Assembly: GCA_041481445.1 (NCBI GenBank)
Contig: JBGPBV010000016.1
Span: 12,432 to 76,431, forward strand
DNA length: 64,000 nucleotides
From: Vicinamibacteria bacterium
GTDB lineage: Bacteria; Acidobacteriota; Vicinamibacteria; Fen-336
Direction: 5' to 3'
Positions 1-64,000 of the stretch are shown here, in pieces (the first letter of the stretch is position 1; the number at the start of each line of letters is the position of its first letter). The translations under genes were made by a program, and so were the position numbers. The notes beneath the pieces were generated by a model. The model saw nothing but the letters and a program-made list of their open reading frames with translations, had not been told where the DNA came from and did not search any database.

Positions 1-126
1 CGAGCAGGCGCCAGGAGGGTCGCACCCAGGAGGTCGTCAACCGCATCTCCTGCTAGCCTAGCAGCGGAGCCCCGGCGGCCGGCACTGGCACGCGCGCGGC
101 GCGGTTGCCGCGGGGCCGGCGATGGA

Positions 127-1236
127 GTGTACTGGACGGGCATGGCCGGCTCCCTGAACGACCTCCCCACGCCCGCCGTCCTCATCGACCTGGACGTGCT
201 CGAGCGCAACGTCCAGCGGATGGCAGAGGATGCGCGCGCCAAAGGCGTCCGCCTGCGGCCGCACGCCAAGACGCACAAGGTCCTCGAAGTCGGCCGGCTC
301 CAGCTCCGGGCGGGGGCGGCCGGGCTGACCCTGGCCAAGACCTCCGAGGCGGAGGTCTTCGCCGCCGCCGGCTTCGAGGACATCTTCCTCGGCTATCCCG
401 TGGTGGGCGCGGACAAGGCGCGACGGCTGCTCGCCCTGGCCGAGCGCGTGCGGATCCTGGTCGGCGTCGACTCCGTGGAAGGGGCGCGCACGCTGTCCGA
501 CGTGTTCGCCGCCGCCGGACGCCGCCTCGAGGTGCGGCTCAAGATCGACAGCGGCCTCCATCGCGTCGGGGTATTGCCGGAGCAGGCGGTGGGGATGGGC
601 CGCGCGGTCGCCGGGCTGCCGGGGTTGCGCCTCACGGGCGTGTTCACGCACGGCGGCCAGTCCTACGGCGAGACGAGCCGGGAGGGAGTCGCCGCCGTCG
701 GGCACCACGAGGGCGCGACGATGGCCGCGGTCGCGGACGCTCTGCGGGAGGCGGGGCTGCCCGTGGAGGAGGTCTCGGTCGGCTCGACTCCCACCGCCCG
801 CCACGCCATGGGGATGCGCGGAGTCACGGAATGCCGGCCCGGCACCTACGTCTACAACGACGCCTCCCAGGTCTCGCTCGGGGTGTGCGGCCTCGAGGAC
901 TGCGCGATCAGCGTCCTGGCGACGGTGGTCAGCGCGCCCGCCCCCGATCGCGCGGTGATCGACGCGGGCAGCAAGAGCCTCTCGAACGACCCCCTGCGGC
1001 CGCGCGCGGACGGCCACGGGTGGATCCGGGGACGTCGCGCCCGCGTGGCCCGGCTCAGCGAGGAGCACGGCGTCCTCGCCGTCGAGGAAGGCGAGCGGTT
1101 CCGGGTCGGGGAAAGGGTCCGCGTGCTGCCCAATCACGCCTGCGTGGTCTCGAACCTGTTCGACCGCGTCGTGGCCCACCGGGGAGAGAGCATCGAGGAG
1201 GAGTGGCGGGTGGCCGCGCGCGGCCGGGTGGAGTGA
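127..1236 (+). CDS. PLP-dependent D-serine/D-threonine deaminase- or aldolase-like enzyme (alanine-racemase-fold family)
   Basis: 369-aa ORF with a PHAKTHK lysine motif typical of alanine-racemase-fold PLP enzymes. An alternative start is at 145. The overlapping 58..1179(-) ORF is an Arg-rich frame artefact. Confidence 0.75.
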   Translation: MYWTGMAGSLNDLPTPAVLIDLDVLERNVQRMAEDARAKGVRLRPHAKTHKVLEVGRLQLRAGAAGLTLAKTSEAEVFAAAGFEDIFLGYPVVGADKARRLLALAERVRILVGVDSVEGARTLSDVFAAAGRRLEVRLKIDSGLHRVGVLPEQAVGMGRAVAGLPGLRLTGVFTHGGQSYGETSREGVAAVGHHEGATMAAVADALREAGLPVEEVSVGSTPTARHAMGMRGVTECRPGTYVYNDASQVSLGVCGLEDCAISVLATVVSAPAPDRAVIDAGSKSLSNDPLRPRADGHGWIRGRRARVARLSEEHGVLAVEEGERFRVGERVRVLPNHACVVSNLFDRVVAHRGESIEEEWRVAARGRVE

Positions 1237-1259
1237 GAGGCCGAGGCCCCTTGGCGTGA

Positions 1260-1463
1260 CTACCAGTCGAGCGGCTTGGGCGGCCGCTCGTACGCCGGCT
1301 TGGGCTTCCCCTCCGGTGTCTTCGTCTGCTTGAGTTGCTTGAGCTTCTGGTCCAGGGCGTCCCAGGTCTGCTCGTCCCGGGCCAGCGCCTCGTCCAGCCA
1401 GTCCCGGTAGGTCTTCTCTTTCGGTTCTTTCGAGGGGTCATCCTCGGGCATCGTCATCCTCAC
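1260..1463 (-). CDS. small charged hypothetical protein (about 63-67 aa)
   Basis: ORF with balanced K/E/D-rich composition, unlike GC-frame artefacts. The start is ambiguous (M1, M3 or M5). Confidence 0.4.
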   Translation of the reverse strand: MRMTMPEDDPSKEPKEKTYRDWLDEALARDEQTWDALDQKLKQLKQTKTPEGKPKPAYERPPKPLDW

Positions 1464-1643
1464 GGAACCACGCGGGCCTCGCCCGTGCCGCTCTCTTGGG
1501 GCGGCCCGGAGCGCGAACCCAGGGAATGTCGTGATCCAATCAGGCAGTACGTCCTTGTGCGATCAACGGTTTGTGTGGACGGTCACCCATCTTCACACCA
1601 ATTTACTTGACGCGTCATGTATTGTCGGACTAACGTACGCGGC

Positions 1644-2123
1644 ATGTCCCGGGTTCGGAGCGCCGTCCAGGAGGAGATCCGGCAGAGCCGGCCGTTCTCC
1701 TCGCCCTCCGAGGAGGGCGTGGTCGCGCTCGTGCGCACCGCGGACCTCCTGCGCCGCGCCCTGACCGGCGTGGTGGAGCCGCACGGGATCACGCTGCAGC
1801 AGTACAACGTGCTCCGCATCCTCCGCGGGGCCGGCCCCGAGGGGCTGCCCACGCTCGAGATCGCCGGCCGGATGATCGAGCACGCTCCGGGCGTGACGCG
1901 ACTGGTCGACCGGTTGCAGGCCAAGGGCCTGGTCCGGCGCCAGCGCTCGACGGAGGACCGCCGCGAGATCCGGTGCCGGATCGCGGCGGAAGGGCTCGAC
2001 CTCCTGGCGCGGCTCGACGGCCTGATGCAGGACGCCGCGCGGGAGTTCATGTCTCCGCTGGACGCCGAGGCGCTGGACCGCTTCATCCGCGACCTCGACG
2101 CGCTGCGCGCGGCCATCACGTGA
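1644..2123 (+). CDS. MarR-family transcriptional regulator
   Basis: Winged-helix MarR signature (LTLQQYNVLRIL...VTRLVDRLQAKGLVRR). ATG at 1644. Lies upstream of the YceI gene, a classic pairing. Confidence 0.85.
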   Translation: MSRVRSAVQEEIRQSRPFSSPSEEGVVALVRTADLLRRALTGVVEPHGITLQQYNVLRILRGAGPEGLPTLEIAGRMIEHAPGVTRLVDRLQAKGLVRRQRSTEDRREIRCRIAAEGLDLLARLDGLMQDAAREFMSPLDAEALDRFIRDLDALRAAIT

Positions 2124-2200
2124 GCCCGCGCGCCGAGGATCCCGGGAACGTCGTCGCCATCGCGGCCGGCCGCCTGCCGCCGCGCCATTCAAGGAGAGAA

Positions 2201-2803
2201 ATGATGATCCGTAAGCTGTCCCTCGCCGCCGCCGCCGCCTTCCTGGCCGCCTCCCCCGTCCTCGCCGACACCTGGGTGATCGACAAGAACCACTCGGAGA
2301 CCGGCTTCCAGATCCGCCACATGATGAGCAAGGTGCGCGGGCACTTCAACGACTACGCGGGCACGGTCGTCGTGGACCCGGCCAAGCCGGAGGCCGCCAC
2401 CGTGGAGTTCACCATCAAGGCCGCCACCATCGACACCGCCAACGAGAACCGGGACAAGGACCTGCGCAGCGCGAACTTCTTCGACGTCGAGAAGTTCCCC
2501 GAGATCAGCTTCAAGAGCACGAAGGTGAAGGCGGCGGGCAAGGACCGCTACGACGTCATCGGCACCCTGACCATGCACGGGGTCTCGAAGGAAGTGACGC
2601 TGCCCGTCCAGTACCTGGGCGTGGGCAAGGATCCCTGGGGCAACGAGAAGGCCGGCTTCTCCGCCGACGTCACCCTGAACCGCAAGGATTTCGGGATCAC
2701 CTGGAACAAGACTCTCGACAGCGGCGGCGTGCTGCTGGGCGACGACGTCTGGGTCTCCATAAACCTCGAAGCGGCAAAGAAGAAGGAGGCGGCCGCCAAC
2801 TGA
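2201..2803 (+). CDS. YceI-family periplasmic protein
   Basis: Starts MMIRKL with a signal peptide and has an AAGGAGAG RBS 6 nt upstream. Carries YceI motifs (HSETGFQIRHMMSKVRGHF, FPEISFKST, MHGVSKEVTLP). Confidence 0.85.
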   Translation: MMIRKLSLAAAAAFLAASPVLADTWVIDKNHSETGFQIRHMMSKVRGHFNDYAGTVVVDPAKPEAATVEFTIKAATIDTANENRDKDLRSANFFDVEKFPEISFKSTKVKAAGKDRYDVIGTLTMHGVSKEVTLPVQYLGVGKDPWGNEKAGFSADVTLNRKDFGITWNKTLDSGGVLLGDDVWVSINLEAAKKKEAAAN

Positions 2804-2854
2804 CGGAATAGCGCCCCGGGCTGGGCCGTACTCCTGAGGCAAGGAGGCCGGCCC

Positions 2855-3823
2855 ATGCCCTCGCCGCTCGCCGCTCCCACCCCTGTCCCGCTCGGCCCTC
2901 GACGGGCCGGCGCGGCGGCCGTCATCGCGTTGTCGTTCCTTCTCACCCCTTCCGCTCGGGCCGGCGTCTGGCAGGCGAGCGGGTCCCTCGTCGACCTCTC
3001 GGTCGAAGTCGAGGGATCCGCGGCGCCGCTCTATCCGGCACGCGACGGCTCCGGCCGCTACTACCTCGAGGCCCGCAGCGGCTCCGCGTACACCGTCCGC
3101 GTGGCCAACCGGAGCTCCCGGCGCCTCGGCGTCCTGCTCGCCGTCGACGGGCTCAACGCGATCAGCGGCGAGCGTGAGCCCGGTCCGACCGCGGCCGGCC
3201 GGCCGGGCCGCATGTACGTCATCGATCCCTGGGACGAGGTGAGGGTGCGCGGCTGGCGCACGTCGCTCGAGGACGTGAGGCAGTTCACGTTCGTGGACGA
3301 GCGGGCGTCGTACGCGACCCGGAGCGGACGCGCGAACGGGAAGATGGGCTGGATCGAGGCCTGGGTCTATCGCGAGCGCTTCGGCCCGCGGGTCTCGCGC
3401 GGCGGGACGGAGCCATGGGACCGCGGGTCGCGGCCGGAGGACCAGGCGGAGGAGCGCCCGCGGCGCGACATCCCCCCGCCCGACGCCGCCGGCACCCTCC
3501 CCGGCGCCGCTCCAGAAGGCGCGGCTCCCCCCGCCAGCGCGCCCCCGGCCGACGCCGACGCGTCCAGGGAGCGCGCCGAAGGCCTCCGCAAGGCGCAGCC
3601 CTCCGAAGAGTCGTACCCCGGCACCGGCTGGGGCAGCCGCGCCTGGGACCCCGCGACGGTGGTGAGCTTCGTGGCCGAGGCCCGCCCCTCCGACGGCGTG
3701 ACCATCCGCTACGAGTACGCGCCCGCGCTCCGCGCCCTCGGCCTGATCCCGCCGCCGTGGCATCGCGACCGCCTGGCCGAGCGCGAGCGCGGCGAGGGAT
3801 TCGCGCGGCCGCCCGCCTGGTGA
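2855..3823 (+). CDS. secreted hypothetical protein with a Pro/Ala/acidic low-complexity linker
   Basis: N-terminal signal peptide (AAAVIALSFLLTPSARAGV). Coding-like composition. No recognisable family. Confidence 0.55.
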   Translation: MPSPLAAPTPVPLGPRRAGAAAVIALSFLLTPSARAGVWQASGSLVDLSVEVEGSAAPLYPARDGSGRYYLEARSGSAYTVRVANRSSRRLGVLLAVDGLNAISGEREPGPTAAGRPGRMYVIDPWDEVRVRGWRTSLEDVRQFTFVDERASYATRSGRANGKMGWIEAWVYRERFGPRVSRGGTEPWDRGSRPEDQAEERPRRDIPPPDAAGTLPGAAPEGAAPPASAPPADADASRERAEGLRKAQPSEESYPGTGWGSRAWDPATVVSFVAEARPSDGVTIRYEYAPALRALGLIPPPWHRDRLAERERGEGFARPPAW

Positions 3824-3856
3824 GGCGGCAGATCGCCAAGCCGTAGCGGGGAAAGG

Positions 3857-5641
3857 TCAGCGGCCGCCGGCCACGAGCAGCGTCTCCGCCAGCTCGAACA
3901 CGTCGGCCGGCCAGAACGTCCTCGGGCGCGGGTGGTGCGCGAACCCCGCCACGGGATGGCAGCTCAGGACCATCGAGCGCCATTGCGCCGGTATCCCCGC
4001 GCGTCCATGGAGGGCGCCGAGCAGCGCCCCCGCGATGGCGGCGTTGGTGTCGGTGTCGCCGCCGCGGAGGACGGTCGCGGCCAGGCCCTCCTCCACCGTC
4101 CGCGCCCGCAGCGCTTCGTGGAACGCGTTCTGCAGCGCGATGAGGACCCAGCCCTGCTGCGGGCCGTCGGCGGGCCGGGCGGCCCCCGCCGCCGCCTCCA
4201 GCGCCTCCCGCACCGCGGGGACCGCGGGCGCGCCTCGCGCCCAGTCCAGGGCGGCCCGATACGCGCCCTCCGCCCCGTCGCCGCGGTCGATCGCGTGCGC
4301 GATCGCGACCACGAACGCGGCCGTGGCGTCGCCGCACACGGGATGGGGATGGGTGAGCGCGGCGTCGGCGCGGCCCAGCTCCGCGGCCCCCCGCGCCTCC
4401 AGGCGGTGGGCGAGCACGCCGAGCGGGCTCGCGCGCATCAAGGAGCCGTTGGCCTGGCTGTCGCGGCGGGGCGCGCCTTCCAGGGCGGCGCGGACCGTGG
4501 TGCCGACGTCGAAGGGCGCGGAATCCAGCCACCGGCGGTAGGCGTCGAAGGCGCGCGCGGGGTCGTAGCCGCCGCCGTCGACGATCGTGCGCGCCAGCGC
4601 CAGCGCCATCTCGCCGTCGTCGGTGGGCTGGCCGGCCAGGAGGTGCCACCGGCCGCCGTCGACGAGCTGGCGCGGACCGTCCGGGTAGAGGCGCCGGACC
4701 TCGTCCGCGGAGGCGAACTCCACGAGCGCACCCAGGTTGTCACCCGCGATCTGCCCGAGCAGGCAGCCCTGCGCCCGCGCCAGCCGCTCCGCGTCCGCGA
4801 TCGCCACTCCCGGGCGAAGGCGGGCCGGGCGCTCGGCGCCCCAGGGGCCGGCGGACACGTTCCACGGCCGCGCGGCCAGGGCCTGGCTCACCTCGAGCGA
4901 CCCCGCGAACGCGCGGGCGGAGCGGCTGTCGCCGCCGCCGTCGTAGATCATCGGCCGGCCGCTCTCGTCCACCACGGCGCCGCCCGCCGCCCGGACCATG
5001 GCGTCACCCCCCCCGTAGTCCCAGGCGCAGGGCGCGAACAGGGCGCTGGCCGCCGCCCCCTCCCCGCTCGCCACCAGGGCCAGCCGGTGGGCGATCGAGG
5101 GCACGCTGCGGTAGCGCGCGGGGGCCACGTTGCGGAGGTTGCCGCCGGGATCGCGCTCGCCGTTGCTGGAGACGAGCACGATCTGCGCGCGGTCGAGCCG
5201 GGCGGGCGGTGACGCCTCGGCGGCGCGGCCGTTGCGCTGGAGCGGCCCCCGGCCCTCCGCCCATGCGAAGAGGTCGCCGCGGTCGTCCGGATAGCCGAAC
5301 GCGAACACGACGCCGAGGACGGGCTGGCCCTCGCGCGCGAGCCCGATCGAGACCGCGCTCCCGCGCCGGCCGGCCAGGTAGTCGCGCGTGCCGTCGTTGG
5401 GATCCACGAGCCAGATGGGCTGGCCGGGCTGGCCGGCCTGGACGCCCGTCTCCTCGCCGCGATAGCCCCAGCCCGGGAAGGCCTGGAGGAGGCGCGCGCG
5501 GACCTCGCGCTCCGCCTCCGTGTCCGCCTCCGCCTTGTCGCCCCCCCCGCGCGCCCCGTCCGGGCGGTGGAAATCCGCGCGCAGGATCTCGCCCGCGCGG
5601 AGCGCCGCCTCCATCGCGACCGAGAGGGCGCGCTCGAGCAT
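3857..5641 (-). CDS. fusion protein: inositol-monophosphatase-family (IMPase/CysQ/FBPase-like) domain plus ADP-ribosylglycohydrolase (DraG/ARH) domain
   Basis: The true start is MLERAL at 5641; the upstream part of ORF 3857..6124 is artefact. IMPase motifs: WLVDPNDGTRDY and WDYGGG. ARH motifs: GCLLGQIAGDNLGALVEF, GQPTDDGEMALALA, GGDTDTNAAIAGALLGA. Confidence 0.75.
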   Translation of the reverse strand: MLERALSVAMEAALRAGEILRADFHRPDGARGGGDKAEADTEAEREVRARLLQAFPGWGYRGEETGVQAGQPGQPIWLVDPNDGTRDYLAGRRGSAVSIGLAREGQPVLGVVFAFGYPDDRGDLFAWAEGRGPLQRNGRAAEASPPARLDRAQIVLVSSNGERDPGGNLRNVAPARYRSVPSIAHRLALVASGEGAAASALFAPCAWDYGGGDAMVRAAGGAVVDESGRPMIYDGGGDSRSARAFAGSLEVSQALAARPWNVSAGPWGAERPARLRPGVAIADAERLARAQGCLLGQIAGDNLGALVEFASADEVRRLYPDGPRQLVDGGRWHLLAGQPTDDGEMALALARTIVDGGGYDPARAFDAYRRWLDSAPFDVGTTVRAALEGAPRRDSQANGSLMRASPLGVLAHRLEARGAAELGRADAALTHPHPVCGDATAAFVVAIAHAIDRGDGAEGAYRAALDWARGAPAVPAVREALEAAAGAARPADGPQQGWVLIALQNAFHEALRARTVEEGLAATVLRGGDTDTNAAIAGALLGALHGRAGIPAQWRSMVLSCHPVAGFAHHPRPRTFWPADVFELAETLLVAGGR

Positions 5642-5704
5642 CCGGAATTGTACCGGCGCGCGCTCGTTGACGCTCGCATGGACGCCGCGTACGCTTCTTC
5701 GATC

Positions 5705-6337
5705 ATGGCCCTGATCCAGTTCGTGGAGAACTACGACGATCTTTCGACCGACCGCGGCTTCCAGTTCAAGTTCTATTGCGACAAGTGCCGCAACGGGTAC
5801 ATGTCGGCCTTCCAGGCCTCGGTGGTGGGCACCGCGGGCAGCCTCCTCCGCGCCGCGGGCGACCTCTTCGGCGGCGTGTTCAGCCAGGCCGGCTCCAGCG
5901 CCTACGAGATCCAGCGCGCGGTGGGCGGCCAGGCCCACGACAGCGCGCTGCAGGCCGCGGTCACGGAGGTCAAGCCCAACTTCACGCAGTGCGTGCGCTG
6001 CGGGAAGTGGGTCTGCAACACCGTGTGCTGGAATGCCGACCGGGGCCTCTGCTCCAACTGCGCCCCCCAGACCGAGGAGGAGATCGCGGCCGCCCAGGCC
6101 CAGGCCCAGGTGGAGCAGATCCACTCCAAGGTGCGCGAGCGCGACCAGACGAGGGGCCTCGACCTCGACGACCAGATGGTCGCGCGCTGCCCCAAGTGCT
6201 CAGCCCAGACCGCGGGCGGGAAGTTCTGCCCCGAGTGCGGCGCCCCCCTCCACCCGCGGGACGCCTGCGCCCAGTGCGGGGCCAAGATGGCCCCGGCGGC
6301 GAAGTTCTGTCCCGAGTGCGGGGCCCGGAGGGCCTGA
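5705..6337 (+). CDS. multi-zinc-ribbon protein (Cys-rich N-domain plus C-terminal double zinc ribbon)
   Basis: ATG at 5705 (MALIQFVENYDD). N-domain cysteines: CDKC...CVRCGKWVC...CSNC. C-terminal ribbons: CPKC..FCPECGA and CAQCG..FCPECGA. Divergent from the IMPase-ARH gene with a 63-nt spacer. Confidence 0.65.
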   Translation: MALIQFVENYDDLSTDRGFQFKFYCDKCRNGYMSAFQASVVGTAGSLLRAAGDLFGGVFSQAGSSAYEIQRAVGGQAHDSALQAAVTEVKPNFTQCVRCGKWVCNTVCWNADRGLCSNCAPQTEEEIAAAQAQAQVEQIHSKVRERDQTRGLDLDDQMVARCPKCSAQTAGGKFCPECGAPLHPRDACAQCGAKMAPAAKFCPECGARRA

Positions 6338-6342
6338 GGGGC

Positions 6343-6531
6343 TCAGGCCGGGTCCGGGCGGGACACGAAGAGCGCGCAGGCGAGAACAGGCTGGGGCGGG
6401 TAGCGCTGCAGCAGCGGACAATAGATGAAGACCGACCCGCGGTCGCTCGTCACGTAGCGCGGCGGGGCCGCGCAGCGGTGGCAGAGGCTCTCCGGAAAGG
6501 GGTAAGGGTCGGGCCGGCCCTCGGGCACTAG
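6343..6531 (-). CDS. small Cys-rich protein (about 62 aa; CHRC...YCP...C)
   Basis: Only the C-terminal 62 codons of ORF 6343..6852 look coding. A GTG start overlaps the stop of 6528..6944. Sequence: PEGRPDPYPFPESLCHRCAAPPRYVTSDRGSVFIYCPLLQRY. Confidence 0.3.
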   Translation of the reverse strand, partial: LVPEGRPDPYPFPESLCHRCAAPPRYVTSDRGSVFIYCPLLQRYPPQPVLACALFVSRPDPA

Positions 6532-6944
6532 ACGGGTCGGCGCGGAGGGGTCAGCTCGGAGCGCCGATGGTCGCGCCGCTCCAGGATCTCGGCCGCGCAA
6601 CGCAGCGCGCCCGCGTCCTCCTCCTGCAGCCCGTAGGCCCGGCCGATCGCGTCCACTTCGTTCTGGTCCGGCGTGGGGGCGCTGCCGCCGGGCGTCTCCT
6701 CGCCCACGTACTCGTTGGCCAGGAAACGGTCGTCGGGATCGCCGACGCGGATCGTCTCGCCGGCGCGTGGGATCTCCGCCCGGCGGCTCGCGCGGGCCGC
6801 CCGCGGCAGCACTCCGGTGCGCAAGGCCTCGGCCGCCACCGCGGTCGCGCAACTCGTGTACCGCCCGTTCACTTCGTCGAGGGGAGGCAGCCGGAGGGTT
6901 CCCGGCCGGTCGTCACGCGATTTCCGCCTCGTGCGTACCGCCAT
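6528..6944 (-). CDS. hypothetical acidic protein (138 aa)
   Basis: ORF with coding-like composition (EYVGEETPGG...DQNEVDAIGRAYGLQEEDAGAL). Its TAG stop overlaps the GTG of the next small ORF (TAGTG). Confidence 0.4.
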   Translation of the reverse strand: MAVRTRRKSRDDRPGTLRLPPLDEVNGRYTSCATAVAAEALRTGVLPRAARASRRAEIPRAGETIRVGDPDDRFLANEYVGEETPGGSAPTPDQNEVDAIGRAYGLQEEDAGALRCAAEILERRDHRRSELTPPRRPV

Positions 6945-7008
6945 CGTCGATCCCGGTCATACCCTGCTCCTCCAACACGTCGCTGGTCAAGGATTTTCTT
7001 TGCCCCCG

Positions 7009-7425
7009 TCACGATGCGGCATCCACCTGGAAGGCACGATCCGCCACCACGCGGCCGTCGATGAGGATCTCGACCCGGTACTGCCCCGGAGCCCATCCCG
7101 CCGGGTTGAACACGTGGAACTCGCTCACGGTGGTGCCGTCGGGCGCGATCTTCTGTGCCGTCTCCTCGAGCAGCGCGCCCTGGTAGGTCCATCGCGCGGA
7201 CATCACCGCCCGCCGCGCCTCGCCGTCCGTGACCACCGACGCGAAGATGACGTCCCCGGGCGCGAACGTGCCGGCGGGCGCGGTGACGCGCTTGTCCGCG
7301 CCCACCGCCCGTCCGACCTCGACGTCGACGACCTTGAGCTCGGCGTTGGGCGGGAAGGCCGAGCGCGGCACGGAGCAGCCGCTCGAGGCGAGGACGGCGA
7401 CGGCGAGGAGGGGGACGGGGCGCAT
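7009..7425 (-). CDS. lipoprotein (hypothetical)
   Basis: Signal peptide and lipobox (MRPVPLLAVAVLASSGC). An alternative start is at 7452. Confidence 0.6.
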   Translation of the reverse strand: MRPVPLLAVAVLASSGCSVPRSAFPPNAELKVVDVEVGRAVGADKRVTAPAGTFAPGDVIFASVVTDGEARRAVMSARWTYQGALLEETAQKIAPDGTTVSEFHVFNPAGWAPGQYRVEILIDGRVVADRAFQVDAAS

Positions 7426-7545
7426 CGGGGTTTCCGGCTCGTCTTCCAGCATGATAGCCCGCGGCCCGTGTCCGGTCGGGCACTTTGCCCACGATCACGC
7501 GCGGCGCCGCCGAGCGGAACGCGTCTTGCTGCCTTCCGGAAGTAC

Positions 7546-8844
7546 ATGGTGCCAAAGGGACCGCCGGCGACCGACCGCAGCGAGCGCGCGCGAGCGGGCA
7601 GGCTTCGGCCCACGACCTGGGTGCTCCTCGTGGCCCTGGTCGTGGCCCTCTCGGGCCTGGCCGTGCGCTTCCGATGGGAGCGAGGTGCGGAGGCGGACGC
7701 ACCTGGCCCCGAATCGGCGGCGGCGCCACCTCCGGCCGTTCCTCCGGCCCAGGTGAATCACTGGAAGGAAGCGGCGCGCCGCGTGGAGGAGGACCGCGGT
7801 GAGCCGGTCGGTCGTGCCGCGCATATCCACGTCCCGTCCGAGCTGCGGCACTACGCCGACCGGCGGCGGTTCCTCGCCGTGCAGGTGGCGGCGTGGATGG
7901 AGAAGGACTACCCGATCCCGCACGACGAGGCCGAGCTCGCGCAGATGATCGGCCAAGGCGACCTGGTCGAGGTGCCCGCGCTGGGCGACCACTACATCCT
8001 CTACGGCGTGGGGGCGAACGCCACCGGCGAGCCGCTCGCCCACTACGACCGCGCCACCGGCGCCGAGGTCCCGCTGTACGGCCGCTACGATCTCTTCCAG
8101 GACCGTGCGGCCGAGATGGCCCAGGAGATCCAGGCGATGAAGGCGGCGGCGTCCGAGGCCGCGGCGCAGGCGGCGCGGCTCCCCCGAACCCAGGCCCGAC
8201 GGCGGCGCGCGCTCCTTGCCCAGGCCCGCAAGGCCAGGCAAGAGGCGGCGGCGCTCGAGAAGGAGAAGGCACGCGCGGCCGCCTGGTACGACGACTACGA
8301 CAAGCGCCGCCGGCTGGTCTCCGAGCGCCAGACGCTCGAGGACTTCGCGCGGCACCTGGGGAAGCGGCCGTACGACCTCGACGATCCGAAGGACCGCCGC
8401 GCCTTCCGCGGCCGGCTGCTGGGCTTCCTCCGGCCGGCCGCGCGCGACGTCCTGCTCGAGCTGGCCGCCCGCTACGACCAGCGCTTCCATCGCCCTCTGC
8501 CGGTGACGTCGCTCGTCCGCACCCTGGCCTACCAGCGCCTGCTCGGCGAGACCAACCCGAACGCGACGCACATCTCGATCCCGCCCCACACGACGGGCCT
8601 GGCCTTCGACGTGTACGACCGCTACATGACGGGCCCGGAGCAGGACGCGCTCATGGACATGGTCGCGGAGCTCGAGAGGAACGGCCGCGTGGAAGCCCTC
8701 CGCGAGAACCGCGACCACATCCACATGCTGGCGTTCGCGGACGGGCGGCGGCCTCCGGAATCGCTGATCGCGGAGGCCCTCGGCGTGGTGCGGCCCTGGA
8801 CGCGCGTGGCCGCGCGCCACGGCGGGGTGGCCGGCACGCCCTAG
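7546..8844 (+). CDS. membrane-anchored protein with coiled-coil region and C-terminal peptidase-M15 (VanY-like D-Ala-D-Ala carboxypeptidase) domain
   Basis: ATG at 7546 followed by a TM helix (TTWVLLVALVVALSGLAV). M15-like motifs HTTGLAFDV and a C-terminal DHIHM. The upstream part of ORF 6673..8844 is artefact. Confidence 0.55.
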   Translation: MVPKGPPATDRSERARAGRLRPTTWVLLVALVVALSGLAVRFRWERGAEADAPGPESAAAPPPAVPPAQVNHWKEAARRVEEDRGEPVGRAAHIHVPSELRHYADRRRFLAVQVAAWMEKDYPIPHDEAELAQMIGQGDLVEVPALGDHYILYGVGANATGEPLAHYDRATGAEVPLYGRYDLFQDRAAEMAQEIQAMKAAASEAAAQAARLPRTQARRRRALLAQARKARQEAAALEKEKARAAAWYDDYDKRRRLVSERQTLEDFARHLGKRPYDLDDPKDRRAFRGRLLGFLRPAARDVLLELAARYDQRFHRPLPVTSLVRTLAYQRLLGETNPNATHISIPPHTTGLAFDVYDRYMTGPEQDALMDMVAELERNGRVEALRENRDHIHMLAFADGRRPPESLIAEALGVVRPWTRVAARHGGVAGTP

Positions 8845-8860
8845 TGTCTCGTGGCCGACG

Positions 8861-9238
8861 TCAGTTGGCGTGGTGGGTGGCGTCCGTCATCACGAGCCCG
8901 GAGCCGATCTGCTCGGGCAGCTTGATGATCGTGCCGAGGTCCGCCACGTCGCGGATCTTGCCCTCGACCTTCACGCGGGCGCCCCGCCGGGGGACGCCGT
9001 GGCTCGAGATCACCCAGATCGTGCCCGTCCCGTCGTCGAGCTTGAAGGCGCCGTGACCGAGAAGGGACATGCTCTCCAGGACGTTCCCGGCGAGTTGGAC
9101 GTCGTCGCGGTGGGTGTACTTCTGCGGCTCGGCCAGGATGCGCGCCACCGTCGTCGTGGCACAGCCCATCGAGGACAGGGTCAGGGCGCCGAGCAGGAGC
9201 AGCACCCCTGTCCGCGGCGCCGGTTTCATGTAGGCCAT
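8861..9238 (-). CDS. small lipoprotein (OB-fold-like, hypothetical)
   Basis: MAYMKPAPRTGVLLLLGALTLSSMGC lipobox. About 125 aa. Start at 9238 or 9229. Confidence 0.55.
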   Translation of the reverse strand: MAYMKPAPRTGVLLLLGALTLSSMGCATTTVARILAEPQKYTHRDDVQLAGNVLESMSLLGHGAFKLDDGTGTIWVISSHGVPRRGARVKVEGKIRDVADLGTIIKLPEQIGSGLVMTDATHHAN

Positions 9239-9340
9239 GCAGGATCTCCCCTCGTCTTCTAGCGTAGCATCGGACCCCCGCGAGTTCCGGGCGCTCGATT
9301 TCGGACCCGCGAAGGTGCAACATGCGGCCCCGAAGTCCTT

Positions 9341-11131
9341 ATGTCCGCTCCCCGGATGCGCTTTCGCCTGAAGGGGCAGGTCGACGACCTGCCCCGCACG
9401 TTCCTGCTGTTCGCGGACGGAGAGACGCGGGTCGGCAGCGCGCCCACCAACGACGTCGTCCTGCCGCAGGCCGGGGTGTCCCGCCGGCACGCCGTCCTCC
9501 GGGCCTGCGAGGGGGGCTTCGAGGTCACCGACCTCGAGAGCAAGAACGGCGTCCACGTCAACGGCGTGCGCACCGCCTCCGCGGTCCTGGCCGCCGGCGA
9601 CGAGGTACGCTTCGGATCCGTCTCGCTGGTCCTCGATCCGATCGACGAGGCCGACGTCGAGCTGGCGCTCGCCCTCGACGGTCGGGTCCCGGCGGCGCGG
9701 GCGCGTGAAGCGGCGGAGCGCGCCACCGAGACGTGGGCGGGCGCGGAGCCTGTGGACGCGCTCGCGGTCGTCGAGCACCTGCTGGGCCGGTTGCGCGGCG
9801 GTCCCGCCGCCCTGGGGGATGCGCTCACCCGCCTCGTCGAAGAGGCCGGCCTGCAGGGCTGCTGCATCGCCGAGGTCCAGGAAGGCTCGCCGGTCGTGGT
9901 CGCGGCCGCGGGCACGCTACAGGCGGTGGACGAGACGCGAGTGCTCGCCGCCGTGCAGGGCGCGGAGGGGCCGGACGCGACTTCCGGCGTGCTGGCCGGC
10001 GCTCCCGACCTCGTGTGGTCCGCGATGCCCGGCCATCCGCCCCGCGTCGCCCTCGCCTGGGGCGGTCGCCGCGCGGCTTCCCTGGAGCCGGTCCTCCGCA
10101 TCCTGGTGCAGGCCGCGGCCTGGCCGGAGGCGGCGCCCCGACGCAGACACGCGGCGCCGGAGCCTCCGCGCCCGCTCGTGTTCCCCACCCACTACGTCCG
10201 CGGGACGTCGCGTCCCATGATGGCGCTGTACGCCCTCATGGAGCCCATCGCCAACACCGGCCTGCCCGTCCTCCTCATCGGCGAGACGGGGGCGGGCAAG
10301 GAGGACGTGGCGCGCGCCCTGCACTTGTCGTCGGCGCGCGTGGGCGGCCCCTTCGTCCCCGTGAACTGCGCGGCCATCCCGTCCGAGCTCCTCGAGGCGG
10401 AGCTGTTCGGCGTCGGCAAGGGCGCGGCCACGGGGGTGGCGCCGCGGACGGGGCGCTTCCAGGCCGCCCACGGCGGTACGCTGTTCCTGGACGAGATCGG
10501 CGAGCTCGGCCTCCCCCTCCAGGCCAAGCTGCTGCGCGCGCTGGAGAGCGGCGAGGTGGAGCCGCTGGCCGCCGCCCCCGTGCGCGTCGACCTGCGCATC
10601 GTGGCCGCCACCAACGTCGACGTCGCGACGCGCATCGAGGCCGGCCAGTTCCGTGCCGACCTCTACTATCGCCTGAGCGGAGCCGTCCTGCGGATCCCAC
10701 CCCTGCGCGAGCGGCGGGGGGACATCCCCACCCTGATCGACGGGATCCTCCGCCCGCTCGCGGTCGCCTCCGGCAAGCCCGTCCGAGGCGTGACCGCCAA
10801 GGCCCTGGTCGCCCTCGTCGACTACGACTGGCCCGGCAACGTCCGCGAGCTGGTGCACGAGATGCACCGCCTGTTCCACGGCTGCCCGGCCGGGGAGGCC
10901 GTGGAATTCGGCATGCTCCGCGACGATATCCGGGCGGGACCCCGCGCCGCGCGGAGAGCGCCGGACGGAGGCTCCCTGGAGCTGCAGCCCCAGGTCGACG
11001 CCCTCGAGGGCCGCCTCATCCAGGAGGCGCTCGCGCGGAGCGGCGGCAACCGGACGGAGGCCGCGAAGCTGCTGGGCATCTCGCGCAACGGCCTCGCTCT
11101 CAAGATCACGCGGCTCGGGCTCGACGCCTGA
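9341..11131 (+). CDS. FHA-domain sigma-54-dependent transcriptional activator (bacterial enhancer-binding protein)
   Basis: N-terminal FHA domain (GSAPTNDVVL...VSRRHAVL...SKNGVHVNG). Central AAA+ sigma-54 interaction domain (GETGAGKE Walker A, GAFTGA-like GKGAATGV, DEIGEL). C-terminal Fis-type HTH. Confidence 0.85.
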   Translation: MSAPRMRFRLKGQVDDLPRTFLLFADGETRVGSAPTNDVVLPQAGVSRRHAVLRACEGGFEVTDLESKNGVHVNGVRTASAVLAAGDEVRFGSVSLVLDPIDEADVELALALDGRVPAARAREAAERATETWAGAEPVDALAVVEHLLGRLRGGPAALGDALTRLVEEAGLQGCCIAEVQEGSPVVVAAAGTLQAVDETRVLAAVQGAEGPDATSGVLAGAPDLVWSAMPGHPPRVALAWGGRRAASLEPVLRILVQAAAWPEAAPRRRHAAPEPPRPLVFPTHYVRGTSRPMMALYALMEPIANTGLPVLLIGETGAGKEDVARALHLSSARVGGPFVPVNCAAIPSELLEAELFGVGKGAATGVAPRTGRFQAAHGGTLFLDEIGELGLPLQAKLLRALESGEVEPLAAAPVRVDLRIVAATNVDVATRIEAGQFRADLYYRLSGAVLRIPPLRERRGDIPTLIDGILRPLAVASGKPVRGVTAKALVALVDYDWPGNVRELVHEMHRLFHGCPAGEAVEFGMLRDDIRAGPRAARRAPDGGSLELQPQVDALEGRLIQEALARSGGNRTEAAKLLGISRNGLALKITRLGLDA

Positions 11132-11144
11132 AGGCGGGCCGCGT

Positions 11145-13277
11145 TCAGCGGCCGCGACTGCTCCGGCGGCTACGGTCGTGCGTCCAGCGCCAGGACGATC
11201 GGATCAGCTCGTCGCGTACCTCCATCACGCCGCGGCGCGCCGGGAGCGGCGCGGCCACGGCCCCGATGAGCGGGAAGAGGGCATCCCGGATCGCCGCCGG
11301 CAGCACCTGGTCGAGATATTCGAGGGCGGTCCCCCGCAAGGCCGCGTCGTGGCCGCGTACGGCGCGGCGCGCGATGTCGATCGGCTCTCCCTCCCGGGCC
11401 AGGGCCAGGATCGTGAAGACGTGGTCGAGCCGGATCGGGTCCGCGTGCCCTCCGAGCTCCTCCATCTCACGCTGCGCCGCCGCGAACGCCCGATCCGCGG
11501 GGACGGCCAGCCCCGCGCGCTGGCGTAGCCGGAGGAGGGCCGCCCCCGAGCGGTAGCGCACGTCGAAACGCTCGCATTCCAGGCCGGCGAGCAGGCCGTC
11601 GGCGGCGCGCCGGGTCGGAGCGGAGGCCAGCACGCGCGCGGCGCGCCGGCGGATCACGGGGTCCACCGCGGGGTCGAGCAACGCATCCACGAGCTGGCCG
11701 GTGAACCGGGACGCGGCCGGCCGCAAGGCGGGGACCACGTCCTTGAAGAGGTCGTCCCGCCGCAGCAGAGGCAGGGCGGCGGCGACGGCGGTCGCGTCCG
11801 AGAGGCCGAGCGCGAGGGCGGCGCGGATCCGGACGGGATCGCTCGAGCGCAGGTCGGCCACCTGACTCCCTTTCGGCTCCTCCTCCGCCGCCGCCGCCGG
11901 CACCGTCTCCTCCCGTCCGGCCTCTTCGCGCCCGGCGCTCTCCACCGCCCGCTGGGTCGTGGAATCCACGACCTCCTCCTGCTCGAGCCGGACCACGCCG
12001 CGGCGGAGGCTCTCCACCAGGGCCGTCACGTACGCGCGGTGGAAGCGCCACGTGACGGCCAGCATGGCCAGGGCCGCCGCCGTCGCCAGCAGGGCCAGCG
12101 CCCGGCCCACATGAGGACCGGCCACGACGAGGGCGAGGGCAGTGGCTCCGCTCCCCGCGAGCGTGCCCAGGCGGTCGGCGCCGACGTCGATCCAGGGCTT
12201 GGCCGGCCGCTTGAGGGTGTGGGGCAGGGGCGTGTAGAGCAGCTCGTAGGAAGAGCGGAACGTGGAATTCCTCAGGACGGCCTCCGCACCGCGGAGCAGG
12301 ACCATGACGTTCATGCGCGGGATCACGCTGGCCACGCCCGCGAGGAGGGCCACGACCAGTGGATGCGTGGCCAGCGTGCCGGCCAGGCCGAGCCGCGTGA
12401 GCGATCGCCTCACCAGGGAGGCCTGCACGATCAGCCCGGCCAACCCGGTGAAGGTGTGGAAGGCCGCGAAGAACCCGGCCAACGCCTGGCCTTGGGCAAA
12501 CCGGCCGGCGGCGGCCGCGTTGAACGCGTAGTCCAGGAGCGCCTCCACGAACGCGCAGAGCACCATCAGCGCGGCCAGGGCGCGCAGGTAGGGATCCCGG
12601 GCGAGCCAGGCGAGCGACGGCTCGGACCGCGCCGGCTCCGCGTCCACGCGCGGCGACGGCCCCGGCCGCCCGGCGGCGGGCCGGCTCCGCCCGATCCCGC
12701 GCAGCGCCAGCGCGCACAGCACGAGCAGGCCCGCGAGACCGAGGAGCAGCGTGGGCACGCGGACCAGACGGGACGCGCGCCAGGTCAGGGCCCCCCCGAG
12801 GACGCCGCCCACGCTGGCCCCCGCCCCGATCGTGCCCATGGCCTTCCGGGCCGCGTGCGGGTCGAAGCTCTCGTTGATCAGGGACCAGTACCCGGAGACC
12901 AGAGTGGCCCCGAACGTGGCCACGTGCAGGTAGACGAGGGCGGCCGCCGCCCGCGGCGCGCCCAGGCTCAGCGCCCACTCCAGGGCCAGGAGAAAGGCGC
13001 TCGACCAGAGCATCATGCGCACCACTGCCCCGGGATGGCGGCGGGCGGTGACACGCGACAGCGCGGCCACTGCGATCAGGGAGATCGCGGCGCCGGCGGC
13101 CAGGGCCAGCGGCAGCGTCGTGACCGGGAACTCCGAGAGGAAGAACGCGTCGCGGACGACCTTGGCCGCCACCTGCTGGCCGACCAGGAGCCCCGCGCCC
13201 AGGGCGGCGCGCAGGGCGGTGACCGGACCCGTTTCGGGGCTCGATCCGCCCTCGGCGGCGTCGGCTTCACTGCTCAT
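11145..13277 (-). CDS. polytopic membrane transporter (MFS / ATP:ADP-antiporter-like) fused to C-terminal HEAT/PBS-lyase repeat domain
   Basis: 710 aa. About 12 predicted TM helices in the N-terminal 450 aa. C-terminal repeated D-x-VR-x-AA-x-AL HEAT-like repeats. The transporter-family assignment is from memory and low-confidence. Confidence 0.65.
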   Translation of the reverse strand: MSSEADAAEGGSSPETGPVTALRAALGAGLLVGQQVAAKVVRDAFFLSEFPVTTLPLALAAGAAISLIAVAALSRVTARRHPGAVVRMMLWSSAFLLALEWALSLGAPRAAAALVYLHVATFGATLVSGYWSLINESFDPHAARKAMGTIGAGASVGGVLGGALTWRASRLVRVPTLLLGLAGLLVLCALALRGIGRSRPAAGRPGPSPRVDAEPARSEPSLAWLARDPYLRALAALMVLCAFVEALLDYAFNAAAAGRFAQGQALAGFFAAFHTFTGLAGLIVQASLVRRSLTRLGLAGTLATHPLVVALLAGVASVIPRMNVMVLLRGAEAVLRNSTFRSSYELLYTPLPHTLKRPAKPWIDVGADRLGTLAGSGATALALVVAGPHVGRALALLATAAALAMLAVTWRFHRAYVTALVESLRRGVVRLEQEEVVDSTTQRAVESAGREEAGREETVPAAAAEEEPKGSQVADLRSSDPVRIRAALALGLSDATAVAAALPLLRRDDLFKDVVPALRPAASRFTGQLVDALLDPAVDPVIRRRAARVLASAPTRRAADGLLAGLECERFDVRYRSGAALLRLRQRAGLAVPADRAFAAAQREMEELGGHADPIRLDHVFTILALAREGEPIDIARRAVRGHDAALRGTALEYLDQVLPAAIRDALFPLIGAVAAPLPARRGVMEVRDELIRSSWRWTHDRSRRSSRGR

Positions 13278-13379
13278 GCGCTCCCGTTCCGCGGTACGAT
13301 CAGGCTGCCAAGATCAGCGCATCGTACGCCCGCCGGCCTCCTCGGCCACGGCCCGCGGGCCAGCGTGGGAGCGGGAGCC

Positions 13380-16300
13380 ATGCCCTCCACGGATCCCGAA
13401 TCGTTCGCGGGGACCGAACGATTCGCCGTCCAGCGCCGCCTGGGTGCGGGGTCGTTCGGCGTCGTCTACGAGGCCTTCGACCGCCAGCGGAACACGCGCG
13501 TCGCGCTCAAGACCCTGCGCGTGGGCACGGGCCGCACCCTCTATCGTTTCAAGCAGGAGTTCCGGGCCCTGACCGACGTGTCTCATCCGAACCTGGTGAC
13601 CCTCTACGAGCTGCTGGCGGAGGGTGACCAGTGGTTCTTCACGATGGAGCACATCGACGGCGTGACCTTCCTGCAGCACGTGCGGGGCAGCGAGGGCGGG
13701 ACCTTCTCGAGCGGGTTCTCGTCCCCCACCACCCCGGCGCTGGAGGCGCTGCTCCGGCCGCGCGGGTCGCCGGGATCCTCCGCGTCCACGGCGGGGTCCT
13801 CGGAATCGACTCCGGACGACGAGCCCGAGCCGCCGCCCGACCGGGTGCCCGATCCGCGGCCGGCGCTGCCGCCGATTCCAGCCGGGATGTCGGGCGCGGT
13901 CTTCACCGACCGCCTTCGCGCCGCCCTCGCCCAGCTCGCGGAGGGCGTCGGGGCCCTGCACTCCGCGGGCAAGCTCCACCGCGACATCAAGCCCTCGAAC
14001 GTGCTCGTCACCGGGGCCGGGCGGGTGGTGCTGCTCGATTTCGGCCTCATCCGCGAGCTGCGACCGGACGTCACCTACACCGTCGAGACCGCGGGCACCC
14101 CCGCCTACATGTCGCCCGAGCAGGCGGCGGAGCGCCCGCTGAGCGAGTCCAGCGACTGGTACAGCGTGGGGGTCATGCTGTACGAGGCGCTCACCGGAAA
14201 CCTTCCGTTCACGGGGGCCACCCTGCAGGTCCTCCGCCGCAAGCAGCTCGACGAGCCACCGCCGCCCTCCACCGTGGTCCCGGACGTCCCCGAGGACCTC
14301 GACGTCCTGTGCCAGGGTCTCTTGCGCCGCGCGCCCGGGCAGCGGCCGTCCGGGGCGGAGGTGCTCCGGCGGCTCCGCCGCGATGCCGTCGCCGCCGAGG
14401 TCACGTCGCCGCCGCCCCTCTCCGCGCCCTCCGCGGGAGTTCCCTTCGTCGGCCGGACGGGCGAGCTCGCGCGGCTCCACGAGGCCTACGCCGTCCTGCG
14501 CAGCGGACGCGCCATCACCGTGACCGTGCACGGCGGATCCGGCATGGGCAAGACGGCCCTGGTCCGGTCGTTCCTCGACGAGGTGCGCGGGCAGAGTCCG
14601 CCGCCGGTGATCCTCTCCGGCCGCTGCTACGAGCGCGAATCGGTCCCCTACAAGGCCTTCGACAGCGTCGTGGACGCGCTGAGCCAGCACCTGCGCCGCC
14701 TCTCGCCGGCCACCGTCGAGGCCCTCCTGCCCCACGACCTGTCGGCGCTGGTGCGCCTGTTCCCGGTGCTGCGACAGGTGCGCGGAGTAGGCACGCAGCG
14801 GCCCCCGCCGGAGATCCCGGACTCCTACGAGCGGCGCCGGCGGGCCTTCGCCGCCTTGCGCGAGCTGTTCGTGCGGCTGGCCGATCGCTACCCGGTCGTG
14901 GTCGTGATGGACGACCTGCATTGGGGCGACGTGGACAGCGCGGCCCTGCTCACCGGGCTCATGGAGCCGCCGGACGCGCCGGCCGTGCTGATCATCGGGT
15001 GCTATCGGACGGAAGAGGCCACGACCAGCCCCCTGTTGTCCGTGCTCCTTCCCCTGCGCGACCTCCCGGCGGCGGCCCCCCTCGTGAAGATGGACATCCC
15101 GCTCGGGGAGCTGGGACCGGAGGAGGCGCGCGCGCTGGCCCGCGAGCTGCTCGGGCACCGTCCCCAGGCCACCGATCGCACGGAGGCGATCGTCCGCGAA
15201 GCACAGGGGAACCCGTTCCTGGTGGACGCCCTGTCCCGATTCTCGGCCGACGAGACCTCGGGCCTGGCCGTCGACGAGTTGATCTGGCGCCGCGTCCGCG
15301 AGATGCCCGAAGCCGCGCGGCGGCTCCTGGCCGTGGTGGCCACGGCCGGCCGGCCGATCGAGCTCGGGGTGGCCGTGCAGGCGGCCGGTCTCGAGGGCGA
15401 GGGCGACGCCGCGCTGGCCGCCCTGCGCTCCGTCCACTTCGTCCGCACCCGCCGGAGCTCGGCCTGGGAAGAGGTCGAGCCCTATCACGACCGCATCCGG
15501 TCCGCCGTCACCGCCGGCCTGCCCCCGGACGAGACGCGCCACGTCCACGAGCGGCTCGCCACCGCGCTCCTCGCCTCCCGTCGGGCGGATCCCGAGCGGC
15601 TGGCCGAGCACTTCCGGGAGGCCGGACACCTCGAGGAGGCCGCCGACTACGCGGCCGCCGCCGCCGACGCTGCCGCGGAAGCGCTCGCCTTCGAGCGCGC
15701 GGCCCGCCTGTATCGGCTGTCGCTGAACCTGGTCGCGCATCCCCGGCCCCAGGACCAGCGGCTGCGGGTCCTTCTCGGCCACGCCCTCGCCAATGCGGGG
15801 CGCGGCCGCGAGTCCGCCGAGGCCTACCTGGCGGCGGTGGCGGGCGTGACCGACGCCTCCGAGCGGATCGATCTCCAGAGGCGGGCGGCCCAGCAGCTCC
15901 TCATGGCGGGGCATGTCGAGGCCGGGGACCGCCTGGTCGGCACCGTCCTGGACGCCGTGGGCATCTCCCGGCCCCGCACCACGCGCCAGGCCCTGGTCTC
16001 GCTGGTCCTGCGCCGCGCCTTCCTCTTCGTGCGTTGCTTCCCGCGCGCGTGGTTCCGCGAGCGCGAGGAGGCGCGGGTCCCCGCCCGCGACCTCCTCCGC
16101 ATCGACACCTGCTGGTCGATGGCGGTCGGCTTGGGGCTCATCGACATGATCCGGGCCGCGGAGTTCCACGCGCGCAGCCTGCAGCTCGCCCTGCGGGCGG
16201 GCGAGCCGTACCGCGTCGCCCGCGGGCTGGCCCTGGAGGCGGTGTTCGTGGGCGTGGGCGGGACGAGGACCCGCCATCGCGTGGATCGCCTGCTCGGCGA

Positions 16301-17264
16301 GGCCAACGCCCTGGCCTCGAAGCTGGGGCACGAGCACGCGCACGGAGTGGCGGCCATGGCGGACGGGATCTGCGCCTGGGTCCAGGGGCGCTGGAAGGAC
16401 GCACGGCGCCTGTGCGACGAAGCGACGGCCCTCCTGCGCGGGCAGCGCACGGGCGCGACCTGGGAGGCGGACAACGCGGAGATGTACGCGCTGGCGTCCC
16501 TGTTCATGCTGGGCGAAGTGACGGAGCTGTCGCGACGGCTGCCCCGGCTGCTCGAGCGCGCGGAGGACCGCGGCAACCTGATGATGGCCACCAGCCTCCG
16601 GCTGGGCGGCTTCTTCGCCCACATCGCCTGGCTGGCCGCCGACGATCCGGACGGCGCCCGGCGCGAGCTCGAGAGGGGGCTGGCCGCGTCCACCGAGGGC
16701 AAGTTCGACTTCCGGCACATCTGGGCGCGCGGGGCGCGGCGGGACATCGCCCTCTACACGGGCGTCGGGCTCGAGGCGACTGCTCCCATCGCCGAGGGCT
16801 GGCGGCGGGCGGCCCGGCTGCTCGACCGCTTCCCGCAGGCCGGCCTCATCCTCGGGATGTTCTCTCGCGCCCGGCGGCGGCTGGCCCTGGCCGCGGCCGC
16901 CGCCGATCCCGACGCCGTCGGCCCGCACCTCGAGCAGGCGGATCGACACGCGCGCGACATGCAGCGGCACCGGACGCGGTGGGGCGACGCGCTCGCGTTG
17001 CTCGTGCGGGCCGGAGCCTCCAGCATCCGTGGCCACCGCGAGCGCGCGATCGCGGAGGCCGCGGAGGCGGAGTCGCGTCTGGAGGCAGCGGACATGGCCC
17101 TCCACGCGGCGGCGGCCAGGCACGGCCGGGGCGAAGCGATCGGGGGCGAGGCCGGACGCGCCCTGGTCACGGAGGCGGAGGCCTGGATGACCGGCCAGTC
17201 CATCCGCCGTCCGGACCGCATGGCCCGCATGCTCGCCCCGGGAGCGTGGCGCAGGCCGAGCTAG
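13380..17264 (+). CDS. serine/threonine protein kinase with AAA_16-type ATPase and TPR-like helical C-terminal region (PknK/STAND-like)
   Basis: ATG at 13380. Hanks kinase motifs: GAGSFGVV, VALK, HRDIKPSNVL, DFG, TPAYMSPE. After a Pro-rich linker comes a P-loop (GGSGMGKTALV), then about 650 aa of alpha-helical repeats. ORFs 13314..17309(-) and 13631..17632(+) are frame artefacts. Confidence 0.85.
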   Translation: MPSTDPESFAGTERFAVQRRLGAGSFGVVYEAFDRQRNTRVALKTLRVGTGRTLYRFKQEFRALTDVSHPNLVTLYELLAEGDQWFFTMEHIDGVTFLQHVRGSEGGTFSSGFSSPTTPALEALLRPRGSPGSSASTAGSSESTPDDEPEPPPDRVPDPRPALPPIPAGMSGAVFTDRLRAALAQLAEGVGALHSAGKLHRDIKPSNVLVTGAGRVVLLDFGLIRELRPDVTYTVETAGTPAYMSPEQAAERPLSESSDWYSVGVMLYEALTGNLPFTGATLQVLRRKQLDEPPPPSTVVPDVPEDLDVLCQGLLRRAPGQRPSGAEVLRRLRRDAVAAEVTSPPPLSAPSAGVPFVGRTGELARLHEAYAVLRSGRAITVTVHGGSGMGKTALVRSFLDEVRGQSPPPVILSGRCYERESVPYKAFDSVVDALSQHLRRLSPATVEALLPHDLSALVRLFPVLRQVRGVGTQRPPPEIPDSYERRRRAFAALRELFVRLADRYPVVVVMDDLHWGDVDSAALLTGLMEPPDAPAVLIIGCYRTEEATTSPLLSVLLPLRDLPAAAPLVKMDIPLGELGPEEARALARELLGHRPQATDRTEAIVREAQGNPFLVDALSRFSADETSGLAVDELIWRRVREMPEAARRLLAVVATAGRPIELGVAVQAAGLEGEGDAALAALRSVHFVRTRRSSAWEEVEPYHDRIRSAVTAGLPPDETRHVHERLATALLASRRADPERLAEHFREAGHLEEAADYAAAAADAAAEALAFERAARLYRLSLNLVAHPRPQDQRLRVLLGHALANAGRGRESAEAYLAAVAGVTDASERIDLQRRAAQQLLMAGHVEAGDRLVGTVLDAVGISRPRTTRQALVSLVLRRAFLFVRCFPRAWFREREEARVPARDLLRIDTCWSMAVGLGLIDMIRAAEFHARSLQLALRAGEPYRVARGLALEAVFVGVGGTRTRHRVDRLLGEANALASKLGHEHAHGVAAMADGICAWVQGRWKDARRLCDEATALLRGQRTGATWEADNAEMYALASLFMLGEVTELSRRLPRLLERAEDRGNLMMATSLRLGGFFAHIAWLAADDPDGARRELERGLAASTEGKFDFRHIWARGARRDIALYTGVGLEATAPIAEGWRRAARLLDRFPQAGLILGMFSRARRRLALAAAAADPDAVGPHLEQADRHARDMQRHRTRWGDALALLVRAGASSIRGHRERAIAEAAEAESRLEAADMALHAAAARHGRGEAIGGEAGRALVTEAEAWMTGQSIRRPDRMARMLAPGAWRRPS

Positions 17265-17289
17265 CCGTCTCCGGCGGCCGACCTCCGCG

Positions 17290-17445
17290 CGTGCCTTCGT
17301 CCGTGGCACGGTCCACCGCCGCCACCACCGCCGCGGGGGCCTCTTCGAACAGGAAGTGGCCTGCGCTCGGCACCGTCTCCAGCTGGAACGAAGGAAGGCC
17401 GTCCGCGAGCCGCCGGATGTCCGCTTCGGTGATGGCGGTCGGCGG
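17290..17445 (-). pseudogene. C-terminal fragment of an alpha/beta hydrolase (about 50 codons)
   Basis: Minus-frame peptide ...ADIRRLADGLPSFQLETVPSAGHFLFEEAPAAVVAAVDRA matches the typical alpha/beta-hydrolase C-terminus. The upstream frame is Arg-rich junk with no start. Confidence 0.35.
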
Positions 17446-17632
17446 CCGCGCCGACCTCGCCGCGCGCGTTCCCGGCCTGTGGGACCTGCTGACGCACGAC
17501 AACCCCTTCTCGTCCGAGCGCGCGCGGCGTGAGCTAGGATGGTCGCCCGTCATCCCGCCCTCGGAAGGCCTCCCGGAGGCGTTCCGCTGGTGGCACGACC
17601 ACCGGTCCCGCCGGCAGAGAGAGGAGCACTGA
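17428..17632 (+). pseudogene. C-terminal fragment of an NAD-dependent epimerase/dehydratase (about 65 codons)
   Basis: ...NPFSSERARRELGWSPVIPPSEGLPEAFRWW... matches the canonical epimerase C-terminus. No upstream coding frame. Confidence 0.35.
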
Positions 17633-17635
17633 GAC

Positions 17636-18544
17636 ATGCCTCGTGCCTTGACCCTGATCACCGTTCCGATCACCGTCGCCATCGCCCTGGCCGCCCCCGC
17701 GGCCGCGTCCGAGGACCTGCGCGCCCCCGGGGCGAAGGTCGAGAAGCTGGCCGGAGATTTCTCGTTCACCGAGGGCCCGACCGCCGACGCCGCCGGCAAC
17801 GTCTTCTTCACCGACCAGCCGGGCGACCGGATCATGAAGTGGGGCGTGGACGGAAAGCTCACGACCTTCCTCCAGCCCGCGGGACGCAGCAACGGCATGT
17901 ATTTCGACCGCGCCGGGAACCTCATCGCCTGCGCGGACGAGAAGAACGCGCTCTGGTCCATCGGCAAGGACGGCCAGATCACGGTGATCTGGACGGAGTA
18001 CCAGGGCAAGAAGCTGAACGGGCCCAACGACGTCTGGGTCCATCCGAGCGGCAGCCTCTACTTCACCGACCCCTTCTACAAGCGGCCATGGTGGTCACAC
18101 GACGCGCCGCCGCAGGACGGCCAGCACGTCTATCGCCTGTCCGCCGATCGCAAGACGATCACGCGCGTGACGAGCGACCTCGAGCAGCCCAACGGCATCA
18201 TCGGCTCGCCCGACGGCAAGACGCTGTACGTGGCGGACATCAAGGCCGGCAAGACCTACGCCTACGACATCCAGGCGGACGGCAGCCTTGCCGGCAAGCG
18301 GCTGCGCGCCGCGCTCGGCTCCGACGGGATGACCCTGGACGACAAAGGCAACCTGTACCTGACCGGCAAGGGCGTGCACGTGTTCGACAAGACGGGCGCG
18401 GAGATCCAGGTCTTCGACATCCCCGAGGACTGGACGGCGAACGTGAGCTTCGGCGGGGCCGGCCACCGCACGCTGTTCATCACCGCCAGCAAGGGGCTCT
18501 ACGCGGTCCGGCTGCGGGTCAAGGGCGCGAACGCGGCCAAGTAG
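17636..18544 (+). CDS. SMP-30/gluconolactonase/LRE-family beta-propeller hydrolase, secreted
   Basis: Signal peptide. Family motifs FTEGPTADAAGNVFFTD and NGPNDV. Confidence 0.85.
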   Translation: MPRALTLITVPITVAIALAAPAAASEDLRAPGAKVEKLAGDFSFTEGPTADAAGNVFFTDQPGDRIMKWGVDGKLTTFLQPAGRSNGMYFDRAGNLIACADEKNALWSIGKDGQITVIWTEYQGKKLNGPNDVWVHPSGSLYFTDPFYKRPWWSHDAPPQDGQHVYRLSADRKTITRVTSDLEQPNGIIGSPDGKTLYVADIKAGKTYAYDIQADGSLAGKRLRAALGSDGMTLDDKGNLYLTGKGVHVFDKTGAEIQVFDIPEDWTANVSFGGAGHRTLFITASKGLYAVRLRVKGANAAK

Positions 18545-18602
18545 GCCTCGCCCCTTCGGAGACGTCCGCCGGCGGATGTAGACTCGTACCGGAGATCGGG
18601 CC

Positions 18603-19994
18603 ATGGCTATGAAGAGAATGGATCGCCGGCGGTTCCTGGCCACGGCGGGCCAGGGGGTGGTGGCCTCGTCCGTGGTCGCGGGCTTCCCCGCCATCGTGCC
18701 CGCCTCGGTGTTCGGCGCCACCTCTCCCAGCAACCGCATCAGCGTGGCGGCCATCGGCACCGGGCGCATCTCGCGCGGGCACGACCTGCCCGGCATCTGG
18801 CAGCACGACATCGCCACGATCATGGCGGTCTGCGATCTGGATAGCCGGAGGGTGGAGGACGCGAAGACCCTGGTCAACGGCTACTACGCCGGGAAGACGG
18901 GCAAGCCCTACGACGGGGTCAGGACGTACACGAACTACCACGACCTCCTCGCCAACAAGGACGTGGACGCCGTCGTCATCAGCACCCCCGACCACTGGCA
19001 CTGCATCATCGCCATCGACGCCGTGGAGGCGGGCAAGGACGTCTACCTCCAGAAGCCGGCCTCGCTGACCATCGCCGAGGGCCGGGCGCTGAGCAACGCC
19101 GTCCAGCGCACCGGCCGCATCTTCCAGATCGGGAGCCAGCAGCGCTCGACCGTGCAGTTCCGCTACGCCGCGGAGCTGGTCCGCAACGGCCGCATCGGCC
19201 AGTTGCAGACGGTCGAAATCGGCCTGCCCGGCGATCCCTCCGGCGACGACGAGCCGGAGATGCCGGTGCCCAAGAACCTCAACTACGAGATGTGGCTCGG
19301 CTCGACGCCCGTCGTGTACTACACCGAGAAGCGCGTCCATCCGCAGGAGGGCTACGACCGGCCGGGCTGGCTGCGCTGCGAGCAGTTCGGGGCGGGCATG
19401 ATCACGGGCTGGGGCGCGCATCACATCGACAGCGCGCACTGGGGCATGGACACCGAGCTCACGGGGCCGGTGGAGATCTGGGGCACGGCCGAGTTCCCGA
19501 AGAAGGGCCTCTGGGACGTCCACGGCCCCTTCAAGACGGAAGCGCTCTACGCCAATGGCGTGCACATGATCGTCAGCGGCGATTTCCCCAACGGCATCAA
19601 GTTCATCGGCACCAAGGGCTGGATCTTCGTCTCGCGGGGCAACGAGAAGGTCACCGCCAGCGATCCCGTGGCGAAGCTCAAGGACTCGACCGCGCTCGAC
19701 GCCAGTGACCCCCGGATCATCACGTCGGTCATCGGCCCGGGCGAGATCCACCTTCCCGAGAGCACCGAGCATCACCTCAACTGGCTCGAGTCCGTGAAGT
19801 CGCGCCGGCCGCCCATCGCCCCGGTCGAGGTCGCGCACCGGTCGTGCTCGGCCTGCCTGCTCCACCACGCGGCCATGAAGCTGAAGCGCAAGCTCTACTG
19901 GGATCCCGTCAAGGAGCGCTTCAAGGACGACGAGCAGGCCAACGCGATGCTGTCGCGCCCGCAGCGGGCGCCCTACACGATCGCCTACTCCTAG
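18603..19994 (+). CDS. Gfo/Idh/MocA-family oxidoreductase with Tat signal
   Basis: Twin-arginine motif RRRFLATAG. Rossmann motif AAIGTGRISRGH and family signature TPDHWH. Confidence 0.85.
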   Translation: MAMKRMDRRRFLATAGQGVVASSVVAGFPAIVPASVFGATSPSNRISVAAIGTGRISRGHDLPGIWQHDIATIMAVCDLDSRRVEDAKTLVNGYYAGKTGKPYDGVRTYTNYHDLLANKDVDAVVISTPDHWHCIIAIDAVEAGKDVYLQKPASLTIAEGRALSNAVQRTGRIFQIGSQQRSTVQFRYAAELVRNGRIGQLQTVEIGLPGDPSGDDEPEMPVPKNLNYEMWLGSTPVVYYTEKRVHPQEGYDRPGWLRCEQFGAGMITGWGAHHIDSAHWGMDTELTGPVEIWGTAEFPKKGLWDVHGPFKTEALYANGVHMIVSGDFPNGIKFIGTKGWIFVSRGNEKVTASDPVAKLKDSTALDASDPRIITSVIGPGEIHLPESTEHHLNWLESVKSRRPPIAPVEVAHRSCSACLLHHAAMKLKRKLYWDPVKERFKDDEQANAMLSRPQRAPYTIAYS

Positions 19995-20010
19995 CCGCTA
20001 CTCCTAGCCG

Positions 20011-20280
20011 CTACTGCTTCGGTCCCTCGAAGCGTTCGAAGAACTCGTGCAGGGCCTGCTGGCGGTATTCCTCCAGGTTCTGGGTGAACTCCTCCATCTT
20101 CTGCTGCGCCTGCGTCCCTTCCTCGGCGGCCAGCAGCTTCTCGAACTCCTCGGCCTTGATGACGCCGCCCTGCTGCAGCGTCGCGCGGAGGGTCTTCACC
20201 AGCGCCTCGTTCCGGTCCAACCGCTTCCAGAGGATGCCGAGGAGCATCTCCAGGGTCTCGATCTGCGTTTCGTGATCCAT
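20011..20280 (-). CDS. small helical hypothetical protein (89 aa)
   Basis: Coding-like composition (MDHETQIETLEMLLGILWKRLD...). No known family. Confidence 0.5.
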   Translation of the reverse strand: MDHETQIETLEMLLGILWKRLDRNEALVKTLRATLQQGGVIKAEEFEKLLAAEEGTQAQQKMEEFTQNLEEYRQQALHEFFERFEGPKQ

Positions 20281-20403
20281 GCGCTCTCACCCGAGCCCAC
20301 GGGCATCGTGGGCGAAATCCGCGGCCAGGTTGCTGCTGGTGCCGGGACTGGAACCAAAGACCCGCCGATTCTACGTTCTTTTGGAGGTGAGGCCGCGCCC
20401 GTA

Positions 20404-21459
20404 CTATCGTGCCGCCTGGAGCTCTCCTTCGAGCGCGCGCTTGACCACCCGCACCTGGGCGTCGAGCCGCCGCCGGACCAGGCGATTCAGGAGGAGCCGC
20501 TCGATCCAGGTGAAGCCGGTCGGACGGATGTCCGCTCGCGTGCGGTTGATGGTGACGAGATAGGAGCCTCTGGCCTCTTCCAGGAACATCGTGGTGGCCA
20601 GCGAGGCCTCGTAGTAGTGGGTGGCGTAGAGCTGCTTGGTGGTGGCGATGATGATCCTCTCCCCCGGGCTCTTGCGATCGACGATGGTGCAGTGGTTCAG
20701 GCTGAGAACGCCCGTCCGCCAGAACTTCTCCTTCATCCAGTAGATGAAGTCCTCGGCATCCGGCGGACGCCGGTTCGGGTAGGAAGCCAGGTACGCCGCC
20801 ACGTCGGGTGCGGTCGCTCCCAGAAGGGACGACCGGGAAAGGATGCGATTGAAGCCGGCGGCGATGTGGACGGGATCATCGTTGTTGATGTACTCGAACA
20901 GGGCGGCGTCCCCGGTGCTCGTGTATCCGGCGGCGTAGCTGGCGAGGATCTCGCGCGCGAGCCCGTTGGCCTCGGCGGCGGCCGCCGGCGACGACCAATG
21001 GATACGGGTCCGGAACTGCTCGATCGCTTCGCGCGAGAGCCGCACCTCGCAGTCGCCTACGCGGCAGCGAGCCAGGTCACGAATGTCGCCGGCGTCGAGG
21101 GTCAGCCCCTCGAGATCGCGCGGAGCCGGCGGGCGGCCGAGTCGTCCGGTCTGCACGACCCACGGCTGCCGGCGCCAGTCGTCGACGCCGCGCAGCCAGG
21201 CCAGCACGGCTTCTGGCGTCGCCCGTACGCGCAGGGCGGCCACGGACAGCACTTCGGAGCGGTCGTCGGTGTCGATCGTCTTCGCGACCACCTCACCCTT
21301 CTCGATGGCGGCGATCTCGGACGGGGTGAGGCTGGCCTCGCGGAAGGCGGCGAGGCGGACGGACAGGCTGCCCAGCGCCGCCTCCGGGACGAGAAGGAGG
21401 TAGACGATCACCGCGGCGCCGAGCCCGGCGGTCTTCCCGGCCGCCGGCACCCTCCGCAT
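20404..21459 (-). CDS. hypothetical exported/membrane-anchored protein
   Basis: Start MRRVPAAGKTAGLGAAVIVYLLLVP at 21459. Its ATG overlaps the TGA of the upstream GT4 gene (TGATG), indicating a coupled operon. Confidence 0.6.
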   Translation of the reverse strand: MRRVPAAGKTAGLGAAVIVYLLLVPEAALGSLSVRLAAFREASLTPSEIAAIEKGEVVAKTIDTDDRSEVLSVAALRVRATPEAVLAWLRGVDDWRRQPWVVQTGRLGRPPAPRDLEGLTLDAGDIRDLARCRVGDCEVRLSREAIEQFRTRIHWSSPAAAAEANGLAREILASYAAGYTSTGDAALFEYINNDDPVHIAAGFNRILSRSSLLGATAPDVAAYLASYPNRRPPDAEDFIYWMKEKFWRTGVLSLNHCTIVDRKSPGERIIIATTKQLYATHYYEASLATTMFLEEARGSYLVTINRTRADIRPTGFTWIERLLLNRLVRRRLDAQVRVVKRALEGELQAAR

Positions 21460-22592
21460 CAACGGCGGATGCGGAGCGCCGCTTCGTACTCGCCGCGGAC
21501 GCGGGTGGCGATGGAGTCCCAGTCGAAGGTCTCGGCCCGCTGCCGGTTCACCTCCCCCATGGCGTGGCGCCGATCGGGATCGCCTACGAGCGAGAGGATC
21601 GCCTCCTCCAGCGCCTCCACGTTCGAAGGAGGCACGAGGCGAGCCCCGCCGGGATCGACCACCTGGCGGTAGCCCGGGATGTCGGAGCACACCACCGCTT
21701 TCCCGCACGCCATCGCCTCGAGCAACACGATGCCGAAGGATTCCTGGCCGGTGGCCGGCGACACGAAGAGGTCGCAGCGCTGGTAGTGGCCGGCCAGCTC
21801 CGTCTCCGCGGCCACGCGCCCGTGGAAGGTGACCCCGGGAATGGACGGCGCCTCGGAGCCCCCCTCGCCGACGACGTCCAGCTCCAGCGCGAGCCCTCGA
21901 GCGCGGAGGCGCGCGAAGGCTCGCAGAAGGTACGAGAGACCCTTGCGGGCATCACGCCAGTTGCCGACGAACAGGAGCCGCAACGATAGCGGGCGCGGAC
22001 CCGCCCCGTTCGGGGCCGGGCGGAACGTCTTCGTCGGAACGCCGTTCGGAACCACGGACAGGGTCCGAGCCCAGGCCTCGGCGGCGAACGCGGCGGCCGG
22101 CCGCGACACGGCGATCGCGCGATCGAACCTCGGGAAGATGCGCCGCCCCAGCAGTCGCCGCGCCGCCCGCGAGAGGCCACTCTCGGCCTCCGCGTACATG
22201 TGGAAGGTGCAGACGTGGGCGGCCCGCGGCGAGAACCACAGCGCGTAGTACGGCAAGAGCGGGACGAGGGGCTCGTGCACGTGGACGACGTCGAAGTCGC
22301 CGTCGAGGAAGAACCGCCGCACCGACCAGGGTGGGGTGAGCAGGGCCATGGAGTTGGCGGCGCCGTTGGCGGGAACGTTGACGACGCCGCCGAATCCGCG
22401 CGTGTGGTCTCCGGCTCGTCCCCGGCTCAGCGGACCGACGACCGTCACCTGGTCCCCGCGGCGCCGCATCGATTCCGACAGGTGCTCCGCGTGCCGCTTC
22501 ACGCCCCCCTCGTCGGCCATGTCGTAGGGCACGACGAGACAGACGCGGAGCGGGCGAGCCCGGTCCACGACCGCGCACGGGCGGCTGGCCAC
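21459..22592 (-). CDS. glycosyltransferase family 4 (GT4, GT-B fold)
   Basis: N-terminal RVCLVVPYDMADEGGV. C-terminal E-x7-E motif region (FVSPATGQESFGIVLLEAMACGKAVV). Likely GTG start at 22592; the upstream ORF extension overlaps the preceding gene. Confidence 0.8.
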   Translation of the reverse strand: MASRPCAVVDRARPLRVCLVVPYDMADEGGVKRHAEHLSESMRRRGDQVTVVGPLSRGRAGDHTRGFGGVVNVPANGAANSMALLTPPWSVRRFFLDGDFDVVHVHEPLVPLLPYYALWFSPRAAHVCTFHMYAEAESGLSRAARRLLGRRIFPRFDRAIAVSRPAAAFAAEAWARTLSVVPNGVPTKTFRPAPNGAGPRPLSLRLLFVGNWRDARKGLSYLLRAFARLRARGLALELDVVGEGGSEAPSIPGVTFHGRVAAETELAGHYQRCDLFVSPATGQESFGIVLLEAMACGKAVVCSDIPGYRQVVDPGGARLVPPSNVEALEEAILSLVGDPDRRHAMGEVNRQRAETFDWDSIATRVRGEYEAALRIRR

Positions 22593-22606
22593 ACCTCGCC
22601 CCGGTG

Positions 22607-23216
22607 TCAGCGCCGTCCCTCGATCGCCGCCGCGAACCTTTCCGCGACCCAGACATTCCCCGCCTGCGTGAGGTGGATCCCGTCCACGAAGTGCTCCCGG
22701 GGAATCCCGGAAAGCTCCACCAGCGACAGGCCGCGCTCCGCGGCAATGCGCCGGTAGGCCTTGTTGAGCTGCTCGATCATGCCGTTCATGCTCCAGGGCT
22801 CCAAGGGAGCGCCGAAGCCGGTCTTGCCGGGGAGGGTGGCGAGGTAGACGAACCGGCCCGCGACGCGACATTGATCGAGTACGGCCTCGCAGGCGGCCAG
22901 GGCCTGCTCCAGCGAGCGGTCCTGCTTCGCGTCGTTGGTTCCACCCCAGAGGCAGACCTCCTTGGCCTCGGGGACGGAAAGAAGCTCGTGATAGTTGCGC
23001 CGCCAGATCTCGGCCCAGCCGTCCCGCGGCACCCCGAGGTTCACCGCCGCCCAGGTCTGGCCGTGCTTCTGGGAGAGCAGCCGCCCGAGGTACAGGGGAT
23101 AGCTCATGCCGTCCGGGTCGCGCGATCCGAACGTCAGGGAGTCGCCCTGACAGGCGAGGAGTCCGTAGACACTGGCGCGCCTTTTTTGCGTCTTCCCCGA
23201 GGCCGAGCCCTCCATC
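22607..23216 (-). CDS. SGNH/GDSL-family hydrolase
   Basis: SGNH block I (ACQGDSLT), block III (WGGTND) and block V (DGIHLT). ATG at 23216. Confidence 0.75.
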
Positions 23217-23747
23217 AGGCCGGTGTCACGGGACACTGAGCCGGATTCCTCCAGAGTCAATCTCCACCTCCGATCCTGATGCGACCAGTTGACCGCGATC
23301 CACGCGGCCACTGTGCAATCGCTGTACCCGCTCGCGATTCGGTCGGACCAGGAGGCCTCGCCGCATCCCCGCCGCGATCCTTCTCGCCGTGAAGCTGGTC
23401 GGGTGCGGCGAGCGACGTCATCGCGGGCCATGCGACCGGCTTCGTATGGCTGCGCACCCGTGGCCGCGGCCGACCGCCTGCGGCGCCGCCCGGGAGCGAT
23501 CGGCTGCCCAACCGCCGTATAGGAGCTCCCGAACAGATCCCGAACGGCGCCTATCTCCACACGATCATCGACGGGGCCCGCCGCCGAGTCCGCGGACCGG
23601 CCGTCAGCAAGTCCGCCACAGCGAGGCCATCGCGCCACAGCCGGGCCGGCTCGGTTGGCCGGTGGACGTCAGTGTCCCCCAAGCCTGGCGCGGTCGGTTT
23701 CGACGCCTTCCGCACGGAAGCGAACCACGGCGACGATGGCGAGGACG

Positions 23748-24017
23748 TCAGTACTCGGCAAACGCGTCGTCCGGGTAGCAGTAGAGCCACCGCTCTCCCG
23801 GCTCCGCGGAGGCGATCACCGGATGTCGGCTGGCCCCCGCGTGCTTGCTGGCGTGCCGGTTGGGCGAGTCGTCGCAGCATCGCGTGGTGCCGCATTCCTG
23901 GCAGGTCCGGAGGTGTACCCACTGCGCGCCCGTCTTCACGCACTCCTCGCACTCCCGGCGCTTCGCGTGCTTCACCGCCGTCACGGCTTGGATGTGATCA
24001 CAGGCTCCGTCCGGCAT
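23748..24017 (-). CDS. UBP-type zinc-finger domain protein
   Basis: 89 aa with C/H-rich zf-UBP pattern (CDHI...CEEC...HLRTCQECGTTRCC...H). Confidence 0.65.
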   Translation of the reverse strand: MPDGACDHIQAVTAVKHAKRRECEECVKTGAQWVHLRTCQECGTTRCCDDSPNRHASKHAGASRHPVIASAEPGERWLYCYPDDAFAEY

Positions 24018-24049
24018 GGCGCTTTCCTCACTCCTTCAGCCAGCCGTCC

Positions 24050-24841
24050 TTACTGCAAAGTCCGGACACCGGCGGCGGCGCTTTCGATCAGTGACGCGAC
24101 GGCCCGGGGCTGCGACACGAAGATGGCGTGGCTGCCCTTGACCTCGACGACCGTCGAACCCGCGCGCCGGGACATGGCGCGCTGCGCGTCGGGTGGGATC
24201 ATCTTGTCGTCGGTGGCGACCAGGTACCAGCTGGGCTTGGTCTTCCACGCCGGCTCGCTGATGCTGCCGCTCAGCGCGGCCACGCCCCACGGAACCTGGG
24301 AGTCGGCCATGAACGCCGCCCTTTCCACGGCCACGTCCGCCGCGAAGGAGGCGGGGAACTTCGCCTTGTCGAGGAATAGATAGCCGTCCTGCGGCGGCAG
24401 GATCGGCGGCACGGGGGCGCCCGGCACCGGGTCCTTGATGAGGGTGGACACCGACTCGCCCTTGTCGGGCGCGAAGGCAGCGATGTACACGAGCCCCGCA
24501 ATCTTTGGATCGTTCCCGGCTTCGGTAATCACCACTCCGCCGTACGAGTGGCCGACGAGAACCACGGGGCCGTTCTGCGCGGCAACAATGCGCCTGGTTG
24601 CGGCGACATCGTCGGCGAGCGATGTCGTCGGATTCTGAACGATGGCGACGGTGTAGCCGTCCTTCTTCAGGGCGTTGTAGACGGCCTCCCAACCGGAGCC
24701 GTCTACGAAGCCCCCGTGCACGAGAACGACGGTCCTCACGCTCGTCGGATGGCTCGTCTGTGCCATCAGAACCTCGGCCGAACCCAACAGCAACGCAACG
24801 CCGAACACAGCTGCCGCAAACGTTCCTTGCCTCATGACCAA
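24050..24841 (-). CDS. secreted alpha/beta hydrolase
   Basis: Signal peptide. HGG oxyanion motif (VVLVHGGF) and nucleophile elbow GHSYGG. Confidence 0.8.
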   Translation of the reverse strand: MVMRQGTFAAAVFGVALLLGSAEVLMAQTSHPTSVRTVVLVHGGFVDGSGWEAVYNALKKDGYTVAIVQNPTTSLADDVAATRRIVAAQNGPVVLVGHSYGGVVITEAGNDPKIAGLVYIAAFAPDKGESVSTLIKDPVPGAPVPPILPPQDGYLFLDKAKFPASFAADVAVERAAFMADSQVPWGVAALSGSISEPAWKTKPSWYLVATDDKMIPPDAQRAMSRRAGSTVVEVKGSHAIFVSQPRAVASLIESAAAGVRTLQ

Positions 24842-24889
24842 GTCTCCTTTTCAATTCCTCGCGGCCGCGAACGTCGGCGACCAACGGCA

Positions 24890-24995
24890 AAGTACGCTTC
24901 GGCGCGCCCTCGCACATCACGACATCGAAGGCTTTTGCGCTACCCCGCGAGCGGAGTCTCGCGATACCCAATTCGAGGGAGTCAGGAGACTCGTC
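24890..24995. repeat. intergenic cassette F (shares the 30-mer CATCACGRCATCGARGGCTTTTGCSCTA with G, plus GCGATACCCAAT)
   Basis: Compared with 30335..30430. Lies upstream of alpha/beta hydrolase 24050..24841. Confidence 0.5.
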
Positions 24996-25060
24996 AAGGC
25001 TCTCACCGCGAAGGCACGTGTCCTCGCCACGTTCTCGTGCGCGGAGGCGAGGGAAGCCGG

Positions 25061-25690
25061 CTAGAGCTGGATGATTCCCCGCCGTATCGCGATCGCGACC
25101 GCTTCCGTCCGGTCGCTGGCCCCGAGCTTTTCCATGACGTGCTTGACGTGAACCTTGACCGTCTCTTCGGAGATGAACAGGTGCTCCGCGATATCACGGT
25201 TCCGGTTCCCTCCCGCCACCTGGCGCAGCACCTCCACTTCACGCGCAGTGAGGGTCTCGTCGCTGAGATGCTCGGCCAGGTGAGCCACGATCTCGGGAGG
25301 GATCCGCTTCTTTCCCGCGTGGACCTGGCGGATCCCGTCGAGCAGCTCCTTGGGGGGCATGCTCTTCAGGAGGTACCCGCGCGCTCCCGCCTCCAGGGCG
25401 CGCTGGATCTCGACGTCGCCCTCGAAGGTGGTGAGGATGACGATGCGGGCGTCCGGGAACTCCGAGCGGATCGCCGCCATGGCGTCGATCCCGTTCATGT
25501 CCGGGAGGCGAAGGTCCATCAGCGTGATGTCTGGCCGGTGCTGGCGGAACCGCTCGAGGCCGTCCCGGCCGTTGCTGGCCTCCGCAACCAGCTCCATGTC
25601 GAGCTGGCTCCTGATCATCGCGGAGATCCCCTCGCGCAGGAGCGGATGGTCGTCGACACTGAGGACGCGGATGGGGGCAGTTGCGCTCAT
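25061..25690 (-). CDS. NarL/LuxR-family two-component response regulator
   Basis: ATG at 25690. REC domain (VLSVDDHPLLREG...DITLMDLRLPDM). LuxR HTH (LTAREVEVLRQVAGG.NRDIAEHLFISEETVKVHV). Confidence 0.85.
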   Translation of the reverse strand: MSATAPIRVLSVDDHPLLREGISAMIRSQLDMELVAEASNGRDGLERFRQHRPDITLMDLRLPDMNGIDAMAAIRSEFPDARIVILTTFEGDVEIQRALEAGARGYLLKSMPPKELLDGIRQVHAGKKRIPPEIVAHLAEHLSDETLTAREVEVLRQVAGGNRNRDIAEHLFISEETVKVHVKHVMEKLGASDRTEAVAIAIRRGIIQL

Positions 25691-26526
25691 GGACCTGTCT
25701 CCCGTCGGCTCGATGTGCTGGATTGCTCGTGGAAGGCCGCTGCTTCCGGAACGGAGAGCTCGACCTCCCTGCGGAGGCGCTCGTCGTCCCCGCATCGGAG
25801 ACCGTGGAGCACGCGACGGGCTTCATCGGTCGCGCGTCCCATGACGGCGAGGACCTGTTCGAGACGCGTGCGGTCCGGCGAGCCCTCGGGCAGGTGATTC
25901 ACGGCCAGATGGAGCTGCATCGACACGCTCAGGAATCCCTGGAGGAGCGTATCGTACAGCTCCTGCGCGATTCTCGCGCGCTCCGCCAGCCGTTCGTCCG
26001 AGCGCGCGTCGAGCTCCCGCGCGAGCTGCCGCAAGCGATAGCGGTGGAGACCGACCGCTCCCAGCACCGCCACCGCGAGGCAAGCGACCCAGAACCACGG
26101 GGCCTTCCACCAAGGCGGCGCGCCGTCCCTGACGGTGAGAGCGGCCACCCCGCCTCCGATCCCGGGGAGGGACGGCGTTCGCGCGAGGGGACGGTACTCC
26201 GCATCGACGAGGAGGGCAGCATACTCCGTTCCGAGGTGCGTCGAGCTCCTCCAGGTGGAGTCGGCCTGGATGGCCGTGAAGGGCTGGTCCGCGAACGGCT
26301 GCACGTACCAGTCTCCGCTCCGGGCATAGAGGACGATCCGTTGCCCGCTGCGCGCGCCCGACACCCGGCCCGCGATGGCTCCGAGGCGGACGGTGCCGCC
26401 CTCGTCCGCCGGGGGCACCTGGCTCAACTTGACGACGGGTCCGGCGGCCATCGCCGGCGGACGCGTCCTCGCAAGGAGGATGACGGCGCAGAGGAGGGCG
26501 ATTGTGCTCGCCCTCGGCCACGTCAT
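25687..26526 (-). CDS. membrane pseudo-sensor: periplasmic domain plus TM plus HisKA_3-like dimerisation domain with His->Tyr, and no ATPase domain
   Basis: ATG at 26526 overlaps the upstream TGA (ATGA). The signal/TM, periplasmic domain and second TM are followed by ERLAERARIAQELYD, where the codon is TAC (Y) at the conserved His. The ORF then ends 50 aa later without a HATPase_c domain. Its stop overlaps the response-regulator ATG. Confidence 0.65.
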   Translation of the reverse strand: MTWPRASTIALLCAVILLARTRPPAMAAGPVVKLSQVPPADEGGTVRLGAIAGRVSGARSGQRIVLYARSGDWYVQPFADQPFTAIQADSTWRSSTHLGTEYAALLVDAEYRPLARTPSLPGIGGGVAALTVRDGAPPWWKAPWFWVACLAVAVLGAVGLHRYRLRQLARELDARSDERLAERARIAQELYDTLLQGFLSVSMQLHLAVNHLPEGSPDRTRLEQVLAVMGRATDEARRVLHGLRCGDDERLRREVELSVPEAAAFHEQSSTSSRRETGP

Positions 26527-28208
26527 TCCTTCAGCACCTGGTGCACGAGGGCGATGGCCGTCGATCCCTCCCCCACCGCCGACGCCACCCGCTTCTGGTT
26601 GCCGCTGCGCACGTCGCCCACGGCGAAGACGCCGGGAAGGCTCGTCTCCAGGAGGTGCGGGGCCCTCGTCAGCGGCCACTCCGCCGTCCGCAGGTCGTCC
26701 GGCGAGAGATCGGGGCCCGTCTTGATGAATCCCTTGTCGTCGCGCGTGACGCAGTCCTCGAGCCAGCGCGTGGTGGGCTCCGCGCCCGTCATCACGAACA
26801 CGTGCCCGACGTCGTTTCGCTCCATCACCATCGTCTGGTTGTCGCGCCAGAGCACGGCCTCCAGACGATCGCCGCCCTCGAGGCTCACGATCTCCGCGCG
26901 TGTCCGGAGCTCGATGTTGGGGCTCTGCTCGATGCGGCGGATCAGGTAGCGCGACATGGTCTCCGCCAGCCCGGCCCCGCGCACGAGCATGGACACGCGC
27001 CGTACGGACGTGGAGAGGAACACGGCGGCCTGCCCCGCCGAGTTCCCGCCCCCCACGACCACCACCTCTTCTCCCTGGCAGAGCTGGGCTTCCATGGGGG
27101 TCGCGCCGTAATACACGCCCGCGCCCTCGAAGCGGGCCAGGTCGGCCACGGCCAGCTTCCGATAGGCAGCGCCGGTGGCGATCACGATGGTCCGCGCGGG
27201 CACCGTCGTCCCGTCCTCCAGCTCGATCGAGTAGGGCTTGCGCGTGCAACGAAGGGCCCGCGCCCCCTTGGCCACCGTCACCTGGGCCCCGAACTTCTGG
27301 GCCTGGCTGTACGCGCGCCCGGCCAGCTCCGCGCCCGAGATGCCCATGGGGAAGCCGAGGTAGTTCTCGATCCGAGAGCTCGAGCCCGCTTGCCCTCCGG
27401 GGGCCGTGGATTCGAGGACGAGGACGTCGAGACCTTCGGACGCGCCGTACACGGCCGCGGCCAGACCCGCCGGCCCCGCCCCCACGATGACGGTGTCGCG
27501 CACGTGGGCGTGGTCGATGGGCGCGTTGAGGCCGAGGCAGTCCGCGATCTGCTGGTTGGTCGGGTTGCGGAGGACGGTGCGGCCGCCGCAGATGAGCACG
27601 GGCACGTCCCCGACGCCGATGTGGAAGCGATCGAGGAACTCCTGCGCCTCCGCGTCCTGCTCGAGGTCGATGTACGAGATCGGATGCCCGTTGCGGGTGA
27701 GGAATTCCTTGATGCGGAGGGTGCCCGCGGAATGGCGCGAGCCCAGGAGGACCACGTCCGCGGAGCCGCGGGCGATCAGCTCCAGCCGGCGCAGGATGAA
27801 GGCCCGCATGAGAAGGTCGCTCAGCTCGCTGTCCGTCTGCACCAGCGCCATGAGCTGGGGGCGGTCCACCTCGATGACTTCCCCGCTCTCGCGCGCGCGC
27901 GTCCTGGCCAGACCGCGCCGGCCGGAGAGGATGGCCATCTCCCCCGTGAACGACCCGACTCCGTGCACCACGATGATCTCTTCGGCGTCGCCGACGCCCC
28001 TCACCGTCTCGACGCTGCCGGCGGTGATCACGAAGATCCGCGCGCTGTCGCCCTGCCCGAGAAGGATCTCGCCCGCCTCCACCCGCCGCACCCGCCCGTG
28101 CGCGGCCACCCGCGCGATCTGCGCCGGGGTCAGCCGGGGAAAGACGTGCTCGAGGGGAGAGTTGAGCCGGAGCGTCGTGGTGGCGCCGGCGGTCAGGGCG
28201 CTGGTCAT
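26523..28208 (-). CDS. cyclic-nucleotide-binding domain protein fused to degenerate glutaredoxin-like and thioredoxin-reductase-like (FAD/NAD(P)-binding) domains
   Basis: cNMP-binding beta-roll (GEILLGQGD...FTGEMAIL). Glutaredoxin-like segment with GSRHSAG in place of CPYC. TrxR-like fold (IVGAGPAGLAAAVY, VVVVGGGNSAG, GVFAVGD) where GATPMEAQLC replaces the CATC redox disulfide. Confidence 0.8.
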   Translation of the reverse strand: MTSALTAGATTTLRLNSPLEHVFPRLTPAQIARVAAHGRVRRVEAGEILLGQGDSARIFVITAGSVETVRGVGDAEEIIVVHGVGSFTGEMAILSGRRGLARTRARESGEVIEVDRPQLMALVQTDSELSDLLMRAFILRRLELIARGSADVVLLGSRHSAGTLRIKEFLTRNGHPISYIDLEQDAEAQEFLDRFHIGVGDVPVLICGGRTVLRNPTNQQIADCLGLNAPIDHAHVRDTVIVGAGPAGLAAAVYGASEGLDVLVLESTAPGGQAGSSSRIENYLGFPMGISGAELAGRAYSQAQKFGAQVTVAKGARALRCTRKPYSIELEDGTTVPARTIVIATGAAYRKLAVADLARFEGAGVYYGATPMEAQLCQGEEVVVVGGGNSAGQAAVFLSTSVRRVSMLVRGAGLAETMSRYLIRRIEQSPNIELRTRAEIVSLEGGDRLEAVLWRDNQTMVMERNDVGHVFVMTGAEPTTRWLEDCVTRDDKGFIKTGPDLSPDDLRTAEWPLTRAPHLLETSLPGVFAVGDVRSGNQKRVASAVGEGSTAIALVHQVLKE

Positions 28209-29131
28209 GGAGCGGGTGACGCGGAGGCGTCGTCGAGGAATGCCGTCAGCTCCGGGATCACCTTGGCCGGCGCCTCGTCGATGAGCCAGTGTCCGGACCC
28301 CGGAACGATGACGCCCTTGACGTTGGTCGCGGCCAGGCGTGTCTGGTCGATGAGCCCCTGTCCGGAGGCCTTCTCACCGGTCAGGACGAGGACCGGCATC
28401 GTGAGCGGCGTGCGAGCGAGTTGCGCGAAGTCCTGGGCGTCCTTCTCGAAGTTGCGGAAGTACTCGAAGCCGGCGCGCACGCCGCCGGGCTGGGCGAAGG
28501 CGGCAGCGTAGAGCCGGCGGTCGGCCTCCGAAACGGAATGGTTGCGGTCCGCGGCGAAGTCGTTCCAGAAGTGCTCGAGGTACGTCCGCTCGCGGCCCGT
28601 GACCAGGGCCAGCGGAGTCTCGCCGTAGAAGTGGAAATGCCAGAGGTCGCGCATCAGCCAGACGCTCTTCCAGTCCCCGATTCCGGGAAGGAAGGCGTCC
28701 ATCAACACGAGGCGGTCGGTGCCCGCCGGGAACTGCGCCGCGTACCCGTAGGCGACCATGAGGCCGATGTCGTGGCCGACCACGCTCACCCGATCGAAGC
28801 CAAGCGAGCGCGTGAGCTCGTGGACGTCCACGGCCATGCTCTTCTTGTCGTATCCGCCTTCCGGCTTGGCGGAGTCGCCGGCTCCCCTCAGGTCCGGCAC
28901 GATCACGGTGTGCCGCTGGGCCAGGAGCGGCATGATCGGCCGCCACATGAGTCCCGTCTGGGCGAACCCGTGCAGGAGGACCACGGCCGGGCCCTTGCCG
29001 CCGATCGAGTAGTGCAGCCGGACCCCGTTCACGTCCGCGAACCGCTCCGAGAATCCGGCGGTGGGCGCCGCCTTGGCGGCCGGCGCCGGTGCGGACGCGA
29101 GGAGGACGGCGACGGCCAGGCTCATGAGCAT
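28205..29131 (-). CDS. secreted alpha/beta hydrolase (epoxide-hydrolase / haloalkane-dehalogenase-like)
   Basis: Signal peptide. LLHGF and GHDIGLMVAYGYA nucleophile motif. The stop overlaps the downstream ATG (ATGA). Confidence 0.8.
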   Translation of the reverse strand: MLMSLAVAVLLASAPAPAAKAAPTAGFSERFADVNGVRLHYSIGGKGPAVVLLHGFAQTGLMWRPIMPLLAQRHTVIVPDLRGAGDSAKPEGGYDKKSMAVDVHELTRSLGFDRVSVVGHDIGLMVAYGYAAQFPAGTDRLVLMDAFLPGIGDWKSVWLMRDLWHFHFYGETPLALVTGRERTYLEHFWNDFAADRNHSVSEADRRLYAAAFAQPGGVRAGFEYFRNFEKDAQDFAQLARTPLTMPVLVLTGEKASGQGLIDQTRLAATNVKGVIVPGSGHWLIDEAPAKVIPELTAFLDDASASPAP

Positions 29132-29288
29132 CTTGTGGCCCTCTCACGGCACCGCAGGCTGCGGGTGCAGGCAGGAAGCGTAGCGCCCCCACCGCCCGAA
29201 ATCGTCCCCTCATCCAGGGGTTGTGGGGTACCACGATGGATCCATGGGGGACTACCACCATCGTGGTACCTCGAGGTTTCCGAGGCGG

Positions 29289-30122
29289 CTATGACTTGAG
29301 GAACGCCAGCAGGTCGGCGTTGATGGTGTCGGCCTCGGTCGTGGGCATGCCGTGCGGAAAGCCCTTGTAGGTTTTCAGCGTGCCGTTCCTCAGCAACTTT
29401 GCCGACAGTGGTGCCGAATCGGCATAGGGCACGATCTGGTCGTCATCGCCATGCATCACCAGGACGGGCACGGTGATCTTCTTCAGGTCTTCGGTGAAGT
29501 CCGTCTGGGAGAAGGCGACGATGCCGTCGTAGTGCGCCTTTGCGCCTCCCATCATGCCCTGGCGCCACCAATTCCAGATCACGCCCGGAGAGGGTTTCAC
29601 TCCAGGCCGGTTGTAACCGTAGAACGGTCCAGCCGGCAGATCGTAATAGAACTGGGCTCGGCTGGCGGCGAGCTGTGCCTGAAGCCCGTCGAACACGTCC
29701 TTGGGCAGCCCGCCGGGATTGGCCGGCGTCTTGACCATCAGCGGCGGCACCGCGCTGATGATCACCGCTTTTGCCACCCGGCTTTCGCCGTGGCGGGCCA
29801 GGTAGTGCACCACTTCGCCGCCGCCGGTCGAGTGGCCGACGTGCACTGCCCCCTTGAGGTCGAGATGTGCGGTCAGCGCCGCCAAGTCGTCGGCGTAATG
29901 ATCCATGTCATGCCCGCCACCGGTCTGGCTGGAGCGGCCATGGCCGCGCCGGTCATGGGCGATGACGCGATAGCCGTGCGCGAGGAAGAACAGCATCTGC
30001 GCGTCCCAATCATCCGCGCTCAGCGGCCAGCCGTGGCTGAAGACGACGGGCTGCCCCTTGCCCCAGTCCTTGTAGTAGATCTGCGTGCCGTCCGTGGTCG
30101 TGATCGTCGACACGTCGTTCAT
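29289..30122 (-). CDS. alpha/beta hydrolase of the non-heme haloperoxidase/esterase family
   Basis: ATG at 30122 ([21 protein letters not shown]). VFSHGWPLS and GHSTGGGEV motifs. Confidence 0.8.
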
Positions 30123-30126
30123 GGCG

Positions 30127-30297
30127 TCATTCCTCCTCGCTGCACGCGGCAGCCGTCTTGACCAGCGCTTTGGCACCGTCCGAACGGCTCACGTAGTTCA
30201 CGACGACGGCAATCCCGTCCGCGGCCAGGCGCTTGGCCACGGAGGAGCCGATGCCCCCGGACGCGCCGGTGACGATTGCGACTCTCGCATCACTCAT
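30127..30297 (-). pseudogene. N-terminal fragment of a short-chain dehydrogenase/reductase (SDR)
   Basis: MSDARVAIVTGASGGIGSSVAKRLAADGIAVVVNY... Rossmann segment runs into a stop after about 57 codons, 4 nt before the next gene start. Confidence 0.5.
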
Positions 30298-30334
30298 GAG
30301 ACCGCGTCCTCCTGAGTGATCAAGGTAGCGATCC

Positions 30335-30430
30335 GGTGCGCCAGGGCGCATCACGGCATCGAGGGCTTTTGCCCTAACACCCTGGATGGAACGCGGGATT
30401 ACTCGATGGTGGTACCGCGCTCGTCTAGGA
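30335..30430. repeat. intergenic cassette G (paralog of F) upstream of the SDR fragment and haloperoxidase-like hydrolase
   Basis: Shares a 30-mer at about 27/30 identity with F, followed by GGATGGAACG and GATGGTGGTACC. Confidence 0.5.
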
Positions 30431-30685
30431 CTTGGTCGCGGAGGCCGGGACAGGATCTGCGGGCTTCGTACCGCTCCGACGCGCAGGCGCCCACACGGAC
30501 GCGCCGACGGTCGCGAGCAGCACGACGCCGATCACGACGATCGACTGGAGGGGGCTGATGTGGATCCAGTCGCTGGCCAGCATCTTCCCGGCCGTGAAGA
30601 GCAGGACGACGGCCAGGCACTGGCGCAGGAAGCGCAGGCGGGTCAGGGTGTCGGCGAGAACGAAGTAGATCGAACGCAGTCCGCG

Positions 30686-32341
30686 TCAGACGCCGGCCGA
30701 CTCCAGGGCCCGGCCCACGATGGCCTGCGCCTCGCTCAAGATCGCGTCGAGGTGGGCCTGGCTCCGGAAGCTCTCCGCGTAGATCTTGTACAGGTTCTCC
30801 GTACCGGAGGGGCGGGCCGCGAACCAGCCGCTGGGGGCGACCACCTTCAGGCCGCCGATCGGCGCGTCGTTGCCGGGAGCGCGCGTCAGCTTGGCCGTGA
30901 TCGGCTCGCCCGCGAGCATCGAGTCCTTGACCGCCTCCGGCGACAGCTTCTCCAGGGTGGCCTTCTGCGCGGGGGTGGCCGGAGCATCGATGCGCGCGTA
31001 GTACGGCGTCCCGAACTCCTCGGTCAGCGCGCGATAGCGCTCGCCGGGGTCCCGGCCCGTCCGCGCCGTGATCTCCGCGGCGAGCAGGGCCATGATCAGC
31101 CCGTCCTTGTCCGTGGCCCAGGCCGTGCCGTCCTGCCGGAGGAAGCTCGCCCCGGCGCTCTCCTCGCCGCCAAAGCAGTACGAGCCGTCGAACAGATGCG
31201 GCCCCAGCCACTTGAATCCGACCGGCACCTCGGACAGGCGCCGGCCGAGCTTCGCCACCACGCGGTCGATCATGCCGCTGCTCACGAGCGTCTTCCCCAC
31301 CGCCGCCCGCGCCGGCCATGACGGCCGATGGGTCAGCAGGTACTCGATGGCGACGGCCAGGTAATGGTTCGGGTTCATCAGACCCGCGCCGGGAGTCACG
31401 ATGCCGTGCCGATCGGCGTCGGGATCGTTGGCGAACGCAAGCCGGTACCGATCCTTGAGGCCGACCAGCCGGGCCATGGCGTACGGACTGGACGGGTCCA
31501 TGCGGATCCGGCCATCGTGATCCACGGTCATGAAGGAGAACGTCGGGTCGATCGCCGGGTTGACCACCGTGATGTCCAGCCCATAGATGGAATTGATCGG
31601 CTCCCAGTACGGCAGCGACGCGCCGCCAAGAGGATCGACCCCGAGCGCCAGCTCGGCCCCGCGGATGGCGTCCATGTCCACGACGTTGCGAAGGTCGCGG
31701 ACGTACGGCAGCACGAAGTCGGCCTCCTGGGTCGTGTCCGCCCGCATGGCCTCCGCGAACCCGATTCTCCTCACGCCGGCGTTGCCTTCGCGCAGCAGCG
31801 CGTTGGCGCGGTCCTGTATCCAGCGGGTGGCGCCGGTGTCGGCCGGCCCGCCGTCGGTCGGGTTGTACTTGAAGCCGCCGTCTTCCGGCGGATTGTGCGA
31901 GGGGGTCACCACGATCCCGTCCGCGAGGCCTGACGTGCGCCCGCGGTTGTACACGAGGATGGCCCGCGAGATCACCGGCGTCGGCGTCACACCGTCGTCC
32001 GGCTGGATGATGGTGGACACGCCGTTGGCAGCCAGGACCTCCAGCGCCGTGCGCTGCGCCGGCCCCGAGAGCGCGTGCGTGTCCTTGCCCATGTGGAGCG
32101 GCCCGTCGGTGCCCTGGCCTCGCCGGTAGTCGCAGATGGCCTGGGTGACGGCGAGGATGTGCGCTTCCGTGAACGAGCCGCGCAGCGACGAGCCCCGGTG
32201 CCCGCTGGTCCCGAAGGCGACGAGCTCGCGCGGATCGCTCACGTCCGGCGTACGCTCGTAGTACGCGCGTACGAGCCGCACCGGGTCCATCAGCAGCTCC
32301 TTCGGGGCGGGCCGGCCGGCCAGCGGGGAGATCGCGCTCAT
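30686..32341 (-). CDS. pgm: phosphoglucomutase, alpha-D-glucose-phosphate specific
   Basis: 551 aa collinear with E. coli-type Pgm. Active-site TSGHRGSS, metal loop DPDADR, sugar-binding GEESAG. Confidence 0.9.
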
Positions 32342-32348
32342 GGCGACA

Positions 32349-34826
32349 TCATGGCACCGGGCACGGCGTGACGTTCCAGATCTCGGCCGCGTACTCCGCG
32401 ATGGCGCGGTCGGACGAGAACCGGCCCGACCCCGCCACGTTCAGGATGGCCCGGCGCGTCCATTCCTCGGGGGTGGCCCAGAGCGCGGCCAGCCGCCGGT
32501 CGGCCTCCAGGTACGACGCGAGGTCGGCGAGGTGCATGTAGGGCTCGCCGCGGAGGAGGAGGCCGTCGCGCATTGGTGCGAAGAGGCCGCGCTCACCGGG
32601 GCTGAAGTGGTCGGAGGCGATGAGGTCGAGGGCCGCCCGCGTTTCCGGCTCCCGGTCGTAGTGCCAGCGCGGGTCGTACCAGTCGCGGCTGGCCGCGACC
32701 TGCGACGCGGTCAGGCCGAAGAGGAAGAAGTTCTCCTCGCCCGCCTCCTCCGCCATCTCGATGGTGGCGCCGTCGCGGGTGCCGATGGTCAGGGCGCCGT
32801 TCATCATGAACTTCATGTTGCTGGTGCCGCTGGCCTCGTACCCCGCGGTGGAGATCTGGTTGGAGACGTCGGAGGCCGGGATCAGCCGCTCCGCCAGCGA
32901 CACCGAGTAATCGGGGAGGAACACGACCTTGAGCCGGCCGCGCACGGCGGGGTCGCCGTCGATGGTGGCGGCCAGGTTGTTGATGAACTTGATGTTGAGT
33001 TTCGCGGTGTGATACGCGGGCGCCGCCTTGCCCCCGAAGAGGAACGTCCGCGGGGCCATCTCTCGATTCGGTTCCTCTCGCAGGCGGTTGTAGAGGACGA
33101 CGATGCGCAGCGCGTTGAGGAGCTGCCGCTTGTATTCGTGGATGCGCTTGACGTGGCAGTCGAAGACCGAGTCCGGGTCCACCTTCAGTCCGTGCTGCGA
33201 GGTGAGCCAGCCCGCGAAGCGCGCCTTCGCTTCGCGCTTGGCGCGGCGGAAGTCCTCCCGGAAGCCGGGGTCGTCGGCCAGGGGCGAGAGCTTGCGCAGC
33301 TCGCCCAGCTCGGTCGTCCAGCCCTCGCCGATGGCGCCGGTTATGGCGCGAGAGAGGGCCGGGTTGGCCAGCCGCAGCCAGCGCCGCGGCGTGACGCCGT
33401 TGGTCTTGTTGCCGAAGCGCTCGGGGAACATCTCGGCCAGGTCGCGGACGGTCGTCGTGCGCAGGAGGGTGGAGTGGATCGCGGCCACGCCGTTGGTGCT
33501 GTGCGAGCCCACCACGGCCAGGTTGGCCATGCGGACGTGCTTGCCGGCGCCTTCCTCGACCAGGCTGATCCGGGCCACGCGCCCCTCGTCGCCGGGGAAC
33601 CGAGCCCCCACGTCGTCGAGGAGCCGCCGGTTGATCTCGAAGACGATCTCGAGGTGGCGCGGCAGCATCAACTCGAACCACGCCAGCGGCCATTTCTCGA
33701 GCGCCTCCGGCAGGAGGGTGTGGTTCGTGTAGCCGAGCGTCCGCTTGGTGATGTCCCAGGCGTCGTCCCAACCCAGGCCGGCTTCGTCGAGGAGGATGCG
33801 CATCAGCTCGGGCACGGCCAGGGCCGGATGCGTGTCGTTGAGCTGGATGGCCGCCTTGTCCGGAAGCGCGGCCCAGTCCGCGTTGCCACGCCGGAAACGG
33901 CGCACGAGGTCGCCCAGAGAGCAGGCCACGAGGAAGTACTCCTGCAGGAAGCGCAGGCCCCTTCCCTGGGTGGTGGAATCGTCGGGATAGAGCACACGCG
34001 TGAGCGACTCGGCGGTGAGCGTCTCCGCCAGCGCCCCCACGAAGTCGCCGCGGCTGAATTGCTGGAAGTCGAAGTAGTCGGGGGTCCCCGCCATCCACAG
34101 CCGGAGCGTGTTGATGTTCTTTCCTCCGTAACCGACGACGGGGCGGTCGTAGGGGATCCCGAGCAGCGTCGACGGCCGGCCCACGATGGGGCGGAGCTCG
34201 CCCGCGCGCAGCTCGAACGAGCAGCCCAGCCGCACCTCGACCGCTTCCTCCGGCCGCACCACGCCCCAGGGGTCCGGCCGGCGCAGCCAGTTGTCCGGCT
34301 GCTCGAGCTGCCAGCCGTCGCGGATCGTCTGCTTGAAGATCCCGTACTGGTAGCAGAGGCCGTAGCCGATGGCCGGGAGCTGCCGGGTGGCCATCGATTC
34401 CATGTAGCACGCGGCCAGCCGGCCCAATCCGCCGTTGCCCAGCCCGGCGTCCGGCTCCTCCTCGAGCAGCGCCGTCCAGTCGAGCTTCCTCTCGGAGACC
34501 GCCTCGCCGATGACGGGATCGAGGAGGAGGTTCTGCACGTTGTGGGCGAGGGAGCGCCCGATGAGGTACTCCATCGAGAGGTAGTAGATGCGCTTGGCGT
34601 TCGCGAGCTCGTAGGTCTTCTCCGTGCGCACCCAGCGCTGGGACAGGATGTCACGCACCGAGCGGGCGAAGGCCTCGAAGCGCTGGCGAGGGTCCGCCGT
34701 GGCCGGATCGATCACGTCGTCGAAGAGGAGGTGGCGCTCGTAGAGCGCGTGGTCGGCCCCCGTGAGCGCCACCGGGCCGCATCCGTAGCGCTCGGCGAGG
34801 TCGGGGGCGGGCCTGACGCCGCTCAC
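32349..34826 (-). CDS. glgP: glycogen/maltodextrin phosphorylase (GT35)
   Basis: About 825 aa. PLP-site region [28 protein letters not shown] and many family blocks. GTG start at 34826 overlaps the zwf stop (GTGA). The upstream part of the ORF is artefact. Confidence 0.9.
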
Positions 34827-36178
34827 GACGCCACCGCGGGATCCTGCCAGCCTCCGGGCGGCGTCACGCTGGGTGAGGTGGGGCCCCAGGTGCCCGGGTC
34901 GTATTCGGTGGGAGCCGTCGTGGGCCTCAGCACCGGCTCGACGATGCGCCACGCCTCCTCGACGTAGTCCTCTCGCGCGAAGAAGGTGGCGTCTCCCGCC
35001 AGCGCGTCCCCGAGCAACCGCTCGTAGGCGTCCATCTCTTCCGGACCCGGGTGGTGGCTGGCCAGCATCTCCACGACCTCGCTCCCGCCTTCCTGCCCCG
35101 AAGGGATCGCGTTGGCACCGATCGCGATCGTGATGTCGGGGCTGATGCGCATCCGGCAGTAGTTCGCCTTCAGGGGGAAGTCCGCGAACATCGTCGGGGG
35201 CTGCCGCCAGCGGACGACGATCTCCGTGCAGGTCACGGGAAGGCACTTGCCGGCACGGAGGTAGATCGGGACGCCCTTCCATCGCCAGGAGTCGACCTCG
35301 AGCCGCAGGGCCGAGAACGTCTCGACCCGGGAATCACTGGCCACGCCCGGCTCGGAGCGATACCCGCGGAACTGGCCGCGCACGACTCGCGCCGGATCGA
35401 GAGGAGGGACGCCCTTGAGCAGCCGCACCTTCTCGTCCCGGATCGACTCGCTGTCCGTCCGGATCGGCGGGTCCATGGTGAGGTTGGTAAGGAGCTGGAA
35501 GAGGTGGTTCTCCACGACGTCGCGGATGGCGCCGGCCTCCTCGTAGAAGACGCCCCGCCCCTGCACGCCGAAGCTCTCCGCCATCGTGACCTGCACGCTC
35601 TCGACGTGGCCGCGGTTCCAGACCGGCTCCAGGAACGCGTTCGCGAAGCGGAAGAAGAGCATGTTCTGGACCGGCGCCTTGCCCAGGTAGTGGTCGATGC
35701 GGAAGATCGACTTCTCGGGGAAGCAGCGGAGCAGGATGGCGTTGAGCTCTCGCGCCGAGGCCAGGTCGCGGCCGAAGGGCTTCTCGACGATGACGCGGGC
35801 GCCTTCGAGGCAGCCCTTACGGTTGAGCTGATCCACCACGACACCGAACTGTGATGGCGGAATGGCGAGGTAATAGGCGGGACGCTGCGCGGAGCCGAGC
35901 TGCCGGCGAATGGCCTGGAACGTGGCGGGGTCTCCGTAGTCGCCGCGGACGTAGCGGAGGAGTCGGGACAGCTTCTCGAACGCGGCCGGATCGACGCCGC
36001 CGTGCCTCACCAGGCTCTCCCGAAACCTGGGCTGGAACTCTTCGACCGGCCGCCGGCCGATGCCGATGACCGGCACGTCGAGGCGGCCCCGCTTCACCAT
36101 CGCCTGCAGCGCCGGGAAGATCTTCTTGTAGGCGAGATCCCCGGTCGCGCCGAAGAAGACGAGCGCGTCGGACTTCAC
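34823..36178 (-). CDS. zwf: glucose-6-phosphate 1-dehydrogenase
   Basis: NADP site [15 protein letters not shown] signature and EKPFGRD motif. Confidence 0.9.
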
Positions 36179-36834
36179 CGCGCTCCCCCGCCGCGCTCGG
36201 AGATGCCGATCGTCACCCGGATGGGATCGACGGTCGAAACCGTGGTCATCACCGACTGCGTGTTGACGAGGTCACCCACCTGCGTGCGGGCGATCCCCAC
36301 GATGCCCTCGATGGGCGAGGTCGCCCTCGTCCAGCCGAGGTTGAGCGCGGACTGGTCGACCGCCGCCCGCGCCGCCGCCAGCCCTCCGCGCGCGTCTTGC
36401 TCGGCCGCCACCGCGTTGTCGAGCTCCTGCTGGCTGATCGCCCGCTGGGCGGCCAGCGGAGTGAAACGCTCGACGTCCCGCCTGGCTTTCGAGAGCTGCG
36501 CCTCCGCGCGGGCCAGGGTGCCGCGCGCCTGCTCCAGGGCGGCCCGGAACTGGCGGGGGTCGATCTCGAACAGGGGATCGTCGCGACGGACGAATTGCCC
36601 CTCCTTGTAGAACTCCCGGAGGAGGTACCCCTCGACCTTGGGCCGGATGTCCGCGTTCACGGACCCGTCGAGGGTGCCGATCCACTCCCCCACCACGGGC
36701 ACGTCCATCTGCGCGACGGGTACGACCAGGACGTCGACGGGACGAGGGGCGGGCGCGGGCTTCCGCGCGCAGGCGGAGGCGAGCAGGAATGGCATCAGCA
36801 CCGGCGCGAGACCGCGGCCGAGGAGGGATCTCAC
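36175..36834 (-). CDS. truncated efflux-transporter periplasmic adaptor (MFP/HlyD-family) lipoprotein
   Basis: GTG start at 36834 gives a lipoprotein signal ([22 protein letters not shown]). Coiled-coil and lipoyl MFP region. Ends after about 219 aa inside the beta-barrel domain. The stop overlaps the zwf ATG (ATGA). Confidence 0.55.
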
Positions 36835-36836
36835 GC

Positions 36837-37088
36837 CTACTGCTCGTAATTCTCGACGACCTTCGGCGGTCGCACGCGGGCCTCGCCCGGATCGCGGCCG
36901 GCGTCGCGGAGCGCCTGGCGCTGGCGCAACAGGTCCCAGCATTGATCCAGCTCGACCTTGATCTCGTGCAGGCGGGCGCGGTCCCCGTCGTCGAGCGATC
37001 CCTGCCCGTAGAGCCGGTGCTCGTCGGCGACGAGCCGTTCGATGCGCCCCCGCACGGGCTCGTCCGTCTTGCCCTCGGGCATGGTCAT
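36837..37088 (-). CDS. DUF2630-family small protein
   Basis: 83 aa. EHRLYGQGSLDDGDRARLHEIKVELDQCWDLLRQRQALRDAG matches the DUF2630 family as I recall it. Confidence 0.65.
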   Translation of the reverse strand: MTMPEGKTDEPVRGRIERLVADEHRLYGQGSLDDGDRARLHEIKVELDQCWDLLRQRQALRDAGRDPGEARVRPPKVVENYEQ

Positions 37089-37612
37089 CGACCTGCCCCG
37101 TCGGCTCCGATCCGTTCCGCACGGAACCGGATCGCGGCGACGATGGCGAGCACGATGAACAACACGAGGACGATGCCCTGGGACACCACGAACGGCGGCT
37201 CCGTCTGCTTCGGGGCCAGCGCCCTGAGCGCGGGAATCTTGAGGAACGACTGCACCACCCCGACGAAGACGTTCAGGTAGAGGGCCAGCGCGGCGCCGAC
37301 CACGTAGACGTGACGCCAGGCCCCGTGGAGGCGGAAGGCGTAGCGCGCCGCGATGGCGATGGCAAGCACCACCAGCGAGATGAAGCCGACGATGTGGGAC
37401 GGAAGCAGGTGTTCGAACGGGAACCCGAAGCCAGTGACGCTGGTGGCCACCGTCGTGGCCAGGAACAGGGCGGTCCAGCCCTCGAGCCGCCTGGCGGTGA
37501 CCAGGCCGAACAGGACCACCAGCCCCGATCCGATGCCGACCAGGCTGATCAGCACGTGCACCAACGTGTAGGTCGCGAGCGACATCCCGAACACGGTCTC
37601 CGGCGAGCTCAT
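37085..37612 (-). CDS. small integral membrane protein (4 TM), hypothetical
   Basis: Hydrophobic helices. Its stop overlaps the DUF2630 ATG. Confidence 0.6.
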   Translation of the reverse strand: MSSPETVFGMSLATYTLVHVLISLVGIGSGLVVLFGLVTARRLEGWTALFLATTVATSVTGFGFPFEHLLPSHIVGFISLVVLAIAIAARYAFRLHGAWRHVYVVGAALALYLNVFVGVVQSFLKIPALRALAPKQTEPPFVVSQGIVLVLFIVLAIVAAIRFRAERIGADGAGR

Positions 37613-37866
37613 GGCACTCTCCTCTTCCTCTTCAGTCGGCCCGCACCAGCGGCACGTCCACGACGTGCTCGGACCGGCTGGTCCTGGACTTGCTCATGTC
37701 GACGCCTCCGTGAGAGCGACGGAAGGACACTACGATGGCGCCGGGGCCTCTGACATCACGACAAGGCATGGTTTTCGGCTACCGCTACCGGCGTATCTCG
37801 CAATACCTCGGTCGAGGTACGGAGGCCGATCGACTATCCTCGTACGCTGACTGCCCACGAAAGCCA

Positions 37867-39198
37867 ATGGTCAGGCTCCGCCTTTCCGCCCCGCTCGCCT
37901 TGCTGCTGGTCCTCGCCGCCGCGGCCTGCCGCCGGCATCCCGTGGGAGAGCCGGTGACGGTGGTGCTCCTCGACATCGGCCCGGCCAGGAACCGGGAGTA
38001 CACGGAATGGACGGAGCAGGCGCTGGAGGGCTTCCGCCGCGAGACCGGCGTCGCGGTGAAGCGGCTGCCCGCCCCGGAATCGTCGGACGAGCAGCTCGTC
38101 TTCGAACGGCAGCTCCTAGAGGGGGGCGCGACCACGCCGGACGTTTACATCATCGACGCCATCTGGCCCGGGATGCTGGTCGAGCACTTCCTCGACCTGC
38201 GGCCGCGATTGGGCAGGGAAGCCGCCCGGCACTTCCCCGCCCTCCTCGCCAACAACGTCGTCCAGGGCCGGCTGGTGGCGATGCCGTACCACGCCAACGT
38301 GGGCATCCTCTTCTACCGCACCGACCTGCTGCGCGAATACGGGTACGGCGCACCTCCGCGCACGTGGGCGGAGCTCGAAGGCATGGCGGCGGCGATCCAG
38401 AAGGGGGAGCGCGCGAAGGGCGACGACGGTTTCTGGGGCTACATGTGGCAGGGAGCGCCCTACGAAGGCCTCACCTGCAATGCCCTGGAGTGGCAGGCTT
38501 CGGACGGTGGCGGCCACATCGTCGAAGACGACGGGTCGGTCTCGGTCGACAACCCGCGAACGATCGCGGCGTGGGAGAGAGCGGCCTCCTGGGTCGGCAC
38601 CATCTCCCCGCCGGAGGTCGTCGGCTACCGCGAAGCGGAGGCGGAGGAGGCCTGGCGCGCGGGCCGGGCCGCGTTCATGCGGGCCTGGCCCTCGAACTAC
38701 CGCCCCAGCCAGGACAGCGGCTCGCGCATCCAGGGGCGGTTCGACATCACGTTCGTGCCCGCCGGCGCGCACGGGCACGCCATGGTCCTTGGCGAGAACG
38801 CGCTGGCGGTGTCGCGGTACTCGAAGCACGTCGAGGAGGCGGTGGCCCTGGTGAAGTACCTCTCGAGACGCGACGTGCAGCTCGGGCGGGCGCGCGCGAC
38901 CTCGCTCCCTCCGACCGTCCCCGATCTCTACGACGACCCGGAGGTCCAGAGGGCGAATCCCTACTACACGCCGCTGAAGCAGGTCTTCCTGGGGGGCGCG
39001 GTGTCCCGGCCGTCGTCCGTGACCGGCCACAAGTACGCGGAGGTCTCCCGCGCATACTTCCGCGCCGTCCATTCCGTCCTCACGCGCCAGCAGGAGCCCT
39101 CGGCGGCGGCGGCGGCCCTGGAGCGCGAGCTCGTCTGGATCACCGGATTCCCGGTGGCGAGGCCTCGCCCAGGCCGGAGCGCGCCCGCGACACGCTGA
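37867..39198 (+). CDS. ABC-transporter substrate-binding lipoprotein (family-1 sugar-binding type), orphan
   Basis: ATG at 37867 with lipobox MVRLRLSAPLALLLVLAAAAC. Family-1 SBP features. No adjacent permease or ATPase genes. Confidence 0.75.
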   Translation: MVRLRLSAPLALLLVLAAAACRRHPVGEPVTVVLLDIGPARNREYTEWTEQALEGFRRETGVAVKRLPAPESSDEQLVFERQLLEGGATTPDVYIIDAIWPGMLVEHFLDLRPRLGREAARHFPALLANNVVQGRLVAMPYHANVGILFYRTDLLREYGYGAPPRTWAELEGMAAAIQKGERAKGDDGFWGYMWQGAPYEGLTCNALEWQASDGGGHIVEDDGSVSVDNPRTIAAWERAASWVGTISPPEVVGYREAEAEEAWRAGRAAFMRAWPSNYRPSQDSGSRIQGRFDITFVPAGAHGHAMVLGENALAVSRYSKHVEEAVALVKYLSRRDVQLGRARATSLPPTVPDLYDDPEVQRANPYYTPLKQVFLGGAVSRPSSVTGHKYAEVSRAYFRAVHSVLTRQQEPSAAAAALERELVWITGFPVARPRPGRSAPATR

Positions 39199-39201
39199 CC
39201 C

Positions 39202-39627
39202 TCAGTCTTCGCGCGCCGCCTCCCGCCGCGCCGGGATCGTGATCTCGCGGCGCCCGAACAGCGCGGCGTCGACCGAGATCGCCCCCGGCCCGAGCAGAGC
39301 GATGGCCGCCGCCACGACGACCGGAAGGACGCCCGCCACGCCGGGGCCGAACGTGCTCGGGGTGGGCGACGGCAGCCAGGAAAGGAAGACGCCCGCGCTG
39401 GCCAGGGCGGCCAGCGCGCCCGCCACCGGGGTCAGGAGCCCGACCAGGAGGAAGGCTCCGGTGAGGGCCGAAACCACGCCGATGGCCCACGTCCCTCGCG
39501 CGGAAGCGACCGCGCCGCCGAGGCAGGCCGCGCCGTGGGAGACGAGCACGACGGCCACGCCGAATCGCAACAACAGCAGGCCGATCCCTGGCGATCCGTT
39601 CGGGAACGTCGAGAACAACCTCTGCAA
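39202..39627 (-). CDS. DoxX-family membrane protein
   Basis: 141 aa, 4 TM, DoxX-like. Confidence 0.65.
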   Translation of the reverse strand: MQRLFSTFPNGSPGIGLLLLRFGVAVVLVSHGAACLGGAVASARGTWAIGVVSALTGAFLLVGLLTPVAGALAALASAGVFLSWLPSPTPSTFGPGVAGVLPVVVAAAIALLGPGAISVDAALFGRREITIPARREAARED

Positions 39628-39682
39628 TCGGCTCTCCTCGCCGGCGCCGTCGCCAGCCCGTGCGCGGAGAGGCTACCGAAAG

Positions 39683-42600
39683 TCAGTGCCCCGCGGAATC
39701 CCCAGATCGGGGTATTTGGCGCGTCCACGATCGGGTCAGGGCCCTCAGCCAGCCGGCTGGACCGCGTGAGGACGCGGCCGGAAAGGCCACGTGCCCGGGA
39801 ACCGTGAGCTCCACTTCGGTACCGGCTCCGGGGCGGCTCCACAGCCGCAACCGGCCGCCGATCCTTTCCGACCGCTCGCGCATCCCCGAGAGTCCCCAGT
39901 GGCCGTCGCGCCCCGCGCGGAGGACCTCGGCGTCGATCCCCTTCCCGTCGTCGCGCACGAGGACACGGAGCCGGCGGGCCTCGCGTTCGACTCCGACCTC
40001 GATACGGGTCGCCCCCGAGTGCCGGAACGCGTTGATGAGCGCTTCCCGTCCGATGCGGTAGACCTCGTCGCGGATCATCGGATGCAGGCGGCGGGGCGGC
40101 CCTCCGCCGATCACGCGGAAGGCAACGTCGTCCCTCACTCCGAGCTCGTCCCGGATGCGCGAGAACGACTGCTCGAGATCGTCGAGGCTGCTCTGGGACG
40201 AGCGGAGGCCCCGCACGGCGTTCCGGCCCTCTTCGATGACCCGCTTGATCAGCTCGAGGACCCCGGCCAGGCTTCCCCTCTCGGGCGAGCCTGGCGGCAT
40301 GCGGTCCACCGCCAGGTGGAGCTGCATCGAAGCGCTCAGGAACCCCTGCAGCAGCGTGTCGTGCAGCTCCTGCGCGATGCGCGTCCGCTCGGCCAGCCGC
40401 TCCTCGAACCGGACGTTCAACTGGCGCGTCAAGCGATGGAGCCGCATCCGGTAGAGGCCGAGCAGGATCAGCGCGCCGGCCAGCGCGCTCGTCAAGCGAA
40501 ACCATCGCGTCTGCCAGACCACGGGTTCGATGTCGAATCCGAGCGCGGCCTCGGCGCCGTTCCAGAAGCCCTCGCTGTTCGAGGCCATGACTCGGAACTG
40601 GTAGGCGCCGGGCGCGAGGTTGGTGTACACGGCCTCCCGCGCGGAGAAGGGCTCGCTCCAGCCGCGATCGAATCCGTCGAGCCGATAGCGGAATCGGATC
40701 TCGTCCGGGGCGCCCAGGCTGACTCCGGAATAGCCGAGGGTGACGCGCCGCGATCCCGCGGGTATCGCGTGCGTCCCCTCCAGATCGATGAGGTTGCCGT
40801 CGGCGGACAGGGCCTCGATGCGGGCCACGACGGGAGCCGCGCTGCTGGTGGCGCGCACGGGATCGACGACGGAGAGGCCGCGGCTCATCGAGAACCAGAT
40901 CCGGCCGAACAGGTCGGCCACCACCGACCGGTGCCGGCGGGCGACCTCCGTGCTGTACAGGCCATCGGAGGGGCCGTACTCCGCCACTTCCGCGCGTCCC
41001 GGGGAGGGGTCGAGGAGCTGGTCACGCCGGGCCCGCAGCACCCGCGTCGAGGTGGCGATCCAGAGCCATCCCTGGCGGTCCTCCGCCAGCCCGAAGATCG
41101 GCTCGTGGAGCGACCCTGGCACGCCGCCCGGCACCCGGATCCCTTCCGGACCGAGCCGCGCGAGCCCGTCACCGGTCCCTATCCAGAGGCCGCCCGCGGA
41201 GTCCTCCAGGAGGCAGCTCACGTCGTCGGACGGCAATCCGTCGCGGGTCGTGAAATATCGCCAGTGACCCTTCGAGAGCGCGCCGAGGCCGCTCGGCGTG
41301 GCGAACCACGTCGTGCCGTCGGCGGTGTCCACGATCGACACGACGGTGTTGGAGACGAGGCCACTCTCGGAGTCGTAGGTCGTGAACCGGCCATCCCGGA
41401 AGCGGCTGGCGCCGCTCTCGAGCGTTCCTGCCCAGACGGTGCCGTCGCGGCTCTCGTGGACGGCGTACACCGTGTCGTCGACGAGGCCGTCCGCGGTCCG
41501 GTACGTCCGAGCCACGACGGCGCCGCCCCTGGTGACCAGGCGCGTCAGCCCGCCCGCTTTCCGGCCGACCCAGAGACCGTCCTTGCCGCCCGCGAGCGAG
41601 TAGACCACGTCCCCCGGTAGCCCGTCCGCGGTGACCTTGCCCACCCGCCCGTTGTGGAGCCAGAAGAGCCCGCCGCCCAGGGGCGCGAACCACGTGCGTC
41701 CCTCGGCGTCGACGTGGATCGGCCCGCTGCTCTCCGACGGCAGCCCTTCGGCGGGCCCGTAGGTGGTGAAGCTGGTGTCGCGGAGGCGCTCGAGGCCACG
41801 GGGAGTGCCGACCCACAGGCTCCCTTCGCGGTCTTCGAAGAGGGCGGTCACCGCGACACGGGCCGCCGGATCCTCGAAGCGGGAGACGCCGCGCGCGTTC
41901 ACGCGCAGCAGGCCCTCGGCGGTGCCGATCCAGACGTTCGACTCGCGATCCACCGTCATCGTCGACGCCACCACCCGTCGCAGACCAGGGGCGAGCCCGT
42001 CCGCGCTGATCCCGCTTCCGTTCCAGCGCACCATGCCTTTCGGCGTGGCCACCCACACGTCTCGGGCGCCCACGGCGAGCACGGCGCTGATGGTCCGATC
42101 GGGAAGTCCCTGCCTCACCGCGATGACCTGTCCCTGGACGGCACAGAAGAGGCCTTCGCCCTGCGTTCCCATCCAGATGCGGCCGTCCCCCGCTTCCGTC
42201 ATCGAGGTCACGGGAGACCGCGCGGGCAGGGAGGCGCGTGGGGCGAGGCTCTCCACGCGCTCCCCACTCCAGCGCAGGGGGCCGTTCACGATGCCGGCCA
42301 TCATCATGGTGCCGTCGGGAGCGCGCGCCATCGCGGTGATCGCATCCTCCATCGTCTCCAGGGAGGGCACGCTCTCGAACCGGCGGTCGCGATAGCGCAG
42401 GACCCGGGGCCCGCCGAGCCTGACCCACATGGTGCCGCGCCCGTCCACGGTCAGCCCCAGGACCTGGGTGATCGACGGCGACGCGGAGCCCGGCTCCGGA
42501 AAGCGGCGGAAGGCCGAGCCGTCGAAGCGGTACAGTCCCCGGTCGGTTCCGAGCCAGAGGTATCCGTCCGCGGTCTGGCTGATGGCCTGGACGGTTCCCC

Positions 42601-42754
42601 CCGGGAATCCGCGGTCGGCGCCCCAGCGTTCCCGCACGTACTGGGACATCGTCCGGTCGGGGTCGATGGCCTGGGCGGTGCCGGCGAGGCACGTCACCGC
42701 CACCGCGGCCCAGAGCCCAACCCGTCGACGCGCCGCGCCACCTCCGAGCCTCAC
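39683..42754 (-). CDS. sensor histidine kinase with periplasmic two-component-regulator beta-propeller (Y_Y_Y-type) domain, HisKA_3 and HATPase_c
   Basis: GTG start at 42754 overlaps the upstream TGA (GTGA). Signal peptide and repeated propeller blades (DG.LW.GT..GL.R). TM followed by ERLAERTRIAQELHDTLLQG (H-box), then N-box, G1 and G2 (DDGKGID, GLSGMRER). Confidence 0.8.
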   Translation of the reverse strand: MRLGGGAARRRVGLWAAVAVTCLAGTAQAIDPDRTMSQYVRERWGADRGFPGGTVQAISQTADGYLWLGTDRGLYRFDGSAFRRFPEPGSASPSITQVLGLTVDGRGTMWVRLGGPRVLRYRDRRFESVPSLETMEDAITAMARAPDGTMMMAGIVNGPLRWSGERVESLAPRASLPARSPVTSMTEAGDGRIWMGTQGEGLFCAVQGQVIAVRQGLPDRTISAVLAVGARDVWVATPKGMVRWNGSGISADGLAPGLRRVVASTMTVDRESNVWIGTAEGLLRVNARGVSRFEDPAARVAVTALFEDREGSLWVGTPRGLERLRDTSFTTYGPAEGLPSESSGPIHVDAEGRTWFAPLGGGLFWLHNGRVGKVTADGLPGDVVYSLAGGKDGLWVGRKAGGLTRLVTRGGAVVARTYRTADGLVDDTVYAVHESRDGTVWAGTLESGASRFRDGRFTTYDSESGLVSNTVVSIVDTADGTTWFATPSGLGALSKGHWRYFTTRDGLPSDDVSCLLEDSAGGLWIGTGDGLARLGPEGIRVPGGVPGSLHEPIFGLAEDRQGWLWIATSTRVLRARRDQLLDPSPGRAEVAEYGPSDGLYSTEVARRHRSVVADLFGRIWFSMSRGLSVVDPVRATSSAAPVVARIEALSADGNLIDLEGTHAIPAGSRRVTLGYSGVSLGAPDEIRFRYRLDGFDRGWSEPFSAREAVYTNLAPGAYQFRVMASNSEGFWNGAEAALGFDIEPVVWQTRWFRLTSALAGALILLGLYRMRLHRLTRQLNVRFEERLAERTRIAQELHDTLLQGFLSASMQLHLAVDRMPPGSPERGSLAGVLELIKRVIEEGRNAVRGLRSSQSSLDDLEQSFSRIRDELGVRDDVAFRVIGGGPPRRLHPMIRDEVYRIGREALINAFRHSGATRIEVGVEREARRLRVLVRDDGKGIDAEVLRAGRDGHWGLSGMRERSERIGGRLRLWSRPGAGTEVELTVPGHVAFPAASSRGPAGWLRALTRSWTRQIPRSGDSAGH

Positions 42755-43800
42755 GGGAGGTATTCGAACTTCTCGATCACGACCTCCGTCCCGCGCTCCA
42801 GGGCCCGCGCGCTCCGGCGGAAGACATAGAGGTTCATGCGCACCGTCTCGTTGCCCGGGGAGGGCACGCCCGACGTGAACGTGTGCTCGGCGACCGCCGG
42901 CGCGCGGTTCTCGGGGCCAGCCCCGCGGACGGTCCGGGCCATGAGGCGGCCGGGCTCCCAGCGGAGCCCGTGGGTCAGGACGCCCGGAGGCGCCACGAAG
43001 GGCCAGACGTTCGCGGCGACGTAATAGGGCTGGACCACGTACTGCGCGTTCTTCGCCGCCGGCTCGCCCCACCGGCTGACCTCGATGTCCATCTCGCGAT
43101 GGTTCTCGCTCGCGGCCGGTCCGTCCCAGGTGAACAGGGTCAGTACCACCGCCGGCTCCAGTTGCGACACGTCGCGCACGACGAACCGGTACGAGCCATA
43201 CCCGAGCCGGCGCGTGAGGCGCACTTCTGCGCAGGTCCAGCGCGGCGCCTCTCCCCCGATGCGGAGGTGCATCGCTCCGCTTCCGTCCGTCCAGGCGTTG
43301 GCGGGATCGTAGTCGTTGGTGCCGCCCCGGTCGCTGGGGGCGGCGCGGGCGATCCATTCGTATCCGCTGAACTGGATCGTGTGATGTTGGGCGCGCGCCG
43401 AGGGGTCACCCGGTGCGATCGTGACGGCCACGACGCCGCCGCCGGCAGGCGGCAACGTCTCCGTGGAGAGCGGCGGACGATATCCGGCATCGACGAGGAG
43501 GGCCGCGTACTCCGTCCCCAGGTGGGTGGAGCTCGTCCAGGTCGAGTCGGCACGGACCTCCGTGAACGGCTGCCGGGCCTCCGGCTGGACCCACCACACC
43601 CCGCTCTTGGCGAACAACACGATGCGCTGCCCGCGCTGCGCGCCGACCACGCGGCCTTCGATCACGTCGAGCGTGTCCGGTCCGCCCTTGTCCGCGGGCG
43701 GGATCCTCGTGAATTGGATCGAGGGCCCACCGTCGCCCTGGCGGCCGGCGCAGCCGGTCAGGAGGAGCCACGGTACGACCAGCAGGAGCCTGAGCCTCAC
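42751..43800 (-). CDS. lipoprotein: N-terminal domain of unknown function plus C-terminal GH16-like (concanavalin-type glycoside hydrolase) domain
   Basis: Lipobox LLLTGC. The N-domain is paralogous to the pseudo-sensor's periplasmic domain. The C-terminal domain has a GH16-type E-x-D-x-E catalytic motif (REMDIEVSRWG). Confidence 0.6.
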   Translation of the reverse strand: MRLRLLLVVPWLLLTGCAGRQGDGGPSIQFTRIPPADKGGPDTLDVIEGRVVGAQRGQRIVLFAKSGVWWVQPEARQPFTEVRADSTWTSSTHLGTEYAALLVDAGYRPPLSTETLPPAGGGVVAVTIAPGDPSARAQHHTIQFSGYEWIARAAPSDRGGTNDYDPANAWTDGSGAMHLRIGGEAPRWTCAEVRLTRRLGYGSYRFVVRDVSQLEPAVVLTLFTWDGPAASENHREMDIEVSRWGEPAAKNAQYVVQPYYVAANVWPFVAPPGVLTHGLRWEPGRLMARTVRGAGPENRAPAVAEHTFTSGVPSPGNETVRMNLYVFRRSARALERGTEVVIEKFEYLP

Positions 43801-43996
43801 GGGAAGTGAAGGGTCGATGGAAACTCGAAGCCGCTACAGTACCCCTTCAGCCGTGGGTTTCCAAGACTCTCGCCTCGTCGTGCCTCGCCCGCCGCGCCTC
43901 GCTACCAAGGTATCTCCCGGACATTCAGAGCGACCTCTTCTAGGATTAGCGGACGAACGTCGACGTGAAGGAGCGGCGGGCACGGAGGGCAAGGCG

Positions 43997-44869
43997 GTGA
44001 CGTCCAACAGGGTCAGCAACGATGGCATCCCCGATCACATGCCGCCGTTGCTGCGGCGGCGCCTCGAGCGTGCGGAGGCCTGGGCCGGCAACGAGAAAAC
44101 GGCGGCTCTCGTCGAGATGCCAGGTCTGGTGGCATGGGTGCATTCCGTGCCCAGCGACTCCAGTACGGGTGGCGGCGACGTCCACTACCTGTCCGTCTGC
44201 CCCAGCGGGATCGTCTCCCGGATCGCCCTTGCCGACGTGAGCGGGCACGGACAGGCCGTGATGAGCGTCGGTGAGAAGCTGCGTGAGCTCATGCTCCGAT
44301 ACCTCACGGCGCTGGAACAGGTCGGGCTCATGCGGGATCTGAGTCGAGCGGTCCGGGAAGAACTGGACGGCGTGCACTACGCCACGATGGTAGCGGTCGG
44401 ATGGCATGGCCGCCGCCGCCTGCTCGTCGTGACGAATGCGGGGCACCCCCCGCCGTGTTGGTACCGCGCGGCCCTTGGTGAATGGAGTTGGATTGGAGCG
44501 CGACACGCCAGCGAGCGAGGGCGGACGGTCGGCGTTCCCCTCGGCCTGCTCGCCGACAGCAGCTACGACCGCGCGGTACTCAAGCCCGAGATAGGCGACC
44601 TGGTGGTGCTGTACACGGACGGGGTCTTTGAAGCCTCGAACGAGGCGGGAGACGAGCTGGGTCGCGACGGGCTGATGAGGATCGCGCGCGGGTTGGACGC
44701 GAGCTCGGCCGAGGCTTTCGGAAGCCAGTTGGCGGCCGCGCTGCGCCGCTTCCGCGGACGCGCGGAACCCACCGACGATCAGACGATCATCGTCCTGCAG
44801 AGGGTGGCTCCCGAGACGTCGCCAAGTGGATCCCGGCCTGACCCACGGAAACGGGCCGCGCGGAAATAG
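43997..44869 (+). CDS. PP2C-family (SpoIIE-like) serine/threonine phosphatase, stand-alone
   Basis: A GGAGGG RBS precedes a GTG at 43997; an alternative ATG is at 44039. SpoIIE-like metal-binding motifs ALADVSGHG and YTDGVFEA. Confidence 0.7.
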   Translation: MTSNRVSNDGIPDHMPPLLRRRLERAEAWAGNEKTAALVEMPGLVAWVHSVPSDSSTGGGDVHYLSVCPSGIVSRIALADVSGHGQAVMSVGEKLRELMLRYLTALEQVGLMRDLSRAVREELDGVHYATMVAVGWHGRRRLLVVTNAGHPPPCWYRAALGEWSWIGARHASERGRTVGVPLGLLADSSYDRAVLKPEIGDLVVLYTDGVFEASNEAGDELGRDGLMRIARGLDASSAEAFGSQLAAALRRFRGRAEPTDDQTIIVLQRVAPETSPSGSRPDPRKRAARK

Positions 44870-45026
44870 CTCCCCGCCCCTCCCCCTAACGAGGTATGCG
44901 CAGGCCCCTCCATTGCGTGGGGCGGAAACGACCCGATTGCGTGATGCGCGCGCGGCGGCCGGCCCGCTAGCATCCGGCGTTCGCTGCGCAACCGGACCGC
45001 GCAGGGTTCGAGAGGAGGCAAAGAGC

Positions 45027-45698
45027 ATGACGGCCAGACCCATCGTGTTCGTCGTCGACGCCGACGTCTCCGTGCGTGAGTCCCTGGAGCTGCTGATCGA
45101 CCGCAGTGGCTGGCAGCCGAGGACGTTCGCGTCGGCGCCGGAGTTCCTGGCTCAGGCGCGTGTCCCCGCTCCGAGCTGCATGGTGCTCGACGTCGCTCTC
45201 CCGGGCCTCAGCGGCCTCCACCTGCAGAAGCTCGTCGCCGACCGGACCGACATGCCGATCATCTTCCTCACCGGCTCCGGCGACGTGGCCATGACCGTCC
45301 AGGCCATGAAGGCGGGCGCCGTGGAGTTCCTGACCAAGCCGTTCCGTCCCGACGTGCTCGTTGGCGCCATCCGCGAAGCGCTCGAGCGCAGCTGGCAGGC
45401 ACTGGCGCGGGAGACGGCGCTGAAGTCTCTCCGTGAGTCCTACGCGTCCCTCAGCCGCCGCGAACGGGAAGTGATGGCCCTGGTCGTCGCCGGGCTCCTG
45501 AACAAGCAGGTCGGGGGCGAGCTCGGCATCAGCGAGATCACCGTCAAGGCGCACCGCGGCCAGGTGATGCGGAAGATGCAGGCCGACTCCCTCGCCGCCC
45601 TGGTGAAGATGGCGGCGAGACTCGACCTTCCCGCCGCCTGGCCGGCGGAGCCGGTTCGCCCGGTCGCGGTGACCGCCTATGGCCAGTTGTCCCTGTGA
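45027..45698 (+). CDS. FixJ/LuxR-family response regulator
   Basis: A GAGGAGG RBS precedes the ATG at 45027. REC domain (IVFVVDAD...CMVLDVALPGLSG). LuxR-type HTH (SRREREVMALVVAGLLNKQVGGELGISEITVKAHR). Confidence 0.85.
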   Translation: MTARPIVFVVDADVSVRESLELLIDRSGWQPRTFASAPEFLAQARVPAPSCMVLDVALPGLSGLHLQKLVADRTDMPIIFLTGSGDVAMTVQAMKAGAVEFLTKPFRPDVLVGAIREALERSWQALARETALKSLRESYASLSRREREVMALVVAGLLNKQVGGELGISEITVKAHRGQVMRKMQADSLAALVKMAARLDLPAAWPAEPVRPVAVTAYGQLSL

Positions 45699-45716
45699 GA
45701 TGCCCTGGAGTCTGGC

Positions 45717-47081
45717 TCAGGGGCCATGGCCAGACGCGGCGAGCGGCTCTCGACGTGCCTGGGAGACATCGTGCGCCAGCGCCTTCAGGGCGTCCGCGTA
45801 GATCTCCGAGAACGTCGGGAAGGGCTGGATCACGTCTCTCAGCACATCGAGAGGCACACGGGCGCGGATGGCCAGCGTGGCCTGCTGCAGCCACTCGCCG
45901 GCCTCGGCGCCCAGCGCGTAGGCGCCGGTGAGCCGGTCGCCGTCGCTGAGCAGGGTGAGGAATCCATTGTCCTCGGCGTAGGCGCGCGAATAGGTGGCCG
46001 TCCTCGCCACCGCCGACAGGCGGGCCGTCCCGCGGAAGCGCGCCTCCGGCGCCCCCACCGCCGCCGCTTGCGGCTCCGTGAAGACCACACGCGGTACCGC
46101 TTCGTAGTGGGCCTCACGCGACTCGCCGAGGATGTTCGCGGCGACGATGTCGGCCTGGTACTTGCCGACGTGGGTCAGCAACCAGATTCCGTTGACGTCG
46201 CCGACGGCCCAGAGACGCTCACCCGCGCGCAAACGCGCGTCGACGGGGATCCCGTGTCCGTCGGCCTGGATTCCCACGTTCTCCAGACCGAGGCCGGCGA
46301 CCCGCGGGCGACGGCCCGTCGCGACGAGGAGGCGGTCGCCGCGCACCTCGCGGCCATCTCCGAGGGCCAGGACGTAGTCCTCGCCTTCGCGTCGCGCCGC
46401 CGTGACCTTCGCGCCGAGGACGAGCTCCACTCCCTCGCGACGCAGGACCGCGCCCAGCGCCTCGCCCAGCGGGGCCGGCTCCCGGGCGAGGACCCGCTCC
46501 GCACCCTCCACCACGACGACCTCACCCCCGAAACCACGGACCGCCTGCGCGATCTCGACGGCGACGGTTCCGCCGCCGAGCACGAGCAGACGGCGCGGAA
46601 CCACCTTCATGCCGGTCGCCTCGCGGCTGCCCCAGACGCCGTCGAGCTCGCGCAGGCCCGGCACCGGCGGCACGACCGGCTCCGAGCCCGTCGCGACCAC
46701 GATGTGCTCGGCGGTGTAGCGGACGCCGTTCACCTCGACCGCACCGGTGCCCGCGATCCGGCCGCGGCCGCGCAACAGGTCGATGCCCGCGCCCGCCAGC
46801 CAGCGGACCTGGCCCGCATCGGAGTAGTCCGAAACCATGACGTCGCGCCAGGCCAGCGCGGCCGGGACGTCCACCTCTGCCCTCGCCGCCGCCTCCCGCG
46901 CCGCCCGCGCCGCCTGGCCGGGACGCAGCAGCGTCTTGGAAGGGATGCACGCCCAGTAGGAGCATTCGCCTCCCACCAGCTCGCGCTCGACGACGGCCAC
47001 GCGCAGGCCGCCCTCCGCCAAGGCGCCGGCGCAGTGCTCGCCGGCCGGCCCGCCGCCGATGACGATGACGTCGTAGTGCAT
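45717..47081 (-). CDS. class-I pyridine-nucleotide-disulfide FAD oxidoreductase (dihydrolipoamide-dehydrogenase/glutathione-reductase family)
   Basis: ATG at 47081 ([15 protein letters not shown]). Redox-active [13 protein letters not shown]. Second Rossmann [13 protein letters not shown]-terminal dimerisation domain. Confidence 0.85.
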
Positions 47082-47107
47082 GACGCCTCCTCCAGGACGC
47101 GAAGGGC

Positions 47108-48181
47108 CTAGTCGATCCGCAGGCTTTGTTCCATCGAGTAGCACTGGTCCCAGACGTAGATGTCGAAGGCGGCGAGCCTGGCCGACCACTTCGGCGTCAG
47201 CCGCTCGACGCACTGCGCCGCCACCCGGTCGATGTAGTTGTCGAAGACCGCCCACGGGTTCGACTTGTCGAGCGGATTCAAGCCCTCACCGGGCTTGGTG
47301 GTGGCCAGGGCCGTGCCCGCCGCCTGCTTCACGTCCGCATAGAATTGCGCCTGCACGTCCACGTCGGCATGGGTACCCGTACGCGCGACATGGCCTCCCA
47401 CCAGCGTGTCCCAGTCCATCTTGCGGATCTCTTCCACCTGGGCGATGGAGCGTTGTACGTCCTGAGCCACCGCGAAACGACGCCACGGCATCCAGCCCGG
47501 GAAGACCACGTCGACGACCATCAGCACCCGCTGGGCGGGCGCGGAGATGAAGATGTTGCCCGGCTCGTGTGCATTGCCGTGGTACGAGAGCTCGAGCACC
47601 TGGCTGCCGGCGCGGAGGGTATAGCGGTCGGCGAACGTCACCGTGGGCAGGGGCCGGTTCGGATCGGCCGCACGCTTGAGCAGCCGGAGGGTTTCCTCGT
47701 GCGCGATGACGACGGGATGACCGCCGAGGGCCTTGATGCCCGCGATGTGGTCGGTGTGCGAATGGCTGTAGACGACGTGCGTGATCGGCCGGTCGGTGAC
47801 CTCGGCGATGGCCTGCGGAATGTGCGCGGCGTAGCCCGGGGGCGCGTCGATCACCACGACACCGCTCTCGTACACCAGGAACATCGACTGGTACGCGCCG
47901 TCCGTGACCATGTAGAGGCCCTTGCCCAGGTCCTGGCGGCGATAACCCTTGGCGGGGTCGATGGCCGGCCCCTGGGCCGAGGCGGGCACGTCCATGTACT
48001 TGCCGATTCTCACCCCGATCGGGGCGATCGCGGGCATGCCCGGGTAGGGTTCCCCGGCTGCCCCCGGGACCACGGCCGAGTCCGCGGAAGCGGCGTTCGT
48101 CGTCGCCGCGGGTCCGTTGAGGACGGCGAGGGCCACCGCCAAGGCCAACACGCCGGCGCCGAGCTTGATCGTCGTCGTCAT
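47108..48181 (-). CDS. secreted metallo-beta-lactamase-fold hydrolase
   Basis: A GGAGGA RBS precedes the ATG at 48181. Signal peptide. HSHTDH zinc motif. Confidence 0.8.
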   Translation of the reverse strand: MTTTIKLGAGVLALAVALAVLNGPAATTNAASADSAVVPGAAGEPYPGMPAIAPIGVRIGKYMDVPASAQGPAIDPAKGYRRQDLGKGLYMVTDGAYQSMFLVYESGVVVIDAPPGYAAHIPQAIAEVTDRPITHVVYSHSHTDHIAGIKALGGHPVVIAHEETLRLLKRAADPNRPLPTVTFADRYTLRAGSQVLELSYHGNAHEPGNIFISAPAQRVLMVVDVVFPGWMPWRRFAVAQDVQRSIAQVEEIRKMDWDTLVGGHVARTGTHADVDVQAQFYADVKQAAGTALATTKPGEGLNPLDKSNPWAVFDNYIDRVAAQCVERLTPKWSARLAAFDIYVWDQCYSMEQSLRID

Positions 48182-48220
48182 GTGATCCTCCATTCTGGAC
48201 GCCTGCGCGATCTGACCACA

Positions 48221-48316
48221 CGCTCGAACACCGAAACCATTGGACGAAAGTGTCGGTCGAAACCGATACCAAAGTCCGATGGACGAACCGCCCTCGCCGC
48301 GCGCATCCTGACCGCC
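48221..48316. repeat. intergenic cassette C: ATTGGACGA-N-ACCGATACCAA-N-GATGGACGA-N16-GCGCATCCT
   Basis: Same architecture and about 75% identity to 54741..54848. Lies in the MBL/VOC divergent region. Confidence 0.65.
48280..48309 (+). promoter_or_regulatory. putative sigma70-like promoter (-35 TGGACG, 18-nt spacer, -10 CATCCT) of the VOC gene, embedded in cassette C
   Basis: The -35/-10 hexamers are conserved in position and sequence with cassette D. Lies 72 nt upstream of ATG 48381. Confidence 0.3.
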
Positions 48317-48380
48317 AACCATGGAAGCCGCGATTGAGACGGATGCATCCCATACAAACGATCAGGAGAGAGAGGCCACG

Positions 48381-49058
48381 ATGAGCACGCAGACACGCAG
48401 TGAGCAAGCCGCCCGGGCCCCGAACGCCGCGACGGTCGAAACGAAGCTCGAGGTCGTCGTCCTTCCGGTGTCCGATGTCGATCGCGCCAAGCGCTTCTAT
48501 GGGGGCCTGGGATGGAGGCTGGACGCCGATTTCACCAACGGCCCGGATTGGCGGGTCGTGCAAATGACCCCTCCCGGCTCGCAAACCTCCGTCCAAATCG
48601 GCAAGGGAATCACGACGGCCATGCCGGGCTCGGTCAAGGGAACGTTCCTCGTCGTCGAAGACATCGAGGCCGCACGCGCCGAGCTCATCGGCAAAGGCGC
48701 CGACGTGAGCGAGCCGTTCCATTTCGCCAGCATCGGGGGACCGCGCTTGCCCGGCGTCGACCCCGAACGTCGCACCTACAACACCCGGGCCACGTTCAGC
48801 GATCCGGACGGCAACACCTGGCTGCTCCAGGAGATCACGACGCGGCTTCCCGGACGCGGATTCAGCGGGCTGGACGTCGCGACGCTGACCGGGCTCCTGC
48901 GGGAGGCGGAGACGCGCCACGGCGCGTACCAGCCGACCGCTCCGAAGCACCACTGGTCGGACTGGTACGCCGCCTACATCGTCGCCCGCGAGCGCGGCCG
49001 GACTCCCGAGGACGCCGTCAAGGACGCGGGGCTCCACTTGGAGGGCGCGCGGCGTTGA
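48381..49058 (+). CDS. VOC (glyoxalase/bleomycin-resistance/dioxygenase) family protein
   Basis: An AGGAGAGAGAGG RBS precedes the ATG at 48381. Two beta-alpha-beta-beta-beta modules. Confidence 0.8.
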   Translation: MSTQTRSEQAARAPNAATVETKLEVVVLPVSDVDRAKRFYGGLGWRLDADFTNGPDWRVVQMTPPGSQTSVQIGKGITTAMPGSVKGTFLVVEDIEAARAELIGKGADVSEPFHFASIGGPRLPGVDPERRTYNTRATFSDPDGNTWLLQEITTRLPGRGFSGLDVATLTGLLREAETRHGAYQPTAPKHHWSDWYAAYIVARERGRTPEDAVKDAGLHLEGARR

Positions 49059-49651
49059 GAGCAGACATCGTTCCCGGGACCGTTTTCCCCGACTACGAGC
49101 TGTCCGACCACCGCGCGACGCACCGAAAGCTCTCGGAGCTGCAGAGGGACGATCCGCTGGTGCTGGTGCTCTCCCGCGGAGGGTTCTGTCCGAAGGATAG
49201 ACGCCAGCACGAAGGGCTCCTGCAGCTCCACCGCGAGATGCGCGTCGGCTACTGCCGCCTGGTGACGGTCTCGACGGACAACCTCATCGAGACGAACGAT
49301 TTCCGCGACGGCGTCGGCGCCCACTGGCCGTTCCTCTCGGACCCTGGGCGGATGGTCCAGAAGGATCTCGACATCGCGGAGTACACCGACCCGGATCACA
49401 ACCCGATGATCCCGCACACGCTGGTGCTCGAGCCCGCCCTGCGCGTCCACAAGATCTACAACGGCTACTGGTTCTTCGGACGGCCGACGGTGGAGGAGCT
49501 GCGCCTCGACCTGCGCGCCGTGCTGCGGCCCTGCCGTCCCGATTGGGACATCAGCAGCGCGGAGCAGCGAACAGCCTGGGAGAAGGGCGAGAAAGCGCGT
49601 TTCTTTCCGTACGGGAAGACGCGGGTGCAAGTGCTGGCCGAGCGGGACTGA
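49055..49651 (+). CDS. redoxin / AhpC-TSA-like thioredoxin-fold protein
   Basis: TTG start overlapping the VOC stop (TTGA). GGFCPKDRRQHEGL peroxiredoxin-like Cys motif. Confidence 0.6.
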   Translation: MRADIVPGTVFPDYELSDHRATHRKLSELQRDDPLVLVLSRGGFCPKDRRQHEGLLQLHREMRVGYCRLVTVSTDNLIETNDFRDGVGAHWPFLSDPGRMVQKDLDIAEYTDPDHNPMIPHTLVLEPALRVHKIYNGYWFFGRPTVEELRLDLRAVLRPCRPDWDISSAEQRTAWEKGEKARFFPYGKTRVQVLAERD

Positions 49652-50053
49652 TGCGCGAACCGGAGCTGCTCGAGCCGACGTTCATGGCGAACGGCTTGGA
49701 GGTCAGGCCGCGGATCTCGGCGATCACGTCGCGGATCGCCTCCGCGCCGGGCCGTGCGCGCCGAAGGACCCGAGACCGCCGAAGTTCGAGACCGCCGCCG
49801 TCAGTCTCTGCGATGACCGCCCGCCGAGCGGACCCTGGATCACGGGATAGAGACGCCGGTGTCCAGCCCGATGCGCGCATGGGCGATGCCTTGCACGTCG
49901 TCGAGAGCCGGCAGCAGGCCGACGGTCGATGGCTCCTCGATCGCTCGCACAATGAGGCGCTCGCCTTCCCGTTCGGCGAGTCGGTGGGCGCGCCCAGTCG
50001 GTGGAACACGCTCCGGGCGCTGCGTGTGCTCCGTTGGTACGAGCGAGCACCGG

Positions 50054-51127
50054 CTAGCCGAACGTGAACACGACCGCCCGGACGCCCGGATCGAGGAACT
50101 CGATCTCGAACCTGCGATCGTCGACGCGCGTGCCCTGTCGAATGAGCTGGTAGAGACGAGGCTCGCGGACCTCGCCGCTGCCGTCGGGGGCCGAATCGGA
50201 TCCGTGCGCGTCGCCGGGCGCGGCGCCGTCCAGCCTCACCTTGAAACGAACGGGGCGTCCGTCCTTCCCCGGAGCCAGCACGAGGTGCAGGTCGCGGCTG
50301 TGGAACCGGAAGACGATCCGGCCGCCCGCGGTCTCGAGCAAGGCGCTCTCGGGGCCGACGTTCCACGATCCGACGAGTCCCCAGTCGTTCCGCGCGAGCC
50401 GGTCCGGTACGCGGTACGTGTTGGGGACGCCGCTGGCCAGCCGCCCGGGTGATGCGAATCGCTCAGCCTGGCGGGAGCCGATATACGTCTCGGGCGACTG
50501 CACCGCCGCGCTGGGCGCGGCTTCGACGCCGTCACCGGCGACACGGACCGTGCTCTCGTCCAGGCCGACCGCTCCGCTCTCCTTCAAGAGCTCCTGCAGG
50601 ACGCGCTCGGCCTCGACGTATTGGCCCTCGCCGAAGTAGTGATGGCGAATGCGGCCCTTGGCATCGATGAAGTACAGCGCCGGCCAGTACGCGTTGTGAA
50701 AGGCCTCCCAGATCCTGTAATCGCTGTCGATGGCGACGGGGTAGGTGACCTTCAGGCCGCGCACGGCCTCCTGCACGTTGGCGCGCTCCTTCTCGAACGA
50801 GAATTCGGGCGTGTGCACGCCGATCACGACGAGCCCTGCATCCTTGTACTTGTCTGCCCAGGCCTTAACGTAGGGTAGAGGCCGCAGCGAGTTTATGCAG
50901 GTGTACGTCCAGAAGTCGACCAGCACGACCTTTCCGCGCAGCGACTCGCTGCTGAGCGGAGCGGAGTTGAGCCAGCAGAGCGCGCCGCCGAGGTCAGGCA
51001 GGCGGCCCTCGTCGGCCAGGGCGGGACGAGCGCTGGTCCCCAGCGCGCCCAGGGCGGCCACCGTCGCCGCCCCGATCGCGGGCAGCGCGGCCAGTCCGAT
51101 GATCACGTTTCTCATGATGCTCCTCAT
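50054..51127 (-). CDS. secreted thioredoxin-like (TlpA/redoxin family) protein with extra C-terminal domain
   Basis: Signal peptide. The thioredoxin-fold motif WTYTCINSL retains a single Cys (CxxS). Confidence 0.7.
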   Translation of the reverse strand: MRSIMRNVIIGLAALPAIGAATVAALGALGTSARPALADEGRLPDLGGALCWLNSAPLSSESLRGKVVLVDFWTYTCINSLRPLPYVKAWADKYKDAGLVVIGVHTPEFSFEKERANVQEAVRGLKVTYPVAIDSDYRIWEAFHNAYWPALYFIDAKGRIRHHYFGEGQYVEAERVLQELLKESGAVGLDESTVRVAGDGVEAAPSAAVQSPETYIGSRQAERFASPGRLASGVPNTYRVPDRLARNDWGLVGSWNVGPESALLETAGGRIVFRFHSRDLHLVLAPGKDGRPVRFKVRLDGAAPGDAHGSDSAPDGSGEVREPRLYQLIRQGTRVDDRRFEIEFLDPGVRAVVFTFG

Positions 51128-51136
51128 TCGTGGCTC

Positions 51137-52168
51137 TCAAATGCCGTCGACGTCGATGACCGCCCGGGCGAACGCTTCGGGCGCCTCCTGGGGAACGTTG
51201 TGCCCAATGCCGTCGAGGATCCGGTGCGCGTGCTTGCCGGCGAACTGCCGGGCATAGGGCGCGCCATCCGCGGCGGCGCCGTCGAAATCACTGCCAATGG
51301 TGATGGCCGGCACCGTGATGGCGGGACGCCGGAACAGCTTCTGCTCCAGGTCCTCGTATCGGGATTCACCCTTGGCCAGGCTCAGCCGCCAGCGGTAGTT
51401 GTGGATCACGATCGCGACGTGATCGGGGTTGTCGAAGGAAGCCGCCGTGCGGTCGTACGTCGCGTCGTCGAAGTCCCACTTGGGCGAGGCGATCTTCCAG
51501 ATGAGCTTGTTGAACTCGTACCAGTTCCGGCGGTAGCCGAGCTGGCCACGCTCCGTCGCGAAGTAGTACTGGTACCACCATCCCCATTCCGCCTTCGGCG
51601 GCAGGGGCTGCTGGTTGGCCTCCAGGTTCACGATCAGGTAGCCGCTGACCGACACGATCCCCTTGCAGCGCTCGGGCCAGAGGGCGGCCATGATGTCGGC
51701 CGTCCGCGCCCCCCAGTCGAAGCCGGCGACGATCGCCTTCTGGACGCCGAGCGCATCCATCAAGGCGAGGATGTCGGCCGCGATCGCCGACTGCTGGCCG
51801 TTGCGGAACGTGTCGGCGGAAAGGAATCGCGTCGTGCCATAGCCGCGCAGGAAGGGCACGATCACCCGGTATCCCTCGGCCGCCAGCAAGGGCGCCACGT
51901 CCACGTAGCTGTGGATGTCGTAGGGCCAGCCGTGGAGGAGAACGACGGCGGGGCCACTCCTGGGGCCTGCTTCGGCGTACCCCATGTTCAGCAGCCCCGC
52001 CTCGACCTGCCGGATCGGGCCGAGCGACGTGTTCGTTCCCGGCTTGCGCTCGCCCATTCGCGGCGCTGCCTGGGCGGACTGCGCGAGCGGGGAGCCCATG
52101 GCGAGCTCGGCCACGGTCAGTGCCGCGGCTCCCATGAAGCGGCGGCGATCGAGCTCGATCCCCGTCAT
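51137..52168 (-). CDS. Tat-exported alpha/beta hydrolase (epoxide-hydrolase-like)
   Basis: RRRFMGAAAL twin-arginine signal. LLHGWPYD and GFDWGA motifs. Its ATG overlaps the upstream stop (ATGA). Confidence 0.8.
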   Translation of the reverse strand: MTGIELDRRRFMGAAALTVAELAMGSPLAQSAQAAPRMGERKPGTNTSLGPIRQVEAGLLNMGYAEAGPRSGPAVVLLHGWPYDIHSYVDVAPLLAAEGYRVIVPFLRGYGTTRFLSADTFRNGQQSAIAADILALMDALGVQKAIVAGFDWGARTADIMAALWPERCKGIVSVSGYLIVNLEANQQPLPPKAEWGWWYQYYFATERGQLGYRRNWYEFNKLIWKIASPKWDFDDATYDRTAASFDNPDHVAIVIHNYRWRLSLAKGESRYEDLEQKLFRRPAITVPAITIGSDFDGAAADGAPYARQFAGKHAHRILDGIGHNVPQEAPEAFARAVIDVDGI

Positions 52169-52746
52169 AGGATCTCGTCGATCCGGTGCACCGCTCCGTC
52201 CGGGCGCGTTTCGCCGACACCGACGCTGATGATGCGATTCAGGAATGCGTACGTCTCCGCCGAGGTCTCGAACCTCGGCACCGTTCGGAAGTAGTAGCGC
52301 GCGGGATCGACGACCTCTCCACGCCCGAGGGCGGCGATCGCGTCCGGGGGGCCGTGACGGAGCCCCTGGAACGTCATGTAGATCAGCCCATGGTCGTCCG
52401 TCTCCAGCGTGATGCGCAGGTCCAGCTCCAGGACGCCGTCGGAGCGCAGCAACAGCCAGTCCCCTCCCCCGGGCAGGATCTTTCCGCGCAGTCGCGGGCC
52501 TTCGAAGTCGCCGCCCGTGACCGGCACGATGATGCGCGTGCCATGGGGCACCGTGCCGAGCTTCTGCGGCGGAGCGGCGGTGATCCTCACCGTCATCAGT
52601 GGTCGCGAGTTCATGGCGGGCTGTCTCCCCTTCGCGGCGGCGGGGGCGCCATCGGCGGCGGCCCTCGGCGCAAGTCCCGGCAGGGCGCTCGCGGCCCCGG
52701 CAACGAGAGGGGCCGCCACGGCCTTGAGCACGTCTCGGCGAAACAT
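52165..52746 (-). CDS. DUF3237-family protein with Tat signal
   Basis: MFRRDVLKAVAAPLVAGAASALP. Paralog of the next gene. Confidence 0.65.
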   Translation of the reverse strand: MFRRDVLKAVAAPLVAGAASALPGLAPRAAADGAPAAAKGRQPAMNSRPLMTVRITAAPPQKLGTVPHGTRIIVPVTGGDFEGPRLRGKILPGGGDWLLLRSDGVLELDLRITLETDDHGLIYMTFQGLRHGPPDAIAALGRGEVVDPARYYFRTVPRFETSAETYAFLNRIISVGVGETRPDGAVHRIDEIL

Positions 52747-52748
52747 GA

Positions 52749-53198
52749 CTAGAGGATTTCCTCGATCGTATAGATCGGTCCGTTCGCGCGGCGATCGCCC
52801 GACGCGATGGCGATCACGCCGTTCAGGTAGGCGTACTGCGGCGCGCTCGTCTCGAACCGTGGCGCGGTCCGGAAGTAGTACCTGGACGGATCGACGGACT
52901 CGCCTCGCGCCAGCGCCGCGAGCACGTCCGCGGAGCCGTGACGGAAGCCGAACGACGACATGTTGATCAAGGCGCCGTCGTCCGTCTCCAGCGTGATCCT
53001 GAGATCGAGCTCCAGCACGCCGTCCGCCCGCAAGAGCGTCCAGTCCCCTCCGCCCGGCAGGACCTTGCCGCGCAGCCGCGGGCCGTCGAAGCTGCCGCTG
53101 GTGATCGGCGCGATGACGCGTGTTCCATGCGGCACCGCGCCGAGCCTTTGCGGCGGAGGGACGACGACCCGCAGCGTCATCAGCGGACGTGAAGTCAT
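52749..53198 (-). CDS. DUF3237-family protein (cytoplasmic paralog)
   Basis: About 149 aa. Roughly 70% identical to the C-terminal 150 aa of 52165..52746, indicating tandem duplication. Confidence 0.65.
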   Translation of the reverse strand: MTSRPLMTLRVVVPPPQRLGAVPHGTRVIAPITSGSFDGPRLRGKVLPGGGDWTLLRADGVLELDLRITLETDDGALINMSSFGFRHGSADVLAALARGESVDPSRYYFRTAPRFETSAPQYAYLNGVIAIASGDRRANGPIYTIEEIL

Positions 53199-53212
53199 CG
53201 GGGCTCCCCGGA

Positions 53213-54514
53213 TCACCGGAGCGACTTGAATCCCGCGCGGAGATCCGCGACCAGGAGCTCCGGCTGCTCCCAGGCCGCGAAGTGGCCGCCCTTGTCGAGT
53301 TTGTTGTAGTAGACGAGTTTCGGATAGGCCCGCTCTGTCCAACTGCGCGGCGCCTGATAGAGCTCATCGGCAAAGGCGCTGACGGCAACCGGGATGGCGA
53401 TGCCTTTCGGGGCGAAAAAGACGAGCTTGCTCTCCCAATAGAGACGAGCCGACGAGACCCCCGTGTTCGTCAACCAGTAGAGGGTCACGTTGTCGAGGAT
53501 ATCGTCTCGGGTCAGGCCCTCCTTCTGGCCGCCAATGACGCGCGCGATGAGCGCATAACTGCTAGCGTCGTGATCGATCATCCAAGCGGCGAGACCGATC
53601 GGCGAATCGTCGATCCCGTACAGCGTCTGCGGGCGGTGGCTCATCTCCTGGGCGTAGCCGAGGCCGTTCTTGTAGAAGAAGTCGAGCTGATCGTACGCAT
53701 GACGCTCATCGGCCGAGAGGCCGGCCGGCGCCGCGCCGCCGGACGAGAGCGCCTTGGCAATGTCGTCGGGGACGGTGGCCGGCATATTGGTGTGAATGCC
53801 AAGGAGCTCCGGAGGCGCCTGCAGGGCCATCTGCTCGGTGACGGCATTCCCCCAGTCGCCCCCCTGGGCCACGAATCGCGTGTAGCCGAGGCGCTTCATC
53901 AGGACGGTCCAGGCGCGCGCGATGCGAATAGGGTCCCAACCGGGAGTGGTGGGCTTCCCTGAGAACCCGTGGCCCGGCAACGACGGAATCACGACGTCGA
54001 AGGCGTCCGATGCACTTCCGCCATGGGCCGTTGGATTCGTCAGCGGATCGATGATCTTCAACTGCTCGATGATCGAGCCTGGCCACCCATGCGTGACGAT
54101 GAGCGGCAATGCACTCGGATGCTTCGAACGCACGTGGATGAAATGAATGTCCACCCCGTCGATGTTCGTGATGAACTGCGGCAGGGCGTTCAGCCTCGCT
54201 TCGGCCTTCCGCCAGTCGTAATCGGTCTGCCAATAGCGCGCGAGCTCTCGCATCGTCGCGAGCTGCACGCCTTGCGATGCATCCGTTACCGTTTCCCGCG
54301 ACGGCCACTTGCTTGCGGCGATGCGCCGACGCAGGTCCGCGAGAGCCTCATCGGATGCATGAAACTGGAATGGCCGGACCTGTTTGTCGTCCGTGGCCGG
54401 GTCCCTTTCGGCGGCGGACGGCGGCGCCGCGGCCCGAGCGCTGGCGGCGAGCACGCCGAGGACGAAGAGCCCCCCGGCGGCGGCCGTGAACGTCGTCTGT
54501 CCGAAATGGGTCAT
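53213..54514 (-). CDS. epoxide hydrolase (microsomal-EH-like, N-terminal EHN domain)
   Basis: ATG at 54514 with a signal peptide. Motifs IHFIHVRSKHP...LIVTHGWPGS, GGDWG and HFAAWEQPE. Confidence 0.85.
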   Translation of the reverse strand: MTHFGQTTFTAAAGGLFVLGVLAASARAAAPPSAAERDPATDDKQVRPFQFHASDEALADLRRRIAASKWPSRETVTDASQGVQLATMRELARYWQTDYDWRKAEARLNALPQFITNIDGVDIHFIHVRSKHPSALPLIVTHGWPGSIIEQLKIIDPLTNPTAHGGSASDAFDVVIPSLPGHGFSGKPTTPGWDPIRIARAWTVLMKRLGYTRFVAQGGDWGNAVTEQMALQAPPELLGIHTNMPATVPDDIAKALSSGGAAPAGLSADERHAYDQLDFFYKNGLGYAQEMSHRPQTLYGIDDSPIGLAAWMIDHDASSYALIARVIGGQKEGLTRDDILDNVTLYWLTNTGVSSARLYWESKLVFFAPKGIAIPVAVSAFADELYQAPRSWTERAYPKLVYYNKLDKGGHFAAWEQPELLVADLRAGFKSLR

Positions 54515-54560
54515 GTCGGATTCCTTTCTCAGGCGCTCACCCCGCCGGTCCGAGGGGATC

Positions 54561-54660
54561 GGTGGCGCGCGAAGACACCGACAAGATCGTCCCGCGGGCC
54601 CGGATGTTCCATTGGACGATGGTGTCGGCGATACCTTCGTATCGGTCGCGACGGTCACGC
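54561..54660. repeat. intergenic cassette A (about 100 nt) with CCATTGGACGA and the 7-1-7 imperfect palindrome GGTGTCGGCGATACC
   Basis: About 80% identical over roughly 100 nt to 60619..60712. Lies between the EH1 start and the SDR fragment. Confidence 0.7.
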
Positions 54661-54770
54661 CTTGTCTGCGTAGGCTCTGTTGTCCACGGGCACGAGTCCG
54701 CGGATCATCTGGCCGCCGTCCACGACGAAGGTCTGCCCCGTGGCGTACGAGGCGGCGTCCGATTTATTGG
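54655..54770 (-). pseudogene. C-terminal fragment of an SDR-family oxidoreductase
   Basis: ...ASYATGQTFVVDGGQMIRG...* is the canonical SDR C-terminus. The upstream part of ORF 54655..55008 is non-coding-like. Confidence 0.4.
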
Positions 54771-54848
54771 ACGATGGCATCGATCCCACCTGAACCGATA
54801 CCAACGTCTGATGGACGATTGCGCTGTGGATGCGCATCCTTTGCCGGG
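54741..54848. repeat. intergenic cassette D (paralog of C) upstream of the SRPBCC gene
   Basis: Sequence: ATTGGACGAtggcatcgatcccacctgaACCGATACCAAcgtctGATGGACGAttgcgctgtggatGCGCATCCT. Confidence 0.65.
54812..54840 (+). promoter_or_regulatory. putative sigma70-like promoter (-35 TGGACG, 17-nt spacer, -10 CATCCT) of the SRPBCC gene, embedded in cassette D
   Basis: Same arrangement as in cassette C. Lies 47 nt upstream of ATG 54887. Confidence 0.3.
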
Positions 54849-54886
54849 ACGCCGCCTCCGAATGGCGGGTCAAGCAAGGAGCACGC

Positions 54887-55336
54887 ATGTCCACGATCCA
54901 TCTCCACCAGACGACCACCGTGACGCCCGAGCAGTTCGTGGCCGGGCTCACCGACTTCGGGCCGGGCCGCTCGAAGCTGTTTGGCAACAGCGCCGACGAG
55001 TACCTCAAGGTGCATCACCAGGCCTCCAAAGAGGCCGACGTCACCGAGGGATCGGGGGGTATCTGGGAACGCCTGCACTACGACTGGTCCGACCCCAACC
55101 GCGTCGTCCTCACGACGACCGACTCCAACCTGTGGGGAGGCGCTTCCGGCCACACCTACACCTTCACGCGGCAGCCCAACGGCACGACCGACATCGACGC
55201 CGTCGTGGTACGCGACGGCAAGAACCTCAGGGGACGGATGCTCGGCCTCGTGCTCGGGACCGTCGGCAAGGGCGTCCTGGAAAAGGCCTTTCGAAACACC
55301 GTCAAGGCCGTCGAAGCCCGAAACGCCGGGGCATAG
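54887..55336 (+). CDS. SRPBCC-family (polyketide cyclase/START-like) protein
   Basis: ATG at 54887 (MSTIHLHQTTTVTPEQFVAG). About 149 aa. Confidence 0.65.
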   Translation: MSTIHLHQTTTVTPEQFVAGLTDFGPGRSKLFGNSADEYLKVHHQASKEADVTEGSGGIWERLHYDWSDPNRVVLTTTDSNLWGGASGHTYTFTRQPNGTTDIDAVVVRDGKNLRGRMLGLVLGTVGKGVLEKAFRNTVKAVEARNAGA

Positions 55337-55399
55337 GCGCCGGCAGCCGATCGCTGACCGAACGCTGAGACGAGGTGATTGGCGTGAAGACCAATATTC

Positions 55400-56670
55400 G
55401 TGTCAATAACGCGGCCTACGAGCTCTCCGTGGGACGCCGAAGGCTCGTTCGCTTTGGAGTCGGCCATCGACGAGCTCTCGTACGCGCTGGGCATCGATCC
55501 AATCGAGCTGCGAGTGAAGAATCACGCGCACGTGCATCCGGAGAGCGGCCTGCCGTGGTCGAGCAATGCGCTGATGGACTGCTATCGACGCGGTGCGGAA
55601 CGCTTCGGCTGGTCGGCGCGCAATCCAAAGCCTCGATCGATGAGGAACGGGGGGCAGCTCGTCGGATACGGCATGGCCCGAGCGGCATTGGTCGCGTACC
55701 AGCCCCCATGCAAAGCCATCGCATCCATACGGCGCGATGGAACGGCCTTCGTTCGCAGCGGCGCGACCGATATCGGGCCGGGCCCCCCCTACACCGTGAT
55801 GACGATGCTCGCGGCGGATTGCCTTGGCGTGCCGATCGAGCGTGTGCAGTTCGGTCTGGGTGATAGCCCGATGCCGAAGGCGCCGCAGGAAGGTGGGTCC
55901 GGACTGACGGGCGCACTCGGCAACGCCGTCCAGGCGGCCTGTGTCGATCTCGTCCGCGCATTCGTGAATCGCGTCCGCGACGACGAGGCGTCTCCCCTCG
56001 AGGGATGTCGATTGGAGGGCATCACCGTTCGGGACGGAGGCATCCAGATCACCGACGATCCCGCGCGCTTCGAAACATATGCCGCCATACTCACGCGGCA
56101 CGGTCTGGACGAGATCACCATTGAAGCAGAGAGCGCGCCGCCGGGTGAGACCTCGCCCGTCACGATGATCGCCCGCGCCGGTCGCTTCGTCCCCTTCACG
56201 GCGCCGTCGACGGGCGCCCGCGCGCACGCCGGGGGATATGCCGCGCACTTCGTCGAGGTCCACGTCGATCCGGATCTCGGAACGATCCGCGTGGCGCGCG
56301 TCGTGTCGGCGGTGGATGGAGGCCGGATTCTCAACCCGAAGACGTCCCGCAGTCAGATCACCGGGGGCATGGCCGGCGGAATCGGCATGGCACTGCTGGA
56401 GGAAACCGTATCGGACCGTACCGTCGTCTGGTGAACACGTCGCTGGCCGACTATGTCGTGGCGCTGAACGCGGACGTGCGGGATGTCGATGTGCTGTTCG
56501 TGGGACAACCCGATTCAATGACCCCCCTCGGAACAAAGGGGGTCGGGGAGCTCGCCATCGCCGGGATGGCGGCCGCAATCGCCAATGCGGTCTATCACGC
56601 GACGAGCACGCGGGTCCGCTCGTTGCCGCTCTCCATCGAGAAGGTGCTCGGACAGGAGTCCTCCCGTTGA
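55400..56670 (+). pseudogene. N-terminally truncated, frameshifted molybdopterin-binding subunit of a xanthine-dehydrogenase/CO-dehydrogenase-family oxidoreductase
   Basis: Only the C-terminal roughly 420 aa are present. A -1 frameshift at about 56425 (ACCGTCGTCTG where ACCGGTCGTCTG would restore ...SDRTGRLVNTSLADY...). Just upstream, about 16 codons resembling the start of a 2Fe-2S small subunit (VKTNIRVNNAAYEL) lie out of frame. Confidence 0.7.
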
Positions 56671-56686
56671 AGCAGGAGATCAGGAG

Positions 56687-57568
56687 ATGTCGATGACAAC
56701 GGCAGCCAGCAACACGACGGCCCCAACGCAGCTCCTCCGAGGGAGAAGCGAGACGTACGCGTATCGCCGTTTCGGCGGCGGACCCGCACGTCCCTTGCTG
56801 TTTCTCCAGCACTTCACCGGGACGCTCGACAACTGGGATCCTGCCGTGACTGATCCGCTCGCAACAGAGCGAGAAGTCATCTTGTTCGATAGCGCAGGCG
56901 TAGGGCGGTCAACCGGCAAGGTGCCCGTCACGGTAGCCGGAATGGCGGCGCATGCGCTGGACTTCCTGGACGGCTTGGGGTTGGACAGATGTGATGTCCT
57001 CGGATTCTCGCTCGGCGGAATGGTCGCGCAGCAGATGGCGCGGGACCGCCCCTCGATGTTCCGCCGGATGATTCTCGTGGGGACCGCGCCGCGCGGCGGC
57101 GACGACATCATGCACCTGGAGAAACCGAGTCTGGCCAGGCACCTTGGTGATCCGACCCTCAAGGGATACGCAGTGTTGCCGAAGCTTTTCTTTGCGCCGA
57201 CGTCGTCGAGCCAGGCGGCCGGCGGGGCGTTCATCGAGAGGCTGGCACAACGAAGCGAGGACCTCGACACCGCATCCGGACCGGCCGTCGCCGCCGCGCA
57301 GATGGCGGCGTTCCGTGAGTGGGAGCAGTCTACGGGGACCCGCTTCGGCGATCTCGAGGGCATCCTTCAGCCCACCCTCGTCGTCAATGGCATCTACGAC
57401 GAAATGATTCCCGTCGCGAACTCCTATCGGTTGGCCGAGAACCTTCCGAACGCCGTACTTCTCGCGTACCCGGACTCCGGACACGGTTCCCTCTTCCAGT
57501 TTCACGACTCCTTCACCCGGCACGCGGCGGCATTCCTCGCGTCGGACTCGCCGTTCGCACCCTACTGA
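56687..57568 (+). CDS. alpha/beta hydrolase
   Basis: An AGGAGATCAGGAG RBS precedes the ATG at 56687. GFSLGG nucleophile motif. Confidence 0.8.
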   Translation: MSMTTAASNTTAPTQLLRGRSETYAYRRFGGGPARPLLFLQHFTGTLDNWDPAVTDPLATEREVILFDSAGVGRSTGKVPVTVAGMAAHALDFLDGLGLDRCDVLGFSLGGMVAQQMARDRPSMFRRMILVGTAPRGGDDIMHLEKPSLARHLGDPTLKGYAVLPKLFFAPTSSSQAAGGAFIERLAQRSEDLDTASGPAVAAAQMAAFREWEQSTGTRFGDLEGILQPTLVVNGIYDEMIPVANSYRLAENLPNAVLLAYPDSGHGSLFQFHDSFTRHAAAFLASDSPFAPY

Positions 57569-57569
57569 G

Positions 57570-58382
57570 TCAGGTCGCCCACCATCCGGGCCAGCGCCAG
57601 CTCCGCGTCCCGCGTCTGGGAAGCCGCGCTCCATCGCGGCCCCGAACCGGCCTTGCGTCTCGGGGCTGCACGCGCCCTCGCCGAAGAGCTCGGAATCGCG
57701 ACGGAAGTCCTCGGCCGGAGCAAGCGCGATGGCATTGATCCGGTCCTTGAGCGCGACCGGGCCGGCGGCCGGAAACCCGGCGATCCGTTGCGCGAGCGAT
57801 CGCACGAAATCGCCGAGAGCGCTGGCGGGCAACGCCCGGTTGATCCAGCCGTACCGTTCCGCCAGGTCCGCGTCGCAATCCTCCGCGCTCAACATGACTT
57901 CGAGCGCCCGCCCGCGGCCCATGAGACGCGTCAAGTGCTGGACACCGCCCGCGCCGGGGATCAGGCCGAATGCCTGCTCCGGCTGCCCGAAAATCGCCGA
58001 CTCTCGCGCGGCAAAGCGCATGTCGCACCGCCAGCACGAACTCGCTGCCCGCGCCGCGCACGCGTCCCTCGATCTGGGCGATGGTGACGAAGCGGCTTGC
58101 GCTCAGGTGGCGAAACAGGAGGCCGATCGACGCTTCGCCGGTCAGCTTCGCCGCCTCCTGCCGGTACTCGCCTATCCGCGTCACATCGACGTGTGAAATG
58201 AAATAGTCGGGGTCGGCGCTCGTGAACACGAGCACCCGGACCGCGTCGTCGGCCTCGGCCCGCTGAATCAGGGACACCAGATCGCGGACCATTTCGGGCC
58301 CGAGGAGGTTCGTGGGCGGGGCCGCAATGGCAACGAACAGAACGGCCCCTTGCTGGCGCACCGTGAGGGTCTCGAGAGCCAT
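57570..58382 (-). pseudogene. enoyl-CoA hydratase/isomerase (crotonase) gene with +1 frameshift
   Basis: The N-terminal 120 aa are in one frame (MALETLTVRQQGAVLFVAIAAPP...GAGSEFVLA). The continuation CDMRFAARESAIFGQPEQAFGLIPGAGG... is in another frame, caused by an extra G at about 58030 (CTGGCGGTGCGAC). No in-frame stop lies at the expected C-terminus. Confidence 0.6.
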
Positions 58383-58390
58383 GGCGACTC

Positions 58391-59677
58391 CTACCGCAAC
58401 GACCGGAACGCCGCCCGGACCTCTTCGGAGAACAGCTGCGGCTGCTCCCAGGCCGCGAAGTGACGGCCCTTGTCCACCTCATGGAAGTAGATCAGGTTGC
58501 GGTACGTTCTCTCCACCCAGGTTCGTGGCGCACGCCAGATCTCGCCGGCGAAGACCGTGAATGCCGTGGGAACGGTGACGTCCCCCTTGTAAACGAGGCG
58601 CGCGTTCTCCCAGTAGAGCCGCGCGGCGGACGCGCCCGTGTTGGTGACCCAGTAGAGCGTGATGTTGTCGAGGATCTCGTCTCGCGTCAGTTCGCCCTCG
58701 GGGTGTCCTTCGAAGGCGTGCGCGATTTGCTCATAGGAGTGCGGGTCGTGATCGAGCATCCAGGCGGCGAGGCCGGCGGGGGTCTCCGCGAGGCTGTAGC
58801 CTATGGTCTGCGGGCGCGTGGCCTGCATGGCGAGATAGGCCAGAGCCAGGGCACTGCGTTGATCGAAAGCGGCCTTCTCCTTCTCGGATAGTCCGGCTGG
58901 CGCCGGGTCGTGCGTGGCGACCGCCCGCGAGATCTCCGGCGGGATGTTCAAGAGCAGGTTCATGTGGATGCCCAGCAGGCCCGGCGGCGCCTGGCGCGCC
59001 AGCGCCTCCGAGACTTTCGCGCCCCAGTCGCCGCCCTGCGACACGTAGCGCGTGTAGCCCAGGCGCTTCATCAACGTGTCCCAGGCGCGGGCGATGCGGT
59101 CGGTGTTCCAGCCGGCCGTGGTCGGTTTGCCTGAAAACCCGTAGCCCGGCATGGACGGAATCACCACATCGAACGCGTCCGACGCGCTCCCGCCATGTGC
59201 CGTGGGATTGGTGAGGAGATCGATGATCTTCAGCTCCTCGATGATCGAGCCAGGCCATCCGTGCGTGACGATGAGCGGCAAGGCATTCTTGTCTTTCGAA
59301 CGAACGTGAATGAAATGGATGTCCAGCCCATCGATCGTCGTCACGAACTGGGGCAAGGCATTGAGCTTTGCCTCCGCCTTCCGCCAGTCGTAGTCGGTCT
59401 GCCAGTAGCGCACCAGCTCCTTCATCGTCGCCGACTGGACGCCCTGCGATTGATCCGTAACCGTTTCCTGGTCGGGCCACCGGGTCGCGGCCAGGCGCCG
59501 CCGGAGGTCGACGAGCGTCTCTTCCGGAACGTGGACCTGGAAGGGACGGATGGCGCTGTCGTTGCCGCCCGCGGCCACGGCCGCCGTCCCCGTCGGCAGC
59601 CCGATCACCATCACCATGAACATGACGGTGCCGATTCGGTGTGCCACGCGGTGGGCCGGTCGTTCGAGTGGCTTCAT
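58391..59677 (-). CDS. epoxide hydrolase, paralog of 53213..54514
   Basis: About 75% identical to EH1 over the full length. Signal peptide. Confidence 0.85.
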   Translation of the reverse strand: MKPLERPAHRVAHRIGTVMFMVMVIGLPTGTAAVAAGGNDSAIRPFQVHVPEETLVDLRRRLAATRWPDQETVTDQSQGVQSATMKELVRYWQTDYDWRKAEAKLNALPQFVTTIDGLDIHFIHVRSKDKNALPLIVTHGWPGSIIEELKIIDLLTNPTAHGGSASDAFDVVIPSMPGYGFSGKPTTAGWNTDRIARAWDTLMKRLGYTRYVSQGGDWGAKVSEALARQAPPGLLGIHMNLLLNIPPEISRAVATHDPAPAGLSEKEKAAFDQRSALALAYLAMQATRPQTIGYSLAETPAGLAAWMLDHDPHSYEQIAHAFEGHPEGELTRDEILDNITLYWVTNTGASAARLYWENARLVYKGDVTVPTAFTVFAGEIWRAPRTWVERTYRNLIYFHEVDKGRHFAAWEQPQLFSEEVRAAFRSLR

Positions 59678-59694
59678 TGCGATGTCCTCCACAC

Positions 59695-59765
59695 ACATGA
59701 AACCAGACGCGCAACGTCCGATCCATTAGACTAAGGTATCGACGACACTCTCGTATCGCTCCACC
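59695..59765. repeat. intergenic cassette E (inverted core GGTATCGACGACACT plus CCATTAGAC) upstream of EH2
   Basis: The core 15-mer matches B in reverse orientation. Flank halves are shared with A. Confidence 0.55.
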
Positions 59766-59787
59766 GCCTGTGCGGCGGAGGTCAAGC

Positions 59788-60468
59788 TCAGAACCTGTCG
59801 GCCTGGGGATCCCAGAACGTGTCCGTCAGGCCGATCCGCGCGAAGATCTGCCTGATCTCGCTCGCGTCAGGCCGATGCGCTTGGGGGCTCAGACGGTTCG
59901 AATACCACGCCATGGCCATCTGCCAGAGCTGTGGAAGCGTCGCCGTGGGGCGCCGCGGCTGTTGGAGCGCGGTGCACCAGTCGTTCAATGCCTCTTCCGA
60001 CCGGAAGAACAGCATCAGGCTTCAAGTGAACACGATGTCGTTCCACCATTTCGACGCGGGAACGACGCAGTGGAACCGCCATCCCGAAGACGGCGGCCCG
60101 TCCGGGGTCAGATGAAGGACAAGCGGTTCGAGTGTCTGCTCGCAACGGGAGAGAACGCTACCGGTCCCGCCCAGCGCGGCGACGACACCGAACGCGTCCC
60201 ACGCGCAGTTTGCGAAGTACTCCGCTGCGTTCACCGTCGCCCGATGCTGGGTGGGGACGCCGGAAAACGGCGGTGCCATCCGAATGGATGCGAAATCGCC
60301 AGCGGGCAAGAGCATTCGTTTGGCGTACAGCCGGCGATACCCGTCCCGGACTTGCTCGCTCGTGGCGCCGACCGCCTCGCGCATGGCATCCAGCGTTGGA
60401 GACTGACCCGTGGTCGCGAAATGCCGATACACGGCCGTCCGCAAGGTCACATCAAAGGTGTCGTCCAC
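59788..60468 (-). pseudogene. alkylmercury-lyase (MerB)-like gene disrupted into two ORFs
   Basis: ORF 60022..60468 matches MerB through ...NCAWDAFG...RFHCVV. ORF 59788..60015 in another frame continues MLFFRSEEALNDW.... About 36-40 non-homologous nucleotides lie between the two. Confidence 0.5.
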
Positions 60469-60618
60469 ACTTCACTCCGATGTCTTCCACGCACATGATA
60501 CCAGGACACGCGACGCTCGATGTTGCGGGAAGTCGTTGACAGGAACTGCGTTGGCGGTGGATGACGCGCACCTCAGCCGCGCCGTCCACCGCACGGCCTT
60601 TGAACTACCGTCGCCAGC

Positions 60619-60712
60619 GGCGCGAAGACGCCGGACACGATGGCCCCGCGAGCCCAATGTTCCATTGGACGAAGGTGTCGTCGATACCTTCGTCCCGGTC
60701 GCGACGGTGGCC
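60619..60712. repeat. intergenic cassette B (paralog of A) with GGTGTCGTCGATACC
   Basis: Directly compared with A. Lies between the MerB-like start and the SDR 60726..61457 stop. Confidence 0.7.
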
Positions 60713-60725
60713 CGCTCCGCTAGCG

Positions 60726-61457
60726 CTAGCCGGCCACGAGCTGCTGCCCGCCGTCGATGTCGTAGGTCGCGCCCGTGAGGGCGGTGTTGATCATGATGTG
60801 TACGGCGAGCGCGGCGACGTCGGCCGGTCCGACGACACGCCGGATGGGAAGCGTGGCGCGGAGCTGATTGCGGCGGTCTTCGAGCTGATCGCCGAGGAGC
60901 GATGCCGACAACGGTGTGTCCACGAAGCCGGCGGCGATGAGGTTGACTCGGACGGGTGCGAGCTCGAGCGCGAGGTTCTTCGTCAGGGCGGGAAGCGCGG
61001 CGGTGAGAGCCGAGATGAACGCGAGTCCCGCCGCCGGGCGGCGGCCACCGGTGCCGCCCATGAAGAGCAGGGTCCCTCCCGGACGAACCTTGCTCGCGGC
61101 GTTCCGGGCGACCTGCAGCGGCAGCAAGAGATGGGCGTCCACGTCCCGGCGTGCCGCTTCCACGTCGAACGCCGCCAGCGGCGCGTAGTAGGGACCGGGG
61201 CCCGTGACCAGCACGTGGTCGATCGGCCTGGGCAGCTCGTGGAAGAACCTCCCGAGCCGTTCGAAGTCGGTGGCGTCGAAGGCGGTGATGCGGGCCCCAA
61301 GCTCGAGGCCGGCGCGGTGCAGGCGATCCGGGTCGCGCGCGGTGAGGATCACGTCGGCTCCCTCGGCGCGGGCGCGCCGGGCCGTCTCGAGGCCGATGCC
61401 CGAGCTGCCGCCGATCACGACGACAGTCTGCCCGGCGAGCTCAGGCTTGCCGCTCAT
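60726..61457 (-). CDS. SDR-family oxidoreductase
   Basis: VVVIGGSSGIG Rossmann motif. C-terminal YDIDGGQ. Confidence 0.85.
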   Translation of the reverse strand: MSGKPELAGQTVVVIGGSSGIGLETARRARAEGADVILTARDPDRLHRAGLELGARITAFDATDFERLGRFFHELPRPIDHVLVTGPGPYYAPLAAFDVEAARRDVDAHLLLPLQVARNAASKVRPGGTLLFMGGTGGRRPAAGLAFISALTAALPALTKNLALELAPVRVNLIAAGFVDTPLSASLLGDQLEDRRNQLRATLPIRRVVGPADVAALAVHIMINTALTGATYDIDGGQQLVAG

Positions 61458-61589
61458 GGTCGTTCCTTTGCGCCCTCACTTGACCGGCACGGACCTCTTT
61501 CTGGTCGCACCACCATGGTGCAGGAACAGAGTAGAGCGCGCACCCATTCGCAGGCGTCCCACGATCGAGTGCTTGTGCGCTACGTCGGG

Positions 61590-61730
61590 CGCGAAGGCGG
61601 CGACATACACGAATCCCGCCACCTCTGCATCCTACCCGGCTTCGGTAATCACCGCACCGCCGTAGGAGTGGCCGACGAGGATCACCGGGCCGCTCACCGC
61701 GGTAGAGGGGGTGTGCGTTTCTCTTTGATC
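61590..61730 (-). pseudogene. fragment of an alpha/beta hydrolase paralogous to 24050..24841, with in-frame stop
   Basis: The DNA at 61600-61700 is about 80% identical to 24480-24580. It translates to GPVILVGHSYGGAVITEAG*DAEVAGFVYVAAFAPD with no flanking coding frame. Confidence 0.5.
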
Positions 61731-61778
61731 AATCGCGGGAGCTACGAACGCCGTGCTCGCCGCTCGGCCGCCGCTCCC

Positions 61779-62714
61779 TCAGCGCTCGGGGGCGTCGCGG
61801 GCGAGGGCCAGGACCGGGGCGCGCGGCAGCGCCGGTCTCGGCGTGACCGAGGGCGCGGGGGAAGCCGCGGGTGCCCTGGGGTCCAGGCGCGCCTGCCGCA
61901 CTCCCATCGCCACGAGCAGTCCGTTGAGGATCGCCTGCGGCCGCGGCGGGCACCCCGGAACGTAGACATCGACCGGGAGCACGTGGTCGACGCCTCCGAT
62001 GGAGGCATAGGTGCCTTCACCGAAGATCCCGCCACTGCATCCGCAGGCGCCCACGGCGACGACGACCCGCGGCTCCGGCGCCGCTTCGTAGGTCCTCACG
62101 AGCGCGATCTCCATGTTCCGCGTGACGGGGCCGGTGACGAGGAGGAGGTCCGCGTGCCGTGGGCTGGCCACGAAATGGATGCCAAAGCGTTCGAGGTCGA
62201 AGACCGGATTCGCGGTGGCCGTGATCTCGAGCTCGCAACCGTTGCAGCTCCCGGCGTCCACCTCGCGGACGTGAAGCGAGCGTCCCAGCAACCCATGGAT
62301 CCGCGCGCGGAGGCGAGCCGCGGACTCCCCGAGCCCGGGACCGGGTTGAACCTCCATGTGCGTGAACCGGGCGAGGCCCGTGCCGTCCACTTCGAACGAC
62401 GCGGTCTGCGTGAGCTGCTCGCGGGTGTAGGCGGCGACGTCGACGTCGTGTCCGGAGGCCACCACTTGCGGCGGACACGCGTCCACGCACTCACGGCACT
62501 GGATGCAGGCGGCATAGGACAGCGAGAGCTGCCGGCGGTCGGGGGCGGGCGCCTTGAGCTGGATGGCGCCCGTGGGGCAGGCGCGCGCGCACTGCTCGCA
62601 GGCGGTACAGCGGGCGAAATCGATCACGGGGAAACCGAACGGCGGCCTGGCTCGGAACGGGTCCGCCTTCGTCACCACTCCGGTCTTGAGGCTCTTCGAC
62701 AGGATGCGGAACAC
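61779..62714 (-). CDS. fusion of 2x[4Fe-4S] ferredoxin (HycF/NuoI-like) with hydrogenase-small-subunit/NuoB-like (HycG-like) domain
   Basis: A GGAGGAG RBS precedes the GTG at 62714. Ferredoxin clusters CTACEQCARACP and CIQCRECVDACP. Then GSCNGCELE, GACGCSGG and GCPPRP cluster motifs, nearly collinear with E. coli HycG. Confidence 0.8.
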   Translation of the reverse strand: MFRILSKSLKTGVVTKADPFRARPPFGFPVIDFARCTACEQCARACPTGAIQLKAPAPDRRQLSLSYAACIQCRECVDACPPQVVASGHDVDVAAYTREQLTQTASFEVDGTGLARFTHMEVQPGPGLGESAARLRARIHGLLGRSLHVREVDAGSCNGCELEITATANPVFDLERFGIHFVASPRHADLLLVTGPVTRNMEIALVRTYEAAPEPRVVVAVGACGCSGGIFGEGTYASIGGVDHVLPVDVYVPGCPPRPQAILNGLLVAMGVRQARLDPRAPAASPAPSVTPRPALPRAPVLALARDAPER

Positions 62715-62722
62715 GTCTCCTC

Positions 62723-64000
62723 CTAGAGGTCGTTGCCGGAATAGGACAGGTTGAAGCTCTTGTTGATCACCGGAAAGTCGGGAAGGATGTTGCCGGGCAC
62801 CGCGTGCGCGAGCCCCTGCCAGTTCTTGAAGCTCGGATCCGTCACCTTGACCCGGCGGAGGCGTCCCTCTCCATCCGTCTGGACCCAGTGCAGGCACTCG
62901 CCGCGCCAGCCTTCGGCCCAGCCGACGGCCGAGGAGGAAGGCGGCAGCGCGTCCGGCAACGGGCTCGACACCCCCCCCTCGGGCAGGTCCTCGAGCACGT
63001 GGCGGAGGATGTCCAGGGACTGCTCCACCTCGCGCGCGCGGATCATGAAGCGGGCGCGGACGTCTCCTCCCTCCTCGACGGGGACGACGAAGCGCAGCCC
63101 CGCGTAGGCGTCATGAGGCTGGTCGCGCCGGAGGTCGAGGTCGAGGCCGGACGCCCGCCCGGCCAGGCCGACGACGCCGAAGTCCCGGGCGACGTGCGTC
63201 GGCAGGATGCCCGTCCCGTCGACGCGGTCCGTGAAATTGCCGGAGTCGACGAGCAGCGTCACCAGATCGTCGAACTCGCGCTGCAGCCCCTCGAGCTCCA
63301 GCAGGATCTCGCGGCGGCGGCCGAGGGCGAGGTCGCACTTCACGCCCCCGAGGGCGACGGTGCCGCGCAGCGTGCGTGAGCCGAACAGGCGCTCCTGCAT
63401 GCTGACGAGCCCCTCGCGCAGGATCTGGGCGCGCGCGGCGGGAACCGTGAACGCCACGTCGGTGGCGATGCCGGCGATGTCGGCGACGTGGTTGTAGACG
63501 CGCTCGAGCTCGAGGAGGACGACGCGCAGGTGTCGTGCCCGCGGCGGCGGCTCGACTCCGGCGAGCCGCTCGATCGCGTGCGCAAAGGCCAGGGCGTGCC
63601 CGACGGCCGTGTCGCCGGAGATCGATTCCGCGAGGAAGAGGCCGTGCCGCCAGGGCAGTCGCTCGAAGCGCTTCTCCGTGCCCTTGTGCGTGTAGAACAG
63701 CCGGACCTGCAGGTAGAGGATCGGCTCGCCGGCGACGCCGAACCGGAAGTGACCGGGCTCGATGATGCCCGCGTGGACCGGTCCGACCGGGACATGGAAC
63801 ACGCCCTCTCCCGTCACCGGCCGATAGGGACGGGCCTGTCCCCCGACGCGCGGGACGACCTGGCGGTCGTCGAGATCCTTCCGGAGCGGCCAGACGTTCT
63901 CCGGCCAGTCGTCGTGAAGAGCCACACGGCTCCGGTTGGGATGGCCCTCGGGCACGAGGCCGAAGTAGTCCATGACCTCGCGCTCGAACCAATTGGCCAC
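62723..64000 (-). CDS. NuoC-NuoD-fused hydrogenase-large-subunit-like protein (HycE-like) lacking NiFe-ligand cysteines; 5' end outside window
   Basis: GPVHAGIIEPGHFRF and ELERVYNHV blocks as in HycE. The N-terminal RxCGxC site reads AESISGDTAV and the C-terminal DPCxxC reads NLSYSGNDL. The ORF is open to the window end. Confidence 0.85.
   Translation of the reverse strand: MANWFEREVMDYFGLVPEGHPNRSRVALHDDWPENVWPLRKDLDDRQVVPRVGGQARPYRPVTGEGVFHVPVGPVHAGIIEPGHFRFGVAGEPILYLQVRLFYTHKGTEKRFERLPWRHGLFLAESISGDTAVGHALAFAHAIERLAGVEPPPRARHLRVVLLELERVYNHVADIAGIATDVAFTVPAARAQILREGLVSMQERLFGSRTLRGTVALGGVKCDLALGRRREILLELEGLQREFDDLVTLLVDSGNFTDRVDGTGILPTHVARDFGVVGLAGRASGLDLDLRRDQPHDAYAGLRFVVPVEEGGDVRARFMIRAREVEQSLDILRHVLEDLPEGGVSSPLPDALPPSSSAVGWAEGWRGECLHWVQTDGEGRLRRVKVTDPSFKNWQGLAHAVPGNILPDFPVINKSFNLSYSGNDL

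Follow-up and report, generated by a model that had tools for sequence, protein, structure and literature searches.

A lineage-specific, probably autoregulated operon with a pseudo-histidine kinase in a Vicinamibacteria-like acidobacterium

The locus described here raises the question of what a sensor that lacks both the phospho-acceptor histidine and the ATP-binding (CA) domain can do next to an apparently intact response regulator (RR), and how these two proteins are related to the hydrolase and the flavoprotein that are encoded together with them.

Organization and conservation of the four-gene unit

On the minus strand of the window, that is, the whole stretch of 64,000 nucleotides that was analysed, genes for a hydrolase (gene 1, 28205-29131, 308 aa), a flavoprotein (gene 2, 26523-28208, 561 aa), a pseudo-sensor (gene 3, 25687-26526, 279 aa) and an RR (gene 4, 25061-25690, 209 aa) follow one another. 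The stop/start-coupled arrangement at 25061-29131 that was proposed in a sequence-only reading was confirmed by direct reading of the minus strand: the hydrolase stop overlaps the flavoprotein start (28205-28208), the flavoprotein stop the pseudo-sensor start (26523-26526) and the pseudo-sensor stop the RR start (25687-25690), each in an ATGA tetranucleotide. Homologues start at the same residues as the four gene products, which supports the assigned start codons, and the GC3 values of the genes (0.84-0.93) are typical of coding sequence in a genome of about 70% GC. Four-base overlaps are not rare in the window, so that, taken alone, they represent ordinary operon anatomy: a crude scan for [AG]TGA junctions flanked on each side by an open frame of 100 codons or more with high GC3 detected 13, a list that includes two of the three operon junctions (the one at 25690 falls below the GC3 filter) along with some spurious hits. 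The feature that goes beyond chance is the conservation of order and overlaps rather than the overlaps themselves.

The identical gene order with identical overlaps is found in loci L003/L004, L087/L088 and L005/L006. Given this conservation in close relatives, the lack of consensus promoters and terminators inside the unit in a sequence scan, and the position of the only conserved operator ahead of gene 1, the four genes appear to be transcribed together, as originally suggested. The further claim of obligate co-translation was too strong because relatives show gaps or inversions at the hydrolase, flavoprotein and sensor junctions. Specifically, the flavoprotein-sensor junction is a gap of 17-53 nt in L005, L093, L097, L100, L101 and L112; a short gap separates the hydrolase and flavoprotein genes in L088; the flavoprotein gene is divergently oriented in L002/L090/L106 and L099; and one of the loci with tyrosine at the phospho-acceptor position (hereafter Tyr-type, as opposed to His-type) encodes the hydrolase, histidine kinase (HK) and RR, with no flavoprotein gene between the first two. 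Only the sensor-RR overlap is general among relatives: nearly all have the HK-RR ATGA overlap, the junction being ATGA or GTGA in all Tyr-type loci that include it and ATGA in many His-type loci. The expected synteny was found in part: the four-gene order is kept in close relatives, but none of the 80 species-level loci of the wider flavoprotein family has it, and it is restricted to a narrow clade. In soil Acidobacteria, the operon is real, conserved and probably self-regulated; it is a lineage-specific, probably RR-autoregulated unit of a Vicinamibacteria-like acidobacterium, laid out as operator, Cif-like epoxide hydrolase, flavoprotein, pseudo-histidine kinase and NarL-type RR.

Enzymes, neighbouring genes and the candidate operator

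The gene 1 product (Pfam Abhydrolase_1, 1.4e-25) aligns end to end with Cif-like 1 (7jqx, E 3.5e-67) and also aligns with Cif (3kda, 2e-55), retains the Asp nucleophile in GHDIG, the WHF histidine and the C-terminal His, and starts with a signal-like peptide; it is a predicted secreted Cif-like epoxide hydrolase. It differs from the Cif family in that the HMMER alignment places the ring-opening Tyr one position off, and its gene context is unlike that of Pseudomonas aeruginosa cif, which is under a TetR-type regulator.

The gene 2 product (Pfam cNMP_binding and Pyr_redox_2, with a weak Glutaredoxin match) consists of a cNMP-binding-like domain (residues about 41-126), a Trx/Grx fold (about 150-228; b-a-b-a-b-b-a secondary structure at residues 152-225 of the AF2 model) with the Cys-free sequence GSRHSAGT at the CxxC position, and a TrxR-like FAD/NAD(P)H module (residues 238-555) with GATPMEAQLC in place of CATC. 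Its best fold match is AhpF and its best sequence matches are low-Mr thioredoxin reductases (about 1e-38), and it shares with these proteins the fusion of an N-terminal Trx-fold domain to a TrxR-type two-domain FAD/NAD(P)H module. It differs from both in the loss of the two redox-active CxxC motifs throughout the family, in scoring under the AhpF and TIGR01292 cut-offs (for the latter, 210 bits against 343 in NCBIfam) and in the additional cNMP-binding-like domain, and from TrxR in a single conserved cysteine, Cys377, about five residues past the second TrxR Cys position. The description of this protein as redox-dead captures the absence of both CxxC motifs and is otherwise overstated, given that the FAD motif GAGPAG, the NAD(P)H motif GGGNSAGQAA and Cys377 show no or almost no variation in a very large family; the safe statement is that gene 2 is predicted not to encode a disulfide reductase. 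A scaffold role, which the sequence-only reading assigned to this protein, is putative. No characterised member of the family was found in the searchable literature. Across the 80 species-level loci, most members of the family occur with neither an HK nor an RR, which suggests an autonomous function; its most frequent neighbour elsewhere is a zf-UBP family gene (adjacent in 18 of the 80 loci, immediately downstream in 13), and a small zf-UBP protein (89 aa, identified with Pfam) is also encoded in the window at 23748-24017 on the minus strand.

A palindromic operator candidate, the 7-2-7 inverted repeat TACCACGATGGTGGTA (29253-29268, minus strand; a perfect match), is located 137 nt upstream of the hydrolase ATG; at three or fewer mismatches, 0.08 such matches are expected per window. 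Alignment of the upstream regions shows the palindrome to be conserved in L088, L003 and L005, and most related loci, homologous HK-RR operons included, have it ahead of either the HK gene or the gene that opens the operon. An extra half-site, ATCGTGGTA (29229-29237, minus strand), lies 16 nt downstream of it, and the block CATCGTGGTA at this half-site is invariant in all four aligned upstream regions. Farther upstream, on the minus strand, is the gene of an alpha/beta hydrolase, ABH0 (29289-30122, 277 aa, GHSTGG, identified with Pfam), which is likewise conserved in this position in L003 and L088; in 14 of 27 His-type loci, an ABH0-like gene is oriented divergently from the operator. A weaker operator-like site with three mismatches, TTACTCGATGGTGGTA (30399-30414, plus strand), precedes ABH0, and L003/L004 have a similar site in this position. 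ABH0 probably shares the regulon of the four genes while forming a unit of its own. A third alpha/beta hydrolase with a signal peptide, ABH2 (24050-24841, minus strand, identified with Pfam), is encoded 220 nt downstream of the RR gene, and is also present in L167.

The pseudo-sensor, the response regulator and their possible phosphodonor

The designation of the gene 4 product as a NarL-type RR is correct: it contains the Response_reg and GerE domains of Pfam, the latter with its HTH, and matches NarL in NCBIfam (3.4e-52) and VraR (5hev, E 4e-46). With D13, D14, D59, T87 and K109 intact, the sequence of this NarL/VraR-type regulator retains every phospho-acceptor residue.

For the gene 3 product, the case for a pseudo-sensor is even stronger than was claimed, combining a His to Tyr substitution with deletion of the CA domain. 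The protein comprises a signal/transmembrane helix, a periplasmic beta-sandwich (about 31-134), a transmembrane helix, a DHp hairpin (143-245; HisKA_3, the sole Pfam domain) and a disordered 30-aa tail. In the DHp, Tyr191 replaces the phospho-acceptor His, and D192 and Q196 of the DxxxQ phosphatase motif are retained; tyrosine is present in all of the approximately 46 closest homologues and histidine in more distant ones, and D192, Q196 and the H-box neighbourhood are invariant across the Tyr clade. The DxxxQ motif is required for the phosphatase activity of NarX and is conserved in HisKA_3 (PMC3510030). DNA alignment with the full-length orthologues L001 and L003, together with protein alignment, defines an in-frame 351-nt deletion of HATPase_c, the scar of which is CGCAGG at codons 252-253 (25768-25773, minus strand), so that the CA domain is missing in the window genome. 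Judged by these features, the sensor should be incapable of autophosphorylation, with an apparently intact periplasmic beta-sandwich, transmembrane helix and DHp hairpin with DxxxQ. The contig is metagenome-derived, and the deletion and the 279-aa ORF might come from misassembly; we regard this as the least probable of all explanations because the same allele is found on four separately assembled records (the 77,261-nt window contig, GCA_041499675.1, JGI 3300052990 and Logan SRR29604914), one of which has one amino-acid substitution in gene 3 compared with the window, the deletion is in frame, and the breakpoints lack a repeat that would collapse in assembly.

The CA domain was lost independently in other lineages (the L005/L094 group, the L093 group and, by frameshift, L095). 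In the sensor and DHp region, dN/dS of the CA-less forms is 0.24-0.33, equal to that of full-length Tyr forms, at dS up to 0.46, suggestive of continuing purifying selection; values near 0.3 imply moderate constraint only, NG86 is crude at GC3 around 0.9, and the deletion in the window allele is too recent for a selection test (3 differences in 6.8 kb). Conceivably, the sensor gene is a non-functional remnant that stays open only since its 3' end carries the translational coupling and ribosome loading of the RR, which would then be an orphan regulator and receive its phosphate from acetyl phosphate or another kinase. Loss of the His and of the CA domain are classic inactivating lesions, the several CA losses include a frameshift, and the tail past the scar has pLDDT below 50 and lower GC3. 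Such decay is nevertheless improbable in view of the above dN/dS values, the exactly in-frame deletion, the invariant H-box neighbourhood, the pLDDT above 90 for the modelled periplasmic domain and the sensor and DHp region, which none of the 19 distinct Tyr-type loci has in disrupted form.

At matched divergence, the conservation of the CA domain is 0.62 in the Tyr clade vs 0.73 in the His clade, and 0.70 vs 0.81, suggesting somewhat relaxed constraint in the former. The N, G1 and G2 boxes for ATP binding are still present in full-length Tyr-type proteins and are compatible with a relay in which the CA domain of full-length members phosphorylates Tyr191 and the phosphate signals onward, the window allele being a loss-of-function variant. 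However, phosphotyrosine is not known to pass its phosphate to a receiver aspartate, and CA-less forms persist under apparent purifying selection in at least two lineages. DivL was originally reported as a tyrosine kinase (reference 17, as cited in PMC4211667) but was later shown to function without kinase activity (PMC4211667), and we consider the relay highly improbable.

The flavoprotein gene is adjacent to the sensor gene in 16 of the 16 Tyr-type loci with upstream sequence and in none of the 38 His-type loci; the Tyr-type transmitter forms a monophyletic group, as do the linked flavoproteins, and these counts reflect one evolutionary event rather than independent replicates. The linkage persists through inversion to divergent orientation (L002, L099). 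Furthermore, 37 of the 53 Tyr-type proteins, but none of the 66 His-type ones, have a Cys in the DHp helix-2 region, mostly at one of two positions that are seven residues apart and therefore on one helical face. All these observations, as well as the repeated CA loss, would fit signalling in reverse, whereby a catalytically inert DHp docks RR~P (or RR) and relays that state to another protein, for which the cNMP-domain flavoprotein of the operon is the most plausible candidate; in a variant of this scheme, the flavoprotein, responding to cNMP or redox state, would dock at the former CA site of the DHp and control access of the RR. The substitution is exactly that of DivL, which binds DivK~P without kinase or phosphatase activity (PMC4211667). 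Nonetheless, the invariant DxxxQ would be superfluous in a pure docking protein, the helix-2 Cys is missing in 16 of the 53 Tyr-type proteins, one Tyr-type locus lacks the intervening flavoprotein gene, and the flavoprotein family mostly occurs away from two-component genes. On balance, such reverse signalling appears possible but unlikely.

The best explanation of the locus as a whole, which we consider somewhat probable, is an autoregulated operon with a pseudo-kinase that would act as a phosphatase or brake and a separate phosphodonor. The RR would be phosphorylated by another donor, and the DHp-only pseudo-sensor would be a signal-controlled RR~P phosphatase or an RR-binding brake, in a proportion to the RR that the conserved ATGA coupling would keep fixed. 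RR~P would bind the TACCAC-N4-GTGGTA palindrome and drive the operon, making the epoxide hydrolase, the flavoprotein and ABH0 the putative outputs. The His to Tyr change is likely to have arisen once, as the flavoprotein gene was captured into the interval between operator and sensor; the CA domain would then have become dispensable and been lost repeatedly. The linkage and the monophyly described above speak for this scenario. DivL, another His to Tyr pseudokinase that works without kinase activity, is a precedent for the explanation as a whole (PMC4211667). That the CA domain still matters in many Tyr-type lineages counts against this reading, and the retention of DxxxQ is no proof of catalysis given that DivL has no phosphatase activity (PMC4211667).

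The likely phosphodonor, and the best candidate, is a paralogous 1023-aa kinase encoded 14 kb from the operon in the window (39683-42754, minus strand), with the Reg_prop/Y_Y_Y/HisKA_3 (ELHDTLLQ)/HATPase_c architecture (translation, Pfam) and intact His and CA. Its DHp helix 1 is nearly identical to that of the pseudo-sensor, and it is 82% identical to a kinase that is encoded directly downstream of the Tyr-HK/RR pair in L002. The Y_Y_Y kinase gene adjoins the sensor-RR pair in L002/L090, L100, L101 and the P0014 locus, and large Y_Y_Y kinases adjoin small His-type HK-RR pairs in L127, L145 and L155. GTGA-coupled to the kinase gene is that of a 349-aa protein (42751-43800, minus strand), with an N-terminal domain 62% identical to the periplasmic sandwich of the pseudo-sensor. 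The real partner of the kinase could be a second NarL-type RR (45024-45695), encoded divergently from the kinase operon.

Comparison with known two-component systems

We read the operon as a putative DivL-like pseudokinase variant and infer its function in these terms. DivL of Caulobacter crescentus (Tyr550) has the identical His to Tyr change in DHp helix 1, likewise conserved across its whole clade, retains the RR docking surface and, as a pseudokinase, works without autokinase activity (PMC4211667). In contrast to gene 3, which encodes a HisKA_3 protein with a periplasmic beta-sandwich, DivL, an alpha-proteobacterial member of the HisKA family, is cytoplasmic with multiple PAS domains, is essential for the cell cycle and keeps the CA fold that the gene 3 group lost in several lineages; gene 3, unlike DivL, has a NarL-type transcription factor as its translationally coupled partner and keeps DxxxQ. 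The two Tyr forms are of independent (convergent) origin.

The NarX/NarQ-NarL system resembles the system in the window in combining a DxxxQ-bearing HisKA_3 DHp with a NarL-family RR that has a GerE HTH, and in having two sensors with near-identical DHp helix 1 for one RR family. NarL heptamer pairs, too, resemble the candidate operator, a 7-2-7 inverted repeat beginning with TACC. The differences are that one of the two sensors in the window appears kinase-dead by sequence, that the sensor domains and the P-box domain of NarX are unrelated, and that the putative targets are hydrolases and a flavoprotein rather than respiratory genes.

The four-gene block and its hydrolase

Four genes lie in tandem on the minus strand of the window, the GC content of which is about 70%, and encode a hydrolase (gene 1, 28205-29131, 308 aa), a flavoprotein (gene 2, 26523-28208, 561 aa), a pseudo-sensor (gene 3, 25687-26526, 279 aa, with an ATG start backed by homologues) and a response regulator (RR; gene 4, 25061-25690, 209 aa). 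The GC3 values of these genes are in the range of 0.84 to 0.93. When the minus strand is read directly, ATGA overlaps are found at 28208-28205, 26526-26523 and 25690-25687, exactly where the sequence-only reading had placed them. That reading further took the overlaps to imply obligate co-translation of a hydrolase, a cyclic-nucleotide-binding scaffold and a signalling pair; the observation is confirmed, but the interpretation is supported only in part. A direct count of [AG]TGA junctions between long, high-GC3 frames gave 13 candidates in the window, including two of the three operon junctions (the one at 25690 is below the GC3 filter) and some spurious matches; the overlaps by themselves are therefore ordinary. 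This count replaced a GC3-based gene caller that was too crude for estimating the base rate of overlaps.

As judged from the sequence, the block has the features of a translationally coupled operon, namely, a common strand, stop/start overlaps, no internal promoter or terminator in the scans, and a conserved gene order. The consensus sigma-70 scan of 23500-30600 found no promoter, although such a scan says little for Acidobacteria, and the intrinsic-terminator scan of the same region, which also carries little weight in Acidobacteria, found a single terminator-like site, on the wrong strand and fewer than in shuffled sequences; none is on the same strand inside the four-gene block. The RNA fold of the 3' region of the RR gene is no better than those of shuffled sequences, and the Rfam scan produced one sub-threshold chance match only, with no riboswitch or attenuator. 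PADLOC found no match to known defence systems, only weak domain-level similarity (E ~1e-4) to the cNMP-binding parts of Pycsar proteins. The four-gene operon itself is ordinary.

The gene 1 product matches the Abhydrolase_1 family of Pfam and can be aligned over its full length with Cif-like epoxide hydrolases (7jqx, E 3.5e-67; Cif, 2e-55). The N-terminus is signal-like, and GHDIG contains the Asp nucleophile; in the alignment with 7jqx, the Asp, the His of the WHF motif and the C-terminal His coincide, and the Tyr of the ring-opening pair is offset by one residue. The location of this gene upstream of the flavoprotein gene is confined to the sub-clade of the window (the window locus and the related loci L088, L003 and L005). 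The surrounding minus-strand segment, 22607-30122, is rich in hydrolases: it also encodes an alpha/beta hydrolase of the GHSTGG type upstream of the operon (ABH0, 29289-30122), another one with a signal peptide downstream of the RR gene (ABH2, 24050-24841) and a GDSL lipase (22607-23638).

The Tyr-type sensor and the loss of its ATPase domain

The only domain detected in the gene 3 product is HisKA_3 (PF07730, E 5.8e-12, residues 182-244); HATPase_c, with its N, G1 and G2 boxes, has no Pfam match. The AF2 model (pLDDT 83) consists of an N-terminal helix, an input domain that is a periplasmic beta-sandwich, a TM helix that runs into the dimerisation/phosphotransfer (DHp) hairpin, and a disordered tail after the deletion scar; for the helical hairpin 143-245, the pLDDT exceeds 90. 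The protein lacks PAS domains and has acidobacterial homologues. The H-box reads ELYDTLLQ, with Tyr191 in place of the phospho-acceptor His. All of the approximately 46 nearest homologues, full-length ones included, share the Tyr, and more distant ones have ELHDTLLQ; altogether, 53 among the 120 best homologue matches are Tyr-type, as opposed to His-type. The Tyr-type transmitters form a single, monophyletic clade. D192 and Q196 of the DxxxQ motif, which is required for the phosphatase activity of NarX (PMC3510030), are invariant in both sensor alignments. The gene 3 product is thus predicted to be unable to autophosphorylate, yet it is conserved. A literature search for HisKA_3 kinases that lack the His found no close precedent. 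In two other loci, L109 and L129, and in the homologue P0119, the acceptor His is replaced by Gln (EIQDTLLQ), and these proteins appear to be further, independent kinase-dead forms of the same sensor family.

The Tyr-type sensors also differ from the His-type ones in the region of DHp helix 2, where a Cys is present in 37 of 53 Tyr-type but in 0 of 66 His-type sequences (alignment of the homologues P0001-P0120). This Cys, Cys245 in gene 3 (codon at 25791-25793), mostly occupies one of two positions (RCVL or GLRC) that are 7 residues apart and hence share one face of the helix. A role as a redox site or a partner contact is possible; more speculatively, the Cys might engage in thiol chemistry with the flavoprotein.

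The gene 3 product is most similar (81-86% identity) to kinases of 396 aa that contain HATPase_c. The protein matches these orthologues up to residue 251, skips about 117 residues, i.e. the whole ATPase (CA) domain, and resumes at the last 25 residues. The underlying change in the DNA is a clean deletion of 351 nt, in frame, that left the ATGA junction with the RR gene intact. An assembly error is a very unlikely source of the deletion because four records, assembled separately and 99.96% identical across 6.8 kb, share this 279-aa allele. In three other groups, the CA domain is absent or broken, each time with different breakpoints: the sensor ends shortly after DHp in L005, L094 and P0017, ends even earlier in L093 and P0024, and contains a frameshift inside CA in L095. 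No broken sensor or DHp domain was found among the Tyr-type loci. The sensor and DHp regions of the CA-less forms have dN/dS ratios of 0.24 to 0.33 (at dS of 0.16 to 0.46), indistinguishable from those of the full-length Tyr-type genes; for the window allele itself, the test has no power, with only 3 differences among the near-identical assemblies. At matched sensor divergence, CA conservation is lower in Tyr-type than in His-type proteins (0.62 versus 0.73, and 0.70 versus 0.81), and the N, G1 and G2 boxes are kept in the full-length Tyr-type proteins. Together, the recurrent loss, the lower conservation and the retained boxes suggest that the CA domain is dispensable, yet not useless in every lineage so far.

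The flavoprotein and its linkage to Tyr-type sensors

The gene 2 product combines a cNMP_binding domain, a weak Glutaredoxin match and a Pyr_redox_2 module. It scores well below the cut-offs for thioredoxin-disulfide reductase (TIGR01292, 210.3 bits against 343.45) and the AhpF family (149.6 against 502.9). The FAD-binding GxGxxG (GAGPAG, 243-248) and the NAD(P)H-binding GGGxxA (GGGNSAGQAA, 386-395) do not vary among 40 close sequences; across these and about 90 members of the wider family, both motifs and Cys377 are invariant or nearly so. The CATC disulfide in the NADPH domain of thioredoxin reductases (TrxRs) is replaced in gene 2 by GATPMEAQLC, according to the alignment with solved TrxRs, and the same replacement is shared by all of the 92 family sequences from which this segment was recoverable in the fetched loci. 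Because the CxxC is absent from the close as well as the wider family members examined, gene 2 probably does not encode a disulfide reductase. The label 'redox-dead' in the sequence-only reading is nevertheless unjustified, given that Cys377 and both cofactor-binding motifs are retained.

In the AF2 model of gene 2, which is of moderate quality (pLDDT 72), residues 152-225 adopt a b-a-b-a-b-b-a Trx fold in which the position of the CxxC reads GSRHSAGT. Loss of the Trx-fold Cys was considered as a trait of the kinase-linked clade and rejected, Ser being the majority state family-wide. The best fold match of the model is AhpF, both CxxC motifs of which are missing from gene 2. In the cNMP domain (PF00027, E 8e-13), the FTGE and the Arg of the phosphate-binding cassette are conserved; compared with the consensus G-E ... 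R-[ST]-A, this Arg precedes a variable residue (T/A/I/V), and the next position is Arg instead of Ala. The family is very large, counting at least 600 loci among the species genomes of GTDB, and extends from Acidobacteriota to Sphingomonas and Nitrososphaeraceae; nothing relevant on a cNMP-TrxR fusion was found in the literature. A class-I pyridine nucleotide-disulfide oxidoreductase (Pyr_redox_2 and Pyr_redox_dim; 45717-47255, minus strand) that adjoins a metallo-beta-lactamase-fold protein elsewhere in the window is unrelated to gene 2.

A metagenome scan with the Tyr-clade alignment yielded 80 further loci; after de-duplication, there are 19 Tyr-type and 54 His-type loci. The flavoprotein gene adjoins the sensor gene in every Tyr-type locus with any upstream sequence (13 loci and the short contigs L089, L094 and L095), either co-directionally, with a gap of 0-53 nt, or divergently, at a distance of 200-445 nt; among the 38 His-type loci that have 600 nt or more of upstream sequence, it is beside the sensor in none. 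The sole known exception to the linkage is the locus of P0014, with the order hydrolase, Tyr-type kinase, RR. The linked flavoproteins form one clade, which rules out a separate capture of the flavoprotein in the divergent loci. The monophyly of both the Tyr-type transmitters and the linked flavoproteins points to one ancient event, with the linkage kept since, inversion included. Two loci are less regular. On the 1.5-kb contig L089 (positions 1-642), a perfect copy of the palindrome described below is followed, at a distance of 228 nt, by a match that covers no more than the final 132 residues of the flavoprotein; either the gene is truncated or the contig is chimeric. In L112 (5328-6900), the flavoprotein gene beside the Tyr-type sensor matches in two pieces in different frames, with a cNMP part that is just 50% identical, which may reflect a frameshift or a diverging N-terminal domain.

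The gene order is not a property of the flavoprotein family, because the 80 GTDB loci of the wider family, from species genomes found via the flavoprotein, contain no kinase, RR or hydrolase genes as its neighbours and in no case the four-gene order. The commonest neighbour there is a small zf-UBP protein (18 of 80 loci, usually 8-58 nt downstream). A protein of this family (89 aa; 23748-24017, minus strand) is encoded in the window 1.7 kb past the sensor stop codon, beyond the RR gene and ABH2. It may be the ancestral partner of the flavoprotein, now split off by inserted genes.

Candidate operator, response regulator and a possible signalling module

Alignment of the regions upstream of the hydrolase gene from four loci revealed an invariant palindrome, TACCACGATGGTGGTA, and a further invariant half-site, CATCGTGGTA. 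In the window, the palindrome, a candidate operator, is located at 29253-29268 (0.08 matches expected), the half-site at 29229-29237, and a weaker copy of the palindrome at 30399-30414, upstream of ABH0. The 7-2-7 geometry of the palindrome is that of NarL-family sites. The palindrome is found within 400 nt upstream of the kinase gene in 27 of 40 His-type loci, in 14 of these 27 within a divergent region shared with an ABH0-like gene, and a variant precedes the gene for a 141-aa DoxD-like protein after the RR gene in 21 of 26 cases. In all nine Tyr-type loci with 3 kb of flank, it is upstream of the first operon gene (hydrolase or flavoprotein), and it directly precedes the kinase gene only where the flavoprotein gene is divergent. 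We infer that the RR autoregulates the operon via this candidate operator, and that the operator and the sensor gene probably became separated by insertion of the flavoprotein and hydrolase genes. This would give a predicted operator and regulon, comprising the Cif-like epoxide hydrolase, other hydrolases and the DoxD-like protein, for poorly studied soil bacteria.

Gene 4 encodes a NarL/VraR-type RR (Response_reg, 3e-28; GerE HTH, 3e-21) in which D13, D14, D59, T87 and K109 are intact by sequence and by alignment with VraR. A candidate source of phosphate is a 1023-aa kinase at 39683-42754 (minus strand) with the architecture Reg_prop/Y_Y_Y/HisKA_3/HATPase_c, an ELHDTLLQ H-box and a complete CA domain. 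Between this kinase and the pseudo-sensor, DHp helix 1 differs at 2 of about 21 positions. The gene is coupled, by a GTGA overlap at 42751-42754, to that of a 349-aa protein, the N-terminal domain of which is 62% identical to the pseudo-sensor sandwich and the remainder of which has no Pfam match; this second coupled unit (39202-43800, minus strand) continues after the kinase with a 141-aa DoxD-like membrane protein. In L002/L090, L100 and L101, the orthologous module directly follows the Tyr-type kinase/RR pair, and in the P0014 locus it precedes the pair; large kinases of a similar kind are neighbours of His-type pairs in L127, L145 and L155. The Y_Y_Y kinase transmitter nests among His-type kinases, the partners of which are orthologues of the gene 4 RR; this position rules out its origin as a recent duplicate of the Tyr-type sensor. 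On these comparative grounds, the Y_Y_Y kinase is the best candidate phosphodonor for the gene 4 RR. A rival partner for this kinase is a second NarL-type RR, 30% identical to the gene 4 RR and encoded after a SpoIIE/PP2C phosphatase gene on the plus strand (43421-45695), divergently from the Y_Y_Y unit.

The sequence data thus support an operon-like block with a conserved putative operator, a conserved sensor that is predicted not to autophosphorylate, an intact RR and a Tyr state that is strictly tied to the flavoprotein gene. In the mechanism that we propose, the Y_Y_Y kinase would phosphorylate the gene 4 RR, the pseudo-sensor would act as a phosphatase or a binding brake on the phosphorylated RR, and the hydrolase and the flavoprotein would be outputs. 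If the sensor is merely the phosphatase partner of a second kinase, this would be a tidy, unsurprising branched two-component system. A more elaborate scenario, which we consider improbable, is that a histidine kinase turned once, on capture of the flavoprotein, into a Tyr-type, DHp-only adaptor. The flavoprotein would fill the place and the regulatory role of the lost CA domain, docking on DHp, possibly via the helix-2 Cys and Cys377, and the cyclic-nucleotide or redox state would gate dephosphorylation or sequestration of a NarL-type RR phosphorylated by a separate kinase. If true, this would be a three-protein signalling module without a described counterpart.

The closest analogue is DivL, which has been described as the sole histidine kinase with Tyr at the phosphorylation site; as in the Tyr-type sensors, this Tyr is conserved across its clade (PMC4211667). 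DivL binds a phosphorylated RR but catalyses neither phosphotransfer nor hydrolysis. DivL, however, has a DHp of the HisKA family and multiple PAS domains and is alpha-proteobacterial, whereas the gene 3 product combines HisKA_3 with a periplasmic beta-sandwich, lacks PAS and is acidobacterial; it is a convergent, DivL-like case in a different family rather than a member of the DivL family. What is new here is a kinase-dead, CA-less Tyr sensor that is tied to an uncharacterised flavoprotein. If the Tyr clade is indeed a second, independent case, it involves another DHp family and another phylum, an ATPase-domain deletion already made several times in nature, and a strict link to a very widespread flavoprotein family (at least 600 loci in bacteria and Thaumarchaeota). 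It would then offer a tractable system for pseudokinase rewiring of two-component pathways and the first functional handle on this flavoprotein family.

Follow-up and report, generated by a model that had tools for sequence, protein, structure and literature searches.

A 64,000-nucleotide stretch of Vicinamibacteria DNA, hereafter the window, carries a gene for a protein that combines a cyclic-nucleotide (cNMP)-binding fold, a glutaredoxin-like domain and a thioredoxin reductase (TrxR)-like module, with canonical CxxC motifs in neither of the last two. The question raised by this locus is whether such a protein is a disulfide-dead sensor or scaffold, as the initial annotation proposed, or a working flavoenzyme that operates by other means.

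Results

A complete three-domain gene without a CxxC motif

The 561-aa product (Table 1) is laid out as a cNMP-binding-fold domain followed by a Cys-poor Trx-fold domain and a CxxC-less TrxR-like FAD/NAD(P)H module. Pfam places cNMP_binding at residues 41-126 (E 8e-13, 48.6 bits, above the gathering threshold of 27.5) and Pyr_redox_2 at residues 238-548 (E 1.5e-31), with a weak, below-threshold match to Glutaredoxin (PF00462) at residues 165-211 (E 0.003, 18.2 bits, cutoff 22.9). The AlphaFold2 (AF2) model of the whole protein has a pLDDT of 92.7 and a pTM of 0.89. The nearest homologues are about 558 aa long and up to 92% identical, the homologue set comprises 120 sequences at 67-92% identity and coverage above 97%, and hundreds more are found at 60-70% identity in other phyla; the gene is real and under selection and is no chance ORF. 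The three-domain architecture first read from the DNA is borne out by Pfam, by a profile match of the middle domain to mycoredoxin-1 (2LQO) and by the AF2 model. No C..C pattern, and hence no differently placed CxxC, occurs anywhere in the query sequence, and neither site has a CxxC in about 260 relatives. The claim that all redox cysteines had been lost holds for both canonical motifs and does not hold for the protein as a whole, which keeps C207, C224, C321, C377 and C486.

Table 1. Features of the locus, in coordinates of the window; those of the sub-features were confirmed by re-translation.
Feature	Position	Strand	Details and basis
Complete CDS, three-part protein	26523..28208	(-)	ATG start, 561 aa; ORF list, Pfam/NCBIfam, homologues, AF2 model
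CRP/cNMP-binding-fold sensor domain	27771..28145	(-)	residues 22-146, long C-helix 127-146 at end; PF00027, alignments, model
Mycoredoxin/glutaredoxin-like Trx-fold domain	27525..27761	(-)	residues 150-228, cis-Pro P203 retained; 2LQO profile, PF00462, model
SAGT, site of CxxC in redox-active Grx/mycoredoxin	27720..27731	(-)	S160-T163
Low-Mr TrxR/AhpF-like flavoprotein module	26526..27503	(-)	residues 236-561; TIGR01292, solved TrxRs, Foldseek
FAD-binding GAGPAG	27465..27482	(-)	residues 243-248; G243, G245, P246, G248 invariant in 138 sequences
Former disulfide site YYGATPMEAQLC	27078..27113	(-)	residues 366-377, where TrxR has CATC
NAD(P)H-binding GGGNSAG	27033..27053	(-)	residues 386-392; G386, N389, A391, G392 invariant
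R410	26979..26981	(-)	invariant residue
C-terminal FAD motif VFAVGDVR	26607..26630	(-)	residues 527-534
Alpha/beta hydrolase with N-terminal signal-like segment	28205..29131	(-)	stop overlaps start of TrxR-like gene (ATGA)
Membrane protein, HisKA_3 domain only	25687..26526	(-)	start overlaps stop of TrxR-like gene (ATGA)
NarL/LuxR-type response regulator	25061..25690	(-)	start overlaps stop of HisKA_3-only gene
zf-UBP zinc-finger protein, 89 aa	23748..24017	(-)	PF02148 E 5e-11; 2IDA match E 6e-23; conserved Cys/His ligands

A TrxR fold with intact cofactor sites and no disulfide

Solved TrxRs match the C-terminal module at E 1e-38 (HMMER). The FAD and NAD(P) motifs noted initially are present as GAGPAG, GGGNSAG and VFAVGDVR, and with GGQ, EN and GD they complete the set expected of the two-domain FAD/NAD(P)H fold. 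Superposition of the predicted structure on TrxRs, a check proposed with the initial annotation, gave TM-scores of 0.90-0.94 to FR-state enzymes: the best geometric matches were 5mh4, described as the 'FR conformation' (TM 0.94, rmsd 2.1), and 1f6m (TM 0.90), and FO-state structures matched worse (TM about 0.62-0.65, rmsd about 7 Å; Foldseek). The confident model is in the flavin-reducing (FR) conformation of TrxR.

At the former active site, 'YYGATPMEA' aligns opposite 'xYCAxCDG' of solved TrxRs (HMMER; 7JYP, 2Q7V, 5UWY), with G368 and M373 opposite the two cysteines in these alignments, and both TrxR cysteines are therefore gone. E373 lies opposite the TrxR acid catalyst D139. C377 forms the end of a short helix (371-376) in the AF2 model and is aligned with Y143 of E. 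coli TrxR, about one helical turn past the C138 position. R410 is presumably the sole remnant of the TrxR HRRxxxR 2'-phosphate motif, which reads VRGAGLA here in an ungapped hand alignment to E. coli TrxB. With only that first Arg kept by hand alignment, it is of note that the relative ATII-TrxR used both NADPH and NADH (PMC6544261).

Low-Mr TrxB (E. coli 1TDE/1F6M, L. lactis 5MH4) shares with the query the two-domain fold, the GxGxxG, GGQ, EN, GGGxxA and GD motifs and an acidic residue at the D139 position, whereas the query lacks the CATC disulfide, presumably retains one Arg of HRRxxxR, carries about 235 additional N-terminal residues that form two domains, and has an insertion of about 20 residues between roughly 497 and 520. 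Measured against TrxB (TIGR01292, EC 1.8.1.9), the protein has no CxxC and scores 210.3 bits, far short of the equivalog cutoff of 343.45. AhpF and NTRC resemble the query in joining a Trx-fold domain covalently to a TrxR-like module. The best E-values in Foldseek are those of AhpF, whose alignments reach N-terminal of the TrxR module into the Trx-fold region, since at 441-464 columns they are some 110-130 longer than the TrxR-only matches of about 330. AhpF has two N-terminal Trx folds with CxxC as well as the TrxR CxxC, whereas the query has a single Trx fold, no CxxC, an extra sensor domain and no AhpC partner. Assignment to AhpF (TIGR03140) failed likewise, with 149.6 bits against a cutoff of 502.9, only the TrxR part matched and SAGT in the one Trx fold.

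TrxR-fold flavoenzymes that function without CxxC are already known, namely the TrxR-type ferredoxin-NADP reductases (FNRs; B. subtilis YumC 3LZW, C. tepidum 3AB1) and YpdA/Bdr, of which YpdA depends on a single conserved cysteine; loss of CxxC therefore need not mean loss of catalysis. These enzymes differ from the query in having neither sensor nor Trx-fold domains. TrxR-type FNRs are not the closest relatives (their chains match at E 1e-13 to 1e-7, those of TrxRs at 1e-38), and the score for the bacillithiol-disulfide reductase YpdA/Bdr (TIGR04018) is 59.5 bits, below the cutoff of 339.9.

A mycoredoxin-like domain with SAGT for CxxC

A 40-sequence profile of residues 148-232 finds 2LQO, the mycoredoxin-1 of M. 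tuberculosis, at E 1.5e-9; the two cysteines of its CGYC motif fall opposite S160 and T163. The absence of CxxC first noted in both the TrxR-like and Grx-like modules is confirmed by these profile and HMMER alignments. Residues 152-225 of the AF2 model form a beta-alpha-beta-alpha-beta-beta-alpha fold and P203 is conserved at 90% or above, as expected of a Trx fold with its cis-Pro. Neither CxxC nor CxxS is found at the SAGT site of the query and no relative has CxxC there; the motif among 111 close homologues is SxxT (81), CxxT (24) or another variant such as AxxT (5). Mycoredoxin-1 (Rv3198.1) and NrdH-like redoxins have in common with this domain the small Trx fold, the cis-Pro and a '...L-x-N-P-[ST]' segment; the query domain differs from mycoredoxin-1 in the replacement of CGYC by S-A-G-T and in being fused between sensor and reductase-like modules.

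CxxC loss is fixed in a widespread family

Homologues range over at least ten bacterial phyla and the Nitrososphaeraceae archaea, under the NCBI names 'cyclic nucleotide-binding domain-containing thioredoxin-disulfide reductase' and 'FAD-dependent oxidoreductase'. The recommended search for homologues that retain CxxC found the motif at either site in none of about 260 relatives, a set that takes in every one of the 111 close homologues and each full-length 50%-cluster representative, and its loss is therefore not local decay. Across 138 sequences G243, G245, P246, G248, G271-G272-Q273, E281-N282, G386, N389, A391-G392-Q393, R410, M418, Y421 and L422 are invariant, and Y367 and E373 are conserved in at least 90%. 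The query contains every element of the family signature G-V-Y-Y-x-A-T-x-x-E-A-x-x-C ... GGGNSAGQAA ... R ... MSxYL, shares the family architecture (about 550-570 aa, three domains, full-length homology) and is 47% identical over residues 20-561 to both Rhodococcus WP_088899720 and a C. metallidurans protein. With cofactor sites, R410 and E373 near-invariant and the loss of CxxC fixed, the pattern is therefore that of a working enzyme. This family of CxxC-less, sensor-fused TrxR-like flavoproteins is very widespread and almost unstudied, and the query is an intact member of it.

An interchangeable sensor domain and lineage-specific neighbours

The phosphate-binding cassette of the N-terminal domain contains G89-E90. 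Alignment to PKA RI-alpha and Bd1971 places their cassette Arg-Ser/Thr opposite G99-L100, and the canonical cyclic-phosphate-binding Arg-[Ser/Thr]-Ala is absent from the query; family-wide the same columns hold A/S/T/V and then L/F/V. Four arginines near the cassette (R97, R98, R102, R104) are conserved in the query's subfamily only, the Arg-rich G-E-M...R-R-G-L-A-R-T-R of the query standing against A-E-V...P-A-L in the Cupriavidus protein. Because the canonical phosphate-binding arginine is missing, sensing of cNMP by this domain, as the initial annotation had it, appears doubtful. The sensor is also exchanged: Response_reg takes the place of cNMP_binding in three relatives (P0228, P0265 and P0269), and in a fourth (P0249) the order is REC, core and C-terminal cNMP domain. 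As a receiver domain replaces the cNMP domain in some relatives, the flavoprotein is the regulated output and not the sensor.

Through ATGA overlaps with the upstream alpha/beta hydrolase and the downstream HisKA_3-only protein, a setting that was described correctly at the outset, the gene is translationally coupled to both neighbours in the window. The HisKA_3-only protein has no ATPase domain and carries ELYD in place of ELHD. Coupling to a response regulator and to a protein that resembles a degenerate histidine kinase, together with the absence of both canonical CxxC centres and the loose recurrence of signalling proteins in family neighbourhoods, would suit a redox-dead pseudoenzyme that serves as scaffold or regulator for the HisKA_3-only protein and the LuxR-type regulator and only detects the redox state of FAD/NAD(P)H, a nucleotide or both. 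Such a role is nonetheless improbable. Any match to these two neighbours within 6 kb is found in just 1/80 and 6/80 loci respectively, and the HisKA_3 linkage is lineage-specific and not a conserved feature of the family; the hydride-transfer apparatus, including R410 and the GGGNSAGQAA motif, is invariant; the protein has no DNA-binding or other output domain; and the swapping of sensor domains makes the flavoprotein itself the output. The proposal that the protein is no reductase but a disulfide-dead sensor or scaffold is thus unsupported, given the fixed loss of CxxC, the invariant cofactor sites and the interchange of REC and cNMP domains, and reductase activity, the very observation it had set against itself, has been reported for a homologue, ATII-TrxR (PMC6544261).

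A zf-UBP protein is a recurrent genomic partner

The zf-UBP gene of the window lies 2.5 kb downstream of the TrxR-like gene with three inserted genes between them. Elsewhere zf-UBP adjoins the family gene in 33 of 80 genome loci (about 40%); of the 76 loci with enough flank, 27 have it 11-45 bp downstream and co-oriented. The reverse test found the family gene directly upstream in 29 of 70 metagenomic zf-UBP loci, including diverged cores of 38-47% identity. zf-UBP is a recurrent genomic partner of the family, a linkage that is new here and was tested from both directions. Adjacency in only this share of loci, and the genes that intervene in the window, count against the partnership.

CxxC pairs and His ligands are invariant in the zf-UBP protein, whose CxxC...CxxC knuckle, if iron-loaded and rubredoxin-like, could be the acceptor of an FNR-like or diaphorase-type enzyme. 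Such an enzyme would transfer single electrons to a metal centre, or would pass electrons to small molecules such as quinones, metals or O2, thiols playing no part. TrxR-type FNRs do occur among the PDB matches (E 1e-13), the model prefers the FR state, and the near-universal residues of the former active-site helix are Y367 and E373 only, with no cysteine. This alternative is however very improbable, as the sequence is far closer to TrxR/AhpF, 2IDA, the bacterial zf-UBP homologue with a solved structure, comes from structural genomics and has no assigned function, and the reported action of ATII-TrxR on DTNB and Trx suggests thiol chemistry (PMC6544261).

Actinobacterial plasmid operons have the order GrpE-DnaJ-CbpM-ClpB-TrxA-(zf-UBP)-core, with trxA immediately upstream in Rhodococcus and Streptomyces. 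None of the 80 genome loci has a trxA next to the family gene, nor does the window. Only these variable gene neighbourhoods suggest a role in the stress response.

A published relative and the case for thiol chemistry

[quoted passage not shown] Its named redox centres are Cys206-Cys223 and Cys376-Cys467 (PMC6544261), the first three of which correspond to C207, C224 and C377 of the query. That report places the enzyme among high-Mr TrxRs, which is a misclassification, leaves the absent CxxC unmentioned, includes no cysteine mutants and, in the sections consulted, describes no control assays (PMC6544261); for these reasons the Trx-reductase claim needs confirmation. ATII-TrxR is about 87% identical to the Cupriavidus metallidurans CH34 protein WP_011516654, the 47% relative noted above, which likewise lacks CxxC. 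Both belong to the same family as the query, with the three-part architecture (552-565 aa), a YY-x-A-[ST]-x-x-EA-x-LC motif and equivalents of C207, C224 and C377, but represent another subfamily at below 50% identity to it.

The query could be a non-canonical but genuine thioredoxin or redoxin reductase, using the single Cys377 with Glu373 as acid/base and passing through an enzyme-substrate mixed disulfide resolved by reduced flavin; the C207/C224 pair of the Trx-fold domain would offer an alternative route. CoA-disulfide reductase resolves such a mixed disulfide in this way, and the same has been proposed for the bacillithiol-disulfide reductase YpdA. C377 is found in every one of the 111 close homologues and in 72 of 95 diverse representatives, E373 is kept at the D139 position, the presence of C207 goes with that of C224 among family members (Fisher p 4.5e-9, with no correction for phylogeny), trxA lies directly upstream in the plasmid operons, and ATII-TrxR, whose named cysteines include all three equivalents, was reported to reduce DTNB directly and insulin Trx-dependently (PMC6544261). 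However, C377 sits opposite Y143 and not C138 and is missing from 23 of the 95 diverse representatives, from 2 of 24 cores linked to zf-UBP and from the variants that are giant or of REC type, and a thiol route therefore cannot be universal; C207 and C224 occur in only 18 and 12 of the 95; trxA adjoins none of the 80 genome loci nor the gene in the window; and the published assay came without mutant analysis (PMC6544261). A genuine thioredoxin reductase is thus considered unlikely.

Discussion

The product is probably a working, signal-gated NAD(P)H-dependent FAD oxidoreductase of a large CxxC-less family, a regulated enzyme being likelier than a dead scaffold. The family may go back to the joining of a redoxin domain to a low-Mr TrxR module in a fusion of the AhpF or NTRC kind, both CxxC relay centres having presumably been replaced long ago, one by SxxT and the other by YY-x-A-T-x-x-E. 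NAD(P)H would reduce the FAD, and the N-terminal domain would bind a ligand, probably not a canonical cyclic nucleotide, whose signal, relayed by the C-helix and a Trx-fold domain with no catalytic activity of its own, may control access to the flavin/NADPH-domain surface.

No conserved cysteine pair for classical disulfide exchange exists in the family. Electrons would instead exit directly from the flavin to a protein acceptor or, as a second route among cNMP-type members, by way of Cys377, the one conserved cysteine, together with Glu373, in the manner of flavoprotein reductases that have a single cysteine. As acceptor or partner, the small zf-UBP Cys/His metalloprotein would be the likeliest candidate, and on actinobacterial plasmids the role may fall to the Trx2-type thioredoxin encoded alongside.

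Speculatively, and on balance rather doubtfully, the family and zf-UBP may constitute a redox module of two genes, so far unrecognised, that horizontal transfer has carried across bacteria and soil Thaumarchaeota. A sensor-gated flavoenzyme free of any dithiol relay would then reduce, or be controlled by, a dedicated Cys/His metalloprotein, which may be a rubredoxin-like electron carrier or a zinc-thiolate stress switch reset by the enzyme, and the 'cNMP' domain would sense a non-nucleotide ligand.

Results

A three-part flavoprotein lacking both CxxC sites

The query ORF was recovered as the initial annotation had described it, with an ATG start and 561 aa, and the G+C content around it (~70%) is similar to that of the remainder of the window. 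Pfam assigns residues 41-126 to a cyclic-nucleotide-binding domain (E 8e-13) and residues 238-548 to a pyridine-nucleotide-disulfide-oxidoreductase module (E 1.5e-31), with a sub-threshold Glutaredoxin match at 165-211 (E 0.003). In NCBIfam the TrxB equivalog TIGR01292 scores highest, at 210 bits, below its cutoff of 343; matches to the AhpF models are confined to the C-terminal module, and no curated model in Pfam or NCBIfam covers the whole length. Membership of the TrxR-type FNRs and of YpdA was rejected on scores. Re-translation of the sub-coordinates confirmed the motifs GAGPAG, YYGATPMEAQLC, GGGNSAG and VFAVGDVR.

Among solved structures phmmer matched the query to low-Mr TrxRs (E ~1e-38), and in these alignments YYGATPMEA of the query lies opposite xYCAxCDG, so that both active-site cysteines are replaced (G368, M373). 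Relative to the solved enzymes the site also carries a one-residue insertion, P371, and Glu373 is aligned with the TrxR acid catalyst Asp. A profile of the middle domain (residues 148-232; 40 sequences from diverse relatives) matched Mycobacterium tuberculosis mycoredoxin-1 (2LQO, E 1.5e-9) and Grx-like thioredoxins (E ~1e-4), the two Cys of the mycoredoxin-1 CGYC falling on S160 and T163. Together with the predicted fold described below, the 2LQO match bears out the earlier description of a glutaredoxin-like segment whose CxxC is replaced.

An AlphaFold2 model of the query, built from an alignment of 138 sequences, has a mean pLDDT of 92.7 and a pTM of 0.89. Residues 152-225 form a beta-alpha-beta-alpha-beta-beta-alpha Trx fold in which S160 immediately precedes helix 161-172. 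The best Foldseek E-values against the PDB were to AhpF (1.6e-33) over 441-464 aligned columns, about 110-130 more than the ~330 columns of TrxR-only matches, indicating that the structural match reaches N-terminal to the TrxR module. For that module the closest geometry is that of TrxRs in the flavin-reducing (FR) conformation: Lactococcus lactis 5MH4 'FR conformation' (TM 0.94, rmsd 2.1 A), 3CTY and 3R9U (TM 0.91-0.93) and the Escherichia coli TrxR-Trx complex 1F6M (TM 0.90). Superposition was poor on the FO-state structures 1TDE and 5MJK 'FO conformation' (TM 0.62-0.65, rmsd ~7 A). The FR-like fit implies that in the predicted model the nicotinamide site would face the flavin and the former disulfide helix 371-376, with C377 at its end, would point outward. 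Thioredoxin docks on TrxR where the FR-state disulfide helix faces outward.

Conservation and distribution of the family

A word-indexed search with the query returned at least 8000 scored candidates, all at E <=1e-10; the best 120 are 67-92% identical to it, ~558 aa long and labelled 'thioredoxin reductase (NADPH)' (JGI) or 'FAD-dependent oxidoreductase' (NCBI). Searched exhaustively, the 50%-identity representatives yielded 3370 proteins at E <=1e-30, and the best 150 are all family members (37-67% identity). Homologues retaining CxxC, which the initial annotation had suggested looking for, numbered zero at either site among these 120 close matches and 150 representatives, and a single Cys occupies position 368 in two sequences. 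The family consensus at the TrxR site is G-V-Y-Y-[AG]-A-T-x-[LVMI]-E-A-x-L-C; the Grx site of close homologues reads SxxT in 81/111 and CxxT in 24/111, with further variants among the representatives.

Invariant in the 138-sequence alignment are the FAD motifs (G243, G245, P246, G248, GGQ 271-273, E281-N282), the NAD(P)H motif (G386, N389, A391-G392-Q393) and R410, M418, Y421 and L422; at least 90% of the sequences keep Y367, E373, the GD motif and the KRVA..AVGEG helix. Lineage-specific decay and a pseudogene were both rejected, since identities between phyla reach 60-92% and the cofactor motifs do not vary, and within the window the query is an ordinary, intact family member. C377 is the sole broadly conserved one of its five cysteines (111/111 close homologues, 72/95 full-length representatives). 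C207, C224, C321 and C486 are traits of its subfamily; C207 and C224 have a strong tendency to occur together (both in 11, one in 8, neither in 76; Fisher p 4.5e-9, uncorrected for phylogeny). The earlier statement that all redox cysteines had been lost thus holds for the canonical motifs but not for every candidate thiol.

A scan with a single genome for each species gave 510 relatives, of which the 80 best, at 60-70% identity, belong to Acidobacteriota (Vicinamibacteria, Blastocatellia, Thermoanaerobaculia and others), Gemmatimonadota, several proteobacterial classes, Verrucomicrobiota, Chloroflexota, Eremiobacterota, Rokubacteria, Eisenbacteria, Binatia, Nitrospirota-like lineages and Nitrososphaeraceae archaea. 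The family gene of archaeal ammonia-oxidiser MAGs is 63-66% identical to the bacterial query, which implies inter-domain horizontal transfer; at the archaeal loci zf-UBP, a small zinc-finger protein, mostly does not adjoin it. By tblastn, 151 plasmid or chromid records carry the family, with hosts including Rhizobium, Rhodococcus, Ralstonia, Paraburkholderia, Cupriavidus, Streptomyces and Deinococcus and up to 5-6 copies on some replicons; NCBI names some of these members 'cyclic nucleotide-binding domain-containing thioredoxin-disulfide reductase'.

The sensor domain and its replacements

In HMMER alignments to the cNMP domains of PKA RI-alpha and Bdellovibrio Bd1971, G89-E90 of the query is kept and the cyclic-phosphate-binding Arg-[Ser/Thr] lies opposite G99-L100, columns that hold A/S/T/V/G and then L/F/V across the family. 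Judged from these alignments, the canonical cyclic-phosphate contact is absent; R97, R98, R102 and R104 nearby are conserved in the query's subfamily. Members of the CRP/FNR superfamily without the PBC Arg, such as CooA, FNR, PrfA and NtcA, bind other ligands. Given the missing Arg and that precedent, cyclic-nucleotide sensing by the query is unproven and somewhat unlikely.

The input domain also varies. Three relatives (cluster representatives P0228, P0265 and P0269) have a receiver domain in place of the cNMP domain, a fourth (P0249) has the order REC, core, C-terminal cNMP domain, P0178 is an Abhydrolase_3-cNMP-core fusion, and relatives of 900-1550 aa end in the Trx-fold/TrxR-like module. 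That the input domain is exchanged while the C-terminal module stays constant is the mark of a regulated enzymatic output.

Genomic neighbourhood

Features of the window and of compared loci
Feature	Locus	Coordinates	Strand	Remark
zf-UBP zinc-finger gene	window	23748..24017	-	2.5 kb downstream of query
alpha/beta hydrolase	window	24050..24841	-	between LuxR regulator and zf-UBP gene
NarL/LuxR response regulator	window	25061..25690	-	ATGA overlap with HisKA_3-only gene
HisKA_3-only membrane protein	window	25687..26526	-	downstream of query, ATGA overlap
query ORF	window	26523..28208	-	
alpha/beta hydrolase	window	28205..29131	-	upstream of query, ATGA overlap
alpha/beta hydrolase	window	29289..30176	-	
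phosphoglucomutase-like	window	30686..32341	-	upstream; judged by eye from translation
glycogen phosphorylase-like	window	32349..35282	-	upstream; judged by eye from translation
class-I flavoprotein disulfide reductase	window	45717..47255	-	ordinary, with its redox motif; unrelated to the finding
chaperone operon with core	L082	4221..6629		Rhodococcus plasmid
chaperone operon with core	L083			Streptomyces plasmid
class III nucleotidyl cyclase-like ORF	L128	129..1571		by motif reading; upstream of zf-UBP, no family gene
family gene, archaeal	L004, L009, L020, L022, L026, L027, L029, L038, L050, L059			Nitrososphaeraceae and related Nitrososphaerales
family gene, archaeal	L024, L052			MAGs labelled Thermoproteota only

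The setting first described for the query, between a hydrolase and a pseudo-kinase, is accurate. Within the run from hydrolase to regulator no promoter-like or minus-strand terminator-like site was found, and the 64-kb window contains no canonical trxB or trxA. The HisKA_3-only protein has the dimerisation domain, lacks the ATPase domain and reads 'ELYD' at the place of the phospho-acceptor 'ELHD' of NarX/DesK-type kinases; translationally coupled through ATGA to the query on its upstream side and to the NarL/LuxR regulator downstream, it may be a degenerate kinase or a phosphatase-like partner of that regulator.

Conserved neighbours were counted by targeted tblastn of locus flanks. As conserved partners of the family, the alpha/beta hydrolase (7-8/80 loci), the LuxR regulator (6/80) and the HisKA_3-only protein (1/80) were rejected. 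The locus in the window is surrounded by three hydrolase genes, and its closest relatives (L091, L092 and L031) are also flanked by alpha/beta hydrolases, as P0178 is fused to one; a lineage-specific functional link may exist. On the contig of one close relative (L087), G6PD and phosphoglucomutase lie immediately upstream of the family gene, which, with the phosphoglucomutase-like gene near the query, amounts to partial synteny with sugar-phosphate/NADPH-supply genes.

zf-UBP adjoins the family gene at 33/80 genome loci, and at 27 of the 76 with enough flank it follows that gene on the same strand after 11-45 bp. The converse test began with 80 metagenomic loci bearing a zf-UBP alignment and counted the 70 that extend 300 bp or more upstream: a family gene, including diverged cores of 38-47% identity, stands directly upstream on the same strand in 29, and the next commonest neighbour occurs at 7 loci. 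In the window the pair is split by the HisKA_3-only, LuxR regulator and hydrolase genes, which are an insertion; the zf-UBP there is 70-82% identical to partner zf-UBPs of other phyla. The invariant Cys/His ligands of zf-UBP are H8, C23, C26, H35, C39, C42, C47, C48, H55, H59, H65 and C80, and a bacterial homologue of solved structure has no known function (2IDA, E 6e-23); to our knowledge no role has been assigned to bacterial zf-UBP proteins. Where zf-UBP occurs without the family gene, the ORF upstream resembles a class III nucleotidyl cyclase at three loci (L128 and two metagenome loci), and at seven others an uncharacterised ~330-aa protein is directly upstream.

Plasmids of Rhodococcus and Streptomyces carry the family gene as the last member of an operon GrpE-DnaJ-CbpM-ClpB-TrxA-(zf-UBP)-core, followed in Rhodococcus by a DUF1931 gene; in Rhizobium zf-UBP precedes the core. 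The Rhodococcus TrxA, read by eye, appears to carry an N-terminal CxxC...CxxC zinc-finger extension, which we take to be typical of Trx2-type thioredoxins. Other neighbours of close relatives (Pirin, Na+/H+ exchangers, G6PD, phosphoglucomutase, a Rieske protein, Usp, an AhpD-like CMD protein, Dps, ECF sigma factors and alpha/beta hydrolases) lend no more than a loose stress and redox flavour.

Discussion

The literature searched, covering cNMP/TrxR fusions, UBP-type zinc fingers of bacteria and the product name used by NCBI, yielded a single work on the family, the report of ATII-TrxR (PMC6544261). As described there, this metagenomic protein of 552 aa combines a Crp/cNMP domain with a TrxB module, is 87% identical to Cupriavidus metallidurans WP_011516654 and was purified as a dimer with 1.87 FAD. 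Reported values are a Km of 5.2 uM for NADPH and 4.2 uM for NADH, a kcat of 5.6 per s for DTNB reduction and, for thioredoxin-dependent insulin reduction, a kcat of 28 per s and a Km of 1 uM (PMC6544261). Its authors classed it as a high-Mr TrxR with redox centres placed by homology model at Cys206-Cys223 and Cys376-Cys467; the paper makes no mention of a missing CxxC and presents no cysteine mutants, and control assays are described in none of the sections examined (PMC6544261). The C. metallidurans CH34 homologue, encoded on a chromid and 47% identical to the query over residues 20-561, reads 'YYWASPVEAKLC' at the former active site, has no C..C and keeps equivalents of C207, C224 and C377. 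On this homology, NAD(P)H-dependent disulfide reductase activity has been reported for a member of the family, which is indirect evidence as regards the query.

On the most economical reading of the comparative data, the query works as an NAD(P)H:acceptor flavoenzyme that is active and gated allosterically. The pseudoenzyme or scaffold role proposed initially fits the data least well. The family would descend from a redoxin-TrxR fusion of the AhpF or NTRC kind and would have given up the dithiol relay. For the query's subfamily a single-thiol electron exit is one candidate route, favoured by the conserved C377/E373 pair, the linkage of trxA to the family gene in Actinobacteria and the DTNB and Trx activities reported for ATII-TrxR (PMC6544261). 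REC-type members, giant variants and two of the zf-UBP-linked cores lack C377, so any chemistry universal to the family must be flavin-based. The best candidate for a substrate, acceptor or regulator of the enzyme is the zf-UBP protein.

The family was already annotated in databases and is the subject of one superficial biochemical paper. Relative to the literature searched, four points appear to be new: the absence of the defining CxxC throughout the family, the absence of the cNMP arginine from its sensor domain, the interchangeability of that domain with a receiver domain, and the genomic coupling to a bacterial zf-UBP protein. On this comparative basis the family would be one that redox biochemists could reasonably take up, and the interchangeable sensor fusion, the recurrent zf-UBP partner and the actinobacterial chaperone/thioredoxin operons offer testable handles on function. 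In public pipelines thousands of its proteins carry the label 'thioredoxin reductase (NADPH)' or 'thioredoxin-disulfide reductase', yet all of them lack the cysteine pair by which that enzyme is defined. If the reported Trx/DTNB activity is true, the family moves electrons out of a TrxR fold by an undescribed route; if it is false, a protein that many soil phyla share, and that also occurs on replicons of Cupriavidus, Rhodococcus, Rhizobium and Streptomyces and in ammonia-oxidising archaea, is wrongly annotated.

Follow-up and report, generated by a model that had tools for sequence, protein, structure and literature searches.

Sensors of the Bacteroides hybrid two-component systems (HTCS) are reported to read oligosaccharides that dedicated enzymes of the envelope set free. 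In marine Bacteroidota, the membrane-spanning, one-component beta-glucan regulator BguR controls laminarin use and is associated with GH16-containing beta-glucan loci (preprint, bioRxiv 10.64898/2026.01.10.698779). Here we describe, in a 64,000-nucleotide stretch of DNA (the window), a lipoprotein and a sensor histidine kinase that may form the input end of an Acidobacteriota-wide two-component system; judging from sequence comparisons, we put the probability of this reading, with the mechanism set out below, at roughly 0.5. The pair is very probably a phylum-wide signalling module of Acidobacteriota that was previously uncharacterised, and our literature search found no paper describing the lipoprotein family.

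Architecture of the lipoprotein and the sensor kinase

The open reading frames, their overlap, the ExDxE motif and the kinase domains were all found where a preliminary description of this DNA had placed them (Table 1). The lipoprotein gene starts with GTG, and direct reading of the sequence gave the N-terminus MRLRLLLVVPWLLLTGC with the lipobox LTG-C; the segment MRLRLLLVVPWLL-LTG-C17 conforms to the lipobox pattern [LVI][ASTVI][GAS]C, and the lipobox cysteine is kept in all 193 homologues with an available N-terminus. Among more than 3,862 homologues, none carries a Pfam domain. The AF2 model consists of two domains; its full-length confidence is moderate (pLDDT 71), and several C-domain loops have low confidence. 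Fold matches of the N-domain were generic Ig-like only, and this domain is possibly a carbohydrate-binding module.

Table 1. Positions of the described features within the window
Feature	Position	Strand	Basis or remark
Lipoprotein gene, 349 aa	42751..43800	(-)	ORF and sequence; signal peptide with lipobox, Ig-like N-domain, GH16-like C-domain
Lipoprotein signal peptide and lipobox (MRLRLLLVVPWLLLTG-C17)	43750..43800	(-)	direct sequence reading
Lipoprotein N-domain, aa 24-135, Ig/FnIII-like beta-sandwich	43396..43731	(-)	
Lipoprotein GH16-like beta-jelly-roll domain, aa ~140-349	42754..43383	(-)	Foldseek; profile against PDB sequences
Putative catalytic motif E236-M-D238-I-E240	43081..43095	(-)	alignment on EIDIE of 1mac/1byh
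Sensor histidine kinase gene, 1023 aa	39683..42754	(-)	GTG start overlaps lipoprotein TGA
Kinase signal peptide or first TM segment, aa 1-29, ending ..AGTAQA-ID	42668..42754	(-)	hydrophobic segment 14-30; sequence
Kinase periplasmic sensor: Reg_prop repeats (tandem beta-propellers), then Y_Y_Y	40529..42667	(-)	Pfam; PDB sequence matches
Kinase transmembrane helix, aa 751-767	40454..40504	(-)	hydropathy peak 1.64
Kinase HisKA_3 dimerisation/phosphotransfer domain	40193..40390	(-)	Pfam E 2.3e-12
Kinase His798 (ELHDTLLQ)	40361..40363	(-)	sequence
Kinase HATPase_c catalytic domain	39797..40069	(-)	Pfam E 5.8e-14
Small membrane protein, 141 aa, last gene of the conserved operon	39202..39627	(-)	synteny
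NarL-type response regulator, putative cognate	25061..25690	(-)	orthology; NCBIfam best match NarL; Pfam Response_reg and GerE
Degenerate short sensor, 279 aa: lipoprotein-type N-domain, TM, HisKA_3	25687..26526	(-)	overlaps regulator gene by 4 nt

Through a Foldseek search of the PDB with the predicted model (pLDDT 71), we observed that GH16 lichenases made up the top six matches (E 5e-6 to 9e-5, probability 1.0), and a profile comparison of the C-domain with PDB lichenase sequences reached E 1.4e-8. In the HMMER alignment, EMDIE falls on the catalytic EIDIE of Bacillus GH16 lichenases. Of 201 homologues, 200 retain E236, 198 retain E240 and 148 retain D238, the last being replaced in the remaining 53 (26%). 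The NCBIfam model BglS matched the lipoprotein at E 2.7e-6 and 27 bits, far under its cut-off of 300, and the Pfam GH16 model, PF00722, matched neither the window lipoprotein nor, with the threshold relaxed to E 10, any of 22 homologues. Farther out, the relatives are secreted proteins with several Ig domains; ExDxE is kept in 45 of 48 of them, and one distant multi-domain relative gave a marginal PF00722 match (21.4 bits against a cut-off of 22). On the evidence of profiles and structure prediction, the C-domain is a divergent GH16-like jelly roll lying under the Pfam GH16 threshold. The preliminary description had proposed a laminarinase-like E-x-D-x-E domain, of which the GH16-like fold, the catalytic Glu residues and the motif stand, but the domain is lichenase-like and has no beta-bulge insertion. 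GH16 transglycosylases, too, have the ExDxE motif without the bulge.

Pfam searches of the 1023-residue kinase recovered Reg_prop repeats (E 3.7e-43), Y_Y_Y at residues 682-742 (E 7e-15), HisKA_3 at residues 789-854 and HATPase_c at residues 896-986, with no Response_reg and no HTH domain. The DHp carries ELH798DTLLQ, the H-DxxxQ motif that together with HATPase_c defines HisKA_3-type kinases (NarX/DesK/LiaS class). Against PDB sequences, the sensor matched the Bacteroides HTCS sensor domains 3v9f and 4a2l at E ~2e-39. Because the only hydrophobic segments are residues 14-30 and 751-767, about 720 residues are predicted to lie outside the cytoplasm, in agreement with the large periplasmic sensor proposed earlier. 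The GTG start at 42754 is supported by orthologues, whose alignments set in at residues 5-30 of the kinase.

Synteny of the pair and displacement of its probable regulator

Our synteny survey covered the best 80 of 365 loci, almost all from Acidobacteriota. In all 80, the lipoprotein gene is followed directly, on the same strand, by a gene for a kinase orthologue; they span Terriglobia, Blastocatellia, Bryobacterales and Vicinamibacteria. Since the pair recurs in every locus fetched, its sequence features are not a chance pattern, and since these loci are the best 80 of 365, exceptions may exist among the rest. Kinase orthologues are 43-57% identical where a single alignment covers the whole protein, as it does in most loci. 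In the window, the overlap of lipoprotein TGA and kinase GTG reads ccGTGAgg, and the GTGA overlap was seen again in one close relative examined (L083/L084), while 20 nt lie between the two genes in L085/L086. The GTGA overlap noted in the preliminary description is present here and in that relative, but only 5 of 79 loci would allow an overlap of 4 nt; tight adjacency, not the overlap itself, is the conserved feature of the pair.

The usual gene order across the loci is lipoprotein, kinase, NarL-type regulator and small membrane protein, and only these four genes are widely conserved around the pair (best 80 of 365); read from these comparisons, they constitute the ancestral operon. The small membrane protein is found in 53 of 80 loci, mostly just downstream of the operon's regulator and, in the close relatives L083-L086, directly after the kinase; it showed only a weak DoxD-like match (E 0.003, under the cut-off). 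In the window, an ABC solute-binding protein, a SpoIIE phosphatase and oxidoreductases neighbour the pair. Across the 80 loci, neither the SusC/SusD-like (TonB-dependent) transporters and additional CAZymes expected of a PUL nor exopolysaccharide or cell-wall biosynthesis genes were conserved near it. Without conserved neighbouring transporters or CAZymes, the substrate is not deducible from the neighbourhood and, as the module lies outside any PUL, a role in nutrient foraging has no more support than one in sensing the envelope glycan or exopolysaccharide of the cell itself.

Two candidates had been put forward for the cognate regulator, and comparative genomics favoured the gene at 25061..25690, whose product shares 70-79% identity with the regulator that follows the kinase directly in most loci; homologues were detected in 68 of 80. 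It is probably the cognate regulator, displaced from the operon in the window's lineage, where it sits 13 kb from the pair, behind the short sensor. The other candidate, 45027..45698, was rejected: it is FixJ-type, while the operon regulator's orthologue is the gene at 25061..25690.

The short sensor duplicates the lipoprotein N-domain and the kinase DHp, as the preliminary description had noticed: residues 28-137 match the N-domain at 62% identity (E 2e-42), and its TM and DHp align with kinase residues 719-852 at 46% identity over 136 aligned residues (E 4e-32). Its Tyr191 replaces the phospho-accepting His and its ATPase domain is gone by in-frame deletion, so that it cannot act as a kinase. 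DxxxQ, the phosphatase motif of HisKA_3 kinases (PMC3510030), is invariant across short sensors. In about eight loci, short HisKA_3 kinases lie between kinase and regulator, and the lipoprotein-type N-domain is their only periplasmic domain; this reuse argues that the N-domain is itself a signal-binding module.

Proposed mechanism and alternative readings

In the mechanism we favour, the lipoprotein would be tethered in the cell envelope, where its Ig-like N-domain and putative GH16-like catalytic domain would engage a beta-linked glycan. A product of cleavage or transglycosylation, or the glycan-loaded lipoprotein, would then be read by the periplasmic tandem-propeller/Y_Y_Y sensor of the kinase, leading to autophosphorylation on His798, transfer of the phosphate to the NarL-type regulator and a change in transcription. 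In the window's lineage, this regulator would be co-transcribed with the short paralogous sensor, which is not kinase-competent and probably modulates or dephosphorylates it through the retained DxxxQ. It is plausible that the pair senses a glycan, with the beta-glucan suggested earlier being a nearest-neighbour guess; the glycan could be an environmental beta-glucan or the cell's own envelope glycan or exopolysaccharide.

The lipoprotein might instead be a non-catalytic accessory or co-sensor that controls the kinase by direct contact, in the manner of NlpE, RcsF or periplasmic binding proteins docking onto kinases, its GH16-like domain serving as a lectin or scaffold. The strict, almost operon-exclusive pairing of the two proteins would suit such a role, as would the family's position under the Pfam GH16 threshold, the substitution of the middle Asp in about a quarter of homologues, and the existence of inactive GH16-like proteins, among them the fold match Rv0315, described as a pseudo beta-1,3-glucanase. 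We nevertheless consider it improbable: the near-invariance of both catalytic Glu residues is hard to explain without catalysis, and the two-domain unit is also found in large secreted proteins with multiple Ig domains and a retained ExDxE, where docking onto a kinase is unlikely. That the two genes are mere neighbours, an ordinary secreted glycanase sharing a transcript with an unrelated kinase, is already disfavoured and seems to us very remote indeed. Although adjacency by itself is no proof of interaction, synteny holds throughout the best 80 of 365 loci, across classes in which the proteins are only 52-62% identical, paralogous kinases of the same operon have acquired the lipoprotein N-domain, and stop and start codons overlap in the window and in a close relative.

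A different question is whose glycan is involved. The module could watch or remodel the cell's own envelope glycan or exopolysaccharide, in envelope homeostasis or biofilm, rather than respond to an external nutrient polysaccharide; the lipoprotein would then be an endogenous glycan transglycosylase or hydrolase whose substrate or product the kinase reports. Conservation throughout the phylum, a small membrane protein as the conserved fourth gene, the lack of linkage to TonB/SusCD-type transporters, other CAZymes or catabolic genes, and the bulge-free motif shared with GH16 transglycosylases are all consistent with this, but genes for exopolysaccharide or cell-wall biosynthesis are likewise not conserved nearby and the data fit a foreign glycan equally, and we regard a purely endogenous role as unlikely. 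Our preferred reading, the enzyme-coupled input of a two-component system, might be extended, tentatively and with some doubt, to a phylum-wide glycan sensor in which an HTCS-like propeller kinase receives its ligand from a lipid-anchored, divergent GH16-type enzyme, which makes or presents it. A paralogue taking the enzyme's N-domain as its input, kinase-dead in the window's lineage (His to Tyr, ATPase domain repeatedly lost, DxxxQ kept), would serve as a dedicated phosphatase of the NarL-type regulator that both sensors share, giving a split kinase/phosphatase circuit on a single glycan signal.

In soil, Acidobacteriota rank among the most abundant bacteria and, to our knowledge, their signalling is almost unstudied. 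The four-gene module occurs in several of their classes, and the lipoprotein family comprises more than 3,800 sequence clusters without a Pfam domain, mostly labelled 'hypothetical'. If a product or complex of the lipoprotein is the kinase ligand, the module would offer a compact, tractable case of enzyme-coupled polysaccharide sensing outside Bacteroidota and could hint at the way in which soil Acidobacteria perceive beta-glycans of plants or microbes, or their own matrix. Short sensors of this kind, with Tyr for His, the phosphatase motif kept and the ATPase domain lost, would exemplify the passage of a histidine kinase to a phosphatase-only or scaffold partner.

Comparison with described enzymes and signalling systems

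With the GH16 lichenases (1,3-1,4-beta-glucanases; 1mac, 1byh, 1u0a), the lipoprotein shares the beta-jelly-roll fold, the catalytic strand with ExDxE and two flanking motifs that can be aligned, CAE..GYG..Y and FT(W/Y)..P; it differs in its sequence identity of only ~15-20%, in missing PF00722 and in adding an N-terminal Ig-like domain and a lipid anchor. The output side resembles NarX/NarL-type (HisKA_3/GerE) systems, having a DHp with H-DxxxQ followed by HATPase_c and a regulator whose best NCBIfam match is NarL, whereas the kinase carries a propeller sensor in place of the four-helix periplasmic domain of NarX, and an accessory lipoprotein and a paralogous sensor with Tyr for His are added. 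BguR likewise combines a signal peptide, a tandem-propeller sensor, Y_Y_Y, a single TM and a GerE/LuxR-type DNA-binding output; its GerE is, however, fused directly to the TM with no phosphorelay, unlike the HisKA_3 kinase and separate NarL-type regulator described here, and it lies inside PULs with many CAZymes. The sensor is homologous to the periplasmic Reg_prop tandem-propeller and Y_Y_Y sensor of Bacteroides HTCS (BT4663, PDB 4a2l/4a2m; the 3v9f protein). In those proteins kinase, receiver and AraC-type HTH are fused, whereas the window kinase has HisKA_3 and HATPase_c only, with a separate NarL-type protein as its regulator, and belongs to another phylum, Acidobacteriota, where it lies outside a SusC/SusD PUL and is paired with one dedicated, putative lipoprotein enzyme.

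The lipoprotein-kinase pair and its conserved gene order

In a window of about 70% G+C, the lipoprotein and sensor kinase genes lie head to tail on the minus strand, with the TGA stop of the first overlapping the GTG start of the second (ccGTGAgg). Reading of the ORFs, Pfam searches and hydropathy of the window sequence agreed throughout with the coordinates and features that the preliminary description had assigned to this pair. The kinase contains only two hydrophobic segments, residues 14-30 (ending AQA/ID) and 751-767, indicating that approximately 720 residues are extracytoplasmic and that the kinase core is cytoplasmic; the periplasmic exposure proposed earlier is thus upheld. We observed that a 13-mer, TCCCGTGAGGCTC, spans the GTG start codons of both the lipoprotein (43792..43804) and the kinase (42746..42758) genes on the minus strand, so that both proteins begin M-R-L. 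With at most one mismatch it has three matches in the window versus 0.29 expected from shuffles, and may reflect a translation-initiation context or a small duplication. No promoter-like sites emerged from a sigma-70 scan of 38900..45100, and the single intrinsic terminator-like site in that interval (45044..45029 on the minus strand) does not exceed what shuffled sequence yields; operon boundaries are therefore drawn from spacing and synteny only.

Features of the module and neighbouring genes in the window
Feature	Position	Strand	Description
Lipoprotein	43800..42751	-	ORF, 349 aa, GTG start; N-terminus MRLRLLLVVPWLLLTGC, signal peptide with lipobox
Sensor kinase	42754..39683	-	ORF, 1023 aa
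Reg_prop repeats	kinase	-	Pfam, E 3.7e-43
Y_Y_Y	kinase residues 682-742	-	Pfam
HisKA_3	kinase residues 789-854	-	Pfam
HATPase_c	kinase residues 896-986	-	Pfam
Small membrane protein	39202..39627	-
Oxidoreductase	28373..26523	-	cNMP-binding domain fused to pyridine-nucleotide-disulphide oxidoreductase
Short sensor	26526..25687	-	279 aa
NarL-like regulator	25690..25061	-	NCBIfam
SpoIIE/PP2C phosphatase	43946..44869	+
FixJ-like regulator	45027..45698	+	NCBIfam
ABC sugar-type solute-binding protein	37735..39198		position kept in close relatives L083-L086
Glucose-6-phosphate dehydrogenase	34823..36271
Glycogen/maltodextrin phosphorylase	32349..35333

Lipoprotein homologues form more than 3,862 clusters at 90% identity, nearly all labelled 'hypothetical' and one, from Blastocatellia, labelled GH16. 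When one genome per species was scanned, 365 species had a relative, a figure limited by the two peptide patterns of the scan; nearly all belong to Acidobacteriota (Terriglobia, Blastocatellia/Pyrinomonadaceae, Bryobacterales and Vicinamibacteria). The contig, a metagenomic record, probably comes from Vicinamibacteria, where its nearest named homologues are found. Among the best-scoring 80 of these 365 loci, a kinase orthologue was found immediately downstream of the lipoprotein gene on the same strand in 80/80, with 43-57% identity to the window kinase where one alignment covers the whole protein (most loci). Stop/start overlaps could not be counted reliably over these loci with a start-codon heuristic, as its TTG candidates at -26 and -17 are probably part of the codons for the conserved C-terminal FEYLP; measured instead from the lipoprotein stop codon, the first aligned kinase codon lies at a median of 31 nt. 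The usual order is lipoprotein, kinase, NarL-type regulator and small membrane protein, the last showing a weak DoxD match (E 0.003) and otherwise no family-level match in Pfam or NCBIfam. Within 10-kb flanks of the 80 loci, nothing was widely conserved beyond these four genes, so that the module stands by itself, outside any PUL. One locus, L081, whose lipoprotein is 74% identical, was left out of the analysis because its kinase is split into fragments lacking the kinase core, probably by assembly frameshifts. Two full lipoprotein-kinase-regulator modules occur in some genomes, either in inverted orientation within 11 kb (locus L014) or on separate contigs of the same Terriglobia MAG (L032 and L066).

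GH16-like character of the lipoprotein

We conclude that the C-domain of the lipoprotein is GH16-like, a divergent and unclassified putative enzyme domain whose motif is of the lichenase/transglycosylase type (ExDxE without the bulge insertion), and that the protein belongs to a family without any Pfam model. Pfam gave no match for the lipoprotein, and relaxing the threshold to E 10 gave none for 22 homologues; neither Pfam nor NCBIfam provided a family-level name for the protein or its N-domain, and the NCBIfam match to BglS/ExoK was far below threshold. A phmmer search of the PDB with the lipoprotein returned GH16 lichenases only (1mac and 1byh, E 7e-5), aligning EMDIE with the catalytic EIDIE and CAEVR..GYGSY with CAEYR..GYGLY, and a 22-sequence profile strengthened the match to E 1.4e-8. 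The six best Foldseek matches in the PDB to the full-length AF2 model, which is of moderate quality (pLDDT 71), were likewise GH16 lichenases (E 5e-6 to 9e-5, probability 1.0). Both glutamates of the motif are retained by nearly all homologues (E236 in 200/201, E240 in 198/201), the middle D238 is found in 148/201, and the lipobox cysteine is present in 193/193 homologues having an N-terminus. The GH16-like domain claimed earlier is thus substantiated by three kinds of search and by residue conservation, and its enzymatic activity is predicted.

A full-library HMM search at E <=1e-3 recovered 5,201 cluster representatives at 50% identity, many of which are large secreted proteins that combine the N-domain and GH16-like unit with Big, TIG, Calx-beta, CARDB or PPC domains. 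ExDxE is kept in 45 of 48 such long multi-domain proteins, and one of these relatives has a marginal PF00722 match (21.4 bits versus a cut-off of 22). The occurrence of this unit in large secreted proteins indicates a wider unnamed enzyme family that is not restricted to kinase-linked lipoproteins. Examples of 600-1650 aa are P0277, P0335, P0356, P0374, P0380 and P0387. Separately, the N-domain was considered as a diverged copy of the kinase Y_Y_Y domain and rejected, as hhalign of the two alignments detected no homology (probability 0.07).

The short sensor and the probable cognate regulator

Over lipoprotein residues 24-133 the short sensor shares 62% identity with the lipoprotein (E 2e-42), and over 136 aligned residues covering the TM segment and DHp it shares 46% with the kinase (kinase 719-852; E 4e-32), in keeping with the preliminary description, which had both regions duplicated here. 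In about eight loci, a gene for a short kinase with a lipoprotein-type N-domain, TM segment, HisKA_3 and HATPase_c either separates the big kinase gene from the regulator gene or comes just behind the latter, which places short kinases in the same module. In the window copy, Tyr191 (25954..25956) replaces the phospho-accepting His (ELYDTLLQ), and an in-frame deletion of about 117 residues covers the ATPase domain, leaving the C-terminus VELSVPEAAAF; its nearest relatives, of 396 aa, keep the ATPase domain and already carry the Tyr. Among the 120 best short-sensor homologues, 45 have Tyr at the phospho-acceptor position (35 with the ATPase domain, 10 without) and the His form is found with the domain in 52 and without it in four, the other 19 comprising one Gln variant and 18 sequences unmatched by the motif search. 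The distribution of Tyr suggests that the kinase-dead form is a conserved clade and not a single pseudogene. Short sensors are invariant in their N-domain, TM segment and DxxxQ motif, and DxxxQ serves as the phosphatase motif in HisKA_3 kinases, NarX among them (PMC3510030). As judged from these sequences, the short sensor may reasonably be taken to dephosphorylate or modulate the shared regulator.

NarL-like regulators are the usual partner class of HisKA_3 kinases. Two candidates for the cognate regulator had been named, and comparative genomics retains only that at 25061..25690: the regulator found directly 3' of the kinase elsewhere is 70-79% identical to it in most loci, and its homologues were detected in 68/80 loci. 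The candidate at 45027..45698 was rejected: it is of FixJ type, and its identity to the operon regulators is only 28-35%. The regulator no longer lies within the operon in the window's lineage. Close relatives with lipoproteins 84% and 72% identical encode the lipoprotein, the kinase, a 141/142-aa membrane protein and, convergently, an ABC solute-binding protein, and the regulator is missing there; in one of them, L085, the genes for a cNMP-binding oxidoreductase and a short HisKA_3 kinase follow downstream on the same strand after another 4 kb or so. The window keeps this order over 13 kb, with oxidoreductase, short sensor and regulator in succession, and a close homologue of the short sensor (82% identical) also has a 209-aa regulator gene behind it, the two overlapping by 4 nt. 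The oxidoreductase gene, of a type that also precedes the short kinase in L085, itself overlaps the short sensor start by 4 nt and may share a transcript with the short sensor and regulator genes.

Upstream of the lipoprotein gene and divergent from it lie the SpoIIE/PP2C phosphatase and FixJ-type regulator genes. Homologues of this regulator are upstream and divergent in loci L065 and L071 (55-56% identity) and beside short kinases in the Pyrinomonadaceae loci L019, L025 and L029 (70%); L083/L084 also have an upstream, divergent response-regulator gene of the same domain type. This regulator may have a second, looser association with the module. The interval between the module halves (32349..39198) holds carbohydrate-metabolism genes, among which the adjacency of the phosphorylase and dehydrogenase genes to the module is not conserved.

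Proposed glycan sensing and its alternatives

Functional statements are drawn here from sequence, predicted structure and synteny. The best reading, to which we assign a probability of about 0.5, is that the enzyme-like lipoprotein would be coupled to glycan sensing by the kinase, which would feed the NarL-type regulator. It is favoured because the kinase sensor is homologous to the periplasmic domains of Bacteroides hybrid two-component systems (HTCS; 3v9f and 4a2l, E about 2e-39) and resembles BguR, a related propeller/Y_Y_Y regulator that controls laminarin utilisation (10.64898/2026.01.10.698779), because the lipoprotein glutamates are invariant, and because short sensors have taken up the N-domain as a sensor domain in its own right. 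That the lipoprotein is instead a non-catalytic co-sensor seems unlikely. We consider it similarly doubtful that what the module senses is an envelope glycan or exopolysaccharide of the cell itself and not an external nutrient, a reading that the lack of linked transporters or CAZymes fits equally well. A coincidental adjacency of lipoprotein and kinase genes, which recurs in every locus compared, is highly improbable.

Every part of this module is of a known kind, and literature searches for the lipoprotein-kinase pair found nothing specific to the combination. What we did not find described is the combination itself: a classical HisKA_3 kinase whose sensor is HTCS-like, a GH16-like protein that is divergent, lipid-anchored and dedicated to it, and a paralogous sensor sharing the N-domain of this enzyme-like protein, conserved across the phylum Acidobacteriota.
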